Below the pieces are notes generated by a model that saw only the letters and a list, made by a program, of their open reading frames with translations, was not told where the DNA came from and made no database searches. From Betaproteobacteria bacterium Ga0077532 (GTDB lineage Bacteria; Pseudomonadota; Gammaproteobacteria; Burkholderiales; Ga0077523): a stretch of DNA of 64,000 nt. Shown here piece after piece: positions 1-64,000 of this stretch (its first letter is position 1; every line of letters starts with the position of its first letter). The stretch is taken from positions 59,653 to 123,652 of the forward strand of contig LNEE01000037.1 of assembly GCA_001464895.1 (NCBI GenBank), in the 5' to 3' direction. The position numbers and the translations under genes were made by a program.

Positions 1-243
1 GGAGTGCGTGAACACCTTCATGCCTTCGGTGACCGGCGTCGCGCAGGCAGGCAGCGGCTTCGGCGCCTTCTCGACCTGGACGAGGCACATGCGGCAGTTG
101 GCCGCGATCGACAGCTTCTTGTGCCAGCAGAAGTGCGGGACGTAGACACCGAGGCGGTTGGTCGCCTCCATCACCATCGAGCCCTCCGGCACCTGCACCG
201 GTTGGCCATCGACTTCGAGATTGATCAGCTTCGGTTCGCTCAT
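1..243 (-). CDS. nuoG: NADH-quinone oxidoreductase subunit G, N-terminal fragment (runs off left edge)
   Basis: Reverse translation from ATG at 241-243 reads MSEPKLINLEVDGQPVQVPEGSMVMEATNRLGVYVPHFCWHKKLSIAANCRMCLVQVEKAPKPLPACATPVTEGMKVFTHS, the 2Fe-2S ferredoxin-like NuoG N-terminus. It lies 8 nt downstream of the nuoF stop. The plus-strand ORF 4..255 is its antisense shadow. Confidence 0.85.
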   Translation of the reverse strand, partial: MSEPKLINLEVDGQPVQVPEGSMVMEATNRLGVYVPHFCWHKKLSIAANCRMCLVQVEKAPKPLPACATPVTEGMKVFTHS

Positions 244-251
244 GTCGCTTC

Positions 252-1574
252 CTAGGCCGCCTTCGCCACGGCATCGACCAGGCAGACCTTGTGGTCGATG
301 TGGTACTGGAATTCGTCGCGGTAGTGCTTGAGGAACGCGCGTACCGGCATCGCGGCGGCGTCGCCCAGCGCGCAGATCGTCCGGCCCTGGATGTTCTGCG
401 CGACCTGATCGAGCATGTCGAGATCTTCCGGGCGGCCGCGGCCGTGCTCGATGCGGTTCACCATGCGGTACAGCCAGCCGGTACCCTCGCGGCAGGGCGT
501 GCACTGACCGCACGATTCCTCGTAGTAGAAGTACGAGAGGCGTTCGAGACAGCGCACCATGCAGCGGGTGTCGTTCATCACGATGACGGCGCCGGAACCG
601 AGCATCGACCCCGCCTTCGCGATGGAGTCGTAGTCCATGTCGGTGGCCATCATGATCTCGGCAGGCAGCACCGGCATCGACGAACCACCAGGGATGCATG
701 CCTTCAGCGGACGCCCCTCGCGCATGCCACCGGCCATCTCGAGCAGCGTCGCGAAAGGCGTACCGAGTCTGACCTCGTAGTTGCCGGGCCGGGCGACGTC
801 ACCGGACACCGAGAAGATCTTCGTGCCGCCGTTGTTCGGCTTGCCCAGCGCGAGGAACGCCTCGCCGCCATTGCGGATGATCCACGGCACCGCGGCGAAC
901 GTCTCGGTGTTGTTGATCGTGGTGGGCTTGCCGTACAGGCCGAAACTCGCGGGGAACGGCGGCTTGAAGCGGGGCTGGCCCTTCTTGCCTTCGAGCGATT
1001 CGAGCAGGGCCGTCTCTTCACCACAGATGTACGCGCCGAAGCCGTGGTGCGCGTGGAGCTGGAACGAAAAGTCGCTGCCGAGGATGCGGTCGCCGAGGAA
1101 GCCGGCGGCGCGCGCCTCTTCCAGGGCGCGCTCGAAGCGCTCGTAGGTCTCCCAGATCTCGCCGTGGATGTAGTTGTAGCCCACCGAGATTCCCATGGCG
1201 TAGGCGGCGATCGCCATGCCCTCGATCACGGTGTGCGGGTTGTAGCGGAGGATGTCGCGATCCTTGAACGTGCCGGGCTCGCCTTCATCCGAATTGCACA
1301 CGAGGTACTTCTGGCCCTCGTAGTTGCGGGGCATGAAGCTCCACTTGAGGCCCGTCGGGAATCCGGCACCGCCACGGCCGCGCAGCACGGATTTCTTGAC
1401 CTCGTCGATCACCGCGGCCGGTGTGATCTTCTCTTCGAGGATCTTGCGGAGGGCGGCATAGCCGCCACGCGCCATGTAGTCGGCGATACCCCAGTTGTTT
1501 CCGTCGACGCCGGCCATGATCACGGCGTCGGGACCGTACGCATCGGTTGCGAAGGGGGGATGGGAGGACTTCAT
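252..1574 (-). CDS. nuoF: NADH-quinone oxidoreductase subunit F
   Basis: The ORF 252..1790 contains NuoF motifs ([25 protein letters not shown]). The likely start is the internal ATG at 1572-1574 (MKSSHPPF...), which overlaps the nuoE stop as ATGA. This gives about 440 aa. Confidence 0.95.
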
Positions 1575-2065
1575 TTCGCAAGCTCCGCAATGAGCGCATC
1601 GAGCTTGTCGGGCGTCATGCCGATCAGCATCTTGCGGTTGTTGTGCAGCAGTACCGGGGAATCCCCGCAGGCACCGAAACACTCGCCTTCCTTCAGCGTG
1701 AACCGGCCATCGGCGGTGGTTTCGCCGAACCCCACGCCGAGCTTCTTCTTCAGATGCGCCGCCGCCTCGAGGGCGCCGGACAGCGCGCACGGCAGGTTGG
1801 TGCAGATGCAGAGCTTGTGACGGCCGAGGGGCTTCAGGTCGTACATCGTGTAGAAGGTCGCGACCTCGTACACGGCGACGGGTGGCATCCCGAGGTGCGC
1901 TGCAACCTCATCCATCAGCGCGGTCGACAGCGAGCCATTCTCGTGCTGCGCAATGGCAAGGGCCGCCATCACCGCGGACTGCTTCTGGTCGGCCGGGTAC
2001 TTGGCCACTTCCCGGTCGATCCGGACACGGGCTTCCGCCGACAGGGTGCCGGTTGCTTCACTCAT
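1571..2065 (-). CDS. nuoE: NADH-quinone oxidoreductase subunit E
   Basis: 164 aa with a thioredoxin-like 2Fe-2S pattern ([12 protein letters not shown] ... ECFGACG). Correct position in the nuo operon. Confidence 0.95.
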
Positions 2066-3315
2066 CGATCGATCTCACCGAACACGACATCCATGGTGCC
2101 GATGATCGCCACGGCATCGGCGATCATGTGCCCCCTCGCCATCTCGTCCATCGCAGCCAGGTGCGGGAATCCCGGCGCGCGGATCTTCACGCGGTAGGGC
2201 TTGTTGGCGCCGTCGGACACCAGATAGATACCGAACTCGCCCTTCGGCGCCTCGACGGCGGAATAGCACTCGCCCTCGGGCACGTGCATGCCCTCGGTGA
2301 AGAGCTTGAAGTGGTGGATCAGCTCTTCCATGTTCGACTTCATCGCCACCCTGGAGGGCGGAGCAACTTTGTGGTTGTCGCTCATCACCGGGCCGGGGTT
2401 CTTCCGCAGCCAGTCGACGCACTGGCGGATGATCCGGTTCGACTGGCGGAACTCCTCCATGCGGACGAGGTACCGGTCGTAGCAGTCCCCGTTGACGCCG
2501 ACCGGGATGTCGAAGTCCATCCGATCGTAGACCTCGTACGGCTGCTTCTTGCGGAGATCCCACTCGACGCCCGAGCCGCGGAGCATGGGCCCCGTGAAGC
2601 CGAGCTGCAGGGCGCGTTCGGGTGTCACGACACCGATGCCGACCGTGCGCTGCTTCCAGATGCGATTGTCGGTGAGCAGCGATTCGTACTCGTCGACGAG
2701 CTTCGGGAAGCGATCGGTGAAGTCCTGGATGAAATCCAGCATCGAGCCCTGACGGTTCTCGTTCAGGCGCTTCACGTCGGCGGCCGAGCGAAGAGGAGAT
2801 TCGTCGTACTGCGGCATCCGATCGGGAAGATCGCGGTACACGCCACCGGGCCGGTAGTAGGCCGCATGCAGACGGGCTCCGGAGACGGCCTCGTAGCAGT
2901 CCATGAGGTCTTCGCGCTCACGGAAGCAGTACAGGAAGATCGTCATCGCCCCGATGTCGAGGCCGTGCGCACCAAGCCAGAGCAGGTGGTTCAGCACGCG
3001 TGTGATCTCGTCGAACATCACGCGGATGTACTGCGCGCGGATCGGCACCTCGATGCCCAGCAGCTTCTCGATGGCCATCACGTACGCGTGCTCGTTGCAC
3101 ATCATCGACACGTAATCGAGTCGATCCATGTACGGCACGCTCTGGATGAACATCTTCTGCTCGGCGAGCTTCTCCGTCGCGCGGTGCAGAAGACCGATGT
3201 GCGGATCGGCGCGTTGGATCACTTCGCCGTCGAGCTCCAGCACGAGGCGCAACACACCATGCGCCGCCGGATGCTGCGGGCCAAAGTTCATGGTGAAGTT
3301 GCGGATCTCAGCCAT
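2062..3315 (-). CDS. nuoD: NADH-quinone oxidoreductase subunit D
   Basis: 417 aa starting [31 protein letters not shown], typical of NuoD. Its stop overlaps the nuoE start. Confidence 0.95.
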
Positions 3316-3465
3316 GGCGACCTCCGAGAACAGCGCAGGTCGCCGTCGCTGAGCGCGACGTGCCGTGAACTTCAGTGGAAGCTAACGCTGGCACTGCCGG
3401 GGTTAGGCTGGAACTAAAGTTCATGGTGAACGTAGTCGCGGTGAAACTGCGGATCTCAGCCATGG

Positions 3466-4077
3466 CTATTCCACATCACCGTAGTGCTCTTCACGCACGA
3501 CACGCGGCACGATCTCGCGCGGCTCGATGCTGACGGGCTGGTAGATGACACGCTGCTGATAGGGGTCGTAGCGCATCTCGACATAGCCGGACACCGGGAA
3601 GTCCTTGCGGAACGGATGCCCGATGAAACCGTAGTCGGTGAGGATGCGACGCAGATCCGGATGACCCGGGAAGACGATACCGAACAGATCGAAGGCTTCG
3701 CGCTCGAACCAGTTCGCGCCCGACCAGACGTCGACGACGGAATCCACGGAGGGGAAATCATCGTCCTCTGCAAACACCTTAATGCGGAGACGCTGGTTGT
3801 GCTGGATGGACAGCAGCTGAACGGCGACGGAGAAGCGCTGACCATCCCATCGACCGTTGCCGTACGCTTGATAGTCCATGCCACAGAGGTCGATCAGTTG
3901 CTCGAAACGCAACTGCGGAGAATCGCGCAACTGTCTCGCTGCCGTGACCCACGAGGCGGCTGCGATGGTCACGATGGCCTGATCACGCACGACTTCGGTG
4001 TCGACAACCGCGGCACCGAGAACGGCGCGGGTCACTTCCAGCAGATTGACGGGGTCGGTCACGCGATCACCGGGCAA
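3466..4077 (-). CDS. nuoC: NADH-quinone oxidoreductase subunit C
   Basis: 203 aa with the NuoC-like C-terminal half ([31 protein letters not shown]). The listed start is a TTG overlapping the nuoB end, so the exact start is uncertain. Confidence 0.9.
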
Positions 4078-4543
4078 TGGTGTTCTGACGGCGGATCTTG
4101 TTCTGCAACTGGATGATCCCGTAGAGCAGTGCCTCGGCGGTCGGCGGACACCCCGGAACGTAGACGTCCACAGGCACGATCCGGTCGCAACCGCGCACGA
4201 CAGAGTACGAATAGTGGTAGTAGCCGCCGCCGTTCGCGCAGGAACCCATCGAGATCACCCAGCGGGGTTCGGCCATCTGGTCGTACACCTTGCGAAGCGC
4301 GGGGGCCATCTTGTTGCACAGGGTACCCGCCACGATCATGACGTCGGACTGGCGAGGGCTCGGACGGAACACGATACCGAAGCGGTCGAGGTCATACCGG
4401 GAGGCACCAGCCTGCATCATCTCGACAGCGCAACAGGCGAGGCCGAACGTCATCGGCCAGAGAGAGCCGGTACGGGTCCAGTTGATGAGGGAATCGACCG
4501 AGGTCGTGACGAATCCCTTCTGAAGCTCGCCTTCTATGCCCAT
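4067..4543 (-). CDS. nuoB: NADH-quinone oxidoreductase subunit B
   Basis: Contains the NuoB motifs [16 protein letters not shown] and [17 protein letters not shown] at 4541-4543 ([11 protein letters not shown]) with GGAG 5 nt upstream is preferred over the GTG at 4549. Confidence 0.93.
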
Positions 4544-4601
4544 GCGCACTCCGTCGGGTGGAGCAACTGGTCAGCGGAAACGGCGGCTGCGACTCGCAGA
4601 C

Positions 4602-4970
4602 TCATTCCCATTCCAGCGCACCCTTCTTCCATTCGTAGATGAACCCCACCACGAGGATCGCGAGGAACACGACCATGGCGAGAAATCCGAACAATCCGAT
4701 CTCCTGGAGCACGATGGCCCAGGGAAAGAGAAAAGCGATCTCGAGATCGAAGAGGATGAAGAGGATGGCGACGAGGTAGTAGCGGACGTCGAATTTCATC
4801 CGCGCGTCTTCGAAGGCCTCGAAGCCGCACTCGTACGGAGAAAGCTTTTGAGAGTCAGGACGGTTGTGTCCGAGAAGCGTGGACAGCCCGCCACCGGCGA
4901 GAATTGCGGCACCGCCGACGGCGATACCCACAAGAATGAACAGAAGTACCGGAAAATAGTTTCCTAGCAT
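4602..4970 (-). CDS. nuoA: NADH-quinone oxidoreductase subunit A
   Basis: 122-aa protein with three transmembrane segments and the motif YECGFEAF...[23 protein letters not shown]. Confidence 0.93.
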
Positions 4971-5136
4971 CGCGTTCCAGGACCCCTCATCGCGACACGG
5001 ACCCCAGACTCAAGGGACCCAAACGACATCGACCGGGTGCCCTACTGCTGCATCGATCGCCACGGTTTTCAATGCCTGCTCCGGACCACGGCGATCATCC
5101 GGAATGTTCGTTGCGACATACTCGTTACGAAATCAT

Positions 5137-5221
5137 TGGTGCCGACGGCGAGACTCGAACTCGCACAGCTTTCGCCACTGCCCCCTCAAGACAGCGTGTC
5201 TACCAATTTCACCACGTCGGC
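5137..5221 (-). tRNA. tRNA-Leu (anticodon GAG)
   Basis: The reverse complement reads GCCGACGTGGTGAAATTGGTAGACACGCTGTCTTGAGGGGGCAGTGGCGAAAGCTGTGCGAGTTCGAGTCTCGCCGTCGGCACCA. It has a 7-bp acceptor stem, anticodon loop TTGAGGG (GAG), a long variable arm, GTTCGAGTC in the T-arm, and an encoded CCA. Confidence 0.9.
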
Positions 5222-5260
5222 ACAGCACTGCCACGACCACTTACGGCCGGAACTACACAC

Positions 5261-5614
5261 TTACTTAGGAATTTCCTTCGCCTTGGAGTCAGCGTCCGCC
5301 GGAGACACGGGAGGTGCCTCGGTAGATGACGCCTTGTCCGAAGTCGCAGGCGGCGCTCCGAGGATGACGCCCTTCGAATCCGACCGACCGGTGGACAGGT
5401 AGGTCAAACCCAGACTGGTCACGAAGAACACCGCAGCAATCACGGCGGTCGCGCGACTCAGAAAATTGGCGGAGCCACTGGCGCCGAACAGGCTGCCGGC
5501 GGAACCACTGCCGAATGCGGCCCCCATGTCCGCGCCCTTGCCGTGCTGCAACAGCACCAGGCCGATCACGGCCGCAGCGGCAAGAACGTGCAACACGAGG
5601 ATCACTGTTTGCAT
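5261..5614 (-). CDS. secG: Preprotein translocase subunit SecG
   Basis: 117 aa starting MQTVILVLHVLAAAAVIGLVLLQHGKGADMGAAFGSGSAGSLFGASGSANFLSR, a typical SecG. The tpiA-secG-tRNALeu-nuoA order also fits. Confidence 0.9.
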   Translation of the reverse strand: MQTVILVLHVLAAAAVIGLVLLQHGKGADMGAAFGSGSAGSLFGASGSANFLSRATAVIAAVFFVTSLGLTYLSTGRSDSKGVILGAPPATSDKASSTEAPPVSPADADSKAKEIPK

Positions 5615-5620
5615 TTTTTC

Positions 5621-6379
5621 CTATCGGGATGCGAGTGCCGCAGCCCGATGTATCTCCAGAAATTCCTTCGCCACCAGGGACGCCCCACCGACGAGCCCCC
5701 CATCCACGTCGGGCATCGCGAACAAGGTCGCCGCATTCGCGCCCTTCACGCTGCCCCCATACAGTATCTGCAAGGTCGAAGCCCTTGCAGCATCCAGCGC
5801 CGCCACTCGTGCGCGAATGAATGCGTGGACCTCTTGAGCCTGCTCCGGCGAGGCTGTCAGCCCCGTGCCGATCGCCCAGACCGGCTCGTATGCAAATACC
5901 GCCGACGCCAAAACTTCCCTTCCCGCGACGCTCAAGAAAACATCCACCTGTGAACCGATCACAGCCTCGGTCCGGCCGGACTCTCGTTCCGCGCGCGTCT
6001 CTCCGACACATACCACTGGAACCATCCCCGCACGGTGCGCAGAAACCGCCTTTCGGGCGACCTCTTCACTCATCTCACCGTGCAACGTACGGCGCTCAGA
6101 ATGCCCCACAAGTACATAGCCACAACCCAGCTCAACCAGCATGCCTCCGGAAACGTCCCCGGTGTAGGCTCCGCTTTCGAACTCACTCAAGTCCTGGGCG
6201 CCAATCCGCAGCCCCGAACCCGCGACCATATCTGCGCATTGCTGCAGATATGGAAACGGGGGGAACACGACCATTCCCGCACCAGACACATCTGCCGCCT
6301 TCAACTGCTCCAGAAGCGCCTCATTCGACGCGCGGCTGCCGTTCATCTTCCAGTTCCCGGCGACCAGTTTCGTCCGCAT
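5621..6379 (-). CDS. tpiA: Triosephosphate isomerase
   Basis: 252 aa with the TIM motifs AGNWKMNG, VLVGHSERR, AYEPVWAIGTG and YGGSV. Confidence 0.95.
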   Translation of the reverse strand: MRTKLVAGNWKMNGSRASNEALLEQLKAADVSGAGMVVFPPFPYLQQCADMVAGSGLRIGAQDLSEFESGAYTGDVSGGMLVELGCGYVLVGHSERRTLHGEMSEEVARKAVSAHRAGMVPVVCVGETRAERESGRTEAVIGSQVDVFLSVAGREVLASAVFAYEPVWAIGTGLTASPEQAQEVHAFIRARVAALDAARASTLQILYGGSVKGANAATLFAMPDVDGGLVGGASLVAKEFLEIHRAAALASR

Positions 6380-6551
6380 CGCGTGCGCTTATTCCAGAGC
6401 GAAAAACTAAGCGAGTGTACCCGTCGTCAGGGAGATGGGTCAACGGTGCTGCAGCGCAAAACGCCTCACAGGCAGGCTAATAAGTACACTGCAGACGATG
6501 TGTTGGCGCGGCTCGCCGCCCCCATCCGTGCAGCGCACGCGCGCCGACGAA

Positions 6552-7352
6552 TCAGCCGAAACGACCCGTGATGTAGTCTTCGGTCGCCTTGTTCTTCGGC
6601 TTGATGAAAATCGTGTCGGTCGCATCGAACTCGATCATTTCGCCCAGATACATGTAGGCGGTGAAGTCCGATACCCGGGCCGCCTGCTGCATGTTGTGGG
6701 TGACGATCAGGATCGTGACCTTGTCCTTCAGGTCGGCTATCAGTTCTTCGATGCTTGCCGTTGCGATGGGGTCGAGCGCGGAGGTCGGCTCATCGAACAG
6801 GAGAATCTCGGGTTCCGTGGCCAGCGCCCGCGCGATGCAGAGCCGCTGCTGCTGGCCACCGGACAGATTGAAGGCAAGGTCATTCAAGCGATCCTTGACC
6901 TCATCCCAGAGCGCTGCACCGCGCAGAGCCTGCTCGACCTTCTCATCCAGGAGCGCGACTCCGCGAACACCCCGGACCCGCAATCCGTAGGCGACGTTCT
7001 CGTAGATCGACTTCGGGAAGGGGTTCGGCTTCTGGAACACCATGCTGATCCGCATCCGCACTTCGATGGGATCCACCTGCGGGTTCAGCAGATTGGTGTT
7101 GTCGGGGTGCAGACGGATGTCTCCGTCGTAACGGTTCCCCGGATACAGATCGTGCATCCGGTTGAAGCACCGCAGGTAGGTGGACTTACCGCAACCGGAC
7201 GGACCGATCAATGCTGTCACTTTCCGCTCGTAGATGGGCATGTTGATGCCCTTCAAGGCGTGGAAGCTGCCGTAGTAGAAGTTCAGATTGCGCGCTTCGG
7301 CCTTGATCCGGAGATCGGCGGTGACTGCCGGACCATCGGTGACTTTGGACAT
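6552..7352 (-). CDS. pstB: Phosphate ABC transporter ATP-binding protein PstB
   Basis: 266 aa with Walker [10 protein letters not shown], signature [14 protein letters not shown], Walker [13 protein letters not shown], and the PstB-type end [18 protein letters not shown]. Confidence 0.95.
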
Positions 7353-7361
7353 GGGCTCGGA

Positions 7362-8285
7362 CTACCACTTGATGTTTTTGCGCAGGCGGTACCGGATCAT
7401 GATCGCGATACCGTTCATGGAGAGCGTCATGACGACCAGAACCAGGCCCGCCGCCGCAGCGTTCTCGTGGAAGGCCGCCTCGGGACGGGAGGTCCAGTTG
7501 AACATCTGGATCGGCATCACTGTGAAGGCTGAGGTCAGCCATTCGAATGACACGAACGGGAACTCCGGCTGCACCGGTGCGGGCGGCAGGAAGGCGATGA
7601 ACGTAAGCGCGCCGATCGTGATGATGGGCGCCGTCTCGCCGATCGCCCGGGCCATGCCGATGATGATGCCGGTCATGATGCCTGGGGCTGAGTACGGAAG
7701 GATGTGGTCGACCGTGGTCTGCCACTTGGTGGCCCCCACCGCATACGCGCCCTCGCGAATCGAGGCCGGAATCGATCGGATCGACTCTCGTGTCGCCACG
7801 ATGACGACTGGCAGGATCAGCAACGAAAGCGTGAGGCCCGCTGAAAGGATGCTCTGACCGAACCCGAATTGGTAGACGAATAGGCCGAGCGCCAGGAGAC
7901 CGTAGACGATCGACGGGACGCCCGCCAGATTCGTCACGTTGATCTCGATGATGTCGGTCATCCAGTTCTTCGGGGCGTACTCCTCCAGATAAACGGCTGC
8001 CGCAACACCGAGCGGGATTGCAGCAACGGCAGTGACGACCATCACGAGGCTCGTGCCGACCCAGGCCGAAAGAATGCCCGCGTTCTCTGGGCGGCGGGAC
8101 GGGAAGTTCGAGAAGAATTCGAGGTTGAGCCGTGGCAGGCCGTCGACGACCATGCCGAAAAACAATGCGGCGAAGGTGAGCACCCCGACCATCAGGGCCA
8201 GCACGCCACAGACGGCAAACATGAGATCGTGCCGCTTGTGGCGCGCGATCAGCTGACGGATCTCCCGGACGTCGTGCTTCAGCAT
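7362..8285 (-). CDS. pstA: Phosphate ABC transporter permease PstA
   Basis: 307-aa polytopic permease with the EAA-like loop REGAYAVGATKWQT, positioned between pstB and pstC. Confidence 0.9.
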   Translation of the reverse strand: MLKHDVREIRQLIARHKRHDLMFAVCGVLALMVGVLTFAALFFGMVVDGLPRLNLEFFSNFPSRRPENAGILSAWVGTSLVMVVTAVAAIPLGVAAAVYLEEYAPKNWMTDIIEINVTNLAGVPSIVYGLLALGLFVYQFGFGQSILSAGLTLSLLILPVVIVATRESIRSIPASIREGAYAVGATKWQTTVDHILPYSAPGIMTGIIIGMARAIGETAPIITIGALTFIAFLPPAPVQPEFPFVSFEWLTSAFTVMPIQMFNWTSRPEAAFHENAAAAGLVLVVMTLSMNGIAIMIRYRLRKNIKW

Positions 8286-8286
8286 G

Positions 8287-9222
8287 TCAATAGGCCTGCC
8301 GGAATCGCCGCTTGAGCACGTGGCCGAGTACGTTAAAACAGAGGGTGATCAACATGAGCGTGAGGCCCGCGGCGAAGATGGTCTGGTAGCCGATGGAACC
8401 ATGGGGCAGGTCTCCCAGAGCGACCTGGACGATGTAGGCAGTGATCGTCGCGGCGGGTTCGAGTGGATTCCAGGTGAGATTGGGCTGCATCCCTGCTGCG
8501 ACGGCAAGGATCATCGTCTCCCCCACGGCGCGCGATATTCCAAGGATGTACGCGGCCGCGATCCCTGAGAGCGCGGCGGGCGTGACCACCCGCACGGCTG
8601 TCTGGAAACGGGTGGCACCCATGGCGTACGAACCCTCCCGCATGCTCATGGGCACCGATCGCATGGCGTCCTCGGAGAGCGAACTCACGTAGGGGATGAT
8701 CATGATGCCCATCACCAATCCTGCCGACAGCAGGTTGAATCCGGGCAGTTCCGGCATCAGCCATTGGAGTGCCGGCGTGACATACAGAAGGGCGAAGTAG
8801 CCATACACCACTGTCGGCACGCCCCCCAGCAGTTCCAGGAACGGCTTTGCGATCTCACGGACCGAGAAGGGTGCGAACTCCGAGAGGTAGATCGCGATGA
8901 TCGTCCCCAGCGGAATAGCCACGAGCAGGGCGACGAGGGAACTCACCAAAGTACCCGACAGCAGCACCATGATCCCGTAGTGGGCATCGTCGAAAAGTGG
9001 TGTCCACTGCGTATCGGTCAGGAAGTCGATGATCGAAACGTGGCGAAAGAACTGGATCGACTCGGACACCAGGACGAACACGATGCCCACCGTCACGAAG
9101 ACCGAGAACAACGCCGCCGCCAGGAGACAGGCTTCGATGATGCGCTCCTTCACGTGCCGGGAGGCCCGACGCCGAAGGCGACTACTGACAACCTGGGGAG
9201 ATTCCGCCGTGGAGGTGTTCAT
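8287..9222 (-). CDS. pstC: Phosphate ABC transporter permease PstC
   Basis: Permease with the loop REGSYAMGATRFQT. The internal ATG at 9220-9222 (MNTSTAESPQV) is preferred over the extended ORF start at 9312. Confidence 0.88.
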   Translation of the reverse strand: MNTSTAESPQVVSSRLRRRASRHVKERIIEACLLAAALFSVFVTVGIVFVLVSESIQFFRHVSIIDFLTDTQWTPLFDDAHYGIMVLLSGTLVSSLVALLVAIPLGTIIAIYLSEFAPFSVREIAKPFLELLGGVPTVVYGYFALLYVTPALQWLMPELPGFNLLSAGLVMGIMIIPYVSSLSEDAMRSVPMSMREGSYAMGATRFQTAVRVVTPAALSGIAAAYILGISRAVGETMILAVAAGMQPNLTWNPLEPAATITAYIVQVALGDLPHGSIGYQTIFAAGLTLMLITLCFNVLGHVLKRRFRQAY

Positions 9223-9363
9223 GTTTTGTTGTCGTGCGCTTCTGCAGCACCCGCCGGAACGACTGCGAGACACTGCAACGCGAATCCCCAGGAAAAACGA
9301 ACAGGAGGGCATGCGCCCTCCTGCGTCCCGATCCAGTCGAGCGAACCGACTGGCACTTCGATC

Positions 9364-10374
9364 TCAGAGTTTGGCTTCGAGCTTCAGAAGTTCTTCGATT
9401 GTAAGTCCAACCTGGTTCTCTCCACCGAACTTGGTGCCGAGAACCCTCTTCTCGATCATCTCCAGATTTGCGGTGTAGACCTTGCCCGGCAAGGGTACGT
9501 ACTTCACTTCGCGAATCAGGGCATCCGCGTGCTTCATGTAGTACTGAACGAACTCGCGAATCTCGGGCCGGTCGAGCGACTTCGCGTTCACATAGATGAA
9601 GATCGGACGAGCCAGGGGTTGATAGCTGCCGTCGACGACTGTCTCGAGAGAGGGGAGGACCGGCTTGCCCGTCTTCGGATTGACGATAGGCAACGCCTTC
9701 AACTTGTCCTTGTTCTCGATGTAGTAGGCGTAACCGAAGTACCCGAGACCGTTGGCGTCGCGGGCAACGCCCTGCACGAGAATGTTGTCGTCCTCGGCGG
9801 CAGTGAAGTCGCCGCGACTCGCCTTGGAGCGGCCGTTGATCGATTCCGTGAAGTAGTCGAACGTACCCGAATCAGCGCCCGCACCGAACAGCTTCATCGG
9901 CTGATCAGGCCAGGCGGGATTGACCTGCTGCCAGCGCACCACCTTGCCCTGTGCTGCCGGTTCCCACATCTTCTTCAGCTCGGCCACCGTGATGGACTTC
10001 AGCCACTCGTTCTTGGGATTCACGACCACGGTCAGGGCATCGTAGGCGACCGGCAATTCGATGTACTTGACGCCGGCCTTGCGGCATTCCTCCATCTCGC
10101 GAGCGAGAATGGGGCGGGAAGCATCGGAAATGTCGGTTTCGCCACGGCAGAACTTCTTGAAGCCTCCGCCCGTCCCGGAGATCCCGACGGTCACGCGAAC
10201 CTTGCCGCGCTTCGACTGCTGGAAATCCTCGGCCACGGCCTCGGTGATGGGAAACACCGTCGACGAGCCATCGACCTTGACCGTCTCCTGTGCGGCCACA
10301 TAGGCCGGCTGGACCGACACGAGGCTGACGATGGCGACGGCAGCAAGCCAAGGCTGGCGGGTGAATTCGAGCAT
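9364..10374 (-). CDS. pstS: Phosphate-binding protein PstS
   Basis: Periplasmic binding protein ([18 protein letters not shown]..., [24 protein letters not shown]). ATG at 10372-10374 has AGGAG 7 nt upstream and yields the signal peptide [21 protein letters not shown]...AAQ. The longer start at 10404 would overlap the predicted Pho promoter. Confidence 0.88.
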
Positions 10375-10426
10375 CGCTGCACTCCTGTTGTGGGCGTAGT
10401 CCATACGCGCAGTGTAGGCGGCGATT

Positions 10427-10444
10427 GTGACACTTTGATTGCAG
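10427..10444 (-). promoter_or_regulatory. Candidate Pho box (PhoB site) of the pstSCAB promoter
   Basis: The minus strand reads CTGCAAT-CAAA-GTGTCAC, two 7-mers at 11-bp spacing that match the CTGTCAT-N4-CTGTCAT consensus at 5/7 and 6/7 positions. A -10-like TACACT (10411-10416) follows after 10 nt. Confidence 0.5.
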
Positions 10445-10597
10445 ATTGGCTTATGGCGAGAGGGCGTCCCATTCAGTGCGAACGTCCCTCTGGACCACCA
10501 CAGCCGGGAGGATCCGAAGTTCCCGTCGTCCGACGCGGGTCACGCTATCGGAGACGGCGAGCGACACACCACAGGGAAGGCCCCGCCACAACGGCGC

Positions 10598-11953
10598 TCA
10601 GGGCGCCGCCACCTTCCCGATCACTCCGGCCAGTTCTTCCGCGAGGCCGCGCACCTGCCCCTCCTCCTCGCCTTCGACCATCACGCGCACGACCGGCTCG
10701 GTACCGGAAGGTCGAAGCAGCACTCGCCCTCGTCCGGCAAGCCTCTCCTCAGCGTGCGCCACGGCCGGCGCCACGGTCGGGTCACGACGCAGATCGAAGC
10801 CCCGCTTCATGGGCACGTTGATCAGCACCTGAGGCAGCAGGCGCAGATCCCGACATGCTTCCGGCAGGGTCTCGCGGGCATTGGCCAGGGCATTCAACAC
10901 CTGGAGACCGGAGATAAGCCCGTCGCCGGTGGTGTGCTTGTCGAGACACACGATATGACCGGAACCCTCTCCCCCGAGAATCCAGCCCCGCTCCAGGAGG
11001 AGTTCCAGCACATAGCGGTCACCCACGGCGGACCGAGCGAAGGGAATGCCGAGGCGGCCGAACGCCTGCTCCACACCGAAGTTGGTCATGACCGTCCCGA
11101 CGACACCGCCCTCCAGCCGCCCCTCGGCCCGACGGTTCCTCGCGATGACGTACAGAAGCTGGTCGCCATCGTAGATCCGACCCGTGGCATCGACCATCAT
11201 GAGCCGGTCGCCATCGCCATCCAGGGCGATCCCGAGATGGGCTCCGTGCTCCAATACCTTGGACGCCAGGAACTGCGGTTTGGTCGCTCCGCACCCCGCG
11301 TTGATGTTGATCCCGTCAGGCTGATTCCCGACCTCGATGACCTCCGCCCCCAGTTCGTGGAGGATTGGCCCGGCGACGTGGTAAGCGGCACCGTTCGCCG
11401 CATCGACCACGATCTTCATGCCGCGCAGGTCCCGATCGGTGGGAAACGTGCTCTTGCAGAACTCGATGTAGCGGCCATCCGCTTCGATGACCCTGCGCGC
11501 CTTGCCTAGCTGCGCGGAGGGCATGCAGCGCATCGGCGAGTCGAGGCGCGCCTCGATGCGGCGCTCCACCTCGTCCGCGAGCTTGTGACCGTTGGCGCCG
11601 AAGAACTTGATCCCGTTGTCGTCGTACGGATTGTGCGAGGCACTGATCACGACGCCAGCGGACAACCGCAGCGCCCGCGTAAGGTAGGCCACGGCCGGCG
11701 TTGGCATCGGACCGGCCAGCCAGACATCCACGCCGGCTGCGGCCAGACCGGCCTGCAGGGCGGACTCGAGCAGATATCCCGAGATTCGAGTGTCCTTGCC
11801 GATGAGCACGGCCGCGTGAGAACCAGGTGGGGCCTCCTTCGCGAGCACTTCGCCAGCCGCGAAACCCAGGTGCATCACCACCTCCGGCGTGATCGGCGGC
11901 TCTCCGACCTTGCCCCGTATGCCGTCCGTGCCGAAGTACTTTCTAGTGCTCAT
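10598..11953 (-). CDS. glmM: Phosphoglucosamine mutase
   Basis: [24 protein letters not shown] plus the active-site block [15 protein letters not shown]. The start was chosen at the internal ATG (residue 22 of ORF 10598..12016). Confidence 0.93.
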
Positions 11954-12845
11954 CGAATCCGAGTTCCTTTTCGTTGACGACCCGCCACAGCAGCAATGCG
12001 TCCCGAGTGGCGGCAATGTCGTGGACCCTCACAACAACCGCTCCGCGTTCGACGGCGATCAAGGCTGCGGTCACGCTTGCGGACTGTCGATCGGTGACCG
12101 GGCGGCCCACGATGTGCCCGAGCAGGGACTTGCGCGACAGGCCTGCGAGGACCGGCCAGCCCATCCCTGCGATATCGGAGAGATGTCTCAACAACCTGAG
12201 ATTGTGGTCGGGTGTCTTGCCGAATCCGAAGCCCGGGTCCAGCACGATGCGATCCCGCGCGATACCCGCCGCCTCACACATCTGCGCCCGCTCGCGCAGG
12301 AAGTCAGAGACCTCCACCAGGACATCCCGATACTCCGGCGCGACCTGCATCGTCGCGGGTGTCCCTTGCATGTGCATCACGCAGACGCCCACGCCGCTGG
12401 CGGCAACTGCCTCCAGCGCGCCGGAGACACGCAGGGCCCGCACGTCATTGATGATGGCAGCGCCCATGTCGATCACCGCGCGCATCACTTCGGGCCGGCT
12501 GGTGTCGACCGAGACCGGGAATCCACGGTGCGCCATGGCCTCGACCACCGGACGAACCCGACGCAGCTCCTCCTCCCAGGGAACCTCGGCTGCCCCGGGG
12601 CGGGTGGACTCCCCACCCACGTCGAGAACGTCGGCGCCTTCCTCGAACATCTGCTCGGCACGCTTCAACGCGTCGGAGGGCTTCTCGAACCTGCCCCCAT
12701 CCGAGAAGGAATCGGGGGTCACATTCAGCACACCCATGATCACAGGGCGGGAGAGATCTAATACGTGCGGACCGGCCCGCCAGACGCGCGGGCGCGGAGG
12801 CGTCGATGCTATGTCCAAGCTGGGCGCGGGCTGCAGAGTTCCCAT
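11943..12845 (-). CDS. folP: Dihydropteroate synthase
   Basis: 300 aa with [27 protein letters not shown] and the pterin-binding fold pattern. It overlaps the glmM start by 11 nt. Confidence 0.9.
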
Positions 12846-12927
12846 GGCTGACGCGAGGGTCCCGAAATGCAGCGAGGGGCAAGGACCTGCGTCCTCACCC
12901 CTCGCGATGCGATTTCGTACTCTACCC

Positions 12928-14817
12928 TCAGGCTTCCCGCGCAGGAGTCGTGGTCGGTGCCGGCGACGGAGTGTTGTCCGGCGGAGGCGTCGTGGGCGGG
13001 ACGGTGACAGGCTTGGGCGGCCGCGGCGGGCGCCCCGCCATGATGTCGTTCACCTGCTCGGCATCCAGGGTTTCCCATTCGAGGAGGAACTTGGTCATGA
13101 GCTCGACCTTGTCCCGGTGGTCCTCGATCAGCTTGCGGGCTACGGCGTACTGCTCGTCGATGATCCGGCGAATCTCGGCATCGACCTTCTGGAGGGTCGC
13201 CTCGGACAGATTCTTGTGGGTCGTGATGGAACGCCCGAGGAAGACCTCACCCTCGTTATCGCCATAAACCATCGTCCCGAGAGCTGCCGACATTCCGTAG
13301 CGCGTGACCATGTCGCGTGCGATCCGGGTGGCGTTCTCGAAGTCGTTGCTCGCGCCCGTGGTCATGCGGTTCATGAACACTTCCTCGGCAATGCGCCCAC
13401 CCAGGCCCATGGCGATGCGTTGGAGCATCTGGTCGCGATCCTGGCCGAGGGAATCACGCTCGGGGAGAGTCCACGTCACGCCGAGAGCTCGACCACGCGG
13501 GATGATCGTGACCTTGTGCACGGGGTCGACCCGCGGAAGCAACTTGGCCACGACCGCATGACCGGACTCGTGGTATGCGGTCATCAGACGCTCTTCCTCG
13601 GACATGACCATGGAACGCCGTTCCGCGCCCATGAAGATCTTGTCCTTGGCGCGCTCGAAGTCCTCCATGTCGACCAGCCGCTTGCCACCTCGGGCGGCGA
13701 ACAGCGCAGCCTCGTTCACGAGATTCGCGAGATCCGCGCCGGCGAAACCAGGCGTGCCACGCGCGATGATGTCGGCCTTCACATCCGGCGCGAGCGGCAC
13801 CTTCCGCATGTGGACCATCAGGATCTGTTCGCGGCCCCGCATGTCGGGCAGCGGCACCACCACCTGCCGATCGAAGCGGCCTGGCCGCAGCAGTGCAGGA
13901 TCGAGCACGTCGGGGCGGTTCGTGGCGGCGATCACGATGACGCCCGTGGCGCCTTCGAAACCATCCATCTCGACGAGCAACTGATTGAGCGTCTGCTCGC
14001 GCTCGTCGTTGCCACCGCCGAGGCCGGCGCCACGCTGACGGCCCACGGCGTCGATTTCGTCGATGAAGATGATGCACGGGGAGTGCTTCTTCGCCTGCTC
14101 GAACATGTCACGGACGCGGGCTGCACCGACGCCCACGAACATCTCGACGAAGTCGGATCCTGAGATGGAGAAGAACGGCACCTTCGCCTCACCCGCGATG
14201 GCCTTCGCCAGAAGCGTCTTGCCGGTACCGGGCGAACCGACCATCAGGACGCCTTTCGGGATACGCCCGCCAAGCTTCTGGAACTTGCCGGGATCGCGAA
14301 GGAAATCGACGAGTTCGGAGACCTCCTCCTTGGCCTCGTCGCAGCCTGCGACATCGGCGAACGTGACCTGGTTGTTGGCCTCGTCGAGCATGCGCGCCTT
14401 GCTCTTGCCGAAGGAGAACGCCCCACCCCTGCCGCCCCCCTGCATCTGCCGCATGAAGAAGATCCAGACGCCGATCAGCAGCAGCATCGGGAACCACGAG
14501 ATGAAGACCTGCATGAGGAAGCCCTGCTCTTCCTCGGGCTTCGCCTCGATGATCACGCCGGCTTTCAGGAGATCACTCACCATCCACGGATCGGACGGCT
14601 GGTAGGTGCTGAATCGGCGGCCTTCGGTGTTCACCCACTTGAGCACACGCCCTTCGATGGTGACCTTGGCCACGTGCCCGCGCTTCACCTCTTCGATGAA
14701 TTGCGAGTACTCCATCGACTGTTGCGCCGTGCTCGTCTTGCTGAACTGATTGAAGACCGTCATCAGCACCAGGGCGATGACCAGCCATATCGCGACGTTC
14801 TTGATGAGATTGTTCAA
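12928..14817 (-). CDS. ftsH: ATP-dependent zinc metalloprotease FtsH
   Basis: 629 aa with AAA Walker [14 protein letters not shown], the second region of homology, and the zinc site HESGHAV. Confidence 0.97.
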
Positions 14818-14885
14818 GATCTCTCCTTCGACTCCGGTTGAGCGGACGGCGGGCAGCGCACGCCTGTCGACCGGTTGGGCAGATT

Positions 14886-15551
14886 CTAATCCCGATTCGT
14901 TCCCTCTCCGGCGGCTTCCTGCCCGTCGGCACCCAGTTGTTTCATCCTCGCCAGCAGGTAGGTCTCGGGACTACGCCCCCGCGACGCCTCCGGCTTGCGG
15001 ACAACCACCTCACGGAACGATCGGCGCATCTGCTTCAGCAGATCGTCGAATCCGACACCATGAAAGACCTTCACCAACAGACTTCCCTTCGGACCCAGGA
15101 ACCGCAGGGCGAAATCGAGCGAAAGCTCAGCCAGTCCGGCGACCGCCGCCTGATCCACGGCGCCGATGCCTGTCATGTTTGGGGCCATGTCCGAAAGCAC
15201 AAGGTCCACGCTACGCCCAGCCAGCGCCTCTGTCACGGCATCCAGCACTGCATTGTGACCGAAGTCACCCTGGATGAACGTCACGCCATGGATACCCGTC
15301 ATCTCAAGGAGGTCCACTGCCACCACCCGGCCGGTGGGCCCGACAGCGGCAGCCGCCACCTGGGACCACCCGCCAGGCGCCGAACCGAGATCCACCACCA
15401 CGCCACCCGGGCGCAGCAGCTTGTCCTTCGCGTCCATTTGGAGCAACTTGTAGGCAGCCCGGGATCGGTAGCCGTCGGCCTTCGCCTGCTTCACGTACGT
15501 GTCGTTCACGTGTTCGTGCATCCAGGCCTTGCTGGTCTTGTTTCGCGCCAT
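14886..15551 (-). CDS. rlmE: 23S rRNA (uridine2552-2'-O)-methyltransferase RlmE (FtsJ)
   Basis: 221 aa with [29 protein letters not shown] and the SAM site [13 protein letters not shown]. Confidence 0.93.
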
Positions 15552-15588
15552 TGCCTAGAATCCCGCTCCCCACGGAGAACCGTACCCG

Positions 15589-15939
15589 ATGCCTCTCACT
15601 CCCCAGCAACGCCGTGAAATGAAGGCCCTTGCCCATGGCCTGTCGCCTGTCGTTCTCATCGGTGGTAACGGACTCACTCCGGCCGTACTGAAGGAAATCG
15701 ATGTCGCCTTGCGTGCCCACGAACTCCTGAAGGTGCAGGTGGCCGGCGAGGACAAGGAGACGCGATCGCTCATGATGGAGCAGATCTGTACTGAGCTTAA
15801 GGCCGAACCGGTGCAGTCGATTGGAAGAATGCTCGTGCTCTTTCGAGAGAATGCCGAAGCTCGGGCCGCCGTTGCCGCACCGCGCCCGGTACGACGCGCT
15901 CCCCGAACCACGAAGCGAAGCCACCAGGGAAGCGCCTGA
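15589..15939 (+). CDS. yhbY: YhbY-family RNA-binding protein (CRM domain)
   Basis: 116 aa with LTPQQRREMKALAHGLSPVVLIGGNGLTPAVLKEIDVALRAHELLKV. It is divergent from rlmE, as in many proteobacteria. Confidence 0.85.
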   Translation: MPLTPQQRREMKALAHGLSPVVLIGGNGLTPAVLKEIDVALRAHELLKVQVAGEDKETRSLMMEQICTELKAEPVQSIGRMLVLFRENAEARAAVAAPRPVRRAPRTTKRSHQGSA

Positions 15940-15960
15940 TCCTGACGGAGAGGCGCCCGC

Positions 15961-16422
15961 TCAGCGACCGGTTCGTCTGCCGAGCAGCACCATGCCCACG
16001 GCGAGCAGGCTCTGGATGACATAAAGGATACTCGCCACGCCGTGCCAGGTGGCGAAGCGATCGCGAAACACGCTTTCCATGACTTCGCGGGGGAGCGCCT
16101 GTTCCTTCAGGCTCGCGAGAATCGGCTGCACACCGAACTGTCCCGCCACGACCAGCGCCACCATCGCGACCACGATCCAGAATCCGCCCTGCTTCATCGC
16201 CTGCAATCCGCCGCGGCCCAGGCGATACACGAGGATGTAGGCTGCGCAGGCTAGGCCGAGGAAGGCCATCGCCGTGAAGATCGTTCCAGCCAGATTCCCG
16301 GCAATCTGCCGGTCGGGCGCGGCACGGAACAGGAGCGGAGCGACCAGATAGCCGCTCACCCAGATGCCGCCCGCCCAGAGGGCGATGGCGATTTCGTGCA
16401 AGGCAGCAAGGACGCGCGACAT
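15961..16422 (-). CDS. Integral membrane protein (DUF4149/TMEM205-like)
   Basis: 153 aa with four hydrophobic helices. It occupies the position between greA and yhbY. The family assignment is from memory only. Confidence 0.55.
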   Translation of the reverse strand: MSRVLAALHEIAIALWAGGIWVSGYLVAPLLFRAAPDRQIAGNLAGTIFTAMAFLGLACAAYILVYRLGRGGLQAMKQGGFWIVVAMVALVVAGQFGVQPILASLKEQALPREVMESVFRDRFATWHGVASILYVIQSLLAVGMVLLGRRTGR

Positions 16423-16483
16423 CGTGGCCGGCTAGGCGCGCGCGGATGCGGCCCGGGACTCCGCTGGGAACACGAAACGCAGT

Positions 16484-16960
16484 TCAGACATATCGGACAT
16501 CGAGGATCTCGTATTCCTTGATGCCACCCGGTGCCTGCACCTCGGCAACGTCACCAGCCGACTTCCCGATGAGCGCGCGCGCGATGGGCGAGCTGATGGA
16601 AATCTTGCTGACCTTGATGTCGGCCTCGTCCTCGCCGACGATCTGGTACGTGACTTCCGCGTTGGAGGACAGATCCTGCAGCTGCACCGTGGCTCCGAAC
16701 ACGCAGCGGCCATCGGCGTCGAGCAGCGTCGGGTCGATGATCTGCGCATTCGCCAGCTTGCTCTCCACCTCCGCAATACGACCCTCGATGAAACTCTGAC
16801 GCTCCTTCGCCGCGTCGTACTCGGCGTTCTCGGAAAGGTCGCCCTGGGCACGCGCCTCCGAGATGGCGGCGATGACCTTCTGGCGCTCGACGGTCTTCAA
16901 CTGGTGCAGTTCCTGGCGAAGCTTCTCGGCGCCAATCACGGTCAGGGGAATCTTGGCCAC
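16484..16960 (-). CDS. greA: Transcription elongation factor GreA
   Basis: 158 aa with IPLTVIGAEKLRQELHQLK...AISEARAQGDLSENAEYDAAKERQSFIEGRI. Confidence 0.95.
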   Translation of the reverse strand: MAKIPLTVIGAEKLRQELHQLKTVERQKVIAAISEARAQGDLSENAEYDAAKERQSFIEGRIAEVESKLANAQIIDPTLLDADGRCVFGATVQLQDLSSNAEVTYQIVGEDEADIKVSKISISSPIARALIGKSAGDVAEVQAPGGIKEYEILDVRYV

Positions 16961-16996
16961 TAAACAGGTCTCCTGTGGACGATCGGGCAGGCGTGG

Positions 16997-19900
16997 TCAG
17001 TGCAGACGGGCATGCAGGCCCTGCACGGAGTACGCCGTGAGCTCCCGCATGTTCTGCATACCGGTGCACGCAGCCCGCGCGCCGGCGATGGTCGTGTAGT
17101 AGGTCACCCGCGCCTGCAGAGCCGACCGGCGGATCGAGTACGAGTCCTGCACCGCGGAGCGACGATCCTCGACCGTGTTCACGATCAGGACGATCTCGCC
17201 GTTCTTGATCATGTCGACGATGTGCGGACGGCCCTCGGTCACCTTGTTGACAGGCGTCACTGTCACGCCGTGCTCGACGAGGTAGGCCGCCGTGCCTCGG
17301 GTCGCGCAGATCGCGAAGCCCAGAGCCGCCAGCGACTTCGCCACATCGACGACCTTTGGCTTGTCGGAATTGCGCACGCTGATCAAGACCGTTCCCGACG
17401 TCGGCATTCGGACGCCCGCGGCCAGCTGGGACTTCACGAACGCCTCTGCGAACGTCTCACCCACGCCCATGACCTCGCCGGTCGACTTCATCTCGGGCCC
17501 GAGGATGGTGTCCACGCCCGGGAACTTGATGAACGGAAACACGGCTTCCTTCACCGAGTAATAGGGCGGGATGACTTCCCCCTTCACCCCCTGATCGTCG
17601 AGCGAGCGCCCCGCCATGCAGCGCGCGGCGATCTTCGCGAGCGGCAGGCTCGTGGCCTTGGAAACGTACGGGACCGTCCGGGACGCACGGGGATTCACCT
17701 CCAGCACGAACACGGTCTCGCCCTGGATGGCGAACTGCACGTTCATCAGTCCGACCACGTTCAGCCCCTTCGCCATCGCGCACGTCTGCCGGCGGAGTTC
17801 GTCCTGCACCTCGGGCGAAAGGCTGAAAGGTGGAAGCGAGCATGCCGAATCGCCGGAGTGCACACCCGCCTGTTCGATGTGCTCCATGATTCCGCCGATC
17901 AACACGCGGTCGCCGTCGCAGATCGCATCGACATCGACCTCGGTGGCGTCGTTCAGGAAGCGATCGAGCAGCACGGGGCTGTCGTTGCTGACCTTCACCG
18001 CCTCGCGCATGTAGCGCTCGAGGTCGGCTTGCTGGTGCACGATCTCCATCGCCCGCCCGCCCAGCACGTACGACGGCCGAACCACCAGCGGGTAGCCGAT
18101 CTCCGCGGCGAGCCGCAAGGCCTCTTCCGGGGCGCGCGCCGTGCGGTTCGGCGGCTGCTTCAGACCGAGATCCTGCAGCAGCTTCTGGAAGCGCTCGCGG
18201 TCCTCGGCGCAATCGATCATGTCGGGCGAGGTCCCGATGATCGGCACGCCATTGCGTTCGAGATCCCGGGCCAGCTTGAGCGGCGTCTGGCCACCGTACT
18301 GCACGATCACGCCGAAAGGCTTCTCGACGTGCACGATCTCCAGGACGTCCTCGAGCGTGAGCGGCTCGAAGTAGAGACGGTCCGACGTGTCGTAGTCGGT
18401 CGAGACGGTTTCCGGATTGCAGTTGACCATGATGGTCTCGAATCCGTCGTCGCGCAGCGCGAAGGCAGCGTGGACGCAGCAGTAGTCGAACTCGATGCCC
18501 TGTCCGATGCGGTTCGGCCCACCACCCAGGACGATCACCTTCCGGCGGTCGGTGGGACGGGACTCGCACTCTTCCTCGTAGGTCGAGTACATGTACGCAG
18601 TGCGGGTGTCGAACTCCGCAGCACAGGTGTCGACGCGCTTGTAGACGGGGCGCACACCCAGCGCGTGACGGCGGCCACGCACGGCGTGCTGGTCGGTGGC
18701 AAGCAGCTTCGCGAGGCGACGATCCGAGAAGCCATCCCGCTTGAGCGACCTGAGTTCCGCCTCATCCAGACTCTCCGCGGTCCGGCCTCGGAGCCCTTGT
18801 TCGGTCCGGATGAGATCCTCGATCTGCACCAGGAACCACGGATCGATGTGCGTGAGCTGGTGCACCTCCTCCATGGTCATGCCGACGCGGAAGCCGTCAG
18901 CCACGTAGAGGATGCGTTCCGGGCCGGCATCACCGAGTTCGGCCTCGATGGTCTCCCGGTCGTCGCTCTTCTCGTCGAACCCGTCGATCCCGGTCTCGAG
19001 ACCGCGGAGCGCCTTCTGCATCGATTCCTGGAAGGTGCGGCCCATGGCCATGACCTCGCCCACGGACTTCATCTGCGTCGTGAGCTTGCTGTCGGCCTGC
19101 GGGAACTTCTCGAACGCGAAGCGGGGGATCTTCGTGACCACGTAGTCGATGGACGGCTCGAACGACGCCGGCGTGGCCCCACCGGTGATCTCGTTGCGCA
19201 GTTCGTCGAGCGTGTAGCCGACGGCAAGCTTCGCTGCGACCTTGGCGATCGGGAACCCCGTGGCCTTCGACGCGAGAGCCGACGAGCGCGACACGCGCGG
19301 ATTCATTTCGATCACGAGCATCCGCCCGTCGTGCGGGCTGATGGCGAACTGGACGTTGGAGCCGCCGGTGTCGACACCGATCTCGCGCAGGACCGCGATC
19401 GAGGCGTCGCGCATGATCTGGTATTCCTTGTCCGTGAGCGTCTGCGCGGGCGCCACGGTGATGGAGTCACCCGTGTGGATGCCCATGGGATCGAGGTTCT
19501 CGATGCTGCAGACGATGATGCAGTTGTCCTTGCGGTCCCGCACCACCTCCATCTCGAACTCTTTCCAGCCGATCACCGACTCCTCGATGAGCAGTTCCTT
19601 GGTCGGCGAGGCCTCGAGGCCCCGCTCGCAGATCATGAGGAACTCTTCCTTGTTGTAGGCGATGCCGCCGCCGGAACCGCCCATGGTGAACGACGGCCGG
19701 ATGATCGTCGGAAACCCGACCTTCGCCTGGACCTGGAGCGCCTCCTCGATGCTGTGGGCGATGCCCGACCGCGCGGAGTCGAGGCCGATGGCCGTCATGG
19801 CGACCTTGAACTTCTGACGATCCTCGGCCTTGTCGATGGCCTCACGGGAGGCGCCGATCATCTCGACACCGTACTTCTCGAGCACCCCATGCTTGGCGAG

Positions 19901-20203
19901 GTCGAGTGCGCAGTTGAGCGCCGTCTGGCCACCCATGGTCGGCAGGAGAGCATCGGGGCGCTCGACCGCGATCACCTTCTCGAGCATCTGCCAGTTGATC
20001 GGCTCGATGTAGGTGACGTCGGCAAGCCCCGGGTCGGTCATGATCGTGGCGGGGTTGGAGTTCACCAGGATCACCCGGTAACCCTCCTCGCGCAGTGCCT
20101 TGCACGCCTGCGCGCCGGAATAGTCGAACTCGCACGCCTGCCCGATGACGATGGGACCGGCGCCGATGATCAGGATGCTCTGGATGTCGGTGCGTCTTGG
20201 CAT
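16997..20203 (-). CDS. carB: Carbamoyl-phosphate synthase large subunit
   Basis: Starts [34 protein letters not shown] and has duplicated ATP-grasp halves. The start is the ATG at residue 94 of ORF 16997..20482, because the upstream extension overlaps the end of carA. Confidence 0.97.
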
Positions 20204-20282
20204 AGGGTTCCACCGTGATCGGTGACCGGGGCCGGTCGGTCCGCGCACCCTTGGCGGGCGGCGCAGGACCCGGCCAGCCGGA

Positions 20283-21416
20283 TCACCTGTGAGACTTCTC
20301 CATCGAATCCACGAAGCGGTCGAACAGATAGCCCACGTCGTGCGGACCGGGGCTCGCTTCGGGATGGCCCTGGAAACAGAAGGCCGGGACGTCCGTGCGG
20401 GCAAAGCCCTGCAGGGAACCGTCGAAGAGCGACACGTGGGTGACGCGGGCACTCGCCGGGAGTGTCGCGGCATCCACGGCAAAACCGTGGTTCTGGCTGG
20501 TGATCACCACCCGGCCGGACTCGAGATCCTGGACGGGATGGTTGGCACCGTGGTGCCCGAACTTCATCTTGAGCGTCTTCGCGCCGCTCGCGAGCGCCAT
20601 CAGCTGGTGCCCGAGGCAGATCCCGAAGGTGGGAATCCCCGCCGCGAGAATCTCGCGAATGGCGCGGATCGCGTAGTCGCAGGGCTCCGGATCGCCGGGG
20701 CCGTTCGACAGGAAAACACCATGTGGCTTCAGCGCCATCGCATCGGCGGCCGTCGCCTGAGCAGGCAACACCGTCACCCTGCATCCACGGTCGGCCAGCA
20801 TGCGCAGGATGTTGCGTTTCACACCGTAGTCGAACGCCACCACATGGAAGCGCTCTTCGACGCGCTCACCGTAGCCATCGGCCAGGGACCATGAGGTGCC
20901 GGTCCAGTTGTACGGCTTGTCGCAGGTCACCACCTTGGCGAGATCCATCCCGGCCAGACCAGGGAAGGCCCGCGCTTCGGTCAAGGCCCGTGCTTCGTCG
21001 ATGTCACCACCCATCACGCAGCCGGCCTGGGCGCCCTTGTCCCGCAGGATTCGAGTGAGCTTGCGGGTATCGATGCCGGCAATGGCCACGACACCCTCAC
21101 CTGCGAGGTAGTCCGGCAACGTGCTTCGCATGCGCCAATTGGAGGCCCGCAGCGGAAGATCGCGAATGACCAGACCGGCTGCGTGGATGCGATCGGCCTC
21201 GAGATCCTCGAGGTTGGTACCGGTGTTGCCGATGTGGGGGTAGGTCAGCGTGACGATCTGTCGGCAATAGGAGGGATCGGTGAGGATCTCCTGATAGCCG
21301 GTCATCGAGGTGTTGAAGACCACCTCTCCGACGGAGAGACCCGCTGCGCCGATCGACTCGCCCCGGAAAATGGTGCCGTCGGCGAGCGCGAGGATGGCAG
21401 GCTGGCGGTCTGACAA
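20283..21416 (-). CDS. carA: Carbamoyl-phosphate synthase small subunit
   Basis: Contains [18 protein letters not shown] and the GATase triad region GICLGHQL. The ORF as listed starts with GTG at 21440. TTG at 21416, with GAGGAA upstream, gives an N-terminus of CarA-typical length. The start is uncertain within 24 nt. Confidence 0.9.
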
Positions 21417-21484
21417 GATCGATTTCCTCGCGGGTGGCACAACTCGGCAGGCGCGAACTGCGCGTGTCGGATGGCCTGGAACTT

Positions 21485-21526
21485 AGGTGGCTGCGAACAG
21501 GTGGCTGCGAACTGGGTCGCTCGAAC
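21485..21526. repeat. Three tandem 14-bp repeats (AGGTGGCTGCGAAC x2 plus degenerate TGGGTCGCTCGAAC)
   Basis: Read directly from the sequence, 45-110 bp upstream of the carA start. A further GCGAAC core lies at 21453-21458. Confidence 0.8.
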
Positions 21527-21540
21527 TGATTCACTACGTG

Positions 21541-21577
21541 CCGAGCGGGAGGGTGCTGGCGCACCGCTCCCGCTCGG
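21541..21577 (-). terminator. GC-rich hairpin downstream of dapB (no U-tract)
   Basis: CCGAGCGGGAG (21541-21551) pairs perfectly with CTCCCGCTCGG (21567-21577). The loop contains an additional GGTGC/GCACC pairing. Confidence 0.4.
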
Positions 21578-21654
21578 AAACGCTTCGCATTATAGCGGTG
21601 CACCCCCTCCGCCGGCAACGCCGGGAACCATCCGCGAGGCCGCCGGAAGCAGGA

Positions 21655-22476
21655 TCAGCGAAGTCCGAGGACGTCCTGCATGTCGTGCATTCCACGGGTC
21701 CGGCCGGCCAGGTAGCGCGCCGCGCGCAGTGCGCCCTGGGCGAAGGTCGCGCGACTCGAAGCCTTGTGCGTTAGCTCCACTCGCTCACCGATGCCGGCGA
21801 ACAGGACGGTGTGGTCGCCGACCACGTCACCGCCGCGGATCGTCGCGAAACCGATCGTCTTCGCATCGCGCTCGCCGGTCACCCCCTCCCGACCATAGAC
21901 GGCGCAGGCAGCAAGATCCCGCCCCAACGCTGCCGCCGCGACCTCGCCCATGCGGAGGGCGGTTCCACTCGGGGCATCCACCTTGTGCCGGTGATGCGCT
22001 TCGATGATCTCGACGTCGTAGCCATCGCCCAGCGCCCGGGCACCGAGGTCGATCAGCCTGAGGAGAACGTTCACGCCCACGCTCATGTTCGGCGCCATCA
22101 CCATCGCGACGCGGTCGGCCACTTCGCTGAGGCGGCTCTTCTCGGCATCGGTGAATCCGGTGGTGCCCACCACCAACTTCACACCGTGGCGCAGGCATGC
22201 CTCGGCGTGCGCCATGGTGGCGGCCGGTCGCGTGAAGTCGATGAGGACATCGGCGCCGTCCAGTGCCGCATCGAGGTCGGCACCAATGTAGACCCCGCAG
22301 GCGCCACCAGCGAACTCGCCGGCGTCGCGGCCAAGCGCCGGGCTGTCCGGGTGCTCGAGCGCGCCGTGCAGTTCCTGTTCCGGCGAGCCCGAGAGAATCT
22401 CGATCAGCGTGCGCCCCATCCGGCCTGTGCTGCCGGCGATCACGACCTTCTGCTTCAAGTTTTGAATCCTCGTCAT
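21655..22476 (-). CDS. dapB: 4-hydroxy-tetrahydrodipicolinate reductase
   Basis: 273 aa with [30 protein letters not shown] and a DapB C-terminus. ATGA overlap with the bamE stop. Confidence 0.93.
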
Positions 22477-22874
22477 TGCTTCGGCGCGTCAGGATCGACC
22501 TTGCCGTCCTGACCGACCAGTCCGCCCGCCGCGGAGACATCGCCCAGGATCTGCTTCAGCTTGTCGTCCCGGAACACCAGCGTCAGGCGCCGTTGCTCAC
22601 GGGGGTTCCCCGCCTTGTCGAACTTGTAGAAGTAGTCCCAGCGATCGGGATGGAAGGTGTCCGTCACCAGTGGTGTACCGAGCACGTACTTCACCTGCGC
22701 ACGCGTCATGTCCGGCTTCAGCTTGGAGATGGATTCCTGCGTGACGACGTTGCCTTGCTGGACGTCGATGCGATACGGAGAAATCTTGCAGGCCGTGATC
22801 GGCATGCAAAAGAACGCCACCACCAAGGCGGCGCGAACCGCGGTCCAACACTGACCTGTCATTGTTCTCAGCAC
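22473..22874 (-). CDS. bamE: Outer membrane protein assembly factor BamE (SmpA/OmlA lipoprotein)
   Basis: 133 aa with lipobox ITAC followed by [49 protein letters not shown]. Confidence 0.85.
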
Positions 22875-23010
22875 CCTGGAAAGCCTCTATGATACCGAAG
22901 GAAATCAGAGCAGCGCCGTTCGAAAATTGTGGGTTTCGTCCGAGCGCTGCAGACCAGACGGCAGGCTGGTCGGGGTCATGATGTCAGAGGCGGCTCTGCC
23001 GGTATGGCGA

Positions 23011-23058
23011 TGTAGCGGTGTAGCGGTGTAGCGGTGTAGCGGTGTAGCGGTGTAGCGG
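23011..23058. repeat. Octanucleotide simple sequence repeat (TGTAGCGG)x6
   Basis: Six perfect head-to-tail copies read directly from the sequence, in the bamE-fur divergent intergenic region. Confidence 0.95.
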
Positions 23059-23328
23059 TGTTCGATGTTTCGACGTGGATGGGTACGGTGATCGGCAGAT
23101 TGGGTCATGCCCACTCCTCCTTCCGCCCCTCCATGCTGCGGCGATGGTTTTGCGAGAACCGATGACACCCGCCCTGCGCTGAGCATTTGGCCGAACCGTC
23201 GTCACGAACCGAACCGCCGACGCTCACCGTCTGGCCAACTCCCACGTGCCCCCTGCTGTTCCCGCCGCTTTCGGTACCCACTTTCGCCACCCACTATCGC
23301 TGCTCCCTCTCGCTGCCCCACGTCGACC

Positions 23329-23805
23329 ATGTCCAACCGCACCCCGAACGACCTCAAGACCATCGGCCTCAAGGCAACGCTGCCACGGTTGAAGATTCTC
23401 AACCTGTTCGAGACCAGCACGGAACGCCACCTCACTGCCGAGGACGTCTACAAGATCCTGTTGGCAGAGGGCATGGACATCGGGCTCGCCACGATCTACC
23501 GGGTGCTCACCCAATTCGAGCAGGCAGGCCTCCTGTCGCGTCACCATTTCGAGAGCGGCAAGGCCGTGTTCGAACTGAACGAAGGCGGGCACCACGACCA
23601 TCTCGTCTGCCTCCAGTGCGGCCACGTGGAGGAGTTCTTCGACCCGGAAATCGAGAAGCGCCAGGACGCCATCGCGCGGGAACGCGGCTTCGCGATCCAC
23701 GAGCATTCGCTTCAGCTCTACGCGTACTGCAACCGCCCGAACTGCCCGAACCGCAAGGGCGGCGGGACGCGCACCCCGGTGGAACCGCCTTCCGCCGAAG
23801 GCTGA
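23329..23805 (+). CDS. fur: Ferric uptake regulator Fur
   Basis: Starts [28 protein letters not shown], with [16 protein letters not shown]. The start is the ATG at residue 75 of ORF 23107..23805. Confidence 0.93.
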
Positions 23806-23825
23806 TACGAGGGCCGCTCGGGGCG

Positions 23826-25505
23826 CTAGCGCCGCACCTCGCCGATTGCGTGGGTCGCCAGCATCTCGGCGGCATGCGCGAGCGTCGCCTCGGTGATCTT
23901 CACCCCACCCAGCATCCGCGCGACCTCCCCGATGCGTCCCGGGGCATCCAGTGACTCCACTGTGGACATCGTCCGCCCCTGGGACGAACGCTTCGCGACG
24001 CGCCAATGATGGTCGGCCGCCGCGGCCACCTGCGGCAGATGGGTGATGCACAGCGTCTGCCGCCCCTGCCCGAGTGCGCGCAACATCTGGCCGACGATCT
24101 CGGCAACACCGCCGCCTATCCCCGCATCCACTTCGTCGAACACCAGGGTCGGGACCGGCGCAACCCGCCTGGTCACCGTCTGGATCGCCAGCGACAACCG
24201 CGCAAGCTCGCCGCCCGATGCCGTCCGTGCCACGGGGGCGAGCACGCCGCCCTCGTGGCCGGCCATGCGGAACTCGACCTGTTCGCGGCCTGCGGGAGAT
24301 GGATCGGCAAGCGGGACGAGGCCCACTTCGAAACGTCCACCCGCCATGGCCAGCACCTGCATCGACGCCGTGACCTCGGCGCCGAGCGTCGCAGCGCCGC
24401 GCTTGCGCAATCGGGTCAGTTCAGTGGCGCGGACGTCGAATTCCGTGCGGGCCGCGGCCACCGCCCGTGCAAGTGCGGCCGGATCCGTTGTCGCCTCGAG
24501 CCTTGCCAACTGCGCTTCGAGATCCGCGAGGCGCGCCGGCAATGCCTCCGGCGGAATCCGATGCTTGCGCGCCAGACTCACCACCGCGTCGAGCCGGGAC
24601 TCGACCTCGCGCAATCGGGCCGGATCGAGATCGAGGCGCTGGCGGTAGTGCCGCAGCGCATACACGGCCTCCTTCAGCTGGATCTCCGCAGGCTCGAGGG
24701 CCGCGAGGACATCGCCGAGCCCGGGATCGTGCGCGGCAAGCTGGCGCAGGCGCGACGCCGCGGCACCGACCACCGAAAGCGCAGCCGCATCGCCCTCCGA
24801 AAGCGCCTCCAGGGACATCTCGGCACCTTCGATCAACGCAGCCGCGTGCGCAAGGCGACCATGGTCTGCCTGGAGCACCTGCCATTCATCCGCCCCCAGA
24901 CCCAGCTGACGAAGCTCGCCGGCCTGCCACTCCAGGCGATCGCGTTCGTCCGCCGCCGTCGCGGACCGGGCCGCTGCCTCGATCTGCGCGTCAACGGCGG
25001 CGCGCCACTCGCGATGCGCAGCGGCGACCCGAGCTGATGCGTCGGTGGCGCCTGCGAAATCGTCCAGCAGACGCCGTTGCTCCGGCGCCCGCATGAGGGA
25101 CTGGTGCTCGTGCTGGCCGTGGATGTCCACGAGATGCTCGCCGATCTCGCGAAGCTGGGTCGCCGTCGCCGGTCGGCCGTTCACGTACGCCCGCGATCGG
25201 CCGCCTGCCTCCACCACCCTGCGCAGCAGACACAGATCGTCATCCCCGGTCAGATCCAGGTCGGCCAGCAACGCCGCCACGTGCGGGAGACGGGAGATGT
25301 CGAATTCGGCGGCGACGTCGGCCCGATCACAGCCCGCGCGGACGACGCCGGCATCCGCGCGCGCACCGAGCACGAGCAGCAGTGCATCGACGAGGATGGA
25401 CTTGCCGGCGCCGGTTTCGCCGGTGAAGACGCCGAACCCCTCGCCGAACTCGAGGCGGAGGCGTTCGACGATCACGAAATCCTGTATCTCGAGGGCTAGG
25501 AACAT
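23826..25505 (-). CDS. recN: DNA repair protein RecN
   Basis: 559 aa with N-terminal Walker A FTGETGAGKSILVDAL, a coiled-coil middle, and the C-terminal SGGELARLSLA and LVFDEVDAGIGG motifs. Confidence 0.95.
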   Translation of the reverse strand: MFLALEIQDFVIVERLRLEFGEGFGVFTGETGAGKSILVDALLLVLGARADAGVVRAGCDRADVAAEFDISRLPHVAALLADLDLTGDDDLCLLRRVVEAGGRSRAYVNGRPATATQLREIGEHLVDIHGQHEHQSLMRAPEQRRLLDDFAGATDASARVAAAHREWRAAVDAQIEAAARSATAADERDRLEWQAGELRQLGLGADEWQVLQADHGRLAHAAALIEGAEMSLEALSEGDAAALSVVGAAASRLRQLAAHDPGLGDVLAALEPAEIQLKEAVYALRHYRQRLDLDPARLREVESRLDAVVSLARKHRIPPEALPARLADLEAQLARLEATTDPAALARAVAAARTEFDVRATELTRLRKRGAATLGAEVTASMQVLAMAGGRFEVGLVPLADPSPAGREQVEFRMAGHEGGVLAPVARTASGGELARLSLAIQTVTRRVAPVPTLVFDEVDAGIGGGVAEIVGQMLRALGQGRQTLCITHLPQVAAAADHHWRVAKRSSQGRTMSTVESLDAPGRIGEVARMLGGVKITEATLAHAAEMLATHAIGEVRR

Positions 25506-25542
25506 CGACGGCTTCCGGGACTGACGGCTCCGCGCGACCCGC

Positions 25543-26418
25543 TCAACGGCCGGGGGTCTCGCTCCAGTGGAGCTTCTCGCGAAGCATGTGGTAGTAGTCG
25601 TGCGACGACGGGTGGAGCAGCCGGATCTGATGCTTGCAGCGGCGGACGAGGATCCGGTCGCCCTCCTTCAATTCGCAGTGGGAGTGGCTGTCGAAGTGGG
25701 CCCGGGCATCGGCAGCACTGCGCACCAGGATCTCGATGGTGCAATCGGCCGACACGAGGATGGGCCGGTTCGACAGCGTGTGCGGGCAGACGGGCACGAG
25801 CGAGAGCACCGATACCGAAGGGTGCACGATCGGTCCGCCGGCGGAGAGCGCGTAGGCCGTGGAGCCCGTGGGCGAAGCCACGATGAGGCCATCCGCGCGG
25901 AGGTCGTAGACGAACTGACCGTCCACGCGCACCTCCAGCTCGATGAGGCTCCCTTCGGTGCCCTTGTTCACCGACACATCGTTGAACGCCAGGACGTCCA
26001 TGACGCGCAGATGCCCCCGGCGGACTTCCGAGTCGAGCAGCATCCGGGTCTCGGTCACGTACTCGCCCGCCAGCATCGCGCCGATCGTCTCGCACATGGT
26101 GTCGATGGACACGTCGGTGAGGAAGCCGAGACGGCCCACGTTCACGCCGACGAGCGGAACGTCGTAGGGGGCGAGCGTACGGGCGATGTTGAGCATCGTG
26201 CCGTCGCCACCGATGACGATCGCGACATCGGCCTGGTGTCCGATCCCTTCCAGCGGGAGCACAAGCTGGCGGAGGTCGCCCACATGGACGGCGGTGAGCG
26301 GGTCGATGACCACCGAGAAGCCCCGCTGCTCGAGAAACGCTGCCAGTTCCAGCAGCGGTTTCGCGATTTCCGGGCTCTTGTACTTGCCGATGAGCGCGAC
26401 GGTGCGGATGGTCTTCAT
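25543..26418 (-). CDS. nadK: NAD kinase
   Basis: 291 aa with VAIVIGGDGTMLNIAR, GVNVGRLGFLTD and SPTGSTAYALSAGGPI. Confidence 0.93.
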   Translation of the reverse strand: MKTIRTVALIGKYKSPEIAKPLLELAAFLEQRGFSVVIDPLTAVHVGDLRQLVLPLEGIGHQADVAIVIGGDGTMLNIARTLAPYDVPLVGVNVGRLGFLTDVSIDTMCETIGAMLAGEYVTETRMLLDSEVRRGHLRVMDVLAFNDVSVNKGTEGSLIELEVRVDGQFVYDLRADGLIVASPTGSTAYALSAGGPIVHPSVSVLSLVPVCPHTLSNRPILVSADCTIEILVRSAADARAHFDSHSHCELKEGDRILVRRCKHQIRLLHPSSHDYYHMLREKLHWSETPGR

Positions 26419-26534
26419 CCGGCCGATTAAAGCACACTTCCTGCGCCAACCGCCCCTTCCCGGGACCCGCGATGGGCCCGTGCACCGAAGTGTTCTTCCC
26501 GCTGGAGCACGGACCTGTTTAGAATCGATTCACC

Positions 26535-27557
26535 ATGTTGAACGAACGCGCACGCATCCTCCTCAAGACCCTGGTCGAACGCTACATCGAGGACGGCGAG
26601 CCCGTGGGTTCCCGTTCGCTCGCCAAGTTCTCCGGCCTCGATCTCTCGCCCGCCAGCATCCGCAACATCATGGCCGACCTGGAGGAGATGGGGTACATCG
26701 CCAGCCCGCACACGTCGGCCGGGCGGGTCCCCACGCCCCGGGGCTACCGGTTGTTCGTCGACACCCTGCTCACGGTCCGCCCCCTCGCGGACATCGAGAT
26801 CAGCCACCTGGAAGGTCAGCTGCAGGTGGACAACACGCAGCGCCTCGTCACCTCGGCCTCCCACCTGCTCTCGGACATCACACGCTTCGCCAGCGTGGTC
26901 GTGGCCCCCCGGCGGCGCAACCCGGCGTTCCGGCACATCGAATTCCTGCGGCTGTCCGAGAACCGCATCCTGCTCATCATCGTCACGCCGGAAGGCGATG
27001 TGCAGAACCGCATCCTGGTGACCGATCGGCCGTACACGGCGTCTCAGCTCATCGAGGCGGCGAACTTCATCAACCAGAACTACGCCGGTCTCGAGCTCGA
27101 CGAGATCCACCGCCGGCTGAAGGCGGAGCTCCAGAAGCTGCACGGGGACATCTCGCAACTCATGACCCGGGCGCTGGAGGCCGGCACGCAGGCCATGGGC
27201 GACAGTGCCGGCGACTACGTGATCTCCGGGGAGCGCCATCTGCTCGACGTGGCCGACCTCTCGGGAAACATGGACAGCCTGCGGCGGCTCTTCGCGCTGT
27301 TCGAGCAGAAGACGGGCTTCCTGCAGTTGCTGGAGCTGTCGAGCCACGCGCAGGGCGTGAAGATCTTCATCGGCGGGGAATCGGGCCTCGTGCCGCTCGA
27401 CGAATGCAGCGTCGTCACCGCGCCCTACGAGGTCGACGGGCAGGTCGTGGGCACGGTGGGGGTCATCGGGCCGACCCGCATGGCCTACGAACGCATCATC
27501 CCCATCGTCGACATCACGGCCAAGCTGCTCTCCAGCGCGCTGTCGAACCAGAAGTAG
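26535..27557 (+). CDS. hrcA: Heat-inducible transcription repressor HrcA
   Basis: 340 aa starting [31 protein letters not shown], with [30 protein letters not shown]. Confidence 0.95.
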
Positions 27558-27559
27558 CA

Positions 27560-27591
27560 CTCTCCGCCGTGCCGTCAGGCACGACGGAGAG
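27560..27591. terminator. Hairpin between convergent hrcA and the giant gene (candidate bidirectional terminator)
   Basis: CTCTCCGCCGTGCC-GTCA-GGCACGACGGAGAG: a 14-bp stem with one mismatch and a 4-nt loop. It starts 3 nt after the hrcA stop and ends 11 nt before the giant-gene stop. Confidence 0.55.
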
Positions 27592-27602
27592 TTCCCTTTC
27601 GA

Positions 27603-30600
27603 TCAGCGCTTCTGGGTGGCCGGCAGCGTCCGCAGCAGATTCTGCGATGCCGGAATCTGCGACAGTCTCTGCTTGAGATCCTTCGCCCAGTTGTCGGCCT
27701 GCCAGGACGACGCCTTGGTCTCCGATACCAGCGCGGAGGTGGTGGCCGACGTCACGATCGGCGCATCCCAGTTAACGCGCGTGATGGACGATGGCGCCGG
27801 CGCAGGCGGTGGGACCGCAACCGGCGCCATCCGCGCTGCGGGCGCGGGCGGTGCGGCTTCCACCACCGGCTCCGCCGCCATGGTCATGGAGACCTCGGAC
27901 ATCGAGACTGCGGGCGCTGGCGGCACTGGCGGTGTCGGCAGCGCAGGGATCTCCGGACGCGGCGCGCCGGCGAGGAACGCCGCAAACCGTGCGGCATCCA
28001 GGCTGGTGAGCGAGCCGTTGCCGTCGAGGTCCCCGATGATGACCGGGTCCAGGTTCCGCCAGGCGCTGAAGCCGGAGTCCAGCCTCGCGATCACCCGCTG
28101 GAGGCGGGTCAGGTCGGCAGAGGTATAGGCGCCGTCACCGTCGACATCCATGAAGTAGCCGACCGCATGGACGGTTTCATCGCCGAGCACTGCCTCGGAC
28201 GGGGCCGCCACGCCCCGCTTCAGCACGACGTCACCCCACTTCAGGCGACCCGGAATCCGAGTGCTGACCGCATCGGTCGGGACGGATCCCGTCAGCGTGA
28301 GCGGCGCCACGGTGCCCGCCGGCAGCGGTGCATCGAAGGTCACATCCACACGCAGTCCACCGGCGATCGCGGTGGTCACGATCGTCCCGGTGCGCCCGCC
28401 AGCGAACTGGAAGCCGGAGACAGCAAGCGAGTCGGCATCGAACAACAGGTCGAAGCTCAAGCTTGTGACGCCACCAGCCGCCGTGAGCCTCAGCGGCAGG
28501 TTCACCGCCTGGCCCGGACCGCGCGCGAAGTCACCCATCAACAACGCACTGGCGGGCAGCGTGCCCACGGTGAAACCGCCGGTGTAGTCGTCGCCAGCGG
28601 TCCCGTCGCCATTGCCGTCCAGCGACTCGCCTCCCAGGCTTGCAAGACCACCGATACCGGCGCGCAACCGGAGCCCGTAGGCCCCGGCCACGAGCGGGGT
28701 GCCGGTCTTCACGAAGGTGAAGCCGCGACCATCGTCGTCCATCACGACCGAGCCGCGCACCGCCGCCCCCGTGGGCCCCGTGAACGAAAGGTCCGCCGGG
28801 CCGTGACCGGCATCCGCCGCGTCGAACAGGTTGAGGCGGTTCGCGTCGATCACCCGATCGAAGCGCACGTGGAAGCCGCTGGTCGTGGATTCGAGCGACG
28901 TCACCTTCAGCGTGCCCGGCTGGACGTCCACGTTCACCGTGCCGACGTCCGTGAGGTCGCCATCCGAGACCGTGTACGTGAACGTGTCGGATCCGATGTA
29001 GCCCGCATTGGCGGTGTAGACGATCGAACCGTCGGCGGCGACGGAAACGGTGCCATGGGCAGCAGGACCGACATCGACGACCGACAGGGCATCGCCTTCG
29101 ATGTCCGAATCGTTGGCGAGCACATCGGAGGCCGGGATCACCAGCGCGACGCCATTCACCGCCGTCACCGAATCGTCCTCGGCCACCGGCGCGTCGTTCA
29201 CCGGCGTCACGTCGATGGTGACCGTGACGGGCGCGCTCGTCTTCGGACCGTCCGCCACGAAGCCGTTGGGCTCCAGCGGGCAGCCGCAATCGAGTTCGTC
29301 GTCGCCACCGTCGGTCACCGTGAAGACGAAGCTCACCGTGCCCGCGAAGTCCGCCGCGGGATCGTAGCGGAACGTGCCGTCCGGATTCAGTGTGAGCACG
29401 CCGCTCGCCGGGCCGCTCACGAGCGAGAACGTCAACTCGGCGGGCGTCTCGACGTCGGAGCCGGTCAACTGGCCGAGCAGCGGAGTGTCCTCGGCCACGG
29501 AAAGCATCGCCCCGTTCGCCACCGGTGCATCGTTGACCGGCCGCACCTTGAGGTTGACCGTGCCGACCGCCGACGCCAGGCCGTCGCTCACCCGGAACGT
29601 GAAGCTGTCGTTGCCGCGCACGTTCGCATCGGGCGTGAACGTCACCTGACGGGTGACCGGATCGATGGCGGAGAGCGCGCCCCGCTCCGGACCGGCTTCG
29701 ATGCTGAAGGTGAGCGCGTCACCGTTCGCATCGCTGGCGCCGAGGGTGATGACCAGGATGCCGTCCTCGTCGAGGAAGAGGGTCTGCGACTGCGGCACCG
29801 GCGGTGTGTTGGGCGCCGTGACGAAGACGCCGAGCGTGTTCGATGCGTAGGTGCCGTCCTCGTCGGTGGCGGTCGCCGTGATCGCGTAGTTGCTGCCGCC
29901 CGCGAAATACGTGTGATTTACGCTCGCGACATCGCCTGCGACCGTCTGGGTGAATCCGTCGCCCCAGTTGATCTCCCAGGAGACGATGGTGTCAGCCCCC
30001 GGATCGGTGGCGCCCAGGTTCAGCGTGAAGGGCGCGCCCTGATCCACCGCGGCCGCGCCGCTGATCGTGAGCGTCGGCGCGACGTTCTGGACGGTCACCT
30101 GGAAACCGACGGTGTCGAACGCCGCCGGCGAACCGACGTCGGTCGCGCGCACCGACACATCGACGATGGCGACGCCGTCTTCCGGCGTCCACGTGATGAG
30201 GCCGGTGGTTGCATCGATCGTCATGCCCGCCGGGGCAGCATCGAGCGACCAGACGAGCGCCTGGCCTTCGGGGTCGGTGGCCGACAGGTTAACCAGCAAC
30301 GTCGACCCTTCGAGCACCACCTGATCCTCGACAGGCGCGATCACCGGCGCATCGTTCACGGCGGTCACCGTGAGGCTCACCATCGCCACCGCGGACGTCA
30401 GCGCGTTGGCCGGCGTCCCGTCGGGGTCGCCGCGGTCGGTCACCGTGTACGTGAAGCTGTCGGTGCCGACGAAGTCCGCACCCGGGGTGTATGTCCAGCC
30501 CCCGGCCGGACCGAACGAGAGCGACCCGTTCACCGGCCCGGTGACCAGCGTGAAGACGAGGTCGGCGCGGCCGGTCTCGGTGTCGGAACCGCCGAGCACG

Positions 30601-33600
30601 ATGAGGCGCGGAGTATCCTCCTCCAGCGTGACCGCCTGGTCCGCGGCGATCGGGGCATCGTTCACCGGCAGGACGTTGAGCGTCACCGTGCCCGTATCGA
30701 TGCCGGCCTTGCCGTCGTCCACCTGGAACTGGAAGGCGTCCGGTCCGGTGTACCCCGGTGTCGGCGTGTACACCACCGTGCGCGCCACCGGATCGAAGTC
30801 GCTCAGCACGCCCTGGGCGGGCGCCGAGATCAGCGTGTAGGTGAGCGCGTCGCCGTTGCCGTCGGTGGCCGACAGCGTGATCGTCACGGCACCGTCCTCG
30901 TTCACCGTGCGGACCTGATCGTTCGCGACCGGCGCGGCATTGGTCGTGCGGTCGATCGTGAAGAACCGGATGTAATCGTCGCCGCCGGTGCCGTCCGAGT
31001 TGCCGTCGAGCGGGTTGCCCGAGAGGTCGTAGATGGCCTTCGTTCCGGACAGCGTCAGGCGGTAGGCCCCGTCCGACAGGATGCCGGGCGTCCCGCCGGG
31101 GCCCGTCAGGAAGTCGAGCGTGAGCGCCGTCTCGGGATACGAGTAGGCCGGCCGCAGCGCGATGATCACGTCGTCGACGGTGTCGAAGAGTCCGTCGACC
31201 CCGGCACGGCGGAGGTCGTAGTTGGCCGGGCTCTTCGCGCTGATGCTGTTCAGCGCTTCCGACATCGTGACCTGCAGACTGCTGAAAGCGAGCGCCGTGG
31301 TCCCGTTGTCCGGCGGCAGCGTGCTCACGGCCTCGACCGTGGGCGCCACCGCATCGCCCGAGTTGCCAAGGAACTCGTAGGCGCCGATATCGAAATAGGT
31401 GAGCCCCGGGGTTCGCGTGAACAGCACGCTGGGCGCGTTCTCGAGGCTGTCCGCCCCGTTGTACGCAGAGGTGACGAACGTGAACCCGTTGCCCGCCGAG
31501 AGACCGACTGTCGGCGTGAGCGACTTGTTGCCGTCACCGTAGTCGAACCGGATGTTGCCGTTGGCGAACAGCGTGACCGAGAAGTTGACGTCGCCTCCAC
31601 CGGTTTCCTGACGCGTCGCGGCCCAGCGGATGGTGACCTCACCGGCCACCGTGCTGTCGACGAAGATGTTGCCCACGGTGGAACCCGACGCGGCGGACTG
31701 CGTCGTGTCGGTCCGGAGGTTGTCCCACAGCGGCGCGATGCGGACGTTGCGGATCAGTTGATCGAGCGTGTTGGCATCGCCACCCGAGGCACTGTCGAGC
31801 CCGCCGAAATGCAGGAACCCGTTCACAGAGGCCTGCACCGAGGTGTAGGTCTTTCCGTAGAACTCGAACGCGAAGGGCAGCGTGATCGCAGCCGCGCTGC
31901 TGGTCGCGCGGAGCGGCAGCGCCGTGCCGGTCTCGACATAGCTGCTGCCACCAGACGTGGATTCCACGAAGAGATCCCAGCCGATGCCGGTGTTCACCGT
32001 CGACGGATCGTCATGGCGCTGGCGATCCTCGATGTCGCGCAGCGCGGCATCGTGGGGATAGTTGGGCACCGGCTTCGCCGCCTCGTAGGCATTGCCCGCA
32101 TCGATGGCGGCAGAGCCCGCATCGAGGCTGAAGTTGTCGTCGTAGCCGTTGCCGGTGGTGACATCCTGGTCACCCAGGACGTTGTCCGCACCGTCGATGT
32201 CGAGGAATTTCGGATCGCCGGTCTTCCCGGAGGCGTCGTGATTCACGGAGACCGACTGCCAGGCCGCCAGCGTCTCCCGCTGCGTGGCACCCCAGCGGCC
32301 CACGAGCGCGGCGGCAGTGCGCAGATCGAACAGGTTCCAGTCGGAACTGAAGCCTGGCTGACCGTCCGCCGTGACGTTGATGGCGTAGCCGTTGCCCACG
32401 GAAAGAATGTTGTTGCGGATGCGGACGTTGTTCGTCCCCGTCACGCGGATCGCGTCGCCCGTTCCCTGCCAGACCGTGTTGTTGTAGATCACACGATCAC
32501 CCGCCGAGTGGTTGTAGGTGGCGGTGATCCCGACGTTGGTGTTGGCGTAGACGAGGTTGCCGAAGATCTCGGAGGAGCCCGAATCGTAGATCCCGCTCGA
32601 ATTCGAATAGACGTAGTTGCGGGAGATGTTCGAAGAGGCGTAAGTGACGATGCCGGTCCCGTTGTCGAACGACCGGTTACCGACGATCTGCCCCTGATAG
32701 CCGGTCTGGATCCCGATCGTGTTGTCGTAGGCGTCGTTGTCGATGATGAGCGACGGGCTGTTGTAGCTGTAGATCCCGATGTCGCCCGGCCCGTTGTGGT
32801 TGTAGACGCGGTTGCCGCGAGCGGTGACGTAGCTGGAGATGTCGATGCCCACGCTGCCGTTGTCGTGGACGTCGTTGCCGATCACGAGCGAGCGGGTCGC
32901 CTCGGTTCCGTTGGAGACGCTGATGCCGCGATTGTTGTTCCCGTAGACCTCGTTGTTCTCGATCCGGAGCCTCTCGGCACTGCTGCTGGCGACACCGTTC
33001 TGCAGGTTGTTGTGGATCGTGCTGTCTCGGATGACCCAGTCCGAATGCCCGTTGCTGATCTGCACGCCGTGGCTGGCGTTGCTGTAGATGTCCATGAACC
33101 GCAGCAGCACGTTGTCGTTGCCGGCTGTGCCGACCGCCTCGATGCCATGCTGGCCACCGGTCACGTTCAGCCATTCGAGCGTGACGTTGGATGCGCCCTC
33201 GAACGAGAAGACCCTCTGGTCGGTGGTCGTGTTGCCACGATTGAGGACTGCATCGTGGGTCGGCAGGACCGGGCCGCGGATCGTGACGCCGGAATCCTGC
33301 GCCGTGAGGACGATGTTGGTGGCGAGGTTGTAGACGCCCGTGTCGACATGGATCACGTCGCCGGGGTCGAGATCGTAGGCCCGCAGCAGCGCGGCGAGGG
33401 AGGCCATCGGTGTCGCAGCGGTCTTGCCGTCGTTGGCATTGTTGCCGGCCGCCGTCGTGTACTCGTTGCCGACCAGGGATCCGTCGTTCACGTAGTAGGC
33501 CGTGCCGGCATTCGCGATCTGGAACGGAGCGTTGGAGACGTCCGTCACGGTGTTGGCGCCCGCGTGACCCGTGGCCCGGATCAGCGCATTCGTCGCGACC

Positions 33601-36600
33601 GGCCCGGCGTTCCACGCGAAGCTGCCGCGGCCGAAGCGATCGAGAGCGACCCCGCCCGCGATCGGGATCCAGCTCGATCCGCCGTCGGTGGACACTTCCA
33701 GGTCCACGGTCGGATTGGCGACACCCGCGGGATTGATTCGCTGCAGTTCGACCCCTGAAACGATGGCAGCTTCGTTGTTGGTGAGGTTGGTCAGTTCGAT
33801 CAGGAGACCGTCACCACCCGAGGCCGTCACGTCATAGCTGAGCACCACGGCCTTGTTCGTGGCACCGGCGATCGCGCGGCGGTCGACGGACGCAGCGACC
33901 GTGACGCCATCGACGGAGATGCCGAACCGCGAGGCGCCGATCGCTTCGGTCTGCGACAGGGTATGCAGCACCAGGCGGTAGTCACCGTCCGGCGCGGGAA
34001 GTCGGTACACGAGCTTGTTGCCCAGACCGAAGCTGGCATTGCTCCAGGTCTGGTAGATGGCCGGCGACGCTGCGCCGACCACACCGTCCGTCGAGATGGC
34101 CGTCGCGGTGCTCCTGGTGCTTCCGCCTTCCCGGTAACGATCGACGGACCAGCCATCGACCGGTGCAGTCGCACCGCCGTTGTTGAGTCGCAGCACGCTG
34201 TCGTACGACGTCAGGCCTGCGCTGCGCACCTCGACCTGCACCGTCTGGCCCGCCTCGAACTTCTCGAGCCCGTTCGGGTTGAGCACCTGCACCATCTGGG
34301 ACGCACTCTGCGTGGCCTTCGCCGTGTTGCCGTAGACGCCGAGATCCACGCGCCCACCATTCGATTCCGGCTCCGCGACGAAGATGGAAGTCGGATCGCC
34401 GGCATCGACGCCAGGACTCCCGACGGAGAGACGGAAATCGTCGTCCAGCCCGCCGTCGACGCCCCCAACGAAGCCGAGCATGCCGTCGGCACCATCGATG
34501 TCGACGAATGCCGGGTTGGCGATCGCGCTCTCGAAGTCGTTGGCGGTCTCGTAGGACCAGTCGGCCAGCGTCAGGAAGTCGCGGCCTTCCCAGAAGGCCA
34601 GCTTGCCGGTACCGAAGGTGTGGAACAGGTTGTAGTCGGACGCGAAGCCGATCTGGTTGTTGTTGCCCACGCGCAGCGCGTAGCCCGCGCCGACCACGAT
34701 GATGTTGTTCCGGATCGACGTGTTGCTTCCGCCGCCCGTCGCCAGAACACCATCACCCGCCGACTGGTAGATCGTGTTGCCGAAGAGGCCGTCACCCGCC
34801 GAGTTGAAGCCGTTCATCAGGACGCCGCGGACCCGGTTCTCGTAGATGAGGTTGCCGGTCACCGTGCTGTTGCTGCCGTTCTCCATCCCCGTGGCGTTCG
34901 CGTACACGACGTTGCCGGCGGCGAGACCCGAGCGCACGTAGATGCCGGTGCCCGAGTTGTCGAACACCCGGTTGTCGATCGCCGACGCATTGTTCGTCAC
35001 CGAGATGCCGCCACCGCTGTTCGAATAGACCGTGTTGCCTCGAACGATCGGGCTCTGGTCGGCAATGATGCCGTTGGCCGTGTTGTGATGGACGATGTTG
35101 GCTTCGACGGTCACCCGGTTGCTGGCGCTGATGCCGGTGCTGTTGTTGCGAACCTCGTTCCCCACGACGAACACGCCCTGGGTGTATTCACTTCCAGGCG
35201 CCGAAACGGAAATCCCGGTGGAGTTGTTGCGGACGAGGTTGTTCTCCACGCGCCCACGAGCCGTGGTCACCGAGATGCCGGAACTGCTGTTGCCGTAGAC
35301 CTCGCTGTTGCGGATCGTGAAGCTCTCGTTGTTCGATCCGACAATGACGCCGAGCGCGTTACCGTGGACGATCACGCCATCGAGGGTGATGCGATCCGAG
35401 TCGACGCCTTCGTTGCCGCGCACCCCGTACAGCCCGCCCGTGAGCACCACGCGCTCGATGGTGACGTCGTCCGCACCTGCGAACTGGATCACCGACTCGC
35501 CGGTGTTGCCACGGTTCAGCACTGCCAGATTGCCAGCCAGCTGCGGGCCGCGGATGGTGACGCCGGAGTCCTGGGACTCCAGAAGGATATTGGTCGCCAG
35601 GGAGTACACGCCGGTGTCGACGTGGATCACGTCGCCGGGGTCCAGGTCGTAGGCCCGCAGCAGCGCGGCGAGCGACGCCATCGGCGTGGCCGCCGTCTTG
35701 CCGTCGTTCGCGTTGTCGCCGACGGCCGTGGTGAATTCGTCGCCCGCCGTCGAACCGTCGTTCACGTAGTAGGCCGTCCCGGCGTTCGCGATCTGGAACG
35801 GCTGATCGGAGACGTCGGTGACTGTCACGGCGCCGGCATGAGCCGTTGCGCGGATCAGCGCATTGCCCACCTGCGGGCCGGCGGCCCAGGTGTAGCTGCC
35901 GCGGCCGAAGCGGTCGACGGCGAGATCTTCCGCGATGGCGAACCAGCTGCTGCCGCCATCGACGGACACCTCGAGGTCCACCGTGGGGTTCGCGACGCCC
36001 GACGGATTCAGCCTCAGGATCTCGATCCCGGAAATCATGGCAGCACCGGACGCGCCGTTCAGCAGATCGAGTCGAAGCCCCTGCCCCCCGGCGATGGTCG
36101 CGTCGAAACTCAGCGCGAGCGCCCGGTTGATCCCGCCGGTGAGCGCGCGAACATCCACAGCCGCCTGCACCACTTCACCATTCAGTGCGATGTCGAAGAC
36201 CCGCTGACCGACGATGCTCAGACTGGGCTCCACGAAGTGCAGCACCACCTGATAGTCGCCATCGTCCAGTTGCCATTGATAGCGCAACCCCTTGCCGGCA
36301 CCGCTGTCGGCATGGGCCATGGTCCGGTAGACGGCATCAGGGGCAGGGTCAGTGACACCTGCGGTAGTGATCACCGTGCTCGCGACAATGCTGTGGCTGC
36401 GCACCAGCGTCCCCAGACCGATCACATCGCCTTCCGGCGCCCAGTAGCCGACGTTCGCCGACCCGCCAGCATTCATCAGCAGCACCGTGTCGGTCGGCGT
36501 GAGACCCGCCGTACGGTAGTCGATCACCACGGACTGCCCGAGCTCCATCTTCTCGAGGCCGTTCGGGTTCACCACCTGCACCATCTGCGCTGGGCTCTGC

Positions 36601-39600
36601 GTGGCACCGGCCGTGTTGCCGTAGGCCCCCAGGTCAACGCGTCCGCCGTTGCTGTTCGGCTCGCGATCGAAGCGCGATGTCGGATCCCCGCGGTCCACCG
36701 CCGGGCTGGCCGTGGCCAGCCGGAAGTTGTCGTCCGCCCCCCGGTCACCGAGGACCCGCTGGATGCGGACCGCATCGGCCATGATCCGGCTGCTCGTGTT
36801 GCCGCCGAAATTCGACAGCTCGACGATCAGGCGGCCGTTGCGGATCTCGACCGTCTCCAGGCGCTCCCAGGCGAGACCGTCCGCATCGGTGAAATCGTTG
36901 GGAATGCCCTGGGACAACGACGCGACGGCGACCACGTCGGCGACCGTCGTGCCGCCGTCGTACACCCGGTAGCTGCCCGTGGTCGGACTGAGCCCCGAAC
37001 CGTTCGGCCAACGTGCGGCGATCTGATAAGTGCCGTCCTCCAGGCCGTCGAAGCTCCAGCGGGCCACGCTGCTGCCGTCACCGCCTCCGGGAATCCAGTG
37101 GATGTCGTTGTCGGTGGCCGTGGTGAAGATCGTGCGCTCGAGCGCCGTCGCCGTGTACGCGGGCGGACCGACCTCATTGTTTCGCCCGATGCGCTGCTCC
37201 CACGGCCCGACGATGGTGAAGCCTGCGTCGCCGTCGTCGACGAGTCGTGGCACGCCGACGAGCGCGAGGCTGTACCCGCGGGTGCCGTCAGCGCCGGCGG
37301 GGTCGATGAAGAGCGGATCCGCCACGAGGCTCTCGCCGTCGCGCCCCGTCTCGAAGAACCAGTCGGCGAGCGTGAAGAAGGGGCGATCCTCCCAGTAGGA
37401 AATGCGCGCGCCTTCACCGAGCCGGAACAGGTTGTAGTCGCTGTCGAAGCGGTCCTGCGCATTCGACGGCACGTTGATGGCGATGCCGCTTCCGGCCTCG
37501 ATGATGTTGTCGCGGATCAGCACGTTCTGGGCGCCACCCGCCGCACGGATCGCATCGCCGGTCGGCTGCACCACCGTGTTGCCGATGATGCCGTCACCGG
37601 CACCGCGATAGCCGCTGGTGACGATGCCGGCCACCGTGTTGTCGTAGACGAGGTTGCCCGCCACGCGGGACGCGCCCTCGGTGATGCCGATGCTGTTGCC
37701 GAAGACGACATTGCCTTCGGCAATGCCACCGCCGCTGCCGCCCAGCTCGATGCCGGTACCGCTGTTGGCATAGACACGATTGTCGCGCCCGACACCACCG
37801 ACGCTGAGGATGAGACCCGTGGCGTTGCGATAGATCTCGTTGTTCGACGCAAGAGCGCGATCGTCGTAGAGACTCACCCCCGTACCGCTGTTGCCGTAGA
37901 CCCGGTTGCCCTCCACCAGCACCCAGTAGCTCACGGCGATGCCGATGCCGTTGTCGTGCACCGTGTTGCCGATGATGTCGATGCGCCCCGCGGCGCCGTT
38001 GTACGAGGCCGTGATGCCGCCGCCGTTGCTCCAGACGTGGTTGCCGACGGCGCGCGTGCCGGCGCCGTTCAGATTGAGACCCCACGATCCGTTGCTGTAG
38101 ATCTCGTTGTCCGAGATCAGCGCATTCGTGTTGCCGTCGCCGATGAAGATGCCGTGCTGGCTGTTGAAGATCAGTTCGCTGCGCTCGACCGTGAGACGGT
38201 CGCTGCCGGCGTTGGTACCGGCGACGATCCCGTGGTAGCCGCCGCGGATGACGAGGTTGCGCAGCGTGACGTCGTCGGCGCCCAGCAGATTGAAGACGAA
38301 GCTCGTCGAGGACGTGTTGCCGCGGTCGAGCACCGCCGCCAGGCCGTCGAGGGTCGGCCCCTCGATCGTGACCCCGGAATCCTGTGTCACCAGTTCGATG
38401 TTCGCGGTGAGCAGGTAGTAGCCGGTGTCGACACGGATGACATCGCCGGCATCGAGGTCGTAGGCCTCGAGCACGCCGCGGATCGTGGCCTTGGGGGTTG
38501 CAGGGGTGAGGCCGTCGTTGGCGTCGTTGCCGATGGCGGTGGTGTACTGGTCTCCGGCGGTCGAGCCGTCGTTGACATAGAAGAGGCTGATCGGCGGCGT
38601 GATGCTGAACGCTGCGTTCGACACGTCGAGGATCGAAGGCGTGTCGATCGACCGCACCCGGATCCGGTAGGCGTCGCCCACGGCGAACAGGGCCGGATCC
38701 ACGCTCCACAGATGACTGCCGTCGTTCACTTCGTTGTCGGCCAGCAACTGCCAGACCGGCGCGCCGGCGACGGCGGAGATCTCGATGGCGACATTGCCGC
38801 CGAAGCCGTTGGAGCGCCAGCGGATCTCGTATGTGGATTCCTGCGGGATGGCCTCGCCGCCGTTCGGATTGGTCACGAGCATGTACTGGGCGGGGCTGCG
38901 CGAGGCCTGGGCGGTGTTGCCGTAGGCGCCGATATTCACGTAGCCACCATTGTTCGCGGGCTCGTTCGCGAACGGATCGGTGGCGGCGCCGCGGTCAATG
39001 CCGGGGCTGGTGACCGCGTCGAGCGAAAGAACGGCTGTCAGGAATACCGGGAGGCCCGTCTCGGCATCGCGCACCGGTGCGAGCGCGCCACCCTTGAAGC
39101 TGCCGAACTGGCTGCGCTCGTGGAAGTCGTCGTCGCGCCCGTCGTTGCCGACACCGCCAAAGCCCAGTACGCCGTCGGCGCCATCGATGTCGACGAAGAG
39201 CGGATCGCCGAAGAGGCTGTTGCGATCGCCGAAGGTGGCGTTCTGCCACGACAGAAGGGAGCTGCGTTCGACGCCCTGCCAGAGACCCACCGCGCCGGTG
39301 CCCGTGGCATGGAACAGATTGAAGTCGGAGGCGAAGCCCGACTGGGAGTCCGCCGCCACCGACAGGGCGTCACCCTGGGTCGCCCACAGGATGTTGTTGC
39401 GCACCCGGACGTTGCTGGAACCGCCCTGGATGCGGATCGCATCGCCGCTCGTTGCGTACACCGTGTTGCCCAGGATCTGCGCGCTTCCGCCCGACAGGAA
39501 GACGCCGTAGTCGACGGCTGCGTACAGGAGGTTGTTCCGGATGACCGAGCCGCTGCTTGTGTTGATGTTGGTCGCGTTCGAGTAGACGACGTTGCGATCG

Positions 39601-42600
39601 ATCGTGCCGGCGCCGGTGATGCCATGGCGTCGGTTGTCGTAGACGCGGTTCTCGGTCACGTCTCCGCCGGAGAACGAGATGCCGTCGTAGTTTCCCGAGA
39701 CGACGTTGCGGCTGGCCGAGCCGCCGCCGAAGAGGTTGAGGCCTGTCGCAAACGAATTGGTCTGGTTCTGGATGGTGTTGCCGGCGACGCGCGTGTTGTA
39801 GGCGGCCTGGATGCCGATCTGGCGGTTCTCGTAGGCGAGGTTCCCGCGCCCGAGCGAGAGGTCCATGTGACCGACGATGGCATCCGCACCGCCGGCGCTG
39901 TTGAAGACCTGGATGCCGACATTGTTGCGGTACGCGACGTTCGCCTCGATTCGCGATCCGGCACCGGGACCCGACACGATCAGGCCGACACCGCCGTTGT
40001 CGCGCACCACGGAATCGCTCACCACGCCGACGACACCGTCGATCACGATTCCGTCGGTCGTGTTGCTGTATGCGAGGCCGTGCGTGAAGCCCGCGATGGG
40101 CCCATCGATCCAGATGCCCCGCCCGGTGTTGTTGTGGGCGGTGAGATTGCGGAACGTCGAGAACGGGGCATTCGTGTCGACCCGCATGCCGTCCTGCGCG
40201 TGCCCGGTGACCGTGATGTACGACAGAGCAAGGCCATCGCTGCCGTTGCGCACCTCGAGGCCCCGCAGCGCATTGCGCAGCGTGAGGCCGCTGATCGTCA
40301 TGTTGTCGGCGTCGTCCAGCAGGATCACCGGCTGGGTACGATCCCCGGGGATCGCCGGGAAGAGGCCGGCAATCTTCGAGACATCGGCGGGGCCGCGGAT
40401 CGTGAAGCCCTCGTCGAGCCCGAGTCCGAGATCGGTGGTGCCGGAGAGATTCACCGGGTCGATCATCGAGTACTCGCCGGTGTCGATGTTCAGGACCGAC
40501 GCGGCATTGAGCTCGTACACGCGCAGCAGGTTCGTCGCGTAAGGCTTCGGCGCCGTCGCCAGCTTGCCGGTGTGGCGGTTGTCGCCGATGGCGCCGGGCG
40601 TGTACTCGTCATCGATGTTCGATGCGTCGTCGACCCAGTACGTCGTGCCGGCCTCCGGCACCGTGAAGGTCTCCTGCGAGCGGTCGATCGCGATCGGCAC
40701 ATTCACGAGCGAGACCTGGATGCGCAGGCCGTACGTGCCGAAGTCGAGGCCGCTCGAAGACGGGATCCAGATGTGCTCGCCGTCATCGGCCGTGGCCGCC
40801 GCGATCGTCTGACGCAGCGCCGGGCCGTGCAGGCCGTCCTGCCACAGTTCGATGCGGACCGGCGATTCCGTGCTGTTGCCGAAGGTCTCCCAGCGGATGG
40901 TGAGCGGCTTCTCCTTCTCGAGGTCCGCATAAAGATCGGGATAGCGCAGCGAGATGCGCGGTGCGCCGGTGCGCGCGACGTCGGCGGTGGTGTGGCCGTA
41001 CGCGCCCAGATCGGTGCCCTGGGCCTCGGTGCGCACGTATACGAAGGCGCCATCGAGATAGGCGTCGGCAGTGCCGGAAGCCTGCTCGCGATCGGCGATG
41101 AACCGGTACACGGCCTTGCGGGCGCCGGTGGGGATGTCGATGCGCCCACCCACGAGTTCCCAGCGGTCGGTCGTGCTCGTGGCGTCCACACGCACGGGCG
41201 TGCCCATCACGGCGTTGGTCGCGTCGAGGAACCGGATCTCGATCGCACCGCGATCGCGCGGCGTCTCCACGGCGGCGCGGATGCGACCACCGAAGACGAG
41301 TTCGAGGTCCTGGCCGTCGATCTGCGCGGCCGACACTTCCGGGCCGACGAGGTCGACCACCTGCTCGATGTAGCCCTCCTCGATCGTGCCGGGGCGGAAG
41401 AACTTCGTGCCGGAATGTGCGCCGGGCGCCGTCGTCACGACGGTGCCGTTGATGTTGAACTGGTCCCAGCCCGCGAGATCGCTCTCGAAGCCGGGGTTCG
41501 ACAGCAGATTGGTGTAGCCGGGCGGCACACCGAGGTCCGCGCGGGCGTCGCCGTCGTCGATGCCGGGGCTCGTGAACCGCAGGCCCGCCGTCACGGGCAT
41601 CAGGCGGTAGTCGTCCTGCCCGCGGTTCATGAAGCGCGGCTCGGCCCACTGCGGGTTCACGTCCGTGCGGCCGATCGAATGCAGATCGAAGCGCGCGATG
41701 TCCGCCTGCCAGTCGAGGATGTCGTCGAAGTCGCGGGTCCAGTAACCGATGCGCCCGGTGCCGGACGAATACAGGTTGTTGTAGTCGCTGAAGAAGCCGC
41801 GCTGCGAATCGTTGGCAACGTAGATGCCGTACCCGGATTCGTTCCAGAGCACGTTGTTCCGCACGTCCACGTTCGAGCTGCCACCCACGATCCGGATGAG
41901 ATCTCCGACCGGGGAATAGAGCGTGTTGTTGCCGATGCGCACATCGGTGTTCCCCGACGCCGTGATGCCCGAGACGGTGTTGCGGTAGATGAGGTTGTGG
42001 ACGATCCGCAGGCCGTTGCTCGCCACCACGCCCGTCGCGTTGCCGAAGATGCGGTTGAACTGCACGGTGCCGCTGAAGCTGCCGACACCGACGGTGTTGT
42101 CCTCGATGAGGTTCGCGGTATCGAACTCCGCGCCGCCGACCACGCCGCTGCCGCTCACGCCGACCTGGTTGCCGGTGATGTGCTGGCCGCGGACCTGCGC
42201 GTTCACCAGCGAGACGCCCGTCGTGTTGCCGGTGATCTCGTTGGCACCCGACCCGACCCAGCCCAGGGCAGCGTTGCCGGAGACCGTCGAGACGATACCG
42301 GTGCTGTTGCCGCGGATGCGGTTGCCGACCAGCGCGGCACCCGCGTTGTAGCGTACGCCCACGTTGGCGCCGAAGACGTCGTTGTCGCGGATCTCGCCGG
42401 TGAACGCGGCGTCGATGACGAGACCGCTGCCCGAGATCTCGTTGTGGGCGATGACCCCGGCCGCCGCCGCGCCGATACGCACGCCGCTGCCCGCGCCGAA
42501 TCGGTTGTGCACGATCTGCAGATCGCTGCCGCCATTCACGACGAGGCTCTGATCGGTGAACGCACTGTCGTGCACCGTGAGCCCCACCGCGTCGTCGAGC

Positions 42601-45600
42601 ACGAGCCCACCGGTCAGGGTGAGCCGCTGCAGGACACCGCCGGCGCCACCGGTCACGACGACATTCCCGACGACCACGCTGTCCATCTGCGGCGAGCCGA
42701 TGATGAGCACGCCGCTGTCGTTCGCGCCGAGCGTGAATCCGGCATGGTTGCCGGCGGCGAGGTAGATGACGTCCCCGGCACCGAGGTCGTTGTTGTCGAG
42801 GATGTTCTGGACGGTGATCGCGCCGTTCGCGACGTACACGTTGTTCGCGGCCTGCAGATTCCCGCGCAGGTAGACCTGCGGCGCGCCGGTGCTCGCGTCG
42901 GTCCAGGCGATGTAGGGTCGACCGGCGCTGTCGACGGCCGTCGCCAGTGCCTGGACATTGCCGCTGGTGGGGCTCACGCCGCGGCTGGAGGCATCGCCCG
43001 CGATGCGCTCGCCGAAGCCGAGCGGCGTCCACTGCTTCACGTAGAACGAGACCGTGTTGTCCGGGCGCTGTTGCACGCTGTCGTCGGCCCACGTGAGCCA
43101 GAGTTCCCCACCGCCCGAAGCGAGCTTGGGCGAGAACGCCCGGCCCGTGGTGGCCGAGACGCCGGTGCCCGCGGCCGAGAGCACGCCAGCGTCGACCCAG
43201 CTGCCACCGACCCGCTGGCGCGCGTAGATCTCTTCGCGCCCGGAGGACTGGTCCTGCCACGCGGCGAAGAGGACATCGCCGAGGTACGCGACGGTGGGCG
43301 TGCGGCTCGGTCCGATGTTGGCGCTGGCATTCGTCGCGGCAGTCCAGCTGCCTCCGACGAACTCGCGGGCGAACACCTCCGCGGCGTCGCCGGTACCCTG
43401 GGACCACGCGATGCCGATACGGGCGCCGTTGGTCGTGGCCGCCACTTCGCGCACACCGCCAGCCACGGCGGTGACCGCGACGCCACCGCCGAGCGTCACC
43501 CAGTTCGCGCCGTCGAAGCGCCTGGCGTGCACCTGCGGCGTGCCGCTGCTGCGGTCTGTCCAGACGGCCACGAGGCCGCTGTCGGTGACGAGCAGTTGCA
43601 CGTTGTCGGCGGCGTTCGAATTGCTGATCCCGTCGCCATCGAGGGACTCGCCGAGGGCGACCCACGCGGCACCGTTCCACTGGGCGACGCGGATGTTCGA
43701 AGCACCGCTCGCAGCGATCTCCGTCCAGGCCACCACCGGCGCCCCGCCGGAGAGGACGACGCTCGGCCGCCGGGACTGCGAGAGCGTGCTGCTCACACCA
43801 CCGCCGGAGGCACTGGACCCGAGTTCGCTCCACTCGCCGCCGGCGTTCCGCGCCACGTAGATCTCGAAGCTGCCGTTGCGCGTGTCCGCCCAGGCCATGA
43901 TCCGCGACGTCGTGGTGACCGCCACCGACGATTCGACAGCGATCCCACCACCGCCGCTCACGCCGTTGCCGCTGGCGGAGCCGGAGAACTCGCCCCACCA
44001 GCCACGATAGTCGGGTCCGGTCGGGAGGGTCGGCGTGGCGCCGGGGTCGACCACACTCACGACGGCCAGCGGTGCGGCGGTCGCGATGGGTGCTGCGAAC
44101 CCTGCGGGGTCGCCGACACCGAGGTTCACGATGTTGGACGTGCCCGCGCCGGCGTCGATGCTGTCGTCCTCACCCTCACCGAAGAGGATGTCGTTCCCGC
44201 CCTGGCCGAAGAGCTGATCCCGACCGGATCCCGCCTCGCCGAGGTCGGTGCCGAAATCGCCGTAGAGCCAGTCGACGGCATTGTCGTCGCCCGCGCCGGA
44301 AACGCTGTGGCCGTACAGGCGGTCGTGCTGTGCGCCGCCGAGCAACACGTCGACGCCCGCGTTGCCTTCGATGAGGTCGTCCCCTGCGCCGCCATCGATG
44401 ATGTCGTCGCCGTCGCCGCCGCGGAGAACGTCGTTGCCGCCGTTGCCGAAGAGCAGGTCGCGCCCGGCGTCCCCCGACATGACGTCCGCCCCATTGTCGG
44501 AGCCGCGGAGGATGTCATCGCCGTCCCCGCCGCCGAGGTCGTCGCCGACGCCTCCACCACCGATCAGCTCGTCGTTGCCGTCCTCGCCGCGGATGAAGTC
44601 GGTGCCGAACCCGCCATCGATGGTGTCGTCGTCGGCGCCACCGAACAGGCGGTCGTTGCCGAAGCTGCCGGCGATGCGATCGCGCCCCGCGCCACCGAGG
44701 ATGAGGTCGCCATGCACGCCGCCGTCGATGTCGTCGTCGCCCGCACCGCCGTCGATGATGTCCGCGCCGCCGAGGCCCCGGATCCAGTCGTTGCCGTCGC
44801 CGCCGAAGATGCGGTCGCCGAAGAAGACGTCATCGAGGAGATCGGGATCCTCGCCGCCATCGTCGGACCCGAGAATGCGGTCGTCGCCCTGGTCACCGTA
44901 GAGACGCTTGCCGACGCCGATGCCCGCGATCAGGAGATCGTTGCCGAATCCGCCACGCAGCACGTCGAGGCCGCTGCCTCCGTCGAGCAGGTCGTCGCCC
45001 GCATTGCCCCACAGCAGGTCGTCACCGCTCTCGCCGTAGATCGCGTCTTCGCCGGTGCCACCGAACAACTCGTCGTTGCCCTCGGATCCGTAGAGCCGGT
45101 CGTTGCCGGCGCCGCCCCACGCGAGGTCGTCGTCGAGGCCACCGACGATGACATCGTCGCCGAGGTCGCCCGAGAGCTGGTCGTTGCCCGCTTCGCCGAA
45201 GATCTGGTCGTTGCCCTCCTGGCCGCGAACCACGTCGTGACCGGAGCCGCCCAGGATGGTGTCGTCCCCCGCACCACCGAGGATGAGATCGTCGCCGGCA
45301 TCACCGTAGATGAGGTCGTTCTGCTGGTTGCCGTGGATCTCGTCGTTGCCTTCGCCGCCGTAGATGATGTCCTCGCCAGCGCCGCCGGACATGAAGTCCG
45401 CGCCCGTGTCGCCGTACATCGTGTCCCGGCCGTCGCCGCCGAACATGCGGTCGTTGCCGCTGCCGCCGTGCATACGATCGTCCCCGGCCTCGCCGTAGAT
45501 CTCGTCGTCGCCGCCCTGACCGTGGAGCACATCGTTGCCGGACGCGCCGGACTCACCGCCGCGCTCGTAGTCCGTCCCGGTGGCGAAATCGCCCCACAGC

Positions 45601-48600
45601 ATGTCGCGCGTGTTGTCGTCACCGATGCCACTGACGCTGAAGCCGTATAGCGAGTCGTTCCCCGCGCCACCGATCAACGCGTCGATCCCTGCACCGCCTT
45701 CGAGAATGTCGTCGCCCGCCTGGCCGTAGATCTGGTCGACGCCCGCGCCACCCCGGAGGATGTCGTCACCGACGCCGCCGTAGATGACGTCGTCGCCGGT
45801 GCCACCGTCGATGGTGTCGTTGCCTGCCTCGCCGTCGATCTGGTCCGCACCGCCCTGGCCGAAGATGGTGTCGTCACCGCCGCGGCCGTAAATCACGTCG
45901 GCCGCGTTGTCGTCACCGGCGCCCGAGGCGAGGTGGCCGTAGATGATGTCGTTGCCCTGCCCGCCGAACAGCTGGTCGGCGCCTCCGCCACCCTGCAGCA
46001 CGGCGCCCCCTTCGCCGCCGGCGATCAGCAGGTCGTTGCCGTCGAGCAGGAGATTCGGTGTCTCGAAGTCGCCCCACAGCTCGACGGGCATGTCGACGCT
46101 GTCGTCGATCGAGATCTGGTCGTCACCGGCCCCGCCCCAGCCCTTGATGCGTGTGACGTCGGGGCCGAGTGTGCCGTTCTCCTCGTCGATGTTCGAGAAC
46201 CGGCCGTAGAGCTGCGAGTACCCGAAGGCCTCCACCATCACGGTGCCTTGCCCGATCTGCTTGACCGAGAACGACTCGTTGCCGTCGGAGAGATCGCCAT
46301 GCACGCGATGCACCGCGCGGGGACCCATGTTGAGCGAGAGGACGCCGGTGGTCTCGTCGAGCGTGGCCAGCACGGGTGGCGGTTCATCGCAGTTGGCGTC
46401 GAAGCTGATCAACGTGATGCGCGCGATCTCGAACTCGAAGGTGACCTCGAAGGGCCAGACACCGATCTCGGCGAACACCGACAGGAACAGGCCCATCTCG
46501 CCGCGATAGTCGAACGCGCACAGGAACCCGTTCTGGATGACCTGGAAAAGCTCCTTTCCGCGCAGCTTGCCGTCGTCGTTCGGGTCATTGATGTTCATGA
46601 AGACGTCGGCGAACACACCGCCCTTGGCACCGATCTCCGCCAGGAAGATGTCAGCCTTGGCCCCCGCGTAGATCTGGCTGCGCAGGACCATCTCGTCGAT
46701 GTCCTTGCCCGACGCATCATGGTCGGCGATGAAGAACCCGTTGAAGAGGTCGATCGCGTTGCCGGAGTCGGCGAAGTCGAACATGCCCTGCGTGTCGTAG
46801 CCGAACGTGAACTGCCCTTCCAGCGATGCACCGCCCCCGAAGATCACGTAGATCGGAACCCCGAGCACCACCGCGATGGGCCCGAACTGCATCTCGAAGT
46901 CGAAGCCGAACTCGAACTTCGGCGTCGTGTACGTGAGAAGGTCGACGTTCTGTCCGAGGATCAGCTTGAAGGCCGAGAGCGGATCCTCCAGCAAGGGGAT
47001 CTTGAAGCCGCCGGCGTCGTTCGACTTGATCTCGTCCTTCTTGCTCTTGAAGGCCGACGCGACGCTGTCCAGCTGGGTCGAAATCGGCGTCGAGGGCGTG
47101 CTGGTCTTGCCGTTCAGCACATTCGCATTCTTCAACTGCGCATTCGAAGTCTGATTGCGGAGGTCGATGCCGTTCAGGTTGAAGCTGCCGAATTCGATGA
47201 AGACGCCGTCGCCAGCCGTCGCCGAGATGATGTCCGCGAGGTCGAGGATGTCGCCCACGGCCTCGACGAAATCCGCGGTCGACTGTGGGAGCACACCGAA
47301 ATCGGCCGCGAGATCGAGCAGGGTGTAGTCCCGGCCCGCGAGGTCCGAGATGATCGGCAGCGGCTCGGTCACCGCGTCGATGATCGGCTTCAGCGGGTCG
47401 AAGATGCCCGTGATGTTGTCGACGATGGGCGACAGGAAGTTGCTGAGGAACTCGCCGAAGTTGAGGCGGACGTTGTCGAACGAGACGTTCTGCAGGCTGC
47501 CCGAGAGCCCCGTCGCCGGCGAGAACAGCCACGTGAGGTTGAAGTCCGCCGTCATCGTCGGGAACTGCTCGCTCAGGAAGTCCGCGGCGTTCGGATCGGT
47601 GACGGAGAAGTCGCCCGGCACGCCAAGCGTGAGATCCAGGTTGATGTCCGCGCGCGACGTGAACGACGGATCGATCGCGGAGCTCACGATCTGCCCGAAG
47701 CTCAGCGAGCCGCCGGCCAGTTCGTTGAACGTGAGGCGGTTGCCGCCCCCGACGGGATCCTTCAGGTCGATGGCGAACCCGGCGGTGAAGAGGCTCGGGT
47801 TCTGGCCGTCGGCGTCGTCGGTCTCGTCCTGGATGCGGAGTCGGAGCACACCGAGCGTGCCGCCCATCGCAAAGTCGCCGAGCGTGGCTTCGACCTGCAC
47901 AGCCACTTCGTTCAGGGCCGAGGTGTCGATGTACGCCCCATCGGTGCGGCTCACGCCGACACCGAGGTCGAACGAGAAACCGACCTTCACGTTCACGTTC
48001 GAGTTGTCGGCCACGGCGAGGCCGAGGCCGGGCAGGCCGATGTCGAAGCCGAGCGGCGCCGCCACGGTCAGCTCGCGGCCGAGCTTCAGTCGGAACTTCA
48101 CGTCGTCGAACTTGCCGTCGTTGTTCGAATCGATCGTTTCGAGGATCACGTCATCGAGGTTGATCCCGTTCGCCGCGCGATCGAGGAGCACGTTGAGGCC
48201 GGCCGGACCGAGCGCGTCGAACAGGATCTGGCGCACCTGGTTGGCGGACTGCGTGCCGCCCGACAGCGCGTCGTCGAGCCGCTGCACGATCTCGGTCCGC
48301 AGGGTCTCGATGAACTGCGCGCTGTCCTTGAGGTTGTCCCCGACGAACGGCAGGTTCACACCGAAGACCTGACCGTCGAGGGCGTCCTGGATCGTCGCGA
48401 GGATGAGATCGATGCCGTCGACGAAGCTGTTCATGTTGCTGAACAGATCGATCGAGCCGATCTCGGCCGCGAGGTTCGGCGCGGAGATCGTCGTCGTGCC
48501 CGCCATGTTCGCGAGGTTGCCGATGGTGATCTGCAGATTGTTGTTGCCGATGCCACCCACCGGATTGGTGACGGTGGGGAAGAAGAGCGGCAGCGTCGCG

Positions 48601-51530
48601 CTCGCGCTCCCGACGAGGGAAACGTCGAGCGCCGACGTGTTCCACTGATTCACGTAGTAACGATCACCCGCCACCGGCTTGAAACCCACGGTGAACGCGG
48701 CGGGGGCAGCACCGCCGTTGTCGAGGCGCACCGAGCCGTCGCGGACGAAGACACCGAGCGGGCCGACGGCGGCGCTGAAGTCCATGTCCGAGCCTGCCAC
48801 CTTCGCGGTGAGCGCGAGGTTGGAGTCGTCTCGGATGTACGCGCGCGGGGACGCCGGATTCGTCAGGTCGAAACCGAAGATCAGGTTGAGTGTCGCGGCA
48901 GCGTCGACGTCGAGCTTGGCGGAACCGCCGACGTCGATGAGGTCGCCGACGCCGTTCAGGTTGGTGCCGTCGGTGTTCGTGAAGCCGGCGAGCTGCCCGA
49001 GATCCAAGTCGAGCGCGAGGTCCTCGCTATAGGTGCGCCCGAGGTCGAGATCGAACTCGAGCGACTGGGCCGCGAAACTCAGCGTGAGCGCCGACGGTGC
49101 GATCCCGAAGGCCTGCTCGATCCGCTGTTCGAGCTGCTGGATGGTCTGTACCCCGGCAGTCTCGAGTGCCGTCCTGGCGTCGCCGAACTTCCCGGCGAGG
49201 CTCACGAGATCGGCCACGCTGCGGTCGATGAGGGGCAGGTCGAGACCGATGAACGAGAACTGGTCGATCGTGGAGAGGTACGTGACCAGCGACCCGAACG
49301 CCCCGAGGACATCGGCGAAGTCGAGTTCCTTGTAGTTGAGCAGCGGCGTGAGGTCGGGCGTCGTGACGGACAGCGTGTTCGGCTGGAAGATGTTGGTCAT
49401 CGCCACGACCACGCGCGGCGTGCCCGGCAGGGCGATCAGCCCGCCAGTGACGGCGATGGGGAGGACGGCGTTCAACGTGCCGGTGGAGGTGATGTTCGTC
49501 CAGGCCGGGATGTTGTCGATGCCCTCGAAGAGGTCCGAGAAGCGCATCGGCGTCGCGTTGTTGTTGCCCTTCCGGAACTGCACGTCCACCTGGGCCGTGG
49601 CGGTGGCATTCCCGTTCTCGATGCCGACGCCGACGAAGCCGACGTTCGCCGTCGCATCGATGTCGTTTGCGGTGGCAGTCACGTTGCCGGTGGCGCGCAC
49701 GTCGCGGAGGAAGGCCTTGCGGGTCAGCGAGTCGACGGCGGTATTGACCGCCTTCAGCTTCAGCTCGGTGGCCGCGGTGTTGGTCGCGATGTCCGGGACG
49801 AGGACGTTGAGGAAGGCGCCCGTGAATCCGCCGGCGTGCGTGAACCGGAGCCGGTTGGCGTCCAGCGAGGCCGTGACGCCGACGACACCCGCCGCCGTCA
49901 TCGCGGCATTGATGTCGGCGATGAGGGCGGCGCGGGTGGTGTTGGTGGTGTCGCGCGCGACGACCACGTCGACGTAGGCCCCGCCCGCCGCCGAGATCTT
50001 GAATGCCGCATCCGCCGAGAGCACACCGTTCAGCGGCAGGACGTCGTCGCCGACGATCACCGCGGAATAGGGCGTGAGATCGAAGCCGAGCACGAACTGC
50101 ACGGCGCCGTTCGCATCGATCGACAGCGTGCTCGCCGTGCTGATGCCGCCCAGCGGGGCCAGATTGAAGTTGAAATCGAGCGTGTCGGAGGAGGCCGCGA
50201 AACCGCTCTGCAGGCGCAGGAAGAAGGTGAGCTGGTCGGTGGCCGCGTTGTAGGCGGCATTGATCGCCTCGGGCGGCAGGCCGAGCACCTCCGAGAGGCG
50301 CGTCGCGAGGGACTGCGCGGTGGCGAAGGTCGCCACGCCCTCGGCGTTCTTCAACTGGTCGATGAGGCCGCTCGTGAAGCTCTCCGCGAACTGCAGGACT
50401 TCGCCGAACGTACGGCCATCGGCCAGGGGGATCACACCCGTGAAGGCGTCCGACGTGCGCAGCCCGTTCAACCACGAGCCCACCTGGTTGAGGACCTGGA
50501 GCACGGCTTCCGGCTGCACGCGTCCGAAGTTCGTGATGTCCGGTGCGGTGGCACCGGTCACGGTGACGACGGGTGGGGCATCGAAGAGGTTCGCAGCATC
50601 GATCCTGACCTCGGCGGCGCCCGCGTTGAAACTGCCCAACGCGGCGACGGCGATGGGCAGGCGGCCGACGATGGTGCCGGTCGTCACCGTCGGATCGACC
50701 ATCCCCTCGATGGTGGTGCCGAGCAGTTCCGACAGCGTGATGTGACCCGCCGCGTCGGCGTCCGGATTCAGGACGTCGATGTCGAGGAACGCGTTCAACT
50801 TGAACGTGCCGCCGGCCACCGTGGCATCGAGGAAACCGATGGCGAGACCGAAGTCGAGTGCGGCGTCGGTCGTCACGCTCGCCTTGAAATCGTCGAAGCT
50901 CACGAAGAAGCGCTCCTCCGGCGCCAGCCCGTCGGCGAGATCGATGCCGAACGAGAAGTCGAGGCGGACAGCGGCGGTCAGGTCGAGCTTGCCGTTCGCG
51001 TCGGCGGTGAGGGCGAGCCCGTTCGCGGACGCGGGCACCGCGAATGGCTGGTCGGCCAGCACCCGCTGCGAATCGAGCACCACGTCGAAACGGATTTCGT
51101 CGCCGTAGCGATCACCGGTCACCGTCCCGGCGCCCAGGACGGCCTCGAGGGCGGCGACGAGACCGTCGGTGGTCTGCGTGCCCGCTTGGTTCAGGTAGTT
51201 GAGGACGGGCGTGACGAGCCGACTCTGCAGCGTCCCCGAGAGATCGACCGCCTGACCGATCGTCGTGTTGAAACCCGGCAGGCCCTTCGCCAACTCGGCC
51301 ACGGTCTCGGCGCCCTGGGCCCAGGTCGCGAACTGCGTGAGGCCCTGGCTGAGAAGTGTTTCGGTCTGGGGTGCGAGGTCCGCCGAGAGCAGCAGCCGGG
51401 ATTCCAGGGCCTCGAAGAGCGCGGTGCGTCGCGAGGGGACGGGCGTCCGCGGTGCAGCCGGCGTCGATCCGGAGGTGGGAGCGCAACGGCGCTCAGAGAA
51501 CAACCGGGAAAGAGCGTTGCGTGCCGACAT
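27603..51530 (-). CDS. Giant secreted or surface multidomain protein (about 7,975 aa): LEPR-XLL-like leader, RTX block, beta-helix/lectin modules, tandem-95/PKD repeats, cohesin-dockerin
   Basis: A single stop-free frame 27603..51926. The start was chosen at ATG 51528-51530 ([11 protein letters not shown]...) with GGAG 6 nt upstream, which places the [14 protein letters not shown] motif at residues 39-52. Domain content is listed in the sub-features. Confidence 0.85.
   Translation of the reverse strand: [7975 protein letters not shown]
27606..27971 (-). other. Pro/Ala-rich C-terminal tail (122 aa) ending in a basic segment
   Basis: [20 protein letters not shown]...[23 protein letters not shown]...[33 protein letters not shown]. 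I recognise no sorting motif (no LPXTG, PEP-CTERM or T9SS CTD). Confidence 0.5.
27972..28148 (-). other. Dockerin-like domain (two EF-hand-like calcium loops)
   Basis: [23 protein letters not shown]...[23 protein letters not shown]: a duplicated D.DGdG.hts.Dh..h segment, each copy followed by a helix, as in type I dockerins. Confidence 0.65.
28149..28562 (-). other. Cohesin-like domain
   Basis: [50 protein letters not shown]...[28 protein letters not shown]. This follows the cohesin pattern G..V.hPh.h....Gh.shsF.L.aD...L.v.gh. Confidence 0.5.
28563..28910 (-). other. Second Big_5-like Ig domain
   Basis: [30 protein letters not shown]...[40 protein letters not shown]. Confidence 0.45.
28911..30944 (-). 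other. Array of tandem-95 / cadherin-like Ig repeats (VNDAPV-delimited, about 6 units) interrupted by one PKD-like domain
   Basis: Recurrent NAAPVANDQ / [11 protein letters not shown] / [11 protein letters not shown] / [10 protein letters not shown] / [11 protein letters not shown] boundaries, each followed by ...EDxxxxIxLxGSDxxGDALTF...P.xGxL...DGxFxYTPxxxFxGxDSFTYxVxDG. Confidence 0.75.
29820..30083 (-). other. PKD-like domain
   Basis: [88 protein letters not shown], showing the W.hnWGDG ... HtY ... G.Y.h.hthtD.dG signature. Confidence 0.7.
30945..31355 (-). other. SbsA/Big_5-type Ig-like domain
   Basis: [55 protein letters not shown]...[38 protein letters not shown]. Confidence 0.55.
31356..32003 (-). 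other. NIDO-like (nidogen-like) domain
   Basis: [29 protein letters not shown]...[13 protein letters not shown]...[20 protein letters not shown]...[18 protein letters not shown]. This resembles the FPFYG..Y..hhV.tNG.hSF ... I.PhW.D ... V.W ... F...L..dG core of NIDO domains. Confidence 0.4.
32004..33524 (-). other. Beta-helix module E (507 aa)
   Basis: Starts [65 protein letters not shown]. By my count 75 of the first 85 residues are identical to module D. Coils include [81 protein letters not shown]. Confidence 0.8.
33525..35798 (-). other. Beta-helix module D (758 aa) with malectin-like domain 2 and Ig-like spacer
   Basis: Starts [65 protein letters not shown]. Coils include [71 protein letters not shown]. 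Cap: [35 protein letters not shown]. Confidence 0.8.
33729..34211 (-). other. Malectin-like domain 2
   Basis: [24 protein letters not shown]...[60 protein letters not shown]...GLLIEL. It is a paralogue of domain 1 with a more degenerate core. Confidence 0.6.
36006..36497 (-). other. Malectin-like domain 1
   Basis: [18 protein letters not shown]...[62 protein letters not shown]...GLRLDL. The core (Y.T.R..., G.Y.V.LHF.E...RVFD+..NG) matches the classical malectin pattern. Confidence 0.7.
36750..37247 (-). other. Golvesin C-terminal-like beta-sandwich inserted in module C
   Basis: [17 protein letters not shown]...[22 protein letters not shown]...GSYRVYDGG...[22 protein letters not shown]...[12 protein letters not shown]. 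This follows the pattern vDd..gF...G.W ... W.f....G.Y.v...W ... Y.V ... W..L ... V.Ls ... ADAVR. Confidence 0.4.
38610..40667 (-). other. Beta-helix module B with cap motif and small Ig-like spacer
   Basis: Starts [22 protein letters not shown]. PbH1 coils include [62 protein letters not shown]. Cap: [35 protein letters not shown]. Then an Ig-like [19 protein letters not shown]...YRIRVRS. Confidence 0.8.
41034..41513 (-). other. CBM4/9-like jelly-roll carbohydrate-binding module
   Basis: The start [16 protein letters not shown]... and the end ...[14 protein letters not shown] fit the NxGFE..GW opening and beta-sandwich length (about 160 aa) of CBM_4_9-type modules. Confidence 0.5.
41514..42857 (-). 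other. Right-handed parallel beta-helix (PbH1) module A
   Basis: Stacked 22-25-aa coils with the pattern hxxNxhxGNxxxGh, for example [80 protein letters not shown]. It ends [10 protein letters not shown]. Confidence 0.8.
42858..44111 (-). other. Seven W-rich repeats of about 55 aa (candidate 7-bladed beta-propeller)
   Basis: Repeat cores: [153 protein letters not shown]...[29 protein letters not shown]. Confidence 0.4.
44112..46142 (-). other. RTX (hemolysin-type calcium-binding) nonapeptide repeat block, about 677 aa
   Basis: Dozens of GGxGxDxhx units, for example [75 protein letters not shown], continuing to [20 protein letters not shown]. Confidence 0.9.
46143..51374 (-). other. About 1,744-aa N-terminal region with no domain recognisable by eye; recurring F-x-F-G-(F/I)-D-L strand motif
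   Basis: The motif recurs as [60 protein letters not shown]. The region is Ala/Gly/Thr/Asp/Leu-rich, beta-rich in appearance, and almost free of Cys. Confidence 0.5.
51375..51416 (-). other. LEPR-XLL-like N-terminal motif ([14 protein letters not shown])
   Basis: It matches the LEPRxLLSAD consensus known from N-termini of very large repetitive bacterial proteins, with P replaced by S. It is preceded by a basic, Pro-rich stretch and not by a hydrophobic Sec signal. Confidence 0.6.
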
Positions 51531-51945
51531 GCCAGTCTCCGGCGCCGGCAGCCGGGGATGTCGGCAACGGGCGCATCGCGCGATCGACCTGCCCGGCGAC
51601 GAAGGGGAGCATGCACGACGCGTCACCGCGAAGGCAGCCATCCTGGTCTGGGTGGCACGACCTATTTTTTGTGTGTTCGAACACGTCGCGAAGACCGGTT
51701 TCCGGTTCGACGCGCGTGCGCCCCATTTTTTCTCAGTGGTCTGCGGGGGGCCCGGATGGTCCGGGCGGGAAGGAATCGGTCTCCCCCTCAGTCTTGTGGT
51801 TGGAAAATACTCCTGAAAGAGAAGAATTGTCCATTCCGGATCGTGTCGATTCTCGCGGCCCGCCCCCCGGGGAGCGCCGCATCGTTCAGAATCGGGGCTG
51901 GCAGATTTTTCGACACGGCGTCCCAACGCCGCCCACGCGATCTAC

Positions 51946-53046
51946 ATGTTCAATTCAGAACCCGAGTACCACCACGGAACGCCCGGTCGAACCGGCGTCC
52001 TGCTCCTCAACCTCGGCACCCCGTCGGCGGCCACGCCAGACGCGCTGCGGCGCTACCTCCGCCAGTTCCTCTGGGATCCACGGGTGGTGGAGATCCCGAG
52101 GTTCGTGTGGTGGATGATCCTGCATGGCGTCATCCTGCGGACCCGCCCGAAGCAGTCGGCCGCCAAGTACGCCACCGTCTGGACCAAGGAAGGCTCGCCG
52201 CTCGCCGTGCACACCGAGGCGCAGGCGAAGCTCGTCCGGGGTTACCTGGGCCGGGTGATCCGGTCACCGCTCTCCGTGGCCTACGCGATGCGCTACGGCG
52301 ATCCGTCGATCCCGTCGGTGCTGGAGAAGCTGAAGGCGGAGGGCTGCGACCGCATCCTGGTGATGCCTCTGTATCCGCAGTACGCGGCGAGTACCACGGC
52401 CAGCGCCTACGACGCAGTGTTCGACGCCCTGAAGGTGACCCGGCACATGCCGGCCCTGCGGCTGGTGAAGCATTTCCACGATCACCCCAAGTACATCGAG
52501 GCGCTGGCGAACTCGGTCCGGGATCACTGGGCGGTGAACCGCCGGGCCGGCAAGCTGGTGATGAGCTTCCACGGCGTGCCGCGCTTCCACCTCGACCGCG
52601 GCGACCCCTATCACTGCGAATGCCGCAAGACCGGCCGGCTGCTGGCGGAGGCGCTGGACCTGAAGCCGGACGAATGGATCCTCACGTTCCAGTCCCGCTT
52701 CGGCAAGGCCGAGTGGCTGCAGCCGTACACCCAGGCCACGCTCGAATCCCTCGGTCGCGAGGGCACCGCCCGGGTCGACGTCATCTGCCCCGGGTTCGTG
52801 TCGGACTGCCTCGAAACCCTCGAGGAGATCGCGATGGAGAATCGCGATGCCTTCCTCGGGTCTGGCGGCAAGGAGTTCCACTACATCCCCTGCCTCAACG
52901 AGCGCGACGACTGGATCCGCGGCCTTTGCCACATGATCGGCGAGAACCTTCAGGGTTGGGCGTCGAGCCAGTGGGACGAGGCCGCCGAGACGGCCAGGGG
53001 CGCTGCGAGCCTGGAGCGGGCCAAGGCGATGGGCGCGACGAGGTGA
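51946..53046 (+). CDS. hemH: Ferrochelatase
   Basis: 366 aa with [48 protein letters not shown] and the end of a HemH C-terminal domain. Confidence 0.95.
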
Positions 53047-53208
53047 CCGTTCGGTTGCCCCGACGCCCGGGGTGGCCGCCGCCATGCTCAAGGGATGCCG
53101 TGGGCGGACGTTAAGAATCGGGCCCGCACCGGTTACACGGTGCCCAAGGCATAGGTATCGTCCCTCGCAAACACGAACCCGGCCCCGAGCCGCCACGATC
53201 GCCCTCCG

Positions 53209-53931
53209 ATGAACGACATCCCGCCAGACCTGACACAGGCAGATCCCGGAGCAGGCTTCCGATTCGCGGACATGCGTCTGGCCGTCGGAACCCGCCTGCA
53301 GATCGAACTGGTCGAGGGCGGCGAAACCAAGCACTACTACTCGTCCCTGCTCGGCTATGCCCGGGGCGAGTACCTGATCGTGAAGATGCCGTTCCACGCC
53401 GGCCTGTCGGTCCCGCTCCAGGAAGACGACCAGCTCGGCATCCGTCTGCTCTCGGGCGTGCATGCCTTCGCGTTCTCGAGCAGGGTCCAGCGAGTGTTCC
53501 TCGCCCCGCTCTACTACATGCACCTCTCGTTCCCCGAGAACATCGCCGGCACGGTGGTCCGCGAGGCGCCGCGCGTCGACATCGTCATCGACACCCTCAT
53601 CACGACGGCTCGCACGCGCCCCGACCGGCCCCTCGAAGCCCGGATCCTCAACCTGAGCAGCAGCGGCGCCCTGATCGAATCCGCCTCCGCCGTGGGTCTG
53701 AAGGGCGAGAAGATCAACATGGTGTTCTCGTTCCCGGAGCACACCGCTGGCCCGGACGTCACGATCCGCACCGACGCCATCCTGCAGAACCTCCGCCACT
53801 CGCGCGCCAGCGAGGCGGGCGCGGAGCGCCTCTTCTCCTGCGGCGTCCGGTTCAACGAACTCGGCGAGCGCGAGAAGCGCCTGATCGAGAACCTCGTCTT
53901 CCGGACGGCGATGGAGGTCGGGGTCACCTGA
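53209..53931 (+). CDS. YcgR-like PilZ-domain protein (putative c-di-GMP receptor)
   Basis: 240 aa. The N-terminal PilZN-like half is followed by the PilZ signatures RxxxR (VREAPRV) and (D/N)xSxxG (LNLSSSGALI). Confidence 0.7.
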   Translation: MNDIPPDLTQADPGAGFRFADMRLAVGTRLQIELVEGGETKHYYSSLLGYARGEYLIVKMPFHAGLSVPLQEDDQLGIRLLSGVHAFAFSSRVQRVFLAPLYYMHLSFPENIAGTVVREAPRVDIVIDTLITTARTRPDRPLEARILNLSSSGALIESASAVGLKGEKINMVFSFPEHTAGPDVTIRTDAILQNLRHSRASEAGAERLFSCGVRFNELGEREKRLIENLVFRTAMEVGVT

Positions 53932-53954
53932 CCGGCACGCCGGGTCGTGCGACC

Positions 53955-54422
53955 TCAGACGGTCGCCGCCTCCTGCCGCACTGCGGCGCCCGGCCCAGGG
54001 TCGGGATCCGCCAGCCCTGATCCATCGGCGTCCGCCGCACAGCAACGCTGCACCCCGTGCGCCACCAGGTCGATGAGGCTCTTCGCCACCTGCCGTCCCG
54101 GTTCGGTGAGCCGCACCAGCTTGCGACGCCGCCATTGCGGGTCCTCGCGGGCCTCCAGCCAGCCGTATCCCGGCGCCCGGAAGCTACCGGCACCCAGCTT
54201 CACCACGGCCCGCGTGATGCTGCTGCCCGAACGCCCCGTCGCCCGCGCGAGATCCTGCATGGGCATCTCCCCACCGCGTGCGACGAGCGCAGCGAACACA
54301 CCCAGGAAGTGGATCGGACAGTCGGAATAGTCGGTGAGGTTCGACCATCCGTTCGCGATGTCGAGCACCAGCTCGGCGCTCGCGGCGCGCAGCGGCCCGT
54401 TCGATTCGATGTGCGTTTCCAT
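53955..54422 (-). CDS. MarR-like winged-helix transcriptional regulator
   Basis: Start chosen at METHIES. wHTH pattern: MPMQDLARATGRSGSSITRAVVKL...GWLEAREDPQWRRRKLVRLTEPGRQV. Confidence 0.55.
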   Translation of the reverse strand: METHIESNGPLRAASAELVLDIANGWSNLTDYSDCPIHFLGVFAALVARGGEMPMQDLARATGRSGSSITRAVVKLGAGSFRAPGYGWLEAREDPQWRRRKLVRLTEPGRQVAKSLIDLVAHGVQRCCAADADGSGLADPDPGPGAAVRQEAATV

Positions 54423-54671
54423 GCGTCGTTTCCCCTTGGCGCCGCGGCCGGTGAAGATGCCGGCGGGCGCATCGCGGCGGCACACCTGCCACGGCCCACC
54501 ACCGGGGCCGCAGCGACGCGCATCGCCGATCTCTTGACGGCAACCGAGGCTTCGGTCGCCTGGGGAACATCTTCTTCGTCGCGGCTTTGCAAGCCACGTG
54601 AATAGTGCACAGGTGGGGCGGGCATATTCCCCTTGACGACTCAGCCGGGGAACGGGCTCCGGGCCTGCCCG

Positions 54672-55853
54672 TCAGACGACGCGCGCCTCTCGCAGCCTGG
54701 CGATGTCGTCGTCGCCCAACCCGATCTCCCGGAGCACCTCGTCGGTGTGCTCGCCGGAAGCCGGCGCAGGGCGCGTGACTTCGAAGGTGAAGTCCGACAG
54801 CTTGAGCGGCGGCGCGATCTGGAGGACGTCCCCCTCGGTGGGATGGGGCGACCGCACGACCATGCCGCGCGCGGCGTGCTGCGGATCGTCGAGCGCCTCC
54901 TCGAAAGGCTTGACCGGTGTCACGCAGCAGTCGTGGCCGGCGAACGCCTCGACCCATTGCCCCTGGGTGCGCGTGGCGAAGATGGCCTGCAGCGCCGCGA
55001 TCGCCGGGGCCGGATCACCGCCTGCCGCCCAGTGGTGCGGCTTCAGATCGGGTCGTCCGACGACGTCGCAGACCTCGTTCCAGAACTTCGTCTCGAGCGC
55101 CCCGACGGCCATGTGGCGCCCGTCGGCGGTGCGGTACACGCGATAGCACGCTTCCCGCCCCGAGAGCAGATCGCCGCCGGCGCCGTTGGCCCGGCCGCGC
55201 AGGGCCACGGCCGACAGCGCCTGGACGTTGTGGGCGAAGACGCCCTCGCTCATCGCGACATCCACGTAGCGCCCCTGCCCGGACCGCTGGGCGTCGTAAA
55301 GGGCCGCGAGGATCCCCATGGCGGGCACGAGGGCGCCGCCCAGGATGTCGGCGATCTGGAAATTGGGAACCACCGGATCGCGCCCCGCCTCCCCCACCTG
55401 GTCGGTGAGACCGGCGAGGCTGCAGTAGTTGAGGTCGTGTCCGGCGAGATCCCGATACGGGCCGGTCTGGCCGTAGCCCGAGATCGCGCAGTAGACGATC
55501 GCCGGGTTCACCGCCTTGACGGCCTCGTAGCCGACGCCGAGACGGTCGACCACCCCGGGCCGGAAGCCCTCCACGACCACGTGCGCGGTTCGCGCGAGTT
55601 CGAGGAACACGCGGACGCCCTCGGCCTGCTTCAGATCGAGCAGCATCCCGCGCTTGTTGCGATTGATCGCCAGGAAGACCGGCGCCGTGCGCCCGGGCGG
55701 CGCACCGAGCGAGCGGGCGTAGTCGCCGGCGCCCGTGTCCTCGATCTTGATGACGTCGGCGCCGAGGTCAGCCAGGTGGAGCGTGAGGACGGGGCCGGGG
55801 AGCAGTCGCGTGAGGTCGAGGACGCGCACGCCTTGCAGGGGTTTCGCAGCCAT
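54672..55853 (-). CDS. Family III CoA-transferase (CaiB/BaiF type)
   Basis: Starts MAAKPLQGVRVLDLTRLLPGPVLTLHLADLGADVIKIE, with AISGYGQTGPY. The start is the internal ATG, which overlaps the stop of the upstream gene. Confidence 0.85.
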   Translation of the reverse strand: MAAKPLQGVRVLDLTRLLPGPVLTLHLADLGADVIKIEDTGAGDYARSLGAPPGRTAPVFLAINRNKRGMLLDLKQAEGVRVFLELARTAHVVVEGFRPGVVDRLGVGYEAVKAVNPAIVYCAISGYGQTGPYRDLAGHDLNYCSLAGLTDQVGEAGRDPVVPNFQIADILGGALVPAMGILAALYDAQRSGQGRYVDVAMSEGVFAHNVQALSAVALRGRANGAGGDLLSGREACYRVYRTADGRHMAVGALETKFWNEVCDVVGRPDLKPHHWAAGGDPAPAIAALQAIFATRTQGQWVEAFAGHDCCVTPVKPFEEALDDPQHAARGMVVRSPHPTEGDVLQIAPPLKLSDFTFEVTRPAPASGEHTDEVLREIGLGDDDIARLREARVV

Positions 55854-56419
55854 CAGACGGCCTCCGGTTCGCCGGTGTGCCACGCGGGCCAGCGCTTCTT
55901 CACGAGCGCGCCGTCGGACGCGTACATGTGGCAGGAATCGATGAGCCCCGGCCGCTTGCCATCGCTGCCGGCGGGCTTCGTCTTCTCGCGCGCGCCGTAG
56001 AGCGTCTGGAAGGCCGTCGTGGCGACGGGACCCAGCAGTTCGACGAGATGGGTGCAGCCGCGGGTACCGCCCAGGAGTTCACGGGTCCGCTGCGTGAATC
56101 CGGATCGGATCTGCAGACCCTTCAGTGCCTGGAAGTTGGGGGTGATGCCCGCGCACCCGTGGTACGGCCCCCAGTCGGTGACCACCTCGACGGCGTGGAT
56201 CACGAAGTCGATGTCGATCGTGAGCCGGATCCACATCTCGTGCAGGGGCTCGCCGGCGCGGAGCACGTTGTCCTCGCGGTCCATCTGGTGGATGTCGAAT
56301 GTCTTGGTGTCGACGAGATGGCCTTCGATGTCCCAGAGGCCGTCGTCCCGGCGGTAGCCGCAGCACGTGACGGCTCGGGTGTGGTGGAGGGCGCGGGGGG
56401 CGGGGCTGGAGAGCGGCAT
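55853..56419 (-). CDS. DUF2889-family protein
   Basis: Start chosen at MPLSSPAP. Contains the conserved GTRGCTHLVELLGPVATTAFQ block typical of DUF2889 (from memory). Translationally coupled to the CoA-transferase gene. Confidence 0.6.
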   Translation of the reverse strand: MPLSSPAPRALHHTRAVTCCGYRRDDGLWDIEGHLVDTKTFDIHQMDREDNVLRAGEPLHEMWIRLTIDIDFVIHAVEVVTDWGPYHGCAGITPNFQALKGLQIRSGFTQRTRELLGGTRGCTHLVELLGPVATTAFQTLYGAREKTKPAGSDGKRPGLIDSCHMYASDGALVKKRWPAWHTGEPEAV

Positions 56420-56513
56420 GGGCGGACGACAGGTTGCGGTTGGCAGAGATGCCCGGGCGGCAGGCGCCGGGAGTCGCATCGGATGGCGGTCGAGGACCGC
56501 CGCGGGGCGATGG

Positions 56514-56723
56514 TCAGCGGATCGCGGCCACGCGCTTCACACCGGTCCGGCGTTCGTGCACGCGGTCGAGCACCTCCCGCTTCTCGGCGTTGGTGCTGTT
56601 GGACCAGCCTGCGATCTCGTCGAGGGTACGGAGGCAGCCGCGGCAGATCCCGCTGACGGGGTCGATCCGGCAGACCTGGATGCATGGGCTGGCGGGAGGC
56701 TGGTCGTGGAGGGGGTGAGGCAT
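56514..56723 (-). CDS. DUF1289-family small Cys-rich protein
   Basis: SPCIQVCRIDPVSGICRGCLRTLDEIAGWSN matches the C..hC..D.....C.GC.RT..EI..W pattern of DUF1289. Start chosen at MPHPLHD. Confidence 0.65.
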   Translation of the reverse strand: MPHPLHDQPPASPCIQVCRIDPVSGICRGCLRTLDEIAGWSNSTNAEKREVLDRVHERRTGVKRVAAIR

Positions 56724-56796
56724 CGCGGCGCTTCGTGTTTGCAGAACACGGCGAGGATACACAGCGGACGCCCTTCCCGTCTCGCCGAAGGCGGGG

Positions 56797-57936
56797 TCAC
56801 GGCTCGCCAGGCGATGTCCCCGTGCTCATGGCACCACTTGCCGGCACGACAGACGGCACGACAACCAGCGGCGTGCAGATCCGGACGGGGCGATCGGCGG
56901 AGGCGTCGGAGGCGACACTCCCGACGTCGTCGAGCGGACTGGTGCGCAGGCTTTCCAGGACGAGGCCACCGCCGGTCACCGGCCGCCCGACGCCGATGAC
57001 CCTCCGCCCCACCCAGACAGCCGGGGCAACATCGGCCGGGAGCCTCACGGCCAGTCCGCCGATGGCGTGCCCCCCGGGGCCCACGCAGTGGTCGAGATAC
57101 CCCTCGACGCTCACGAGCGCTGGCGCCACATCGGAGGTGTACAGCTGGTCCGCGATGATCTCGTCCGCCTCCAGGATGTCGCCGGACCACGTTCCGCGCA
57201 CGGACACCTCGGTGCCCACCTCGAGGTCAGGCGGGAGATCTCCGACAGCGAGTCGCACTGCGACGCCCTCCACCTCCAGCAGCCGACCATCCAGTTCGGT
57301 GAGCATCCCGGACACGAAGGCCGGCGTTGCCGGCCCGGCGCGCTGGACGCGGGTGGTGACGAGATGCCCGTTGGCGAGCGGAATTCCGCTCGCTGCGATC
57401 CGTGTCCCGATCTCAGGCACCGCGGGACCCGCATTGCCGAACATCGTATGGGGCCCCAGAAAGACCCGCCGCCCCATCACGGAGAACCACCGCCCCGCTT
57501 CGTCGCGCTGGGTCACGGGGCCAACAACCGCGTCGACGACCTCGATGCGACCGGCGACCAATTCACCGTTGTCGCGCCGCACGTGGAGCCGCACCACCTG
57601 TCCGAGTTGCAGGGACCGCGGCGTATCGGCGACACCATCGAGCGCCGTCGAAGTGTCGGACTGATAGCGGATGTGCTCCCCGTTCACGCAGACGCTGCCG
57701 AATCGCGTGATCGTGCCGACCACCGCAGCCTCGTCGCCTGGCCTGAGCGCGGCCGTCAGTCCGGTGCCCCCCATGCCGCCGACGGGATCGGGGCCGGGCG
57801 GACCACCCGGCGTCTTCGCATCCGCCACGGCACCGTTGGCGGCGCCGATGCCCCCCTTTGCACAGAAGTCGGCAGCGCCGACGCCCGAGGTTTTCAGAAC
57901 GAGCGCGAGGAACACCACCTGCAGGAATCTACGCAT
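56797..57936 (-). CDS. Secreted protein with about four beta-barrel-like repeats (DUF5666-like)
   Basis: Signal peptide MRRFLQVVFLALVLKTSGVGAA. Repeats of about 60-70 aa such as VVGTITRFGSVCVNGEHIRY...GQVVRLHVRRDNGELVAGRIEV. The start overlaps the upstream gene stop by 8 nt. Confidence 0.55.
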   Translation of the reverse strand: MRRFLQVVFLALVLKTSGVGAADFCAKGGIGAANGAVADAKTPGGPPGPDPVGGMGGTGLTAALRPGDEAAVVGTITRFGSVCVNGEHIRYQSDTSTALDGVADTPRSLQLGQVVRLHVRRDNGELVAGRIEVVDAVVGPVTQRDEAGRWFSVMGRRVFLGPHTMFGNAGPAVPEIGTRIAASGIPLANGHLVTTRVQRAGPATPAFVSGMLTELDGRLLEVEGVAVRLAVGDLPPDLEVGTEVSVRGTWSGDILEADEIIADQLYTSDVAPALVSVEGYLDHCVGPGGHAIGGLAVRLPADVAPAVWVGRRVIGVGRPVTGGGLVLESLRTSPLDDVGSVASDASADRPVRICTPLVVVPSVVPASGAMSTGTSPGEP

Positions 57937-58816
57937 CGGGGGCCTCCGGCGCGTCAGGAGCGGCAGGAGGCAGCGCATCCGCAGGGGCCATGTAGAAGTA
58001 CATCCCGAAGTTCATCTGCCACTGCGGTTCGCCCGGCTGCGCCGTGGCACCCCCGGCCTGGACGCGTTCGTTCACCGAGCGCAATGCTTTCATGCCGTTC
58101 TTCTCCGCGACCGCCAGGAGGCTCTCGCAGGCCTCCTTCGACAAGTTCTCGTAGTGGACGCACCGCTCCGGCAATGGCCGTCCGGCACCTTCGAGATTGT
58201 GGGTGATCGCCGCCAGATGATCGTGGACGTTGCGCCCGAGGTAGTACGCGCGCTCCTCGATACCCGCCGAGGGGACGAAGGCCGAGTGCACCAGATGCAC
58301 GCGCCCTTGTTCGTCGATGTTCGCGACACCCAGGCGGAGGAACTCGTCCAGCACCACACGCGCCCGGATGTCCTTGCTGAGGGAAGCCACCAGGCCATCG
58401 AACGAAGGCTCACCGGGGGACGCCGGTTGGCGCGGCAGCGGACGCGGTGCGCCGTTCTCGTCGAGGTAGTCGGGGAGGCTGTTCCACAGTGCTGCGATGC
58501 GCGCTCCCATCGACAGCCCGCGGGGCATCGAGAACGCGGCCGAGCGGATCGATGCCTCGTCGCGAAGCCGTTTCACGTACTTGCGATGGACGCCGGTGAG
58601 CATGCTCACGCGACTGTCGGTGGCAGCGCCATCGCCGTCCGCGCCCTCGGCCTCGGCCACCTCGATATACAGACCCTTCACGAGGTCCGACAGCGCGGGA
58701 AACGTGATGCCCCCACGCATCGCCAGCCGCACGAGCGGACGCAGCAGGCGTCGCATCGCAGCCATGAGGGCAGGCACGTGCTCCTGGAGATCAGCGGGAC
58801 GGGCGGTATCGGACAT
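57929..58816 (-). CDS. Hypothetical cytoplasmic protein (DUF6502-like, possible HTH)
   Basis: 295 aa with ATG at 58814-58816. The segment SRVSMLTGVHRKYVKRLRDE looks like a helix-turn-helix. The family name is from memory only. Confidence 0.5.
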   Translation of the reverse strand: MSDTARPADLQEHVPALMAAMRRLLRPLVRLAMRGGITFPALSDLVKGLYIEVAEAEGADGDGAATDSRVSMLTGVHRKYVKRLRDEASIRSAAFSMPRGLSMGARIAALWNSLPDYLDENGAPRPLPRQPASPGEPSFDGLVASLSKDIRARVVLDEFLRLGVANIDEQGRVHLVHSAFVPSAGIEERAYYLGRNVHDHLAAITHNLEGAGRPLPERCVHYENLSKEACESLLAVAEKNGMKALRSVNERVQAGGATAQPGEPQWQMNFGMYFYMAPADALPPAAPDAPEAPDA

Positions 58817-58857
58817 GACTCGGACTATAAGCGCGACCAGCCGAATCAGGGAAGGGG

Positions 58858-58914
58858 TTGACGTGTGCTTTTATCACACGTACTCTGAACTCAGCGTGTG
58901 ACATTGACACACGC
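58858..58914 (+). promoter_or_regulatory. Sigma70-like promoter (TTGACG-N17-TACTCT) overlapped by two CGTGTG-N7-CACACG palindromes
   Basis: -35 at 58858-58863 and -10 at 58881-58886. Palindrome 1 spans 58862-58880 and fills the spacer. Palindrome 2 spans 58895-58913. Their centres are 33 bp apart. Confidence 0.45.
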
Positions 58915-58972
58915 CTAAAGGCGCCGGCGCCTGCCCGAAGGCGGCCCGTGCCACACCTTAAGCACCAAGGAG

Positions 58973-59107
58973 ATGACCATGACCAAGAAGCTGATTGCCG
59001 CACTGATGGGTTCCCTGTTCGCCATTGGCGCACTGACCGGCACCGCTGCGTTCGCCGGCGACGACAAGGGCGACAAGAAGGAAACCACGACGGAAGAGAA
59101 GAAGTAA
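58973..59107 (+). CDS. 44-aa exported peptide precursor (signal peptide plus a 16-aa Lys/Glu/Asp/Thr-rich tail)
   Basis: AAGGAG lies 4 nt before the ATG. The product is MTMTKKLIAALMGSLFAIGALTGTAAFA|GDDKGDKKETTTEEKK with an AxA-type cleavage site. It is below the 60-aa cutoff of the ORF track. Confidence 0.5.
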   Translation: MTMTKKLIAALMGSLFAIGALTGTAAFAGDDKGDKKETTTEEKK

Positions 59108-59197
59108 GACCTGCGGCGGGGCCGTCGCGCCTTGGGGTGCGGCTCCCCGCTGCCGTCGGGATCGCAAGGGCCCATGGCCCTCACACCCGGCACGACC

Positions 59198-59220
59198 GCG
59201 CCGCCCCGAACGGGCGGCGC
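59198..59220. terminator. GC hairpin between the convergent small-peptide gene and the HMG-CoA lyase gene
   Basis: GCGCCGCCC-CGAAC-GGGCGGCGC: a perfect 9-bp stem with no U-tract on either strand. Confidence 0.35.
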
Positions 59221-59250
59221 CATCACGTCCGCCGTGGGGCGGACCAGACG

Positions 59251-60168
59251 TCAGGCGGAGTCCACGGGACGCCTGGCCATCAGGGCCCGACCCACGCGGG
59301 ACGCGTTGGCGCGTCCGATGGCCTCGCACACGAAACGCCCTGCCTCGGCGAGAAGGGGCAGGTCGACACCCGTCTCGATGCCGAGGCCATCCAGCAGATA
59401 GAGAACATCCTCGGTCGCCACATTGCCGGTGGCACCGGGCGCGTACGGACAACCGCCCAGACCCGCGACGGAACTGTCGAAGGTGGCGACACCGAGATCC
59501 ATCGCCGCGAGGATGTTCGCAAGGGCCTGGCCGTAGGTGTCGTGGAAATGCCCGGCGAGCCGCTCGACCGGCACTTCCCGGGCGACGGCCTCGAGCATCC
59601 GCTGGGTCTTCCCCGCCGTCCCCACGCCGATCGTGTCGCCGAGCGACACCTCGTAGCACCCCATGTCCGAAAGACGCCGGGCCACGTGCGCCACCGCCGA
59701 CGGCGCCACGTCGCCCTGGTACGGACAGCCCAGCACGACCGATATGTAGCCCCGCACCCGGAGGCCCTTGGCGAGCGCGACCTCGCAGACGGGTGCGAAG
59801 CGGTCGAGCGATTCGTCGATCGAGCAGTTGATGTTGCGGCGGGAAAAGGCCTCGGAGGCCGCGGCGAACACGGCCACTTCCTCCGCGCCCGCGGCGACAG
59901 CACCCTCCAGCCCTTTCATGTTCGGGACCAGCACCGGATAGCTGACCCCTGGCTTGCGCCGGATGCGCGCCATCACATCGGCGGCGTCGGCCATCTGCGG
60001 AACCCACTTAGGTGACACGAAGCTCGTCGCCTCGACCACCGGCAGACCGGCGTCCGCGAGCCGCTCGATGAGGGCGACCTTCGCGTCCGTCGACACCGGC
60101 CGGGCCTCGTTCTGCAGACCGTCGCGCGGACCCACCTCGACGATCCTCACCTTCGCTGGATGGCGCAT
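59251..60168 (-). CDS. liuE: Hydroxymethylglutaryl-CoA lyase
   Basis: 305 aa with VRIVEVGPRDGLQNE, EATSFVSPKWVPQM and GLGGCPYAPGATGNVATEDV. Confidence 0.9.
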   Translation of the reverse strand: MRHPAKVRIVEVGPRDGLQNEARPVSTDAKVALIERLADAGLPVVEATSFVSPKWVPQMADAADVMARIRRKPGVSYPVLVPNMKGLEGAVAAGAEEVAVFAAASEAFSRRNINCSIDESLDRFAPVCEVALAKGLRVRGYISVVLGCPYQGDVAPSAVAHVARRLSDMGCYEVSLGDTIGVGTAGKTQRMLEAVAREVPVERLAGHFHDTYGQALANILAAMDLGVATFDSSVAGLGGCPYAPGATGNVATEDVLYLLDGLGIETGVDLPLLAEAGRFVCEAIGRANASRVGRALMARRPVDSA

Positions 60169-60200
60169 GTCGTCTCCTTTCCGTGGCGTGGCGTGCCGGC

Positions 60201-62213
<2,013 letters not shown>

Positions 62214-62247
62214 CGGTGGGTGTCTTCCGTGCGGCGGGCGTCGTGGA

Positions 62248-63051
62248 TCAGGCGATCCAGCCGGCCCCGCGCTTTTCGAGAAATGCCGCGACGCCTTCCC
62301 TGCCCTCGGCGCCAGCCCGGGTCTGCGCGATGCGCCGGGCGGTGTCTTCCATCACCGCGGTGTCGATGGGTCGGTCGGATACGGCCGCGATGAGATCCTT
62401 CGACGCCGCGATGGCGTGCGGACCGCCCTTCAGCAGATGGCCGGTGAGCGTGGCGACCGCGGCATCGAGTTCCCCGGCATCGACCACTTCGGAGATCAAC
62501 CCGAGCCGCAGGGCCTCGGCGGCACCGAACCGCTCGGCGGTGAGGAAGTAGCGGCGCGCCGCGCGCTGGCCCATGGCCCGCACGACGTACGGGCTGATGA
62601 CCGCGGGGATCAGCCCGAGGCGCACCTCCGACAGGCAGAAGAGCGCCTCCGGCGCAGCCACTGCCATGTCGCAGCACGCCACGAGACCGACACCGCCGCC
62701 GAAGGCCGCGCCCTGCACGCGCGCGATGGTCGGCTTGTGCATGCGGTCGAGGACGTGCATCAACTCGGCGAGGTGCAAGGCGTCGCGGAGGTTCTCGGCC
62801 TCGGAGTACGTCGCCATGCGCTTCATCCACTGCAGGTCGGCGCCGGCGGAGAAGCTCTTGCCGTTCGCCGCGAGCACGACGACGCGCACCTTGCTGTCGG
62901 CATCGAGATGCCGCAGGACCGCCGTCAGCTCGGCGATCAGCACGTCATCGAATGCGTTGTGGACGTCGGCCCGGTCGAGCGTGAGCGTGGCGACGCCATC
63001 GGCGGCGACGGCACTGCGTACATATCGGGGATCATTCATCGCGGGGATCAC
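62248..63051 (-). CDS. liuC: Enoyl-CoA hydratase (probable methylglutaconyl-CoA hydratase)
   Basis: Crotonase fold (NAFDDVLIAELT..., FSAGADLQWM, GAAFGGGVGLVACCD). The listed start is a GTG overlapping the upstream stop. An ATG at 63037-63039 is an alternative. Confidence 0.85.
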   Translation of the reverse strand: MIPAMNDPRYVRSAVAADGVATLTLDRADVHNAFDDVLIAELTAVLRHLDADSKVRVVVLAANGKSFSAGADLQWMKRMATYSEAENLRDALHLAELMHVLDRMHKPTIARVQGAAFGGGVGLVACCDMAVAAPEALFCLSEVRLGLIPAVISPYVVRAMGQRAARRYFLTAERFGAAEALRLGLISEVVDAGELDAAVATLTGHLLKGGPHAIAASKDLIAAVSDRPIDTAVMEDTARRIAQTRAGAEGREGVAAFLEKRGAGWIA

Positions 63052-63344
63052 TCATCGGCTCTGGCCTTCGCACGGATCTCGTCCTTCAGCTTGCCGGGCA
63101 GGCGGTTCCAGTGGAGGTCCATCAGCGCACCCTGCAAGGCGTAGAGCATCACGGGCGTCACGTTGTAGCCGTGACCGCGCATCAGGCGGAAGGCGTTCAC
63201 CGCGCCCATCGTCTCGAGGTCCTTGCGGGTGTGGATGCCCACCGCCGCCAGCCATTTCGCGGACTGCGGGCCGATGTTCTTCAGGCTCGCCACGTCCACC
63301 TCCGAGGGGGGCAACCCCTTGGTCTCACCCTTCTTCTCGACCAT
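63048..63344 (-). CDS. TfoX C-terminal-domain-like small protein
   Basis: 98 aa from ATG 63342-63344: LKNIGPQSAKWLAAVGIHTRKDLETMGAVNAFRLMRGHGYNVTPVMLYALQGALMDLHWNRLP. In the ORF track it appears only as the tail of the artefactual ORF 63048..63989. Confidence 0.6.
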   Translation of the reverse strand: MVEKKGETKGLPPSEVDVASLKNIGPQSAKWLAAVGIHTRKDLETMGAVNAFRLMRGHGYNVTPVMLYALQGALMDLHWNRLPGKLKDEIRAKARADE

Positions 63345-63364
63345 CGCTCGCCCGTTGCCCTCGT

Positions 63365-64000
63365 CTACATGCGGAACACGCCGAAGCGGGTGGGTTCCGG
63401 CGGCGCATTCATCGCCGCGGACAACCCCAGCCCCAGCACCATCCGGGTGTCGGCCGGATCGATCACACCATCGTCCCAGAGGCGGGCGCTCGCGTAGTAC
63501 GGATGCCCCTGGACCTCGTACTGCTCGCGGATCGGGGCCTTGAAGGCTTCCTCGTCCTCCCGACTCCAGGTACCGCCCTTCGCCTCGATACCGTCCCGCC
63601 TCACCGTCGCGAGCACGCTCGCCGCCTGCTCGCCACCCATCACCGAAATGCGCGCGTTGGGCCACATCCAGAGGAAGCGCGGGCCGTACGCCCGGCCGCA
63701 CATCCCGTAGTTGCCGGCGCCGAAGCTGCCCCCGATGATGACCGTGAATTTCGGCACCTTCGCGCAGGCGACCGCCGTCACCATCTTCGCGCCGTCGGCC
63801 GCGATGCCACCGGCCTCGTACTTGCGCCCGACCATGAACCCCGAGATGTTCTGCAGGAACACGAGGGGAATTCCCCGCTGGGCGCACAACTCGATGAAGT
63901 GGGCGCCCTTCAGCGCCGACTCGGAGAACAGGATGCCATTGTTCGCGACGATCCCCACGGGGTATCCGTGGATGTGCGCGAAACCGCACACGAGGGTGGT
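63365..64000 (-). CDS. liuB: Methylcrotonyl-CoA carboxylase beta subunit (carboxyltransferase), C-terminal part; runs off right edge
   Basis: Contains [53 protein letters not shown] and [18 protein letters not shown]. Confidence 0.9.

What the first reader, a model, noticed from the sequence alone, without database searches (positions are those of the whole stretch)
32004..42857. Five parallel beta-helix modules, most paired with a different lectin-like domain
Modules A-E each have 12 or more PbH1-type coils, and modules A-D each precede a putative glycan-binding unit. A is followed by a CBM4/9-like domain. B is followed by a small Ig-like domain. C contains a golvesin-C-like sandwich and is followed by malectin-like domain 1. 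D is followed by malectin-like domain 2, and E by a NIDO-like domain. Modules B, C and D end with the same cap, SP(G/A)(I/V)D.G....EP..NGG(R/Y)V(D/N)(L/I)G.YGNTA. Beta-helix folds are typical of polysaccharide lyases, hydrolases, epimerases and NosD-like proteins. Five in series with distinct lectins suggests a multivalent glycan-processing or glycan-crosslinking array. I cannot identify catalytic residues by eye.
Basis: partly seen in the sequence, partly recalled or inferred. Interest (0 to 1): 0.7.

Follow-up and report, generated by a model that had tools for sequence, protein, structure and literature searches.

The report
Lectin-studded beta-helix core of giant protein
The flagged stretch is the middle third of one 7,975-residue secreted "LEPR-XLL" giant protein of a Burkholderiales bacterium, made of five related beta-helix rods with sugar-binding-type domains nested in their loops; it most likely acts as a sugar-binding surface fibre, and nothing found shows that it is an enzyme array.

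Summary
Window 32004-42857 is minus-strand residues 3024-6641 of a single uninterrupted ORF (gene 27603-51530, 7,975 aa). It holds five paralogous PbH1 beta-helix modules, each above the Pfam Beta_helix threshold, with about 15 coils in the one that was modelled.

The accessory domains hold up unevenly:
- Malectin 1 and Golvesin_C pass Pfam.
- Malectin 2 is confirmed by fold and by profile.
- The CBM-like domain is a CBM4_9/FBA-type sandwich, seen at profile level only.
- The NIDO-like assignment is weak and has no structural match.

Three refinements apply. All five modules carry the cap. The CBM-like and NIDO-like domains split the caps of A and E. An Ig-like domain follows A-D, and the malectins are nested inside it in C and D.

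The protein matches NCBIfam "LEPR-8K". It belongs to a cross-phylum family of collinear 5-8 kaa giants with the order RTX, propeller, helix, CBM, Ig, helix and so on.

I found no catalytic signature. No enzyme-specific family matches. The AlgG/AlgE DPHD motif is absent. Only ladder and cap residues are conserved across 257 family modules.

Best reading: a non-catalytic, multivalent glycan-binding fibre. This is a new member of a named but uncharacterised family, of moderate interest.

The parts
27603..51530 (-). Whole gene: 7,975-aa giant protein. Start is ATG at 51530 (= residue 133 of the 8,107-codon ORF that opens at TTG 51926); stop codon at 27603-27605.
   Evidence: The ORF is uninterrupted. 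GGAG lies 8 nt upstream of ATG 51530. Orthologue P0118 aligns from its residue 6 to our residue 136.
51360..51419 (-). N-terminal LEPR-XLL motif (ALFEALESRLLLSADL), ORF aa 170-189.
   Evidence: NCBIfam NF012209 'LEPR-8K' scores 24.7 bits against cutoff 17. There is a faint Pfam Planc_extracel hit.
44127..46133 (-). RTX calcium-binding nonapeptide block (aa ~1932-2600).
   Evidence: Pfam HemolysinCabind scores 318 bits with 20 stretches, plus 81 bits with 6 stretches. NCBIfam RTX models also match.
42858..44009 (-). Beta-propeller-like repeat region (aa 2640-3023), immediately upstream of module A.
   Evidence: Repeats of the type AW.D...Y are visible in the sequence. Only a faint TIGR04275 hit was found. 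The region recurs in the same position in many family giants.
41541..42857 (-). Module A: beta-helix plus the N-half of its cap (SPGIDDGD at aa 3453).
   Evidence: Beta_helix 41.9 bits and NosD 36.2 bits. Alignment with the other modules is, motifs.
41028..41519 (-). CBM4_9/FBA-like beta-sandwich (aa 3470-3633), nested in the cap of module A.
   Evidence: It has 451 relatives at E<=1e-3. The profile hits the FBXO2 sugar-binding domain (E 2.6e-5) and the CBM of Xyn10C (E 0.019). Of 21 orthologous domains, 15 hit CBM_4_9 and 5 hit FBA. Its own sequence has no Pfam hit.
40983..41021 (-). C-half of the module A cap (GTDLGAYGHTT).
   Evidence: The family consensus of the CBM-like domain ends in D.GAYGNT.
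40617..40964 (-). Ig-like domain 1 (Kre9_KNH-like), the most conserved domain of the region.
   Evidence: Kre9_KNH scores 23.2 bits, below GA 24.6. Identity to orthologue P0118 is 89%. Many polar residues are invariant across 62 orthologues.
38892..40616 (-). Module B: N-cap, beta-helix (the longest, ~17 coils inferred) and an intact cap (aa 4307-4339).
   Evidence: Beta_helix 65.5 bits.
38592..38891 (-). Ig-like domain 2 (uninterrupted).
   Evidence: Kre9_KNH scores 17.9 bits, below GA. It aligns with the other Ig-like domains.
37257..38591 (-). Module C beta-helix.
   Evidence: Beta_helix 93 bits and NosD 54 bits.
36756..37121 (-). Golvesin_C (CBM6/35/36-like) sandwich, inserted between the GADG loop and the DDxF/SPxxD cap of module C.
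   Evidence: Pfam PF25275 scores 36.1 bits against GA 31.6 when scanned alone, and 30.8 bits inside a larger piece. The insertion point is visible in the five-module alignment. The CBM6/35/36-like nature is taken from PMC9166713.
36597..36746 (-). Module C cap (aa 5074-5106 motif).
   Evidence: There is a weak NCBIfam choice_anch_Q match, 18.4 bits against cutoff 25.
35772..36596 (-). Ig-like domain 3, split (aa 5111-5150 and 5306-5385), with malectin 1 (aa 5151-5305, nt 36012-36476) nested in a loop.
   Evidence: Malectin scores 46.5 bits against GA 23. With the malectin excised, the domain aligns collinearly with Ig2 at 30% identity. Self-BLAST agrees.
34302..35771 (-). Module D: N-cap, ~15-coil beta-helix and cap (aa 5837-5869).
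   Evidence: Beta_helix 82 bits. The model has pLDDT 88 and 46 strands. Foldseek matches are AlgE4 (TM 0.56), AlgE6, 8ja4 and phage tailspikes.
33492..34301 (-). Ig-like domain 4, split (aa 5876-5915 and 6066-6145), with malectin 2 (aa 5916-6065, nt 33732-34181) nested in it.
   Evidence: No Pfam hit. The wider cap-to-malectin region is 49% identical to that of module C. In the model it matches human malectin 9ikp (TM 0.63, rmsd 3.8) and the ANX/FERONIA ectodomains. The profile hits malectin at 2e-8 and FERONIA at 2e-11.
32082..33491 (-). Module E: beta-helix plus the N-half of its cap (SAAIDAGN at aa 6605).
   Evidence: Beta_helix 82.5 bits and NosD 59 bits.
31398..31982 (-). NIDO-like domain (aa 6649-6843), nested in the cap of module E; it lies just outside the finding's interval.
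   Evidence: NIDO scores 15.8 bits, below GA 25. Seven of 19 homologues hit NIDO, best E 3.5e-5. The same nesting is seen in homologues. The model core has pLDDT 75-94, but no PDB match is better than E 0.23.
31359..31397 (-). C-half of the module E cap (YFDIGAYEFLG).
28857..30959 (-). Downstream tandem-95 / bacterial cadherin-like / He_PIG / PKD repeat region (context).
   Evidence: Big_9, Cadherin_4, Cadherin_5, He_PIG and PKD_4 match. NCBIfam tand_rpt_95 also matches.
27957..28148 (-). Dockerin type I near the C-terminus (context).
   Evidence: Dockerin_1 scores 27.2 bits against GA 22.9.

Best explanation
IDENTITY (shown). The region is the central ~3,600 residues of one intact, chromosomally encoded 7,975-aa extracellular protein of the LEPR-XLL ('LEPR-8K') giant family. 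The host is a Burkholderiales bacterium.

ANATOMY (shown). The region is built from five paralogous chassis units. Each unit has an N-cap (YYVNDGS...GDVI.VD.G.Y), a PbH1 beta-helix of about 15 coils, a conserved C-terminal region (SDYN...W...W...D..S..DP.F...DDxF...SPxxDxG...DxGAYG) and, after modules A-D, an Ig-like domain. Beta-sandwich domains of carbohydrate-binding type are nested into loops of this chassis rather than strung between units:
- a CBM4_9/FBA-like domain inside the cap of A;
- Golvesin_C (CBM6/35/36-like) before the cap of C;
- malectins inside the Ig-like domains of C and D;
- a NIDO-like domain inside the cap of E.

MECHANISM (inferred). The beta-helices act as rigid, non-catalytic rods. 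They hold several different glycan-binding domains at fixed positions along a long fibre. The fibre is stiffened by calcium through the upstream RTX block and the downstream cadherin-like repeats. It is exported by means of the N-terminal LEPR-XLL motif and ends in a dockerin. The fibre would bind or crosslink polysaccharides of the cell's own matrix or of surfaces and particles, that is, act as a multivalent adhesin or matrix organiser.
For: - Single ORF and gene start.
- LEPR-8K HMM above its cutoff.
- Five modules above the Pfam Beta_helix GA, and mutually homologous.
- D-unit model with pLDDT 88 and about 15 coils.
- Lectin-type domains: malectin 1 and Golvesin_C above GA; malectin 2 by fold and profile; CBM-like profile hitting FBXO2-SBD, CBM_4_9 and FBA; golvesin carrying a CBM6/35/36-like domain (PMC9166713).
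- Nesting: exactly five cap N-halves, five cap C-halves and five SDYN motifs; the halves are 24 aa apart in B-D, 186 aa apart in A and 241 aa apart in E; the same nesting is seen in homologues; malectin-excised Ig domains align collinearly with Ig2.
- No catalytic signature: only generic Beta_helix/NosD models match at E<=10; AlgG GIDPHD aligns to family 'GIS' and no DPH occurs in aa 3024-6641; 257 non-redundant family modules conserve only the Asn/Gly ladder and the caps; 64 orthologues of A and 62 of Ig1+B show the same, with Ig1 and the N-cap of B more conserved than the helix body.
- Family context: at least 31 other proteins of 5-8 kaa show RTX, (propeller), helix, CBM, Ig, helix in the same order, with variable malectin and NIDO content. 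They occur in Burkholderiales, Planctomycetota, Verrucomicrobiales, Phycisphaerae and Rhodobacterales.
- Adhesin-type context in the same protein: RTX, tandem-95/cadherin-like repeats, He_PIG, PKD, dockerin. Huge proteins with this domain set are described as extracellular in PMC11573180.
Against: - No binding or localisation data exist for any family member.
- The nearest solved beta-helix folds are all enzymes: AlgE4/AlgE6 epimerases, an alginate epimerase/lyase, phage depolymerase tailspikes, GH136 and GH91. CBMs appended to a beta-helix are the classic carbohydrate-active-enzyme layout.
- Module A orthologues do conserve a few mid-helix polar residues (Y3193, Q3248, R3292, H3310). I read these as ladder-adjacent, but I could not place them in three dimensions.
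- The strongly conserved acidic C-terminal region (SDYN...D...D) could be a functional site rather than a cap.
- dbCAN/CAZy HMMs were not available.
- The NIDO-like domain has no demonstrated glycan-binding function.
- No classical signal peptide is evident, and export through LEPR-XLL is itself only an inference.
Confidence: 0.55

Rival explanations
1. Enzyme array. Each beta-helix is an active polysaccharide lyase, hydrolase or epimerase of an undescribed family, targeted to its substrate by its nested CBM. The giant protein would then remodel EPS or degrade environmental glycans in cis, as an AlgE-like system of A-modules plus RTX scaled up.
For: - The best structural neighbours are enzymes: AlgE4 (TM 0.56), AlgE6, alginate epimerase/lyase 8ja4, tailspike depolymerases, GH136.
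- Profile hits reach GH91 inulin fructotransferase (5.9e-11) and AlgG (2.7e-9).
- RTX repeats co-occur in the same protein, as in AlgE.
- A CBM attached to a beta-helix is a typical carbohydrate-active-enzyme layout.
- Each module is kept as a distinct orthologue across phyla.
Against: - No enzyme-specific Pfam or NCBIfam family matches, even at E<=10.
- The AlgG/AlgE DPHD motif is replaced, and no DPH occurs in the region.
- No conserved acid/base cluster is found in the mid-helix coils of 257 family modules or of 62-64 orthologues at ~44% identity, a level at which catalytic residues should be invariant.
- Sequence identity to the enzyme structures is only 9-18%.
Confidence: 0.25
2. Protein-protein assembly scaffold. 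The beta-helices and Ig-like domains mainly mediate self-assembly or anchoring of a surface layer or 'planctosome'-like complex through the C-terminal dockerin. The lectin-type folds would be co-opted for protein ligands.
For: - A dockerin lies at the C-terminus.
- Non-cellulosomal cohesin-dockerin complexes have been proposed for Planctomycetes (PMC6461901).
- Ig1 and the N-cap of B are the most conserved parts.
- Plant malectin-like domains (FERONIA, ANX) bind peptides and proteins, and they are the top fold hits.
Against: - No cohesin was detected in this protein.
- No partner genes lie nearby; the neighbours are hrcA, hemH, nadK and recN.
- Malectin, CBM4_9/FBA and CBM6/35/36-type folds are predominantly glycan binders.
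Confidence: 0.12
3. Annotation artefact. The real genes would be the long plus-strand ORFs (28167-33758, 33963-45650, 45933-53114), or the minus-strand ORF would be a decayed pseudogene.
For: Plus-strand ORFs of 1,863, 3,895 and 2,393 aa overlap the region.
Against: - All domain hits, internal repeats and 451+ homologues lie in the minus-strand frame.
- The minus ORF is uninterrupted for 8,107 codons.
- It is collinear at 64% identity with a 7,706-aa orthologue.
- At ~67% GC, open antisense frames are expected.
Confidence: 0.01

Closest known systems
NCBIfam NF012209 'LEPR-8K' / LEPR-XLL domain-containing giant proteins (and the Pfam PF07595 Planc_extracel motif)
   Same: The N-terminal LEPRxLL-type motif scores above the model cutoff. 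The protein is about 8,000 aa. At least 31 giants of 5-8 kaa from several phyla share the same collinear domain order.
   Different: The family is only a name. The held literature contains two incidental mentions and no functional work. The host here is a Burkholderiales bacterium, whereas most relatives are Planctomycetota.
AlgE1-7 / AlgG mannuronan C5-epimerases (beta-helix A-modules, with RTX R-modules in AlgE)
   Same: They are the best structural matches for the beta-helix (2pyg TM 0.56, 5lw3). AlgG is hit at profile level (2.7e-9). RTX repeats occur in the same polypeptide.
   Different: The catalytic YG(F/I)DPH(D/E)/DPHD motif is absent. Identity is 13-17%. The RTX block lies upstream of all the helices as one unit and does not alternate with them.
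Phage tailspike / capsule depolymerases (CBA120 TSP2, Depo32, K2 TSPs)
   Same: They share the long right-handed beta-helix rod that engages polysaccharide (Foldseek E ~1e-6).
   Different: The tailspikes are trimeric, with active sites in or between helices. Here identity is only 9-11% and TM scores are low (0.13-0.2). The modules are tandem and monomeric, with nested lectin domains.
Giant RTX adhesins secreted by type I systems (LapA, SiiE, MpIBP type) - comparison from general knowledge
   Same: A huge, repeat-rich, Ca2+-binding extracellular fibre with terminal ligand-binding domains; RTX and Ig/cadherin-like repeats are present.
   Different: The RTX block is internal (aa ~1932-2600 of 8,107) rather than C-terminal. 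The C-terminus is a dockerin followed by a Pro-rich tail. No T1SS genes lie nearby. The N-terminus carries LEPR-XLL instead of a retention module.
Malectin / CBM57 and plant malectin-like receptor ectodomains (FERONIA, ANX1/2)
   Same: Malectin 1 is above the Pfam GA. Malectin 2 matches human malectin (TM 0.63) and the ANX/FER ectodomains by fold and profile.
   Different: Here the malectin is nested inside a Kre9_KNH-like Ig domain. The two copies are the fastest-diverging parts, at 38-46% identity to the orthologue.
FBXO2/Fbs1 sugar-binding (FBA) domain and CBM4_9/CBM22 modules
   Same: The profile of the nested domain of module A hits FBXO2-SBD (E 2.6e-5) and the Xyn10C CBM (E 0.019). Fifteen of 21 orthologous domains hit CBM_4_9 and five hit FBA.
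   Different: The window's own sequence does not reach any Pfam model. The domain is inserted in a beta-helix cap and forms its own family of at least 451 members.

Membership tests
NCBIfam NF012209 LEPR-8K (LEPR-XLL domain-containing protein) | N-terminal LEPRxLL motif scoring above the model cutoff | tested here: met
   24.7 bits against cutoff 17 at ORF aa 170-189.
NCBIfam NF012209 LEPR-8K (LEPR-XLL domain-containing protein) | Very long (~8,000 aa) repetitive extracellular protein (the meaning of '8K' is recalled from memory) | tested here: met
   7,975 aa. Collinear relatives of 5-8 kaa exist.
Pfam PF13229 Beta_helix (PbH1 right-handed parallel beta-helix) | HMM score above the gathering threshold in each of the five modules | tested here: met
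   41.9, 65.5, 93, 82 and 82.5 bits against GA 25.9. The model of D shows a three-stranded coil repeat about 15 times.
NosD (N2O-reductase maturation protein) | Pfam NosD HMM above the gathering threshold | tested here: met
   Modules A, C, D and E score 36-59 bits against GA 23.6; B has no hit. The model detects generic PbH1 coils.
NosD (N2O-reductase maturation protein) | Stand-alone periplasmic protein encoded with nosZ/nosFY | tested here: not met
   The modules lie inside a 7,975-aa protein. The neighbours are hrcA, hemH, nadK and recN.
AlgE/AlgG mannuronan C5-epimerases | Beta-helix fold similar to the A-module | tested here: met
   2pyg_B TMt 0.56; 5lw3 E 6e-7. AlgG profile E 2.7e-9.
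AlgE/AlgG mannuronan C5-epimerases | Catalytic DPHD / YG(F/I)DPH(D/E) motif | tested here: not met
   AlgG 'GIDPHD' aligns to family 'GISae'. No DPH tripeptide occurs in aa 3024-6641.
Beta-helix CAZyme families (PL1/3/6/9, GH28, GH49, GH55, GH91, GH110, GH136, CE8) | Match to a family-specific model with the catalytic residues present | tested here: inconclusive
   No family-specific Pfam or NCBIfam model matches at E<=10. There is only repeat-level profile similarity to GH91 and a marginal PL6 or GH110 hit. dbCAN was not available.
Pfam PF11721 Malectin (CAZy CBM57) | HMM above the gathering threshold / malectin fold | tested here: met
   Malectin 1 scores 46.5 bits against GA 23. Malectin 2 has no Pfam hit but matches 9ikp (TM 0.63), and the profile hits malectin at E 2e-8.
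Pfam PF02018 CBM_4_9 | HMM above the gathering threshold | tested here: inconclusive
   The window sequence has no hit. Fifteen of 21 orthologous domains hit, best E 2.8e-4. The profile hits FBXO2-SBD at 2.6e-5 and the Xyn10C CBM at 0.019.
Pfam PF25275 Golvesin_C | HMM above the gathering threshold | tested here: met
   36.1 bits against GA 31.6 when the domain is scanned alone, and 30.8 bits in a 900-aa piece.
Pfam PF06119 NIDO | HMM above the gathering threshold | tested here: not met
   15.8 bits against GA 25. Seven of 19 homologues hit weakly, best E 3.5e-5. No PDB fold match is better than E 0.23. At best a remote relative.
Pfam PF10342 Kre9_KNH Ig-like domain | HMM above the gathering threshold | tested here: inconclusive
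   Ig1 scores 23.2 and Ig2 17.9 bits against GA 24.6. Several family homologues carry a precomputed PF10342 hit.
NCBIfam NF041518 choice-of-anchor Q domain (the cap) | HMM above the cutoff | tested here: not met
   18.4 bits (C cap) and 15.2 bits (E) against cutoff 25. This is resemblance only.
T1SS-secreted RTX adhesins | C-terminal RTX block with secretion signal, and an adjacent ABC/MFP/TolC system | tested here: not met
   The RTX block is internal. The C-terminus is a dockerin and a Pro-rich tail. No transporter genes lie next to the gene.

The most novel reading that the evidence does not exclude
The five beta-helices could be founding members of undescribed carbohydrate-active enzyme families. 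Their active sites would lie in the strongly conserved acidic C-terminal region (SDYN...W...D..S..DP.F) rather than in the mid-helix groove. LEPR-8K giants would then be cross-phylum, single-polypeptide 'assembly lines' that bind and remodel exopolysaccharide, each station addressed by a lectin nested in its own cap.
Probability: 0.15. Interest if true: 0.7.

Novelty: new member of a known kind. Interest (0 to 1): 0.4.

Why it matters
Giant extracellular proteins with RTX, beta-helix, cadherin-like and dockerin domains are common in Planctomycetota and related bacteria, but none has a known function. This window adds three things:
- an intact Burkholderiales member of the family;
- a clear parts list;
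- a design rule: lectin-type domains are nested into loops of a constant beta-helix, cap and Ig chassis, and the domain order is conserved across phyla.

That gives experimenters defined, expressible units for glycan arrays and enzyme assays. It also points to culturable hosts for genetics: Rubripirellula obstinata, Stieleria mannarensis and Roseisalinus antarcticus. If the helices turned out to be catalytic, several new carbohydrate-active enzyme families would follow. If they are not, the family is a model for how bacteria build multivalent glycan-binding fibres.

Tried and rejected
- Plus-strand ORFs as genes: rejected, because all homology lies in the minus frame.
- Single-sequence PDB searches with module D, the CBM-like domain and the NIDO-like domain gave nothing significant.
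- The first homologue search with the CBM-like domain found only 2 hits. The exhaustive representative search was needed and found 451.
- Exact look-up of the window's DapB to identify the source organism found nothing on record.
The single-protein query worked.
- The idea that [beta-helix + malectin + dockerin] units exist as stand-alone proteins was rejected. The ~1,100-aa hit P0011 is a fragment of a frameshift-broken giant gene, and the word-index database returned only proteins of at most ~1,400 aa.
- Foldseek of the NIDO-like model against the PDB gave no match better than E 0.23, so neither a 'lectin' nor any other fold label is supported structurally.
- A cohesin partner for the C-terminal dockerin: no Pfam hit.
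- Secretion or glycan-metabolism genes next to the giant gene: none. The neighbours are housekeeping genes.
- Cluster names added nothing beyond 'right-handed parallel beta-helix repeat-containing protein' and an automatic 'probable pectate lyase C'.
- I could not map conserved residues onto the 3D model, because model coordinates are not exposed to scripts.

Full report
WHAT IS AT THE COORDINATES

The finding gives no strand. The interval 32004-42857 lies entirely inside one open reading frame on the minus strand, 27603-51926, of 8,107 codons. Residue i of that frame corresponds to nt 51926-3(i-1), so the finding covers residues 3024-6641.

Three long plus-strand ORFs of 1,863, 3,895 and 2,393 aa overlap it. 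They are antisense shadows of a ~67% GC gene. Every domain hit, internal repeat and database homologue is in the minus frame.

The real start is almost certainly ATG 51530, which is ORF residue 133. GGAG lies 8 nt upstream, and a 7,706-aa orthologue aligns from its residue 6 to our residue 136. That gives a 7,975-aa protein.

CHECKING THE OBSERVATION: THE BETA-HELICES

Self-comparison defines five homologous modules:
- A, aa 3024-3462
- B, aa 3771-4345
- C, aa 4446-5110
- D, aa 5386-5875
- E, aa 6146-6615

They share 27-61% identity, with E-values down to 4e-104. Each exceeds the Pfam Beta_helix gathering score (41.9-93 bits against 25.9). Four of the five also exceed the NosD threshold.

An AlphaFold2 model of the D unit (aa 5385-6179, alignment A3) has mean pLDDT 88. 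It shows 46 short strands between local residues 49 and 400, which is about 15 three-stranded coils. The other modules are of equal or greater length in the five-way alignment. '12 or more coils' is therefore shown for D and inferred for A, B, C and E.

CHECKING THE OBSERVATION: THE CAP

The full motif S[PA][GA][IV]DxG-x8-EPxxNGG[RY]V[DN][LI]GxYGNTA occurs exactly three times, in B, C and D. The spacing is eight residues, not four.

The N-half (SPxxDxG) and the C-half (DxGAYG/E) each occur exactly five times, as does a further motif, SD[YFW]N. In B, C and D the two halves are 24 residues apart. In A they are 186 apart, with the CBM-like domain between them. In E they are 241 apart, with the NIDO-like domain between them.

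The same split caps are seen in homologues from other organisms (alignment A1). The consensus of the CBM-like family ends in 'D.GAYGNT'.

The cap resembles NCBIfam choice-of-anchor Q, but only below its cutoff (18.4 bits against 25).

CHECKING THE OBSERVATION: THE ACCESSORY DOMAINS

- Malectin 1 (aa 5151-5305) scores 46.5 bits against GA 23.
- Golvesin_C (aa 4936-5057) scores 36.1 bits against GA 31.6 when scanned alone. Golvesin is reported to carry a CBM6/35/36-like domain (PMC9166713). Here the domain sits between the GADG loop and the DDxF/SPxxD cap of module C.
- Malectin 2 (aa 5916-6065) has no Pfam hit. The surrounding region is 49% identical to that of malectin 1. In the model it matches human malectin (9ikp, TM 0.63, rmsd 3.8) and the ANX/FERONIA ectodomains. 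The A3 profile hits malectin (2e-8) and FERONIA (2e-11) in the PDB.
- The CBM-like domain (aa 3470-3633) has no Pfam hit itself. An exhaustive HMMER search found 451 relatives. A profile of 21 of them hits the FBXO2 sugar-binding domain (E 2.6e-5) and a xylanase CBM (E 0.019). Fifteen of the 21 members hit CBM_4_9 and five hit FBA. 'CBM4/9-like' is acceptable at superfamily level.
- The NIDO-like domain (aa 6649-6843) lies just outside the stated interval and is the weakest assignment. It scores 15.8 bits against GA 25. Seven of 19 homologues hit NIDO weakly. A model with a confident core (pLDDT 75-94) has no PDB neighbour better than E 0.23.
- The 'small Ig-like domain' is Kre9_KNH-like, at 23.2 and 17.9 bits, just below GA. 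It follows A, B, C and D, not only B.
- In C and D the malectin is inserted into a loop of the Ig-like domain. With the malectin excised, Ig3 and Ig4 align collinearly with the uninterrupted Ig2 at 29-30% identity.

The repeating unit is therefore a constant chassis of N-cap, beta-helix, C-cap and Ig-like domain. Variable sandwich domains are nested in its loops.

THE WHOLE PROTEIN AND ITS FAMILY

Upstream of the region lie:
- an N-terminal LEPR-XLL motif (NCBIfam NF012209 'LEPR-8K', 24.7 bits against 17);
- about 1,750 residues with no family match;
- a ~670-aa RTX block;
- a propeller-like repeat region.

Downstream lie a Big_5-like domain, tandem-95/cadherin-like repeats, He_PIG, PKD and a type I dockerin.

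Among the 150 best relatives of the CBM-like domain, 34 are longer than 5,000 aa. One of them, P0118, is 64% identical and collinear over residues 136-7676, with the same five caps and the same nested domains.

In all but two or three of the other 33, the order RTX, (propeller), helix, CBM, Ig, helix recurs. It is followed by variable numbers of helix, Ig, malectin and NIDO units.

A scan of species-representative genomes found the A+CBM+Ig1 block at these identities:
- 93% in a Burkholderiales MAG (JALHMS010000009);
- 68-74% in other Burkholderiales and Betaproteobacteria MAGs;
- 37-49% in Planctomycetota (including Rubripirellula obstinata and Stieleria mannarensis), Phycisphaerae, Verrucomicrobiales, a Spirochaetaceae MAG and Rhodobacterales (Roseisalinus antarcticus).

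The held literature has only incidental mentions of 'LEPR-XLL'. A survey of huge proteins notes that Big_9, Cadherin, HemolysinCabind and Dockerin giants are extracellular and mostly planctomycetal (PMC11573180).

GENOMIC CONTEXT

The gene sits between hrcA (26535-27557, +) and hemH (51946-53046, +). Also nearby are nadK, recN, dapB, carAB, ftsH, a phosphoglucomutase/phosphomannomutase-family gene, phosphate-transport genes and a CoA-transferase. No secretion-system or polysaccharide-metabolism genes are adjacent.

ARE THE HELICES CATALYTIC?

The nearest solved folds are enzymes: AlgE4 (TM 0.56), AlgE6, the alginate epimerase/lyase 8ja4, phage depolymerase tailspikes, GH136 and inulin fructotransferase. 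Identity to them is only 9-18%.

Profile searches reach GH91 (5.9e-11) and AlgG (2.7e-9) through the generic PbH1 repeat. In the AlgG alignment the catalytic 'GIDPHD' is opposite a family consensus 'GIS..'. No DPH tripeptide occurs anywhere in aa 3024-6641.

No enzyme-specific Pfam or NCBIfam model matches, even at E<=10.

I collected 257 non-redundant modules of this family. Positions conserved at 60% or more in the helix body are Asn, Gly, Ile and Tyr ladder residues only. The conserved polar residues lie in the N-cap and in the C-terminal SDYN...W...W...D..S..DP.F...SPxxDxG region.

Orthologue-only sets give the same picture: 64 sequences for A and 62 for Ig1+B, at a mean identity of ~44%. 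In A, four polar residues in the helix body are conserved (Y3193, Q3248, R3292, H3310). When aligned to the modelled D unit, they fall on or next to ladder positions. In B, only R4094 and a tyrosine stack are conserved.

Ig1 and the N-cap of B, by contrast, are densely conserved. Ig1 is 89% identical to P0118, against 58-73% for the helices and 38-46% for the malectins.

This is the pattern expected of structural rods carrying binding domains. It is not proof: I could not run dbCAN, and I could not map conservation onto coordinates.

MOST LIKELY MECHANISM

Shown:
- one intact giant gene;
- five beta-helix chassis units;
- nested carbohydrate-binding-type folds;
- RTX, cadherin-like and dockerin context;
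- an order conserved across phyla.

Inferred:
- The protein is exported (LEPR-XLL motif).
- It forms a long Ca2+-stiffened fibre.
- The helices act as rigid spacers that display different glycan-binding domains. This gives multivalent binding or crosslinking of polysaccharide, either the cell's own matrix or foreign surfaces and particles.
- The fast-diverging malectins would tune specificity.
- The invariant Ig1/B-N-cap junction may be a structural or partner-binding hinge.

I put this reading at about 0.55, the enzyme-array rival at about 0.25, a protein-assembly scaffold at about 0.12 and an annotation artefact at about 0.01.

NOVELTY AND VERDICT

Its 'glycan-processing' reading is unsupported.

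The object is a new member of a family that already has a name in NCBIfam and is widely auto-annotated as 'right-handed parallel beta-helix repeat-containing protein'. No member has been characterised.

The nesting rule and the conserved domain order are useful descriptive additions rather than a new kind of system. Interest: 0.4.

Noticed in passing
window 28167-33758, 33963-45650, 45933-53114 (+): Three very long antisense ORFs (1,863, 3,895 and 2,393 aa) shadow the giant minus-strand gene. They have no homology support and are best explained by ~67% GC and codon bias, but gene callers could mis-annotate them.
   Followed up: partly
window 46134-51530 (-), aa 133-1931: About 1,800 N-terminal residues after the LEPR-XLL motif match no Pfam or NCBIfam family, yet are 63-72% identical to orthologue P0118. 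In the phmmer scan with aa 200-900 only a few of the other giants (P0136, P0145, P0188, P0227) matched. The region appears to be an undescribed conserved module.
   Followed up: partly
window 42858-44009 (-), aa 2640-3023: A propeller-like region with about seven repeats of the type '...AW.D......Y..R' lies between the RTX block and module A. Only a faint TIGR04275 hit was found. It recurs at the same position in many family giants.
   Followed up: partly
window 40617-40964 (-), Ig-like domain 1: This is the most conserved domain of the whole protein: 89% identical to P0118, against ~64% overall. Many charged and aromatic residues are invariant across 62 orthologues (D3664, Y3666, D3668, W3679, D3714, W3720, R3735, E3752 and others). 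It may be a binding site or hinge rather than a spacer.
   Followed up: partly
window 26535-27557 (+) and 51946-53046 (+): The 24-kb giant gene lies on the opposite strand between the housekeeping genes hrcA and hemH, in a core-gene neighbourhood (recN, nadK, carAB, dapB, ftsH). No secretion or glycan genes are adjacent. This suggests insertion into a conserved gene pair; synteny in relatives was not checked.
   Followed up: no
window 27606-28859 (-), aa 7690-8107: The C-terminus has a type I dockerin (27.2 bits), followed by a Pro/Ala-rich linker and a ~70-aa tail. The segment before the dockerin looks cohesin-like by eye but has no Pfam hit.
   Followed up: partly
L018 1-11950: In an ENA metagenome contig, a homologous giant gene is split into at least five consecutive same-strand ORFs (3,154+, 236, 158, 1,113 and 210 aa), presumably by assembly frameshifts. 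Many '~1,000-aa beta-helix proteins' in the databases may be fragments of such giants.
   Followed up: partly
window 39027-39134 (-), aa 4265-4300 in module B: Module B has a private ~30-residue insertion (RSQFGSFKGGALAPVRDAETGLPVFLTAVLSLDAVT) between DDDFHE and its SPGID cap. This lies in the same cap-region stretch (GADG loop to SPxxD motif) where Golvesin_C is inserted in module C, just downstream of the DDxF motif rather than upstream of it. It may be a remnant or a seed of a nested domain.
   Followed up: no
window 56797-57978 (-), 63048-63989 (-), 5137-5221 (-): Other features of the window: a DUF5666-domain protein, a protein with a TfoX C-terminal domain, and a tRNA-Leu(GAG).
   Followed up: no
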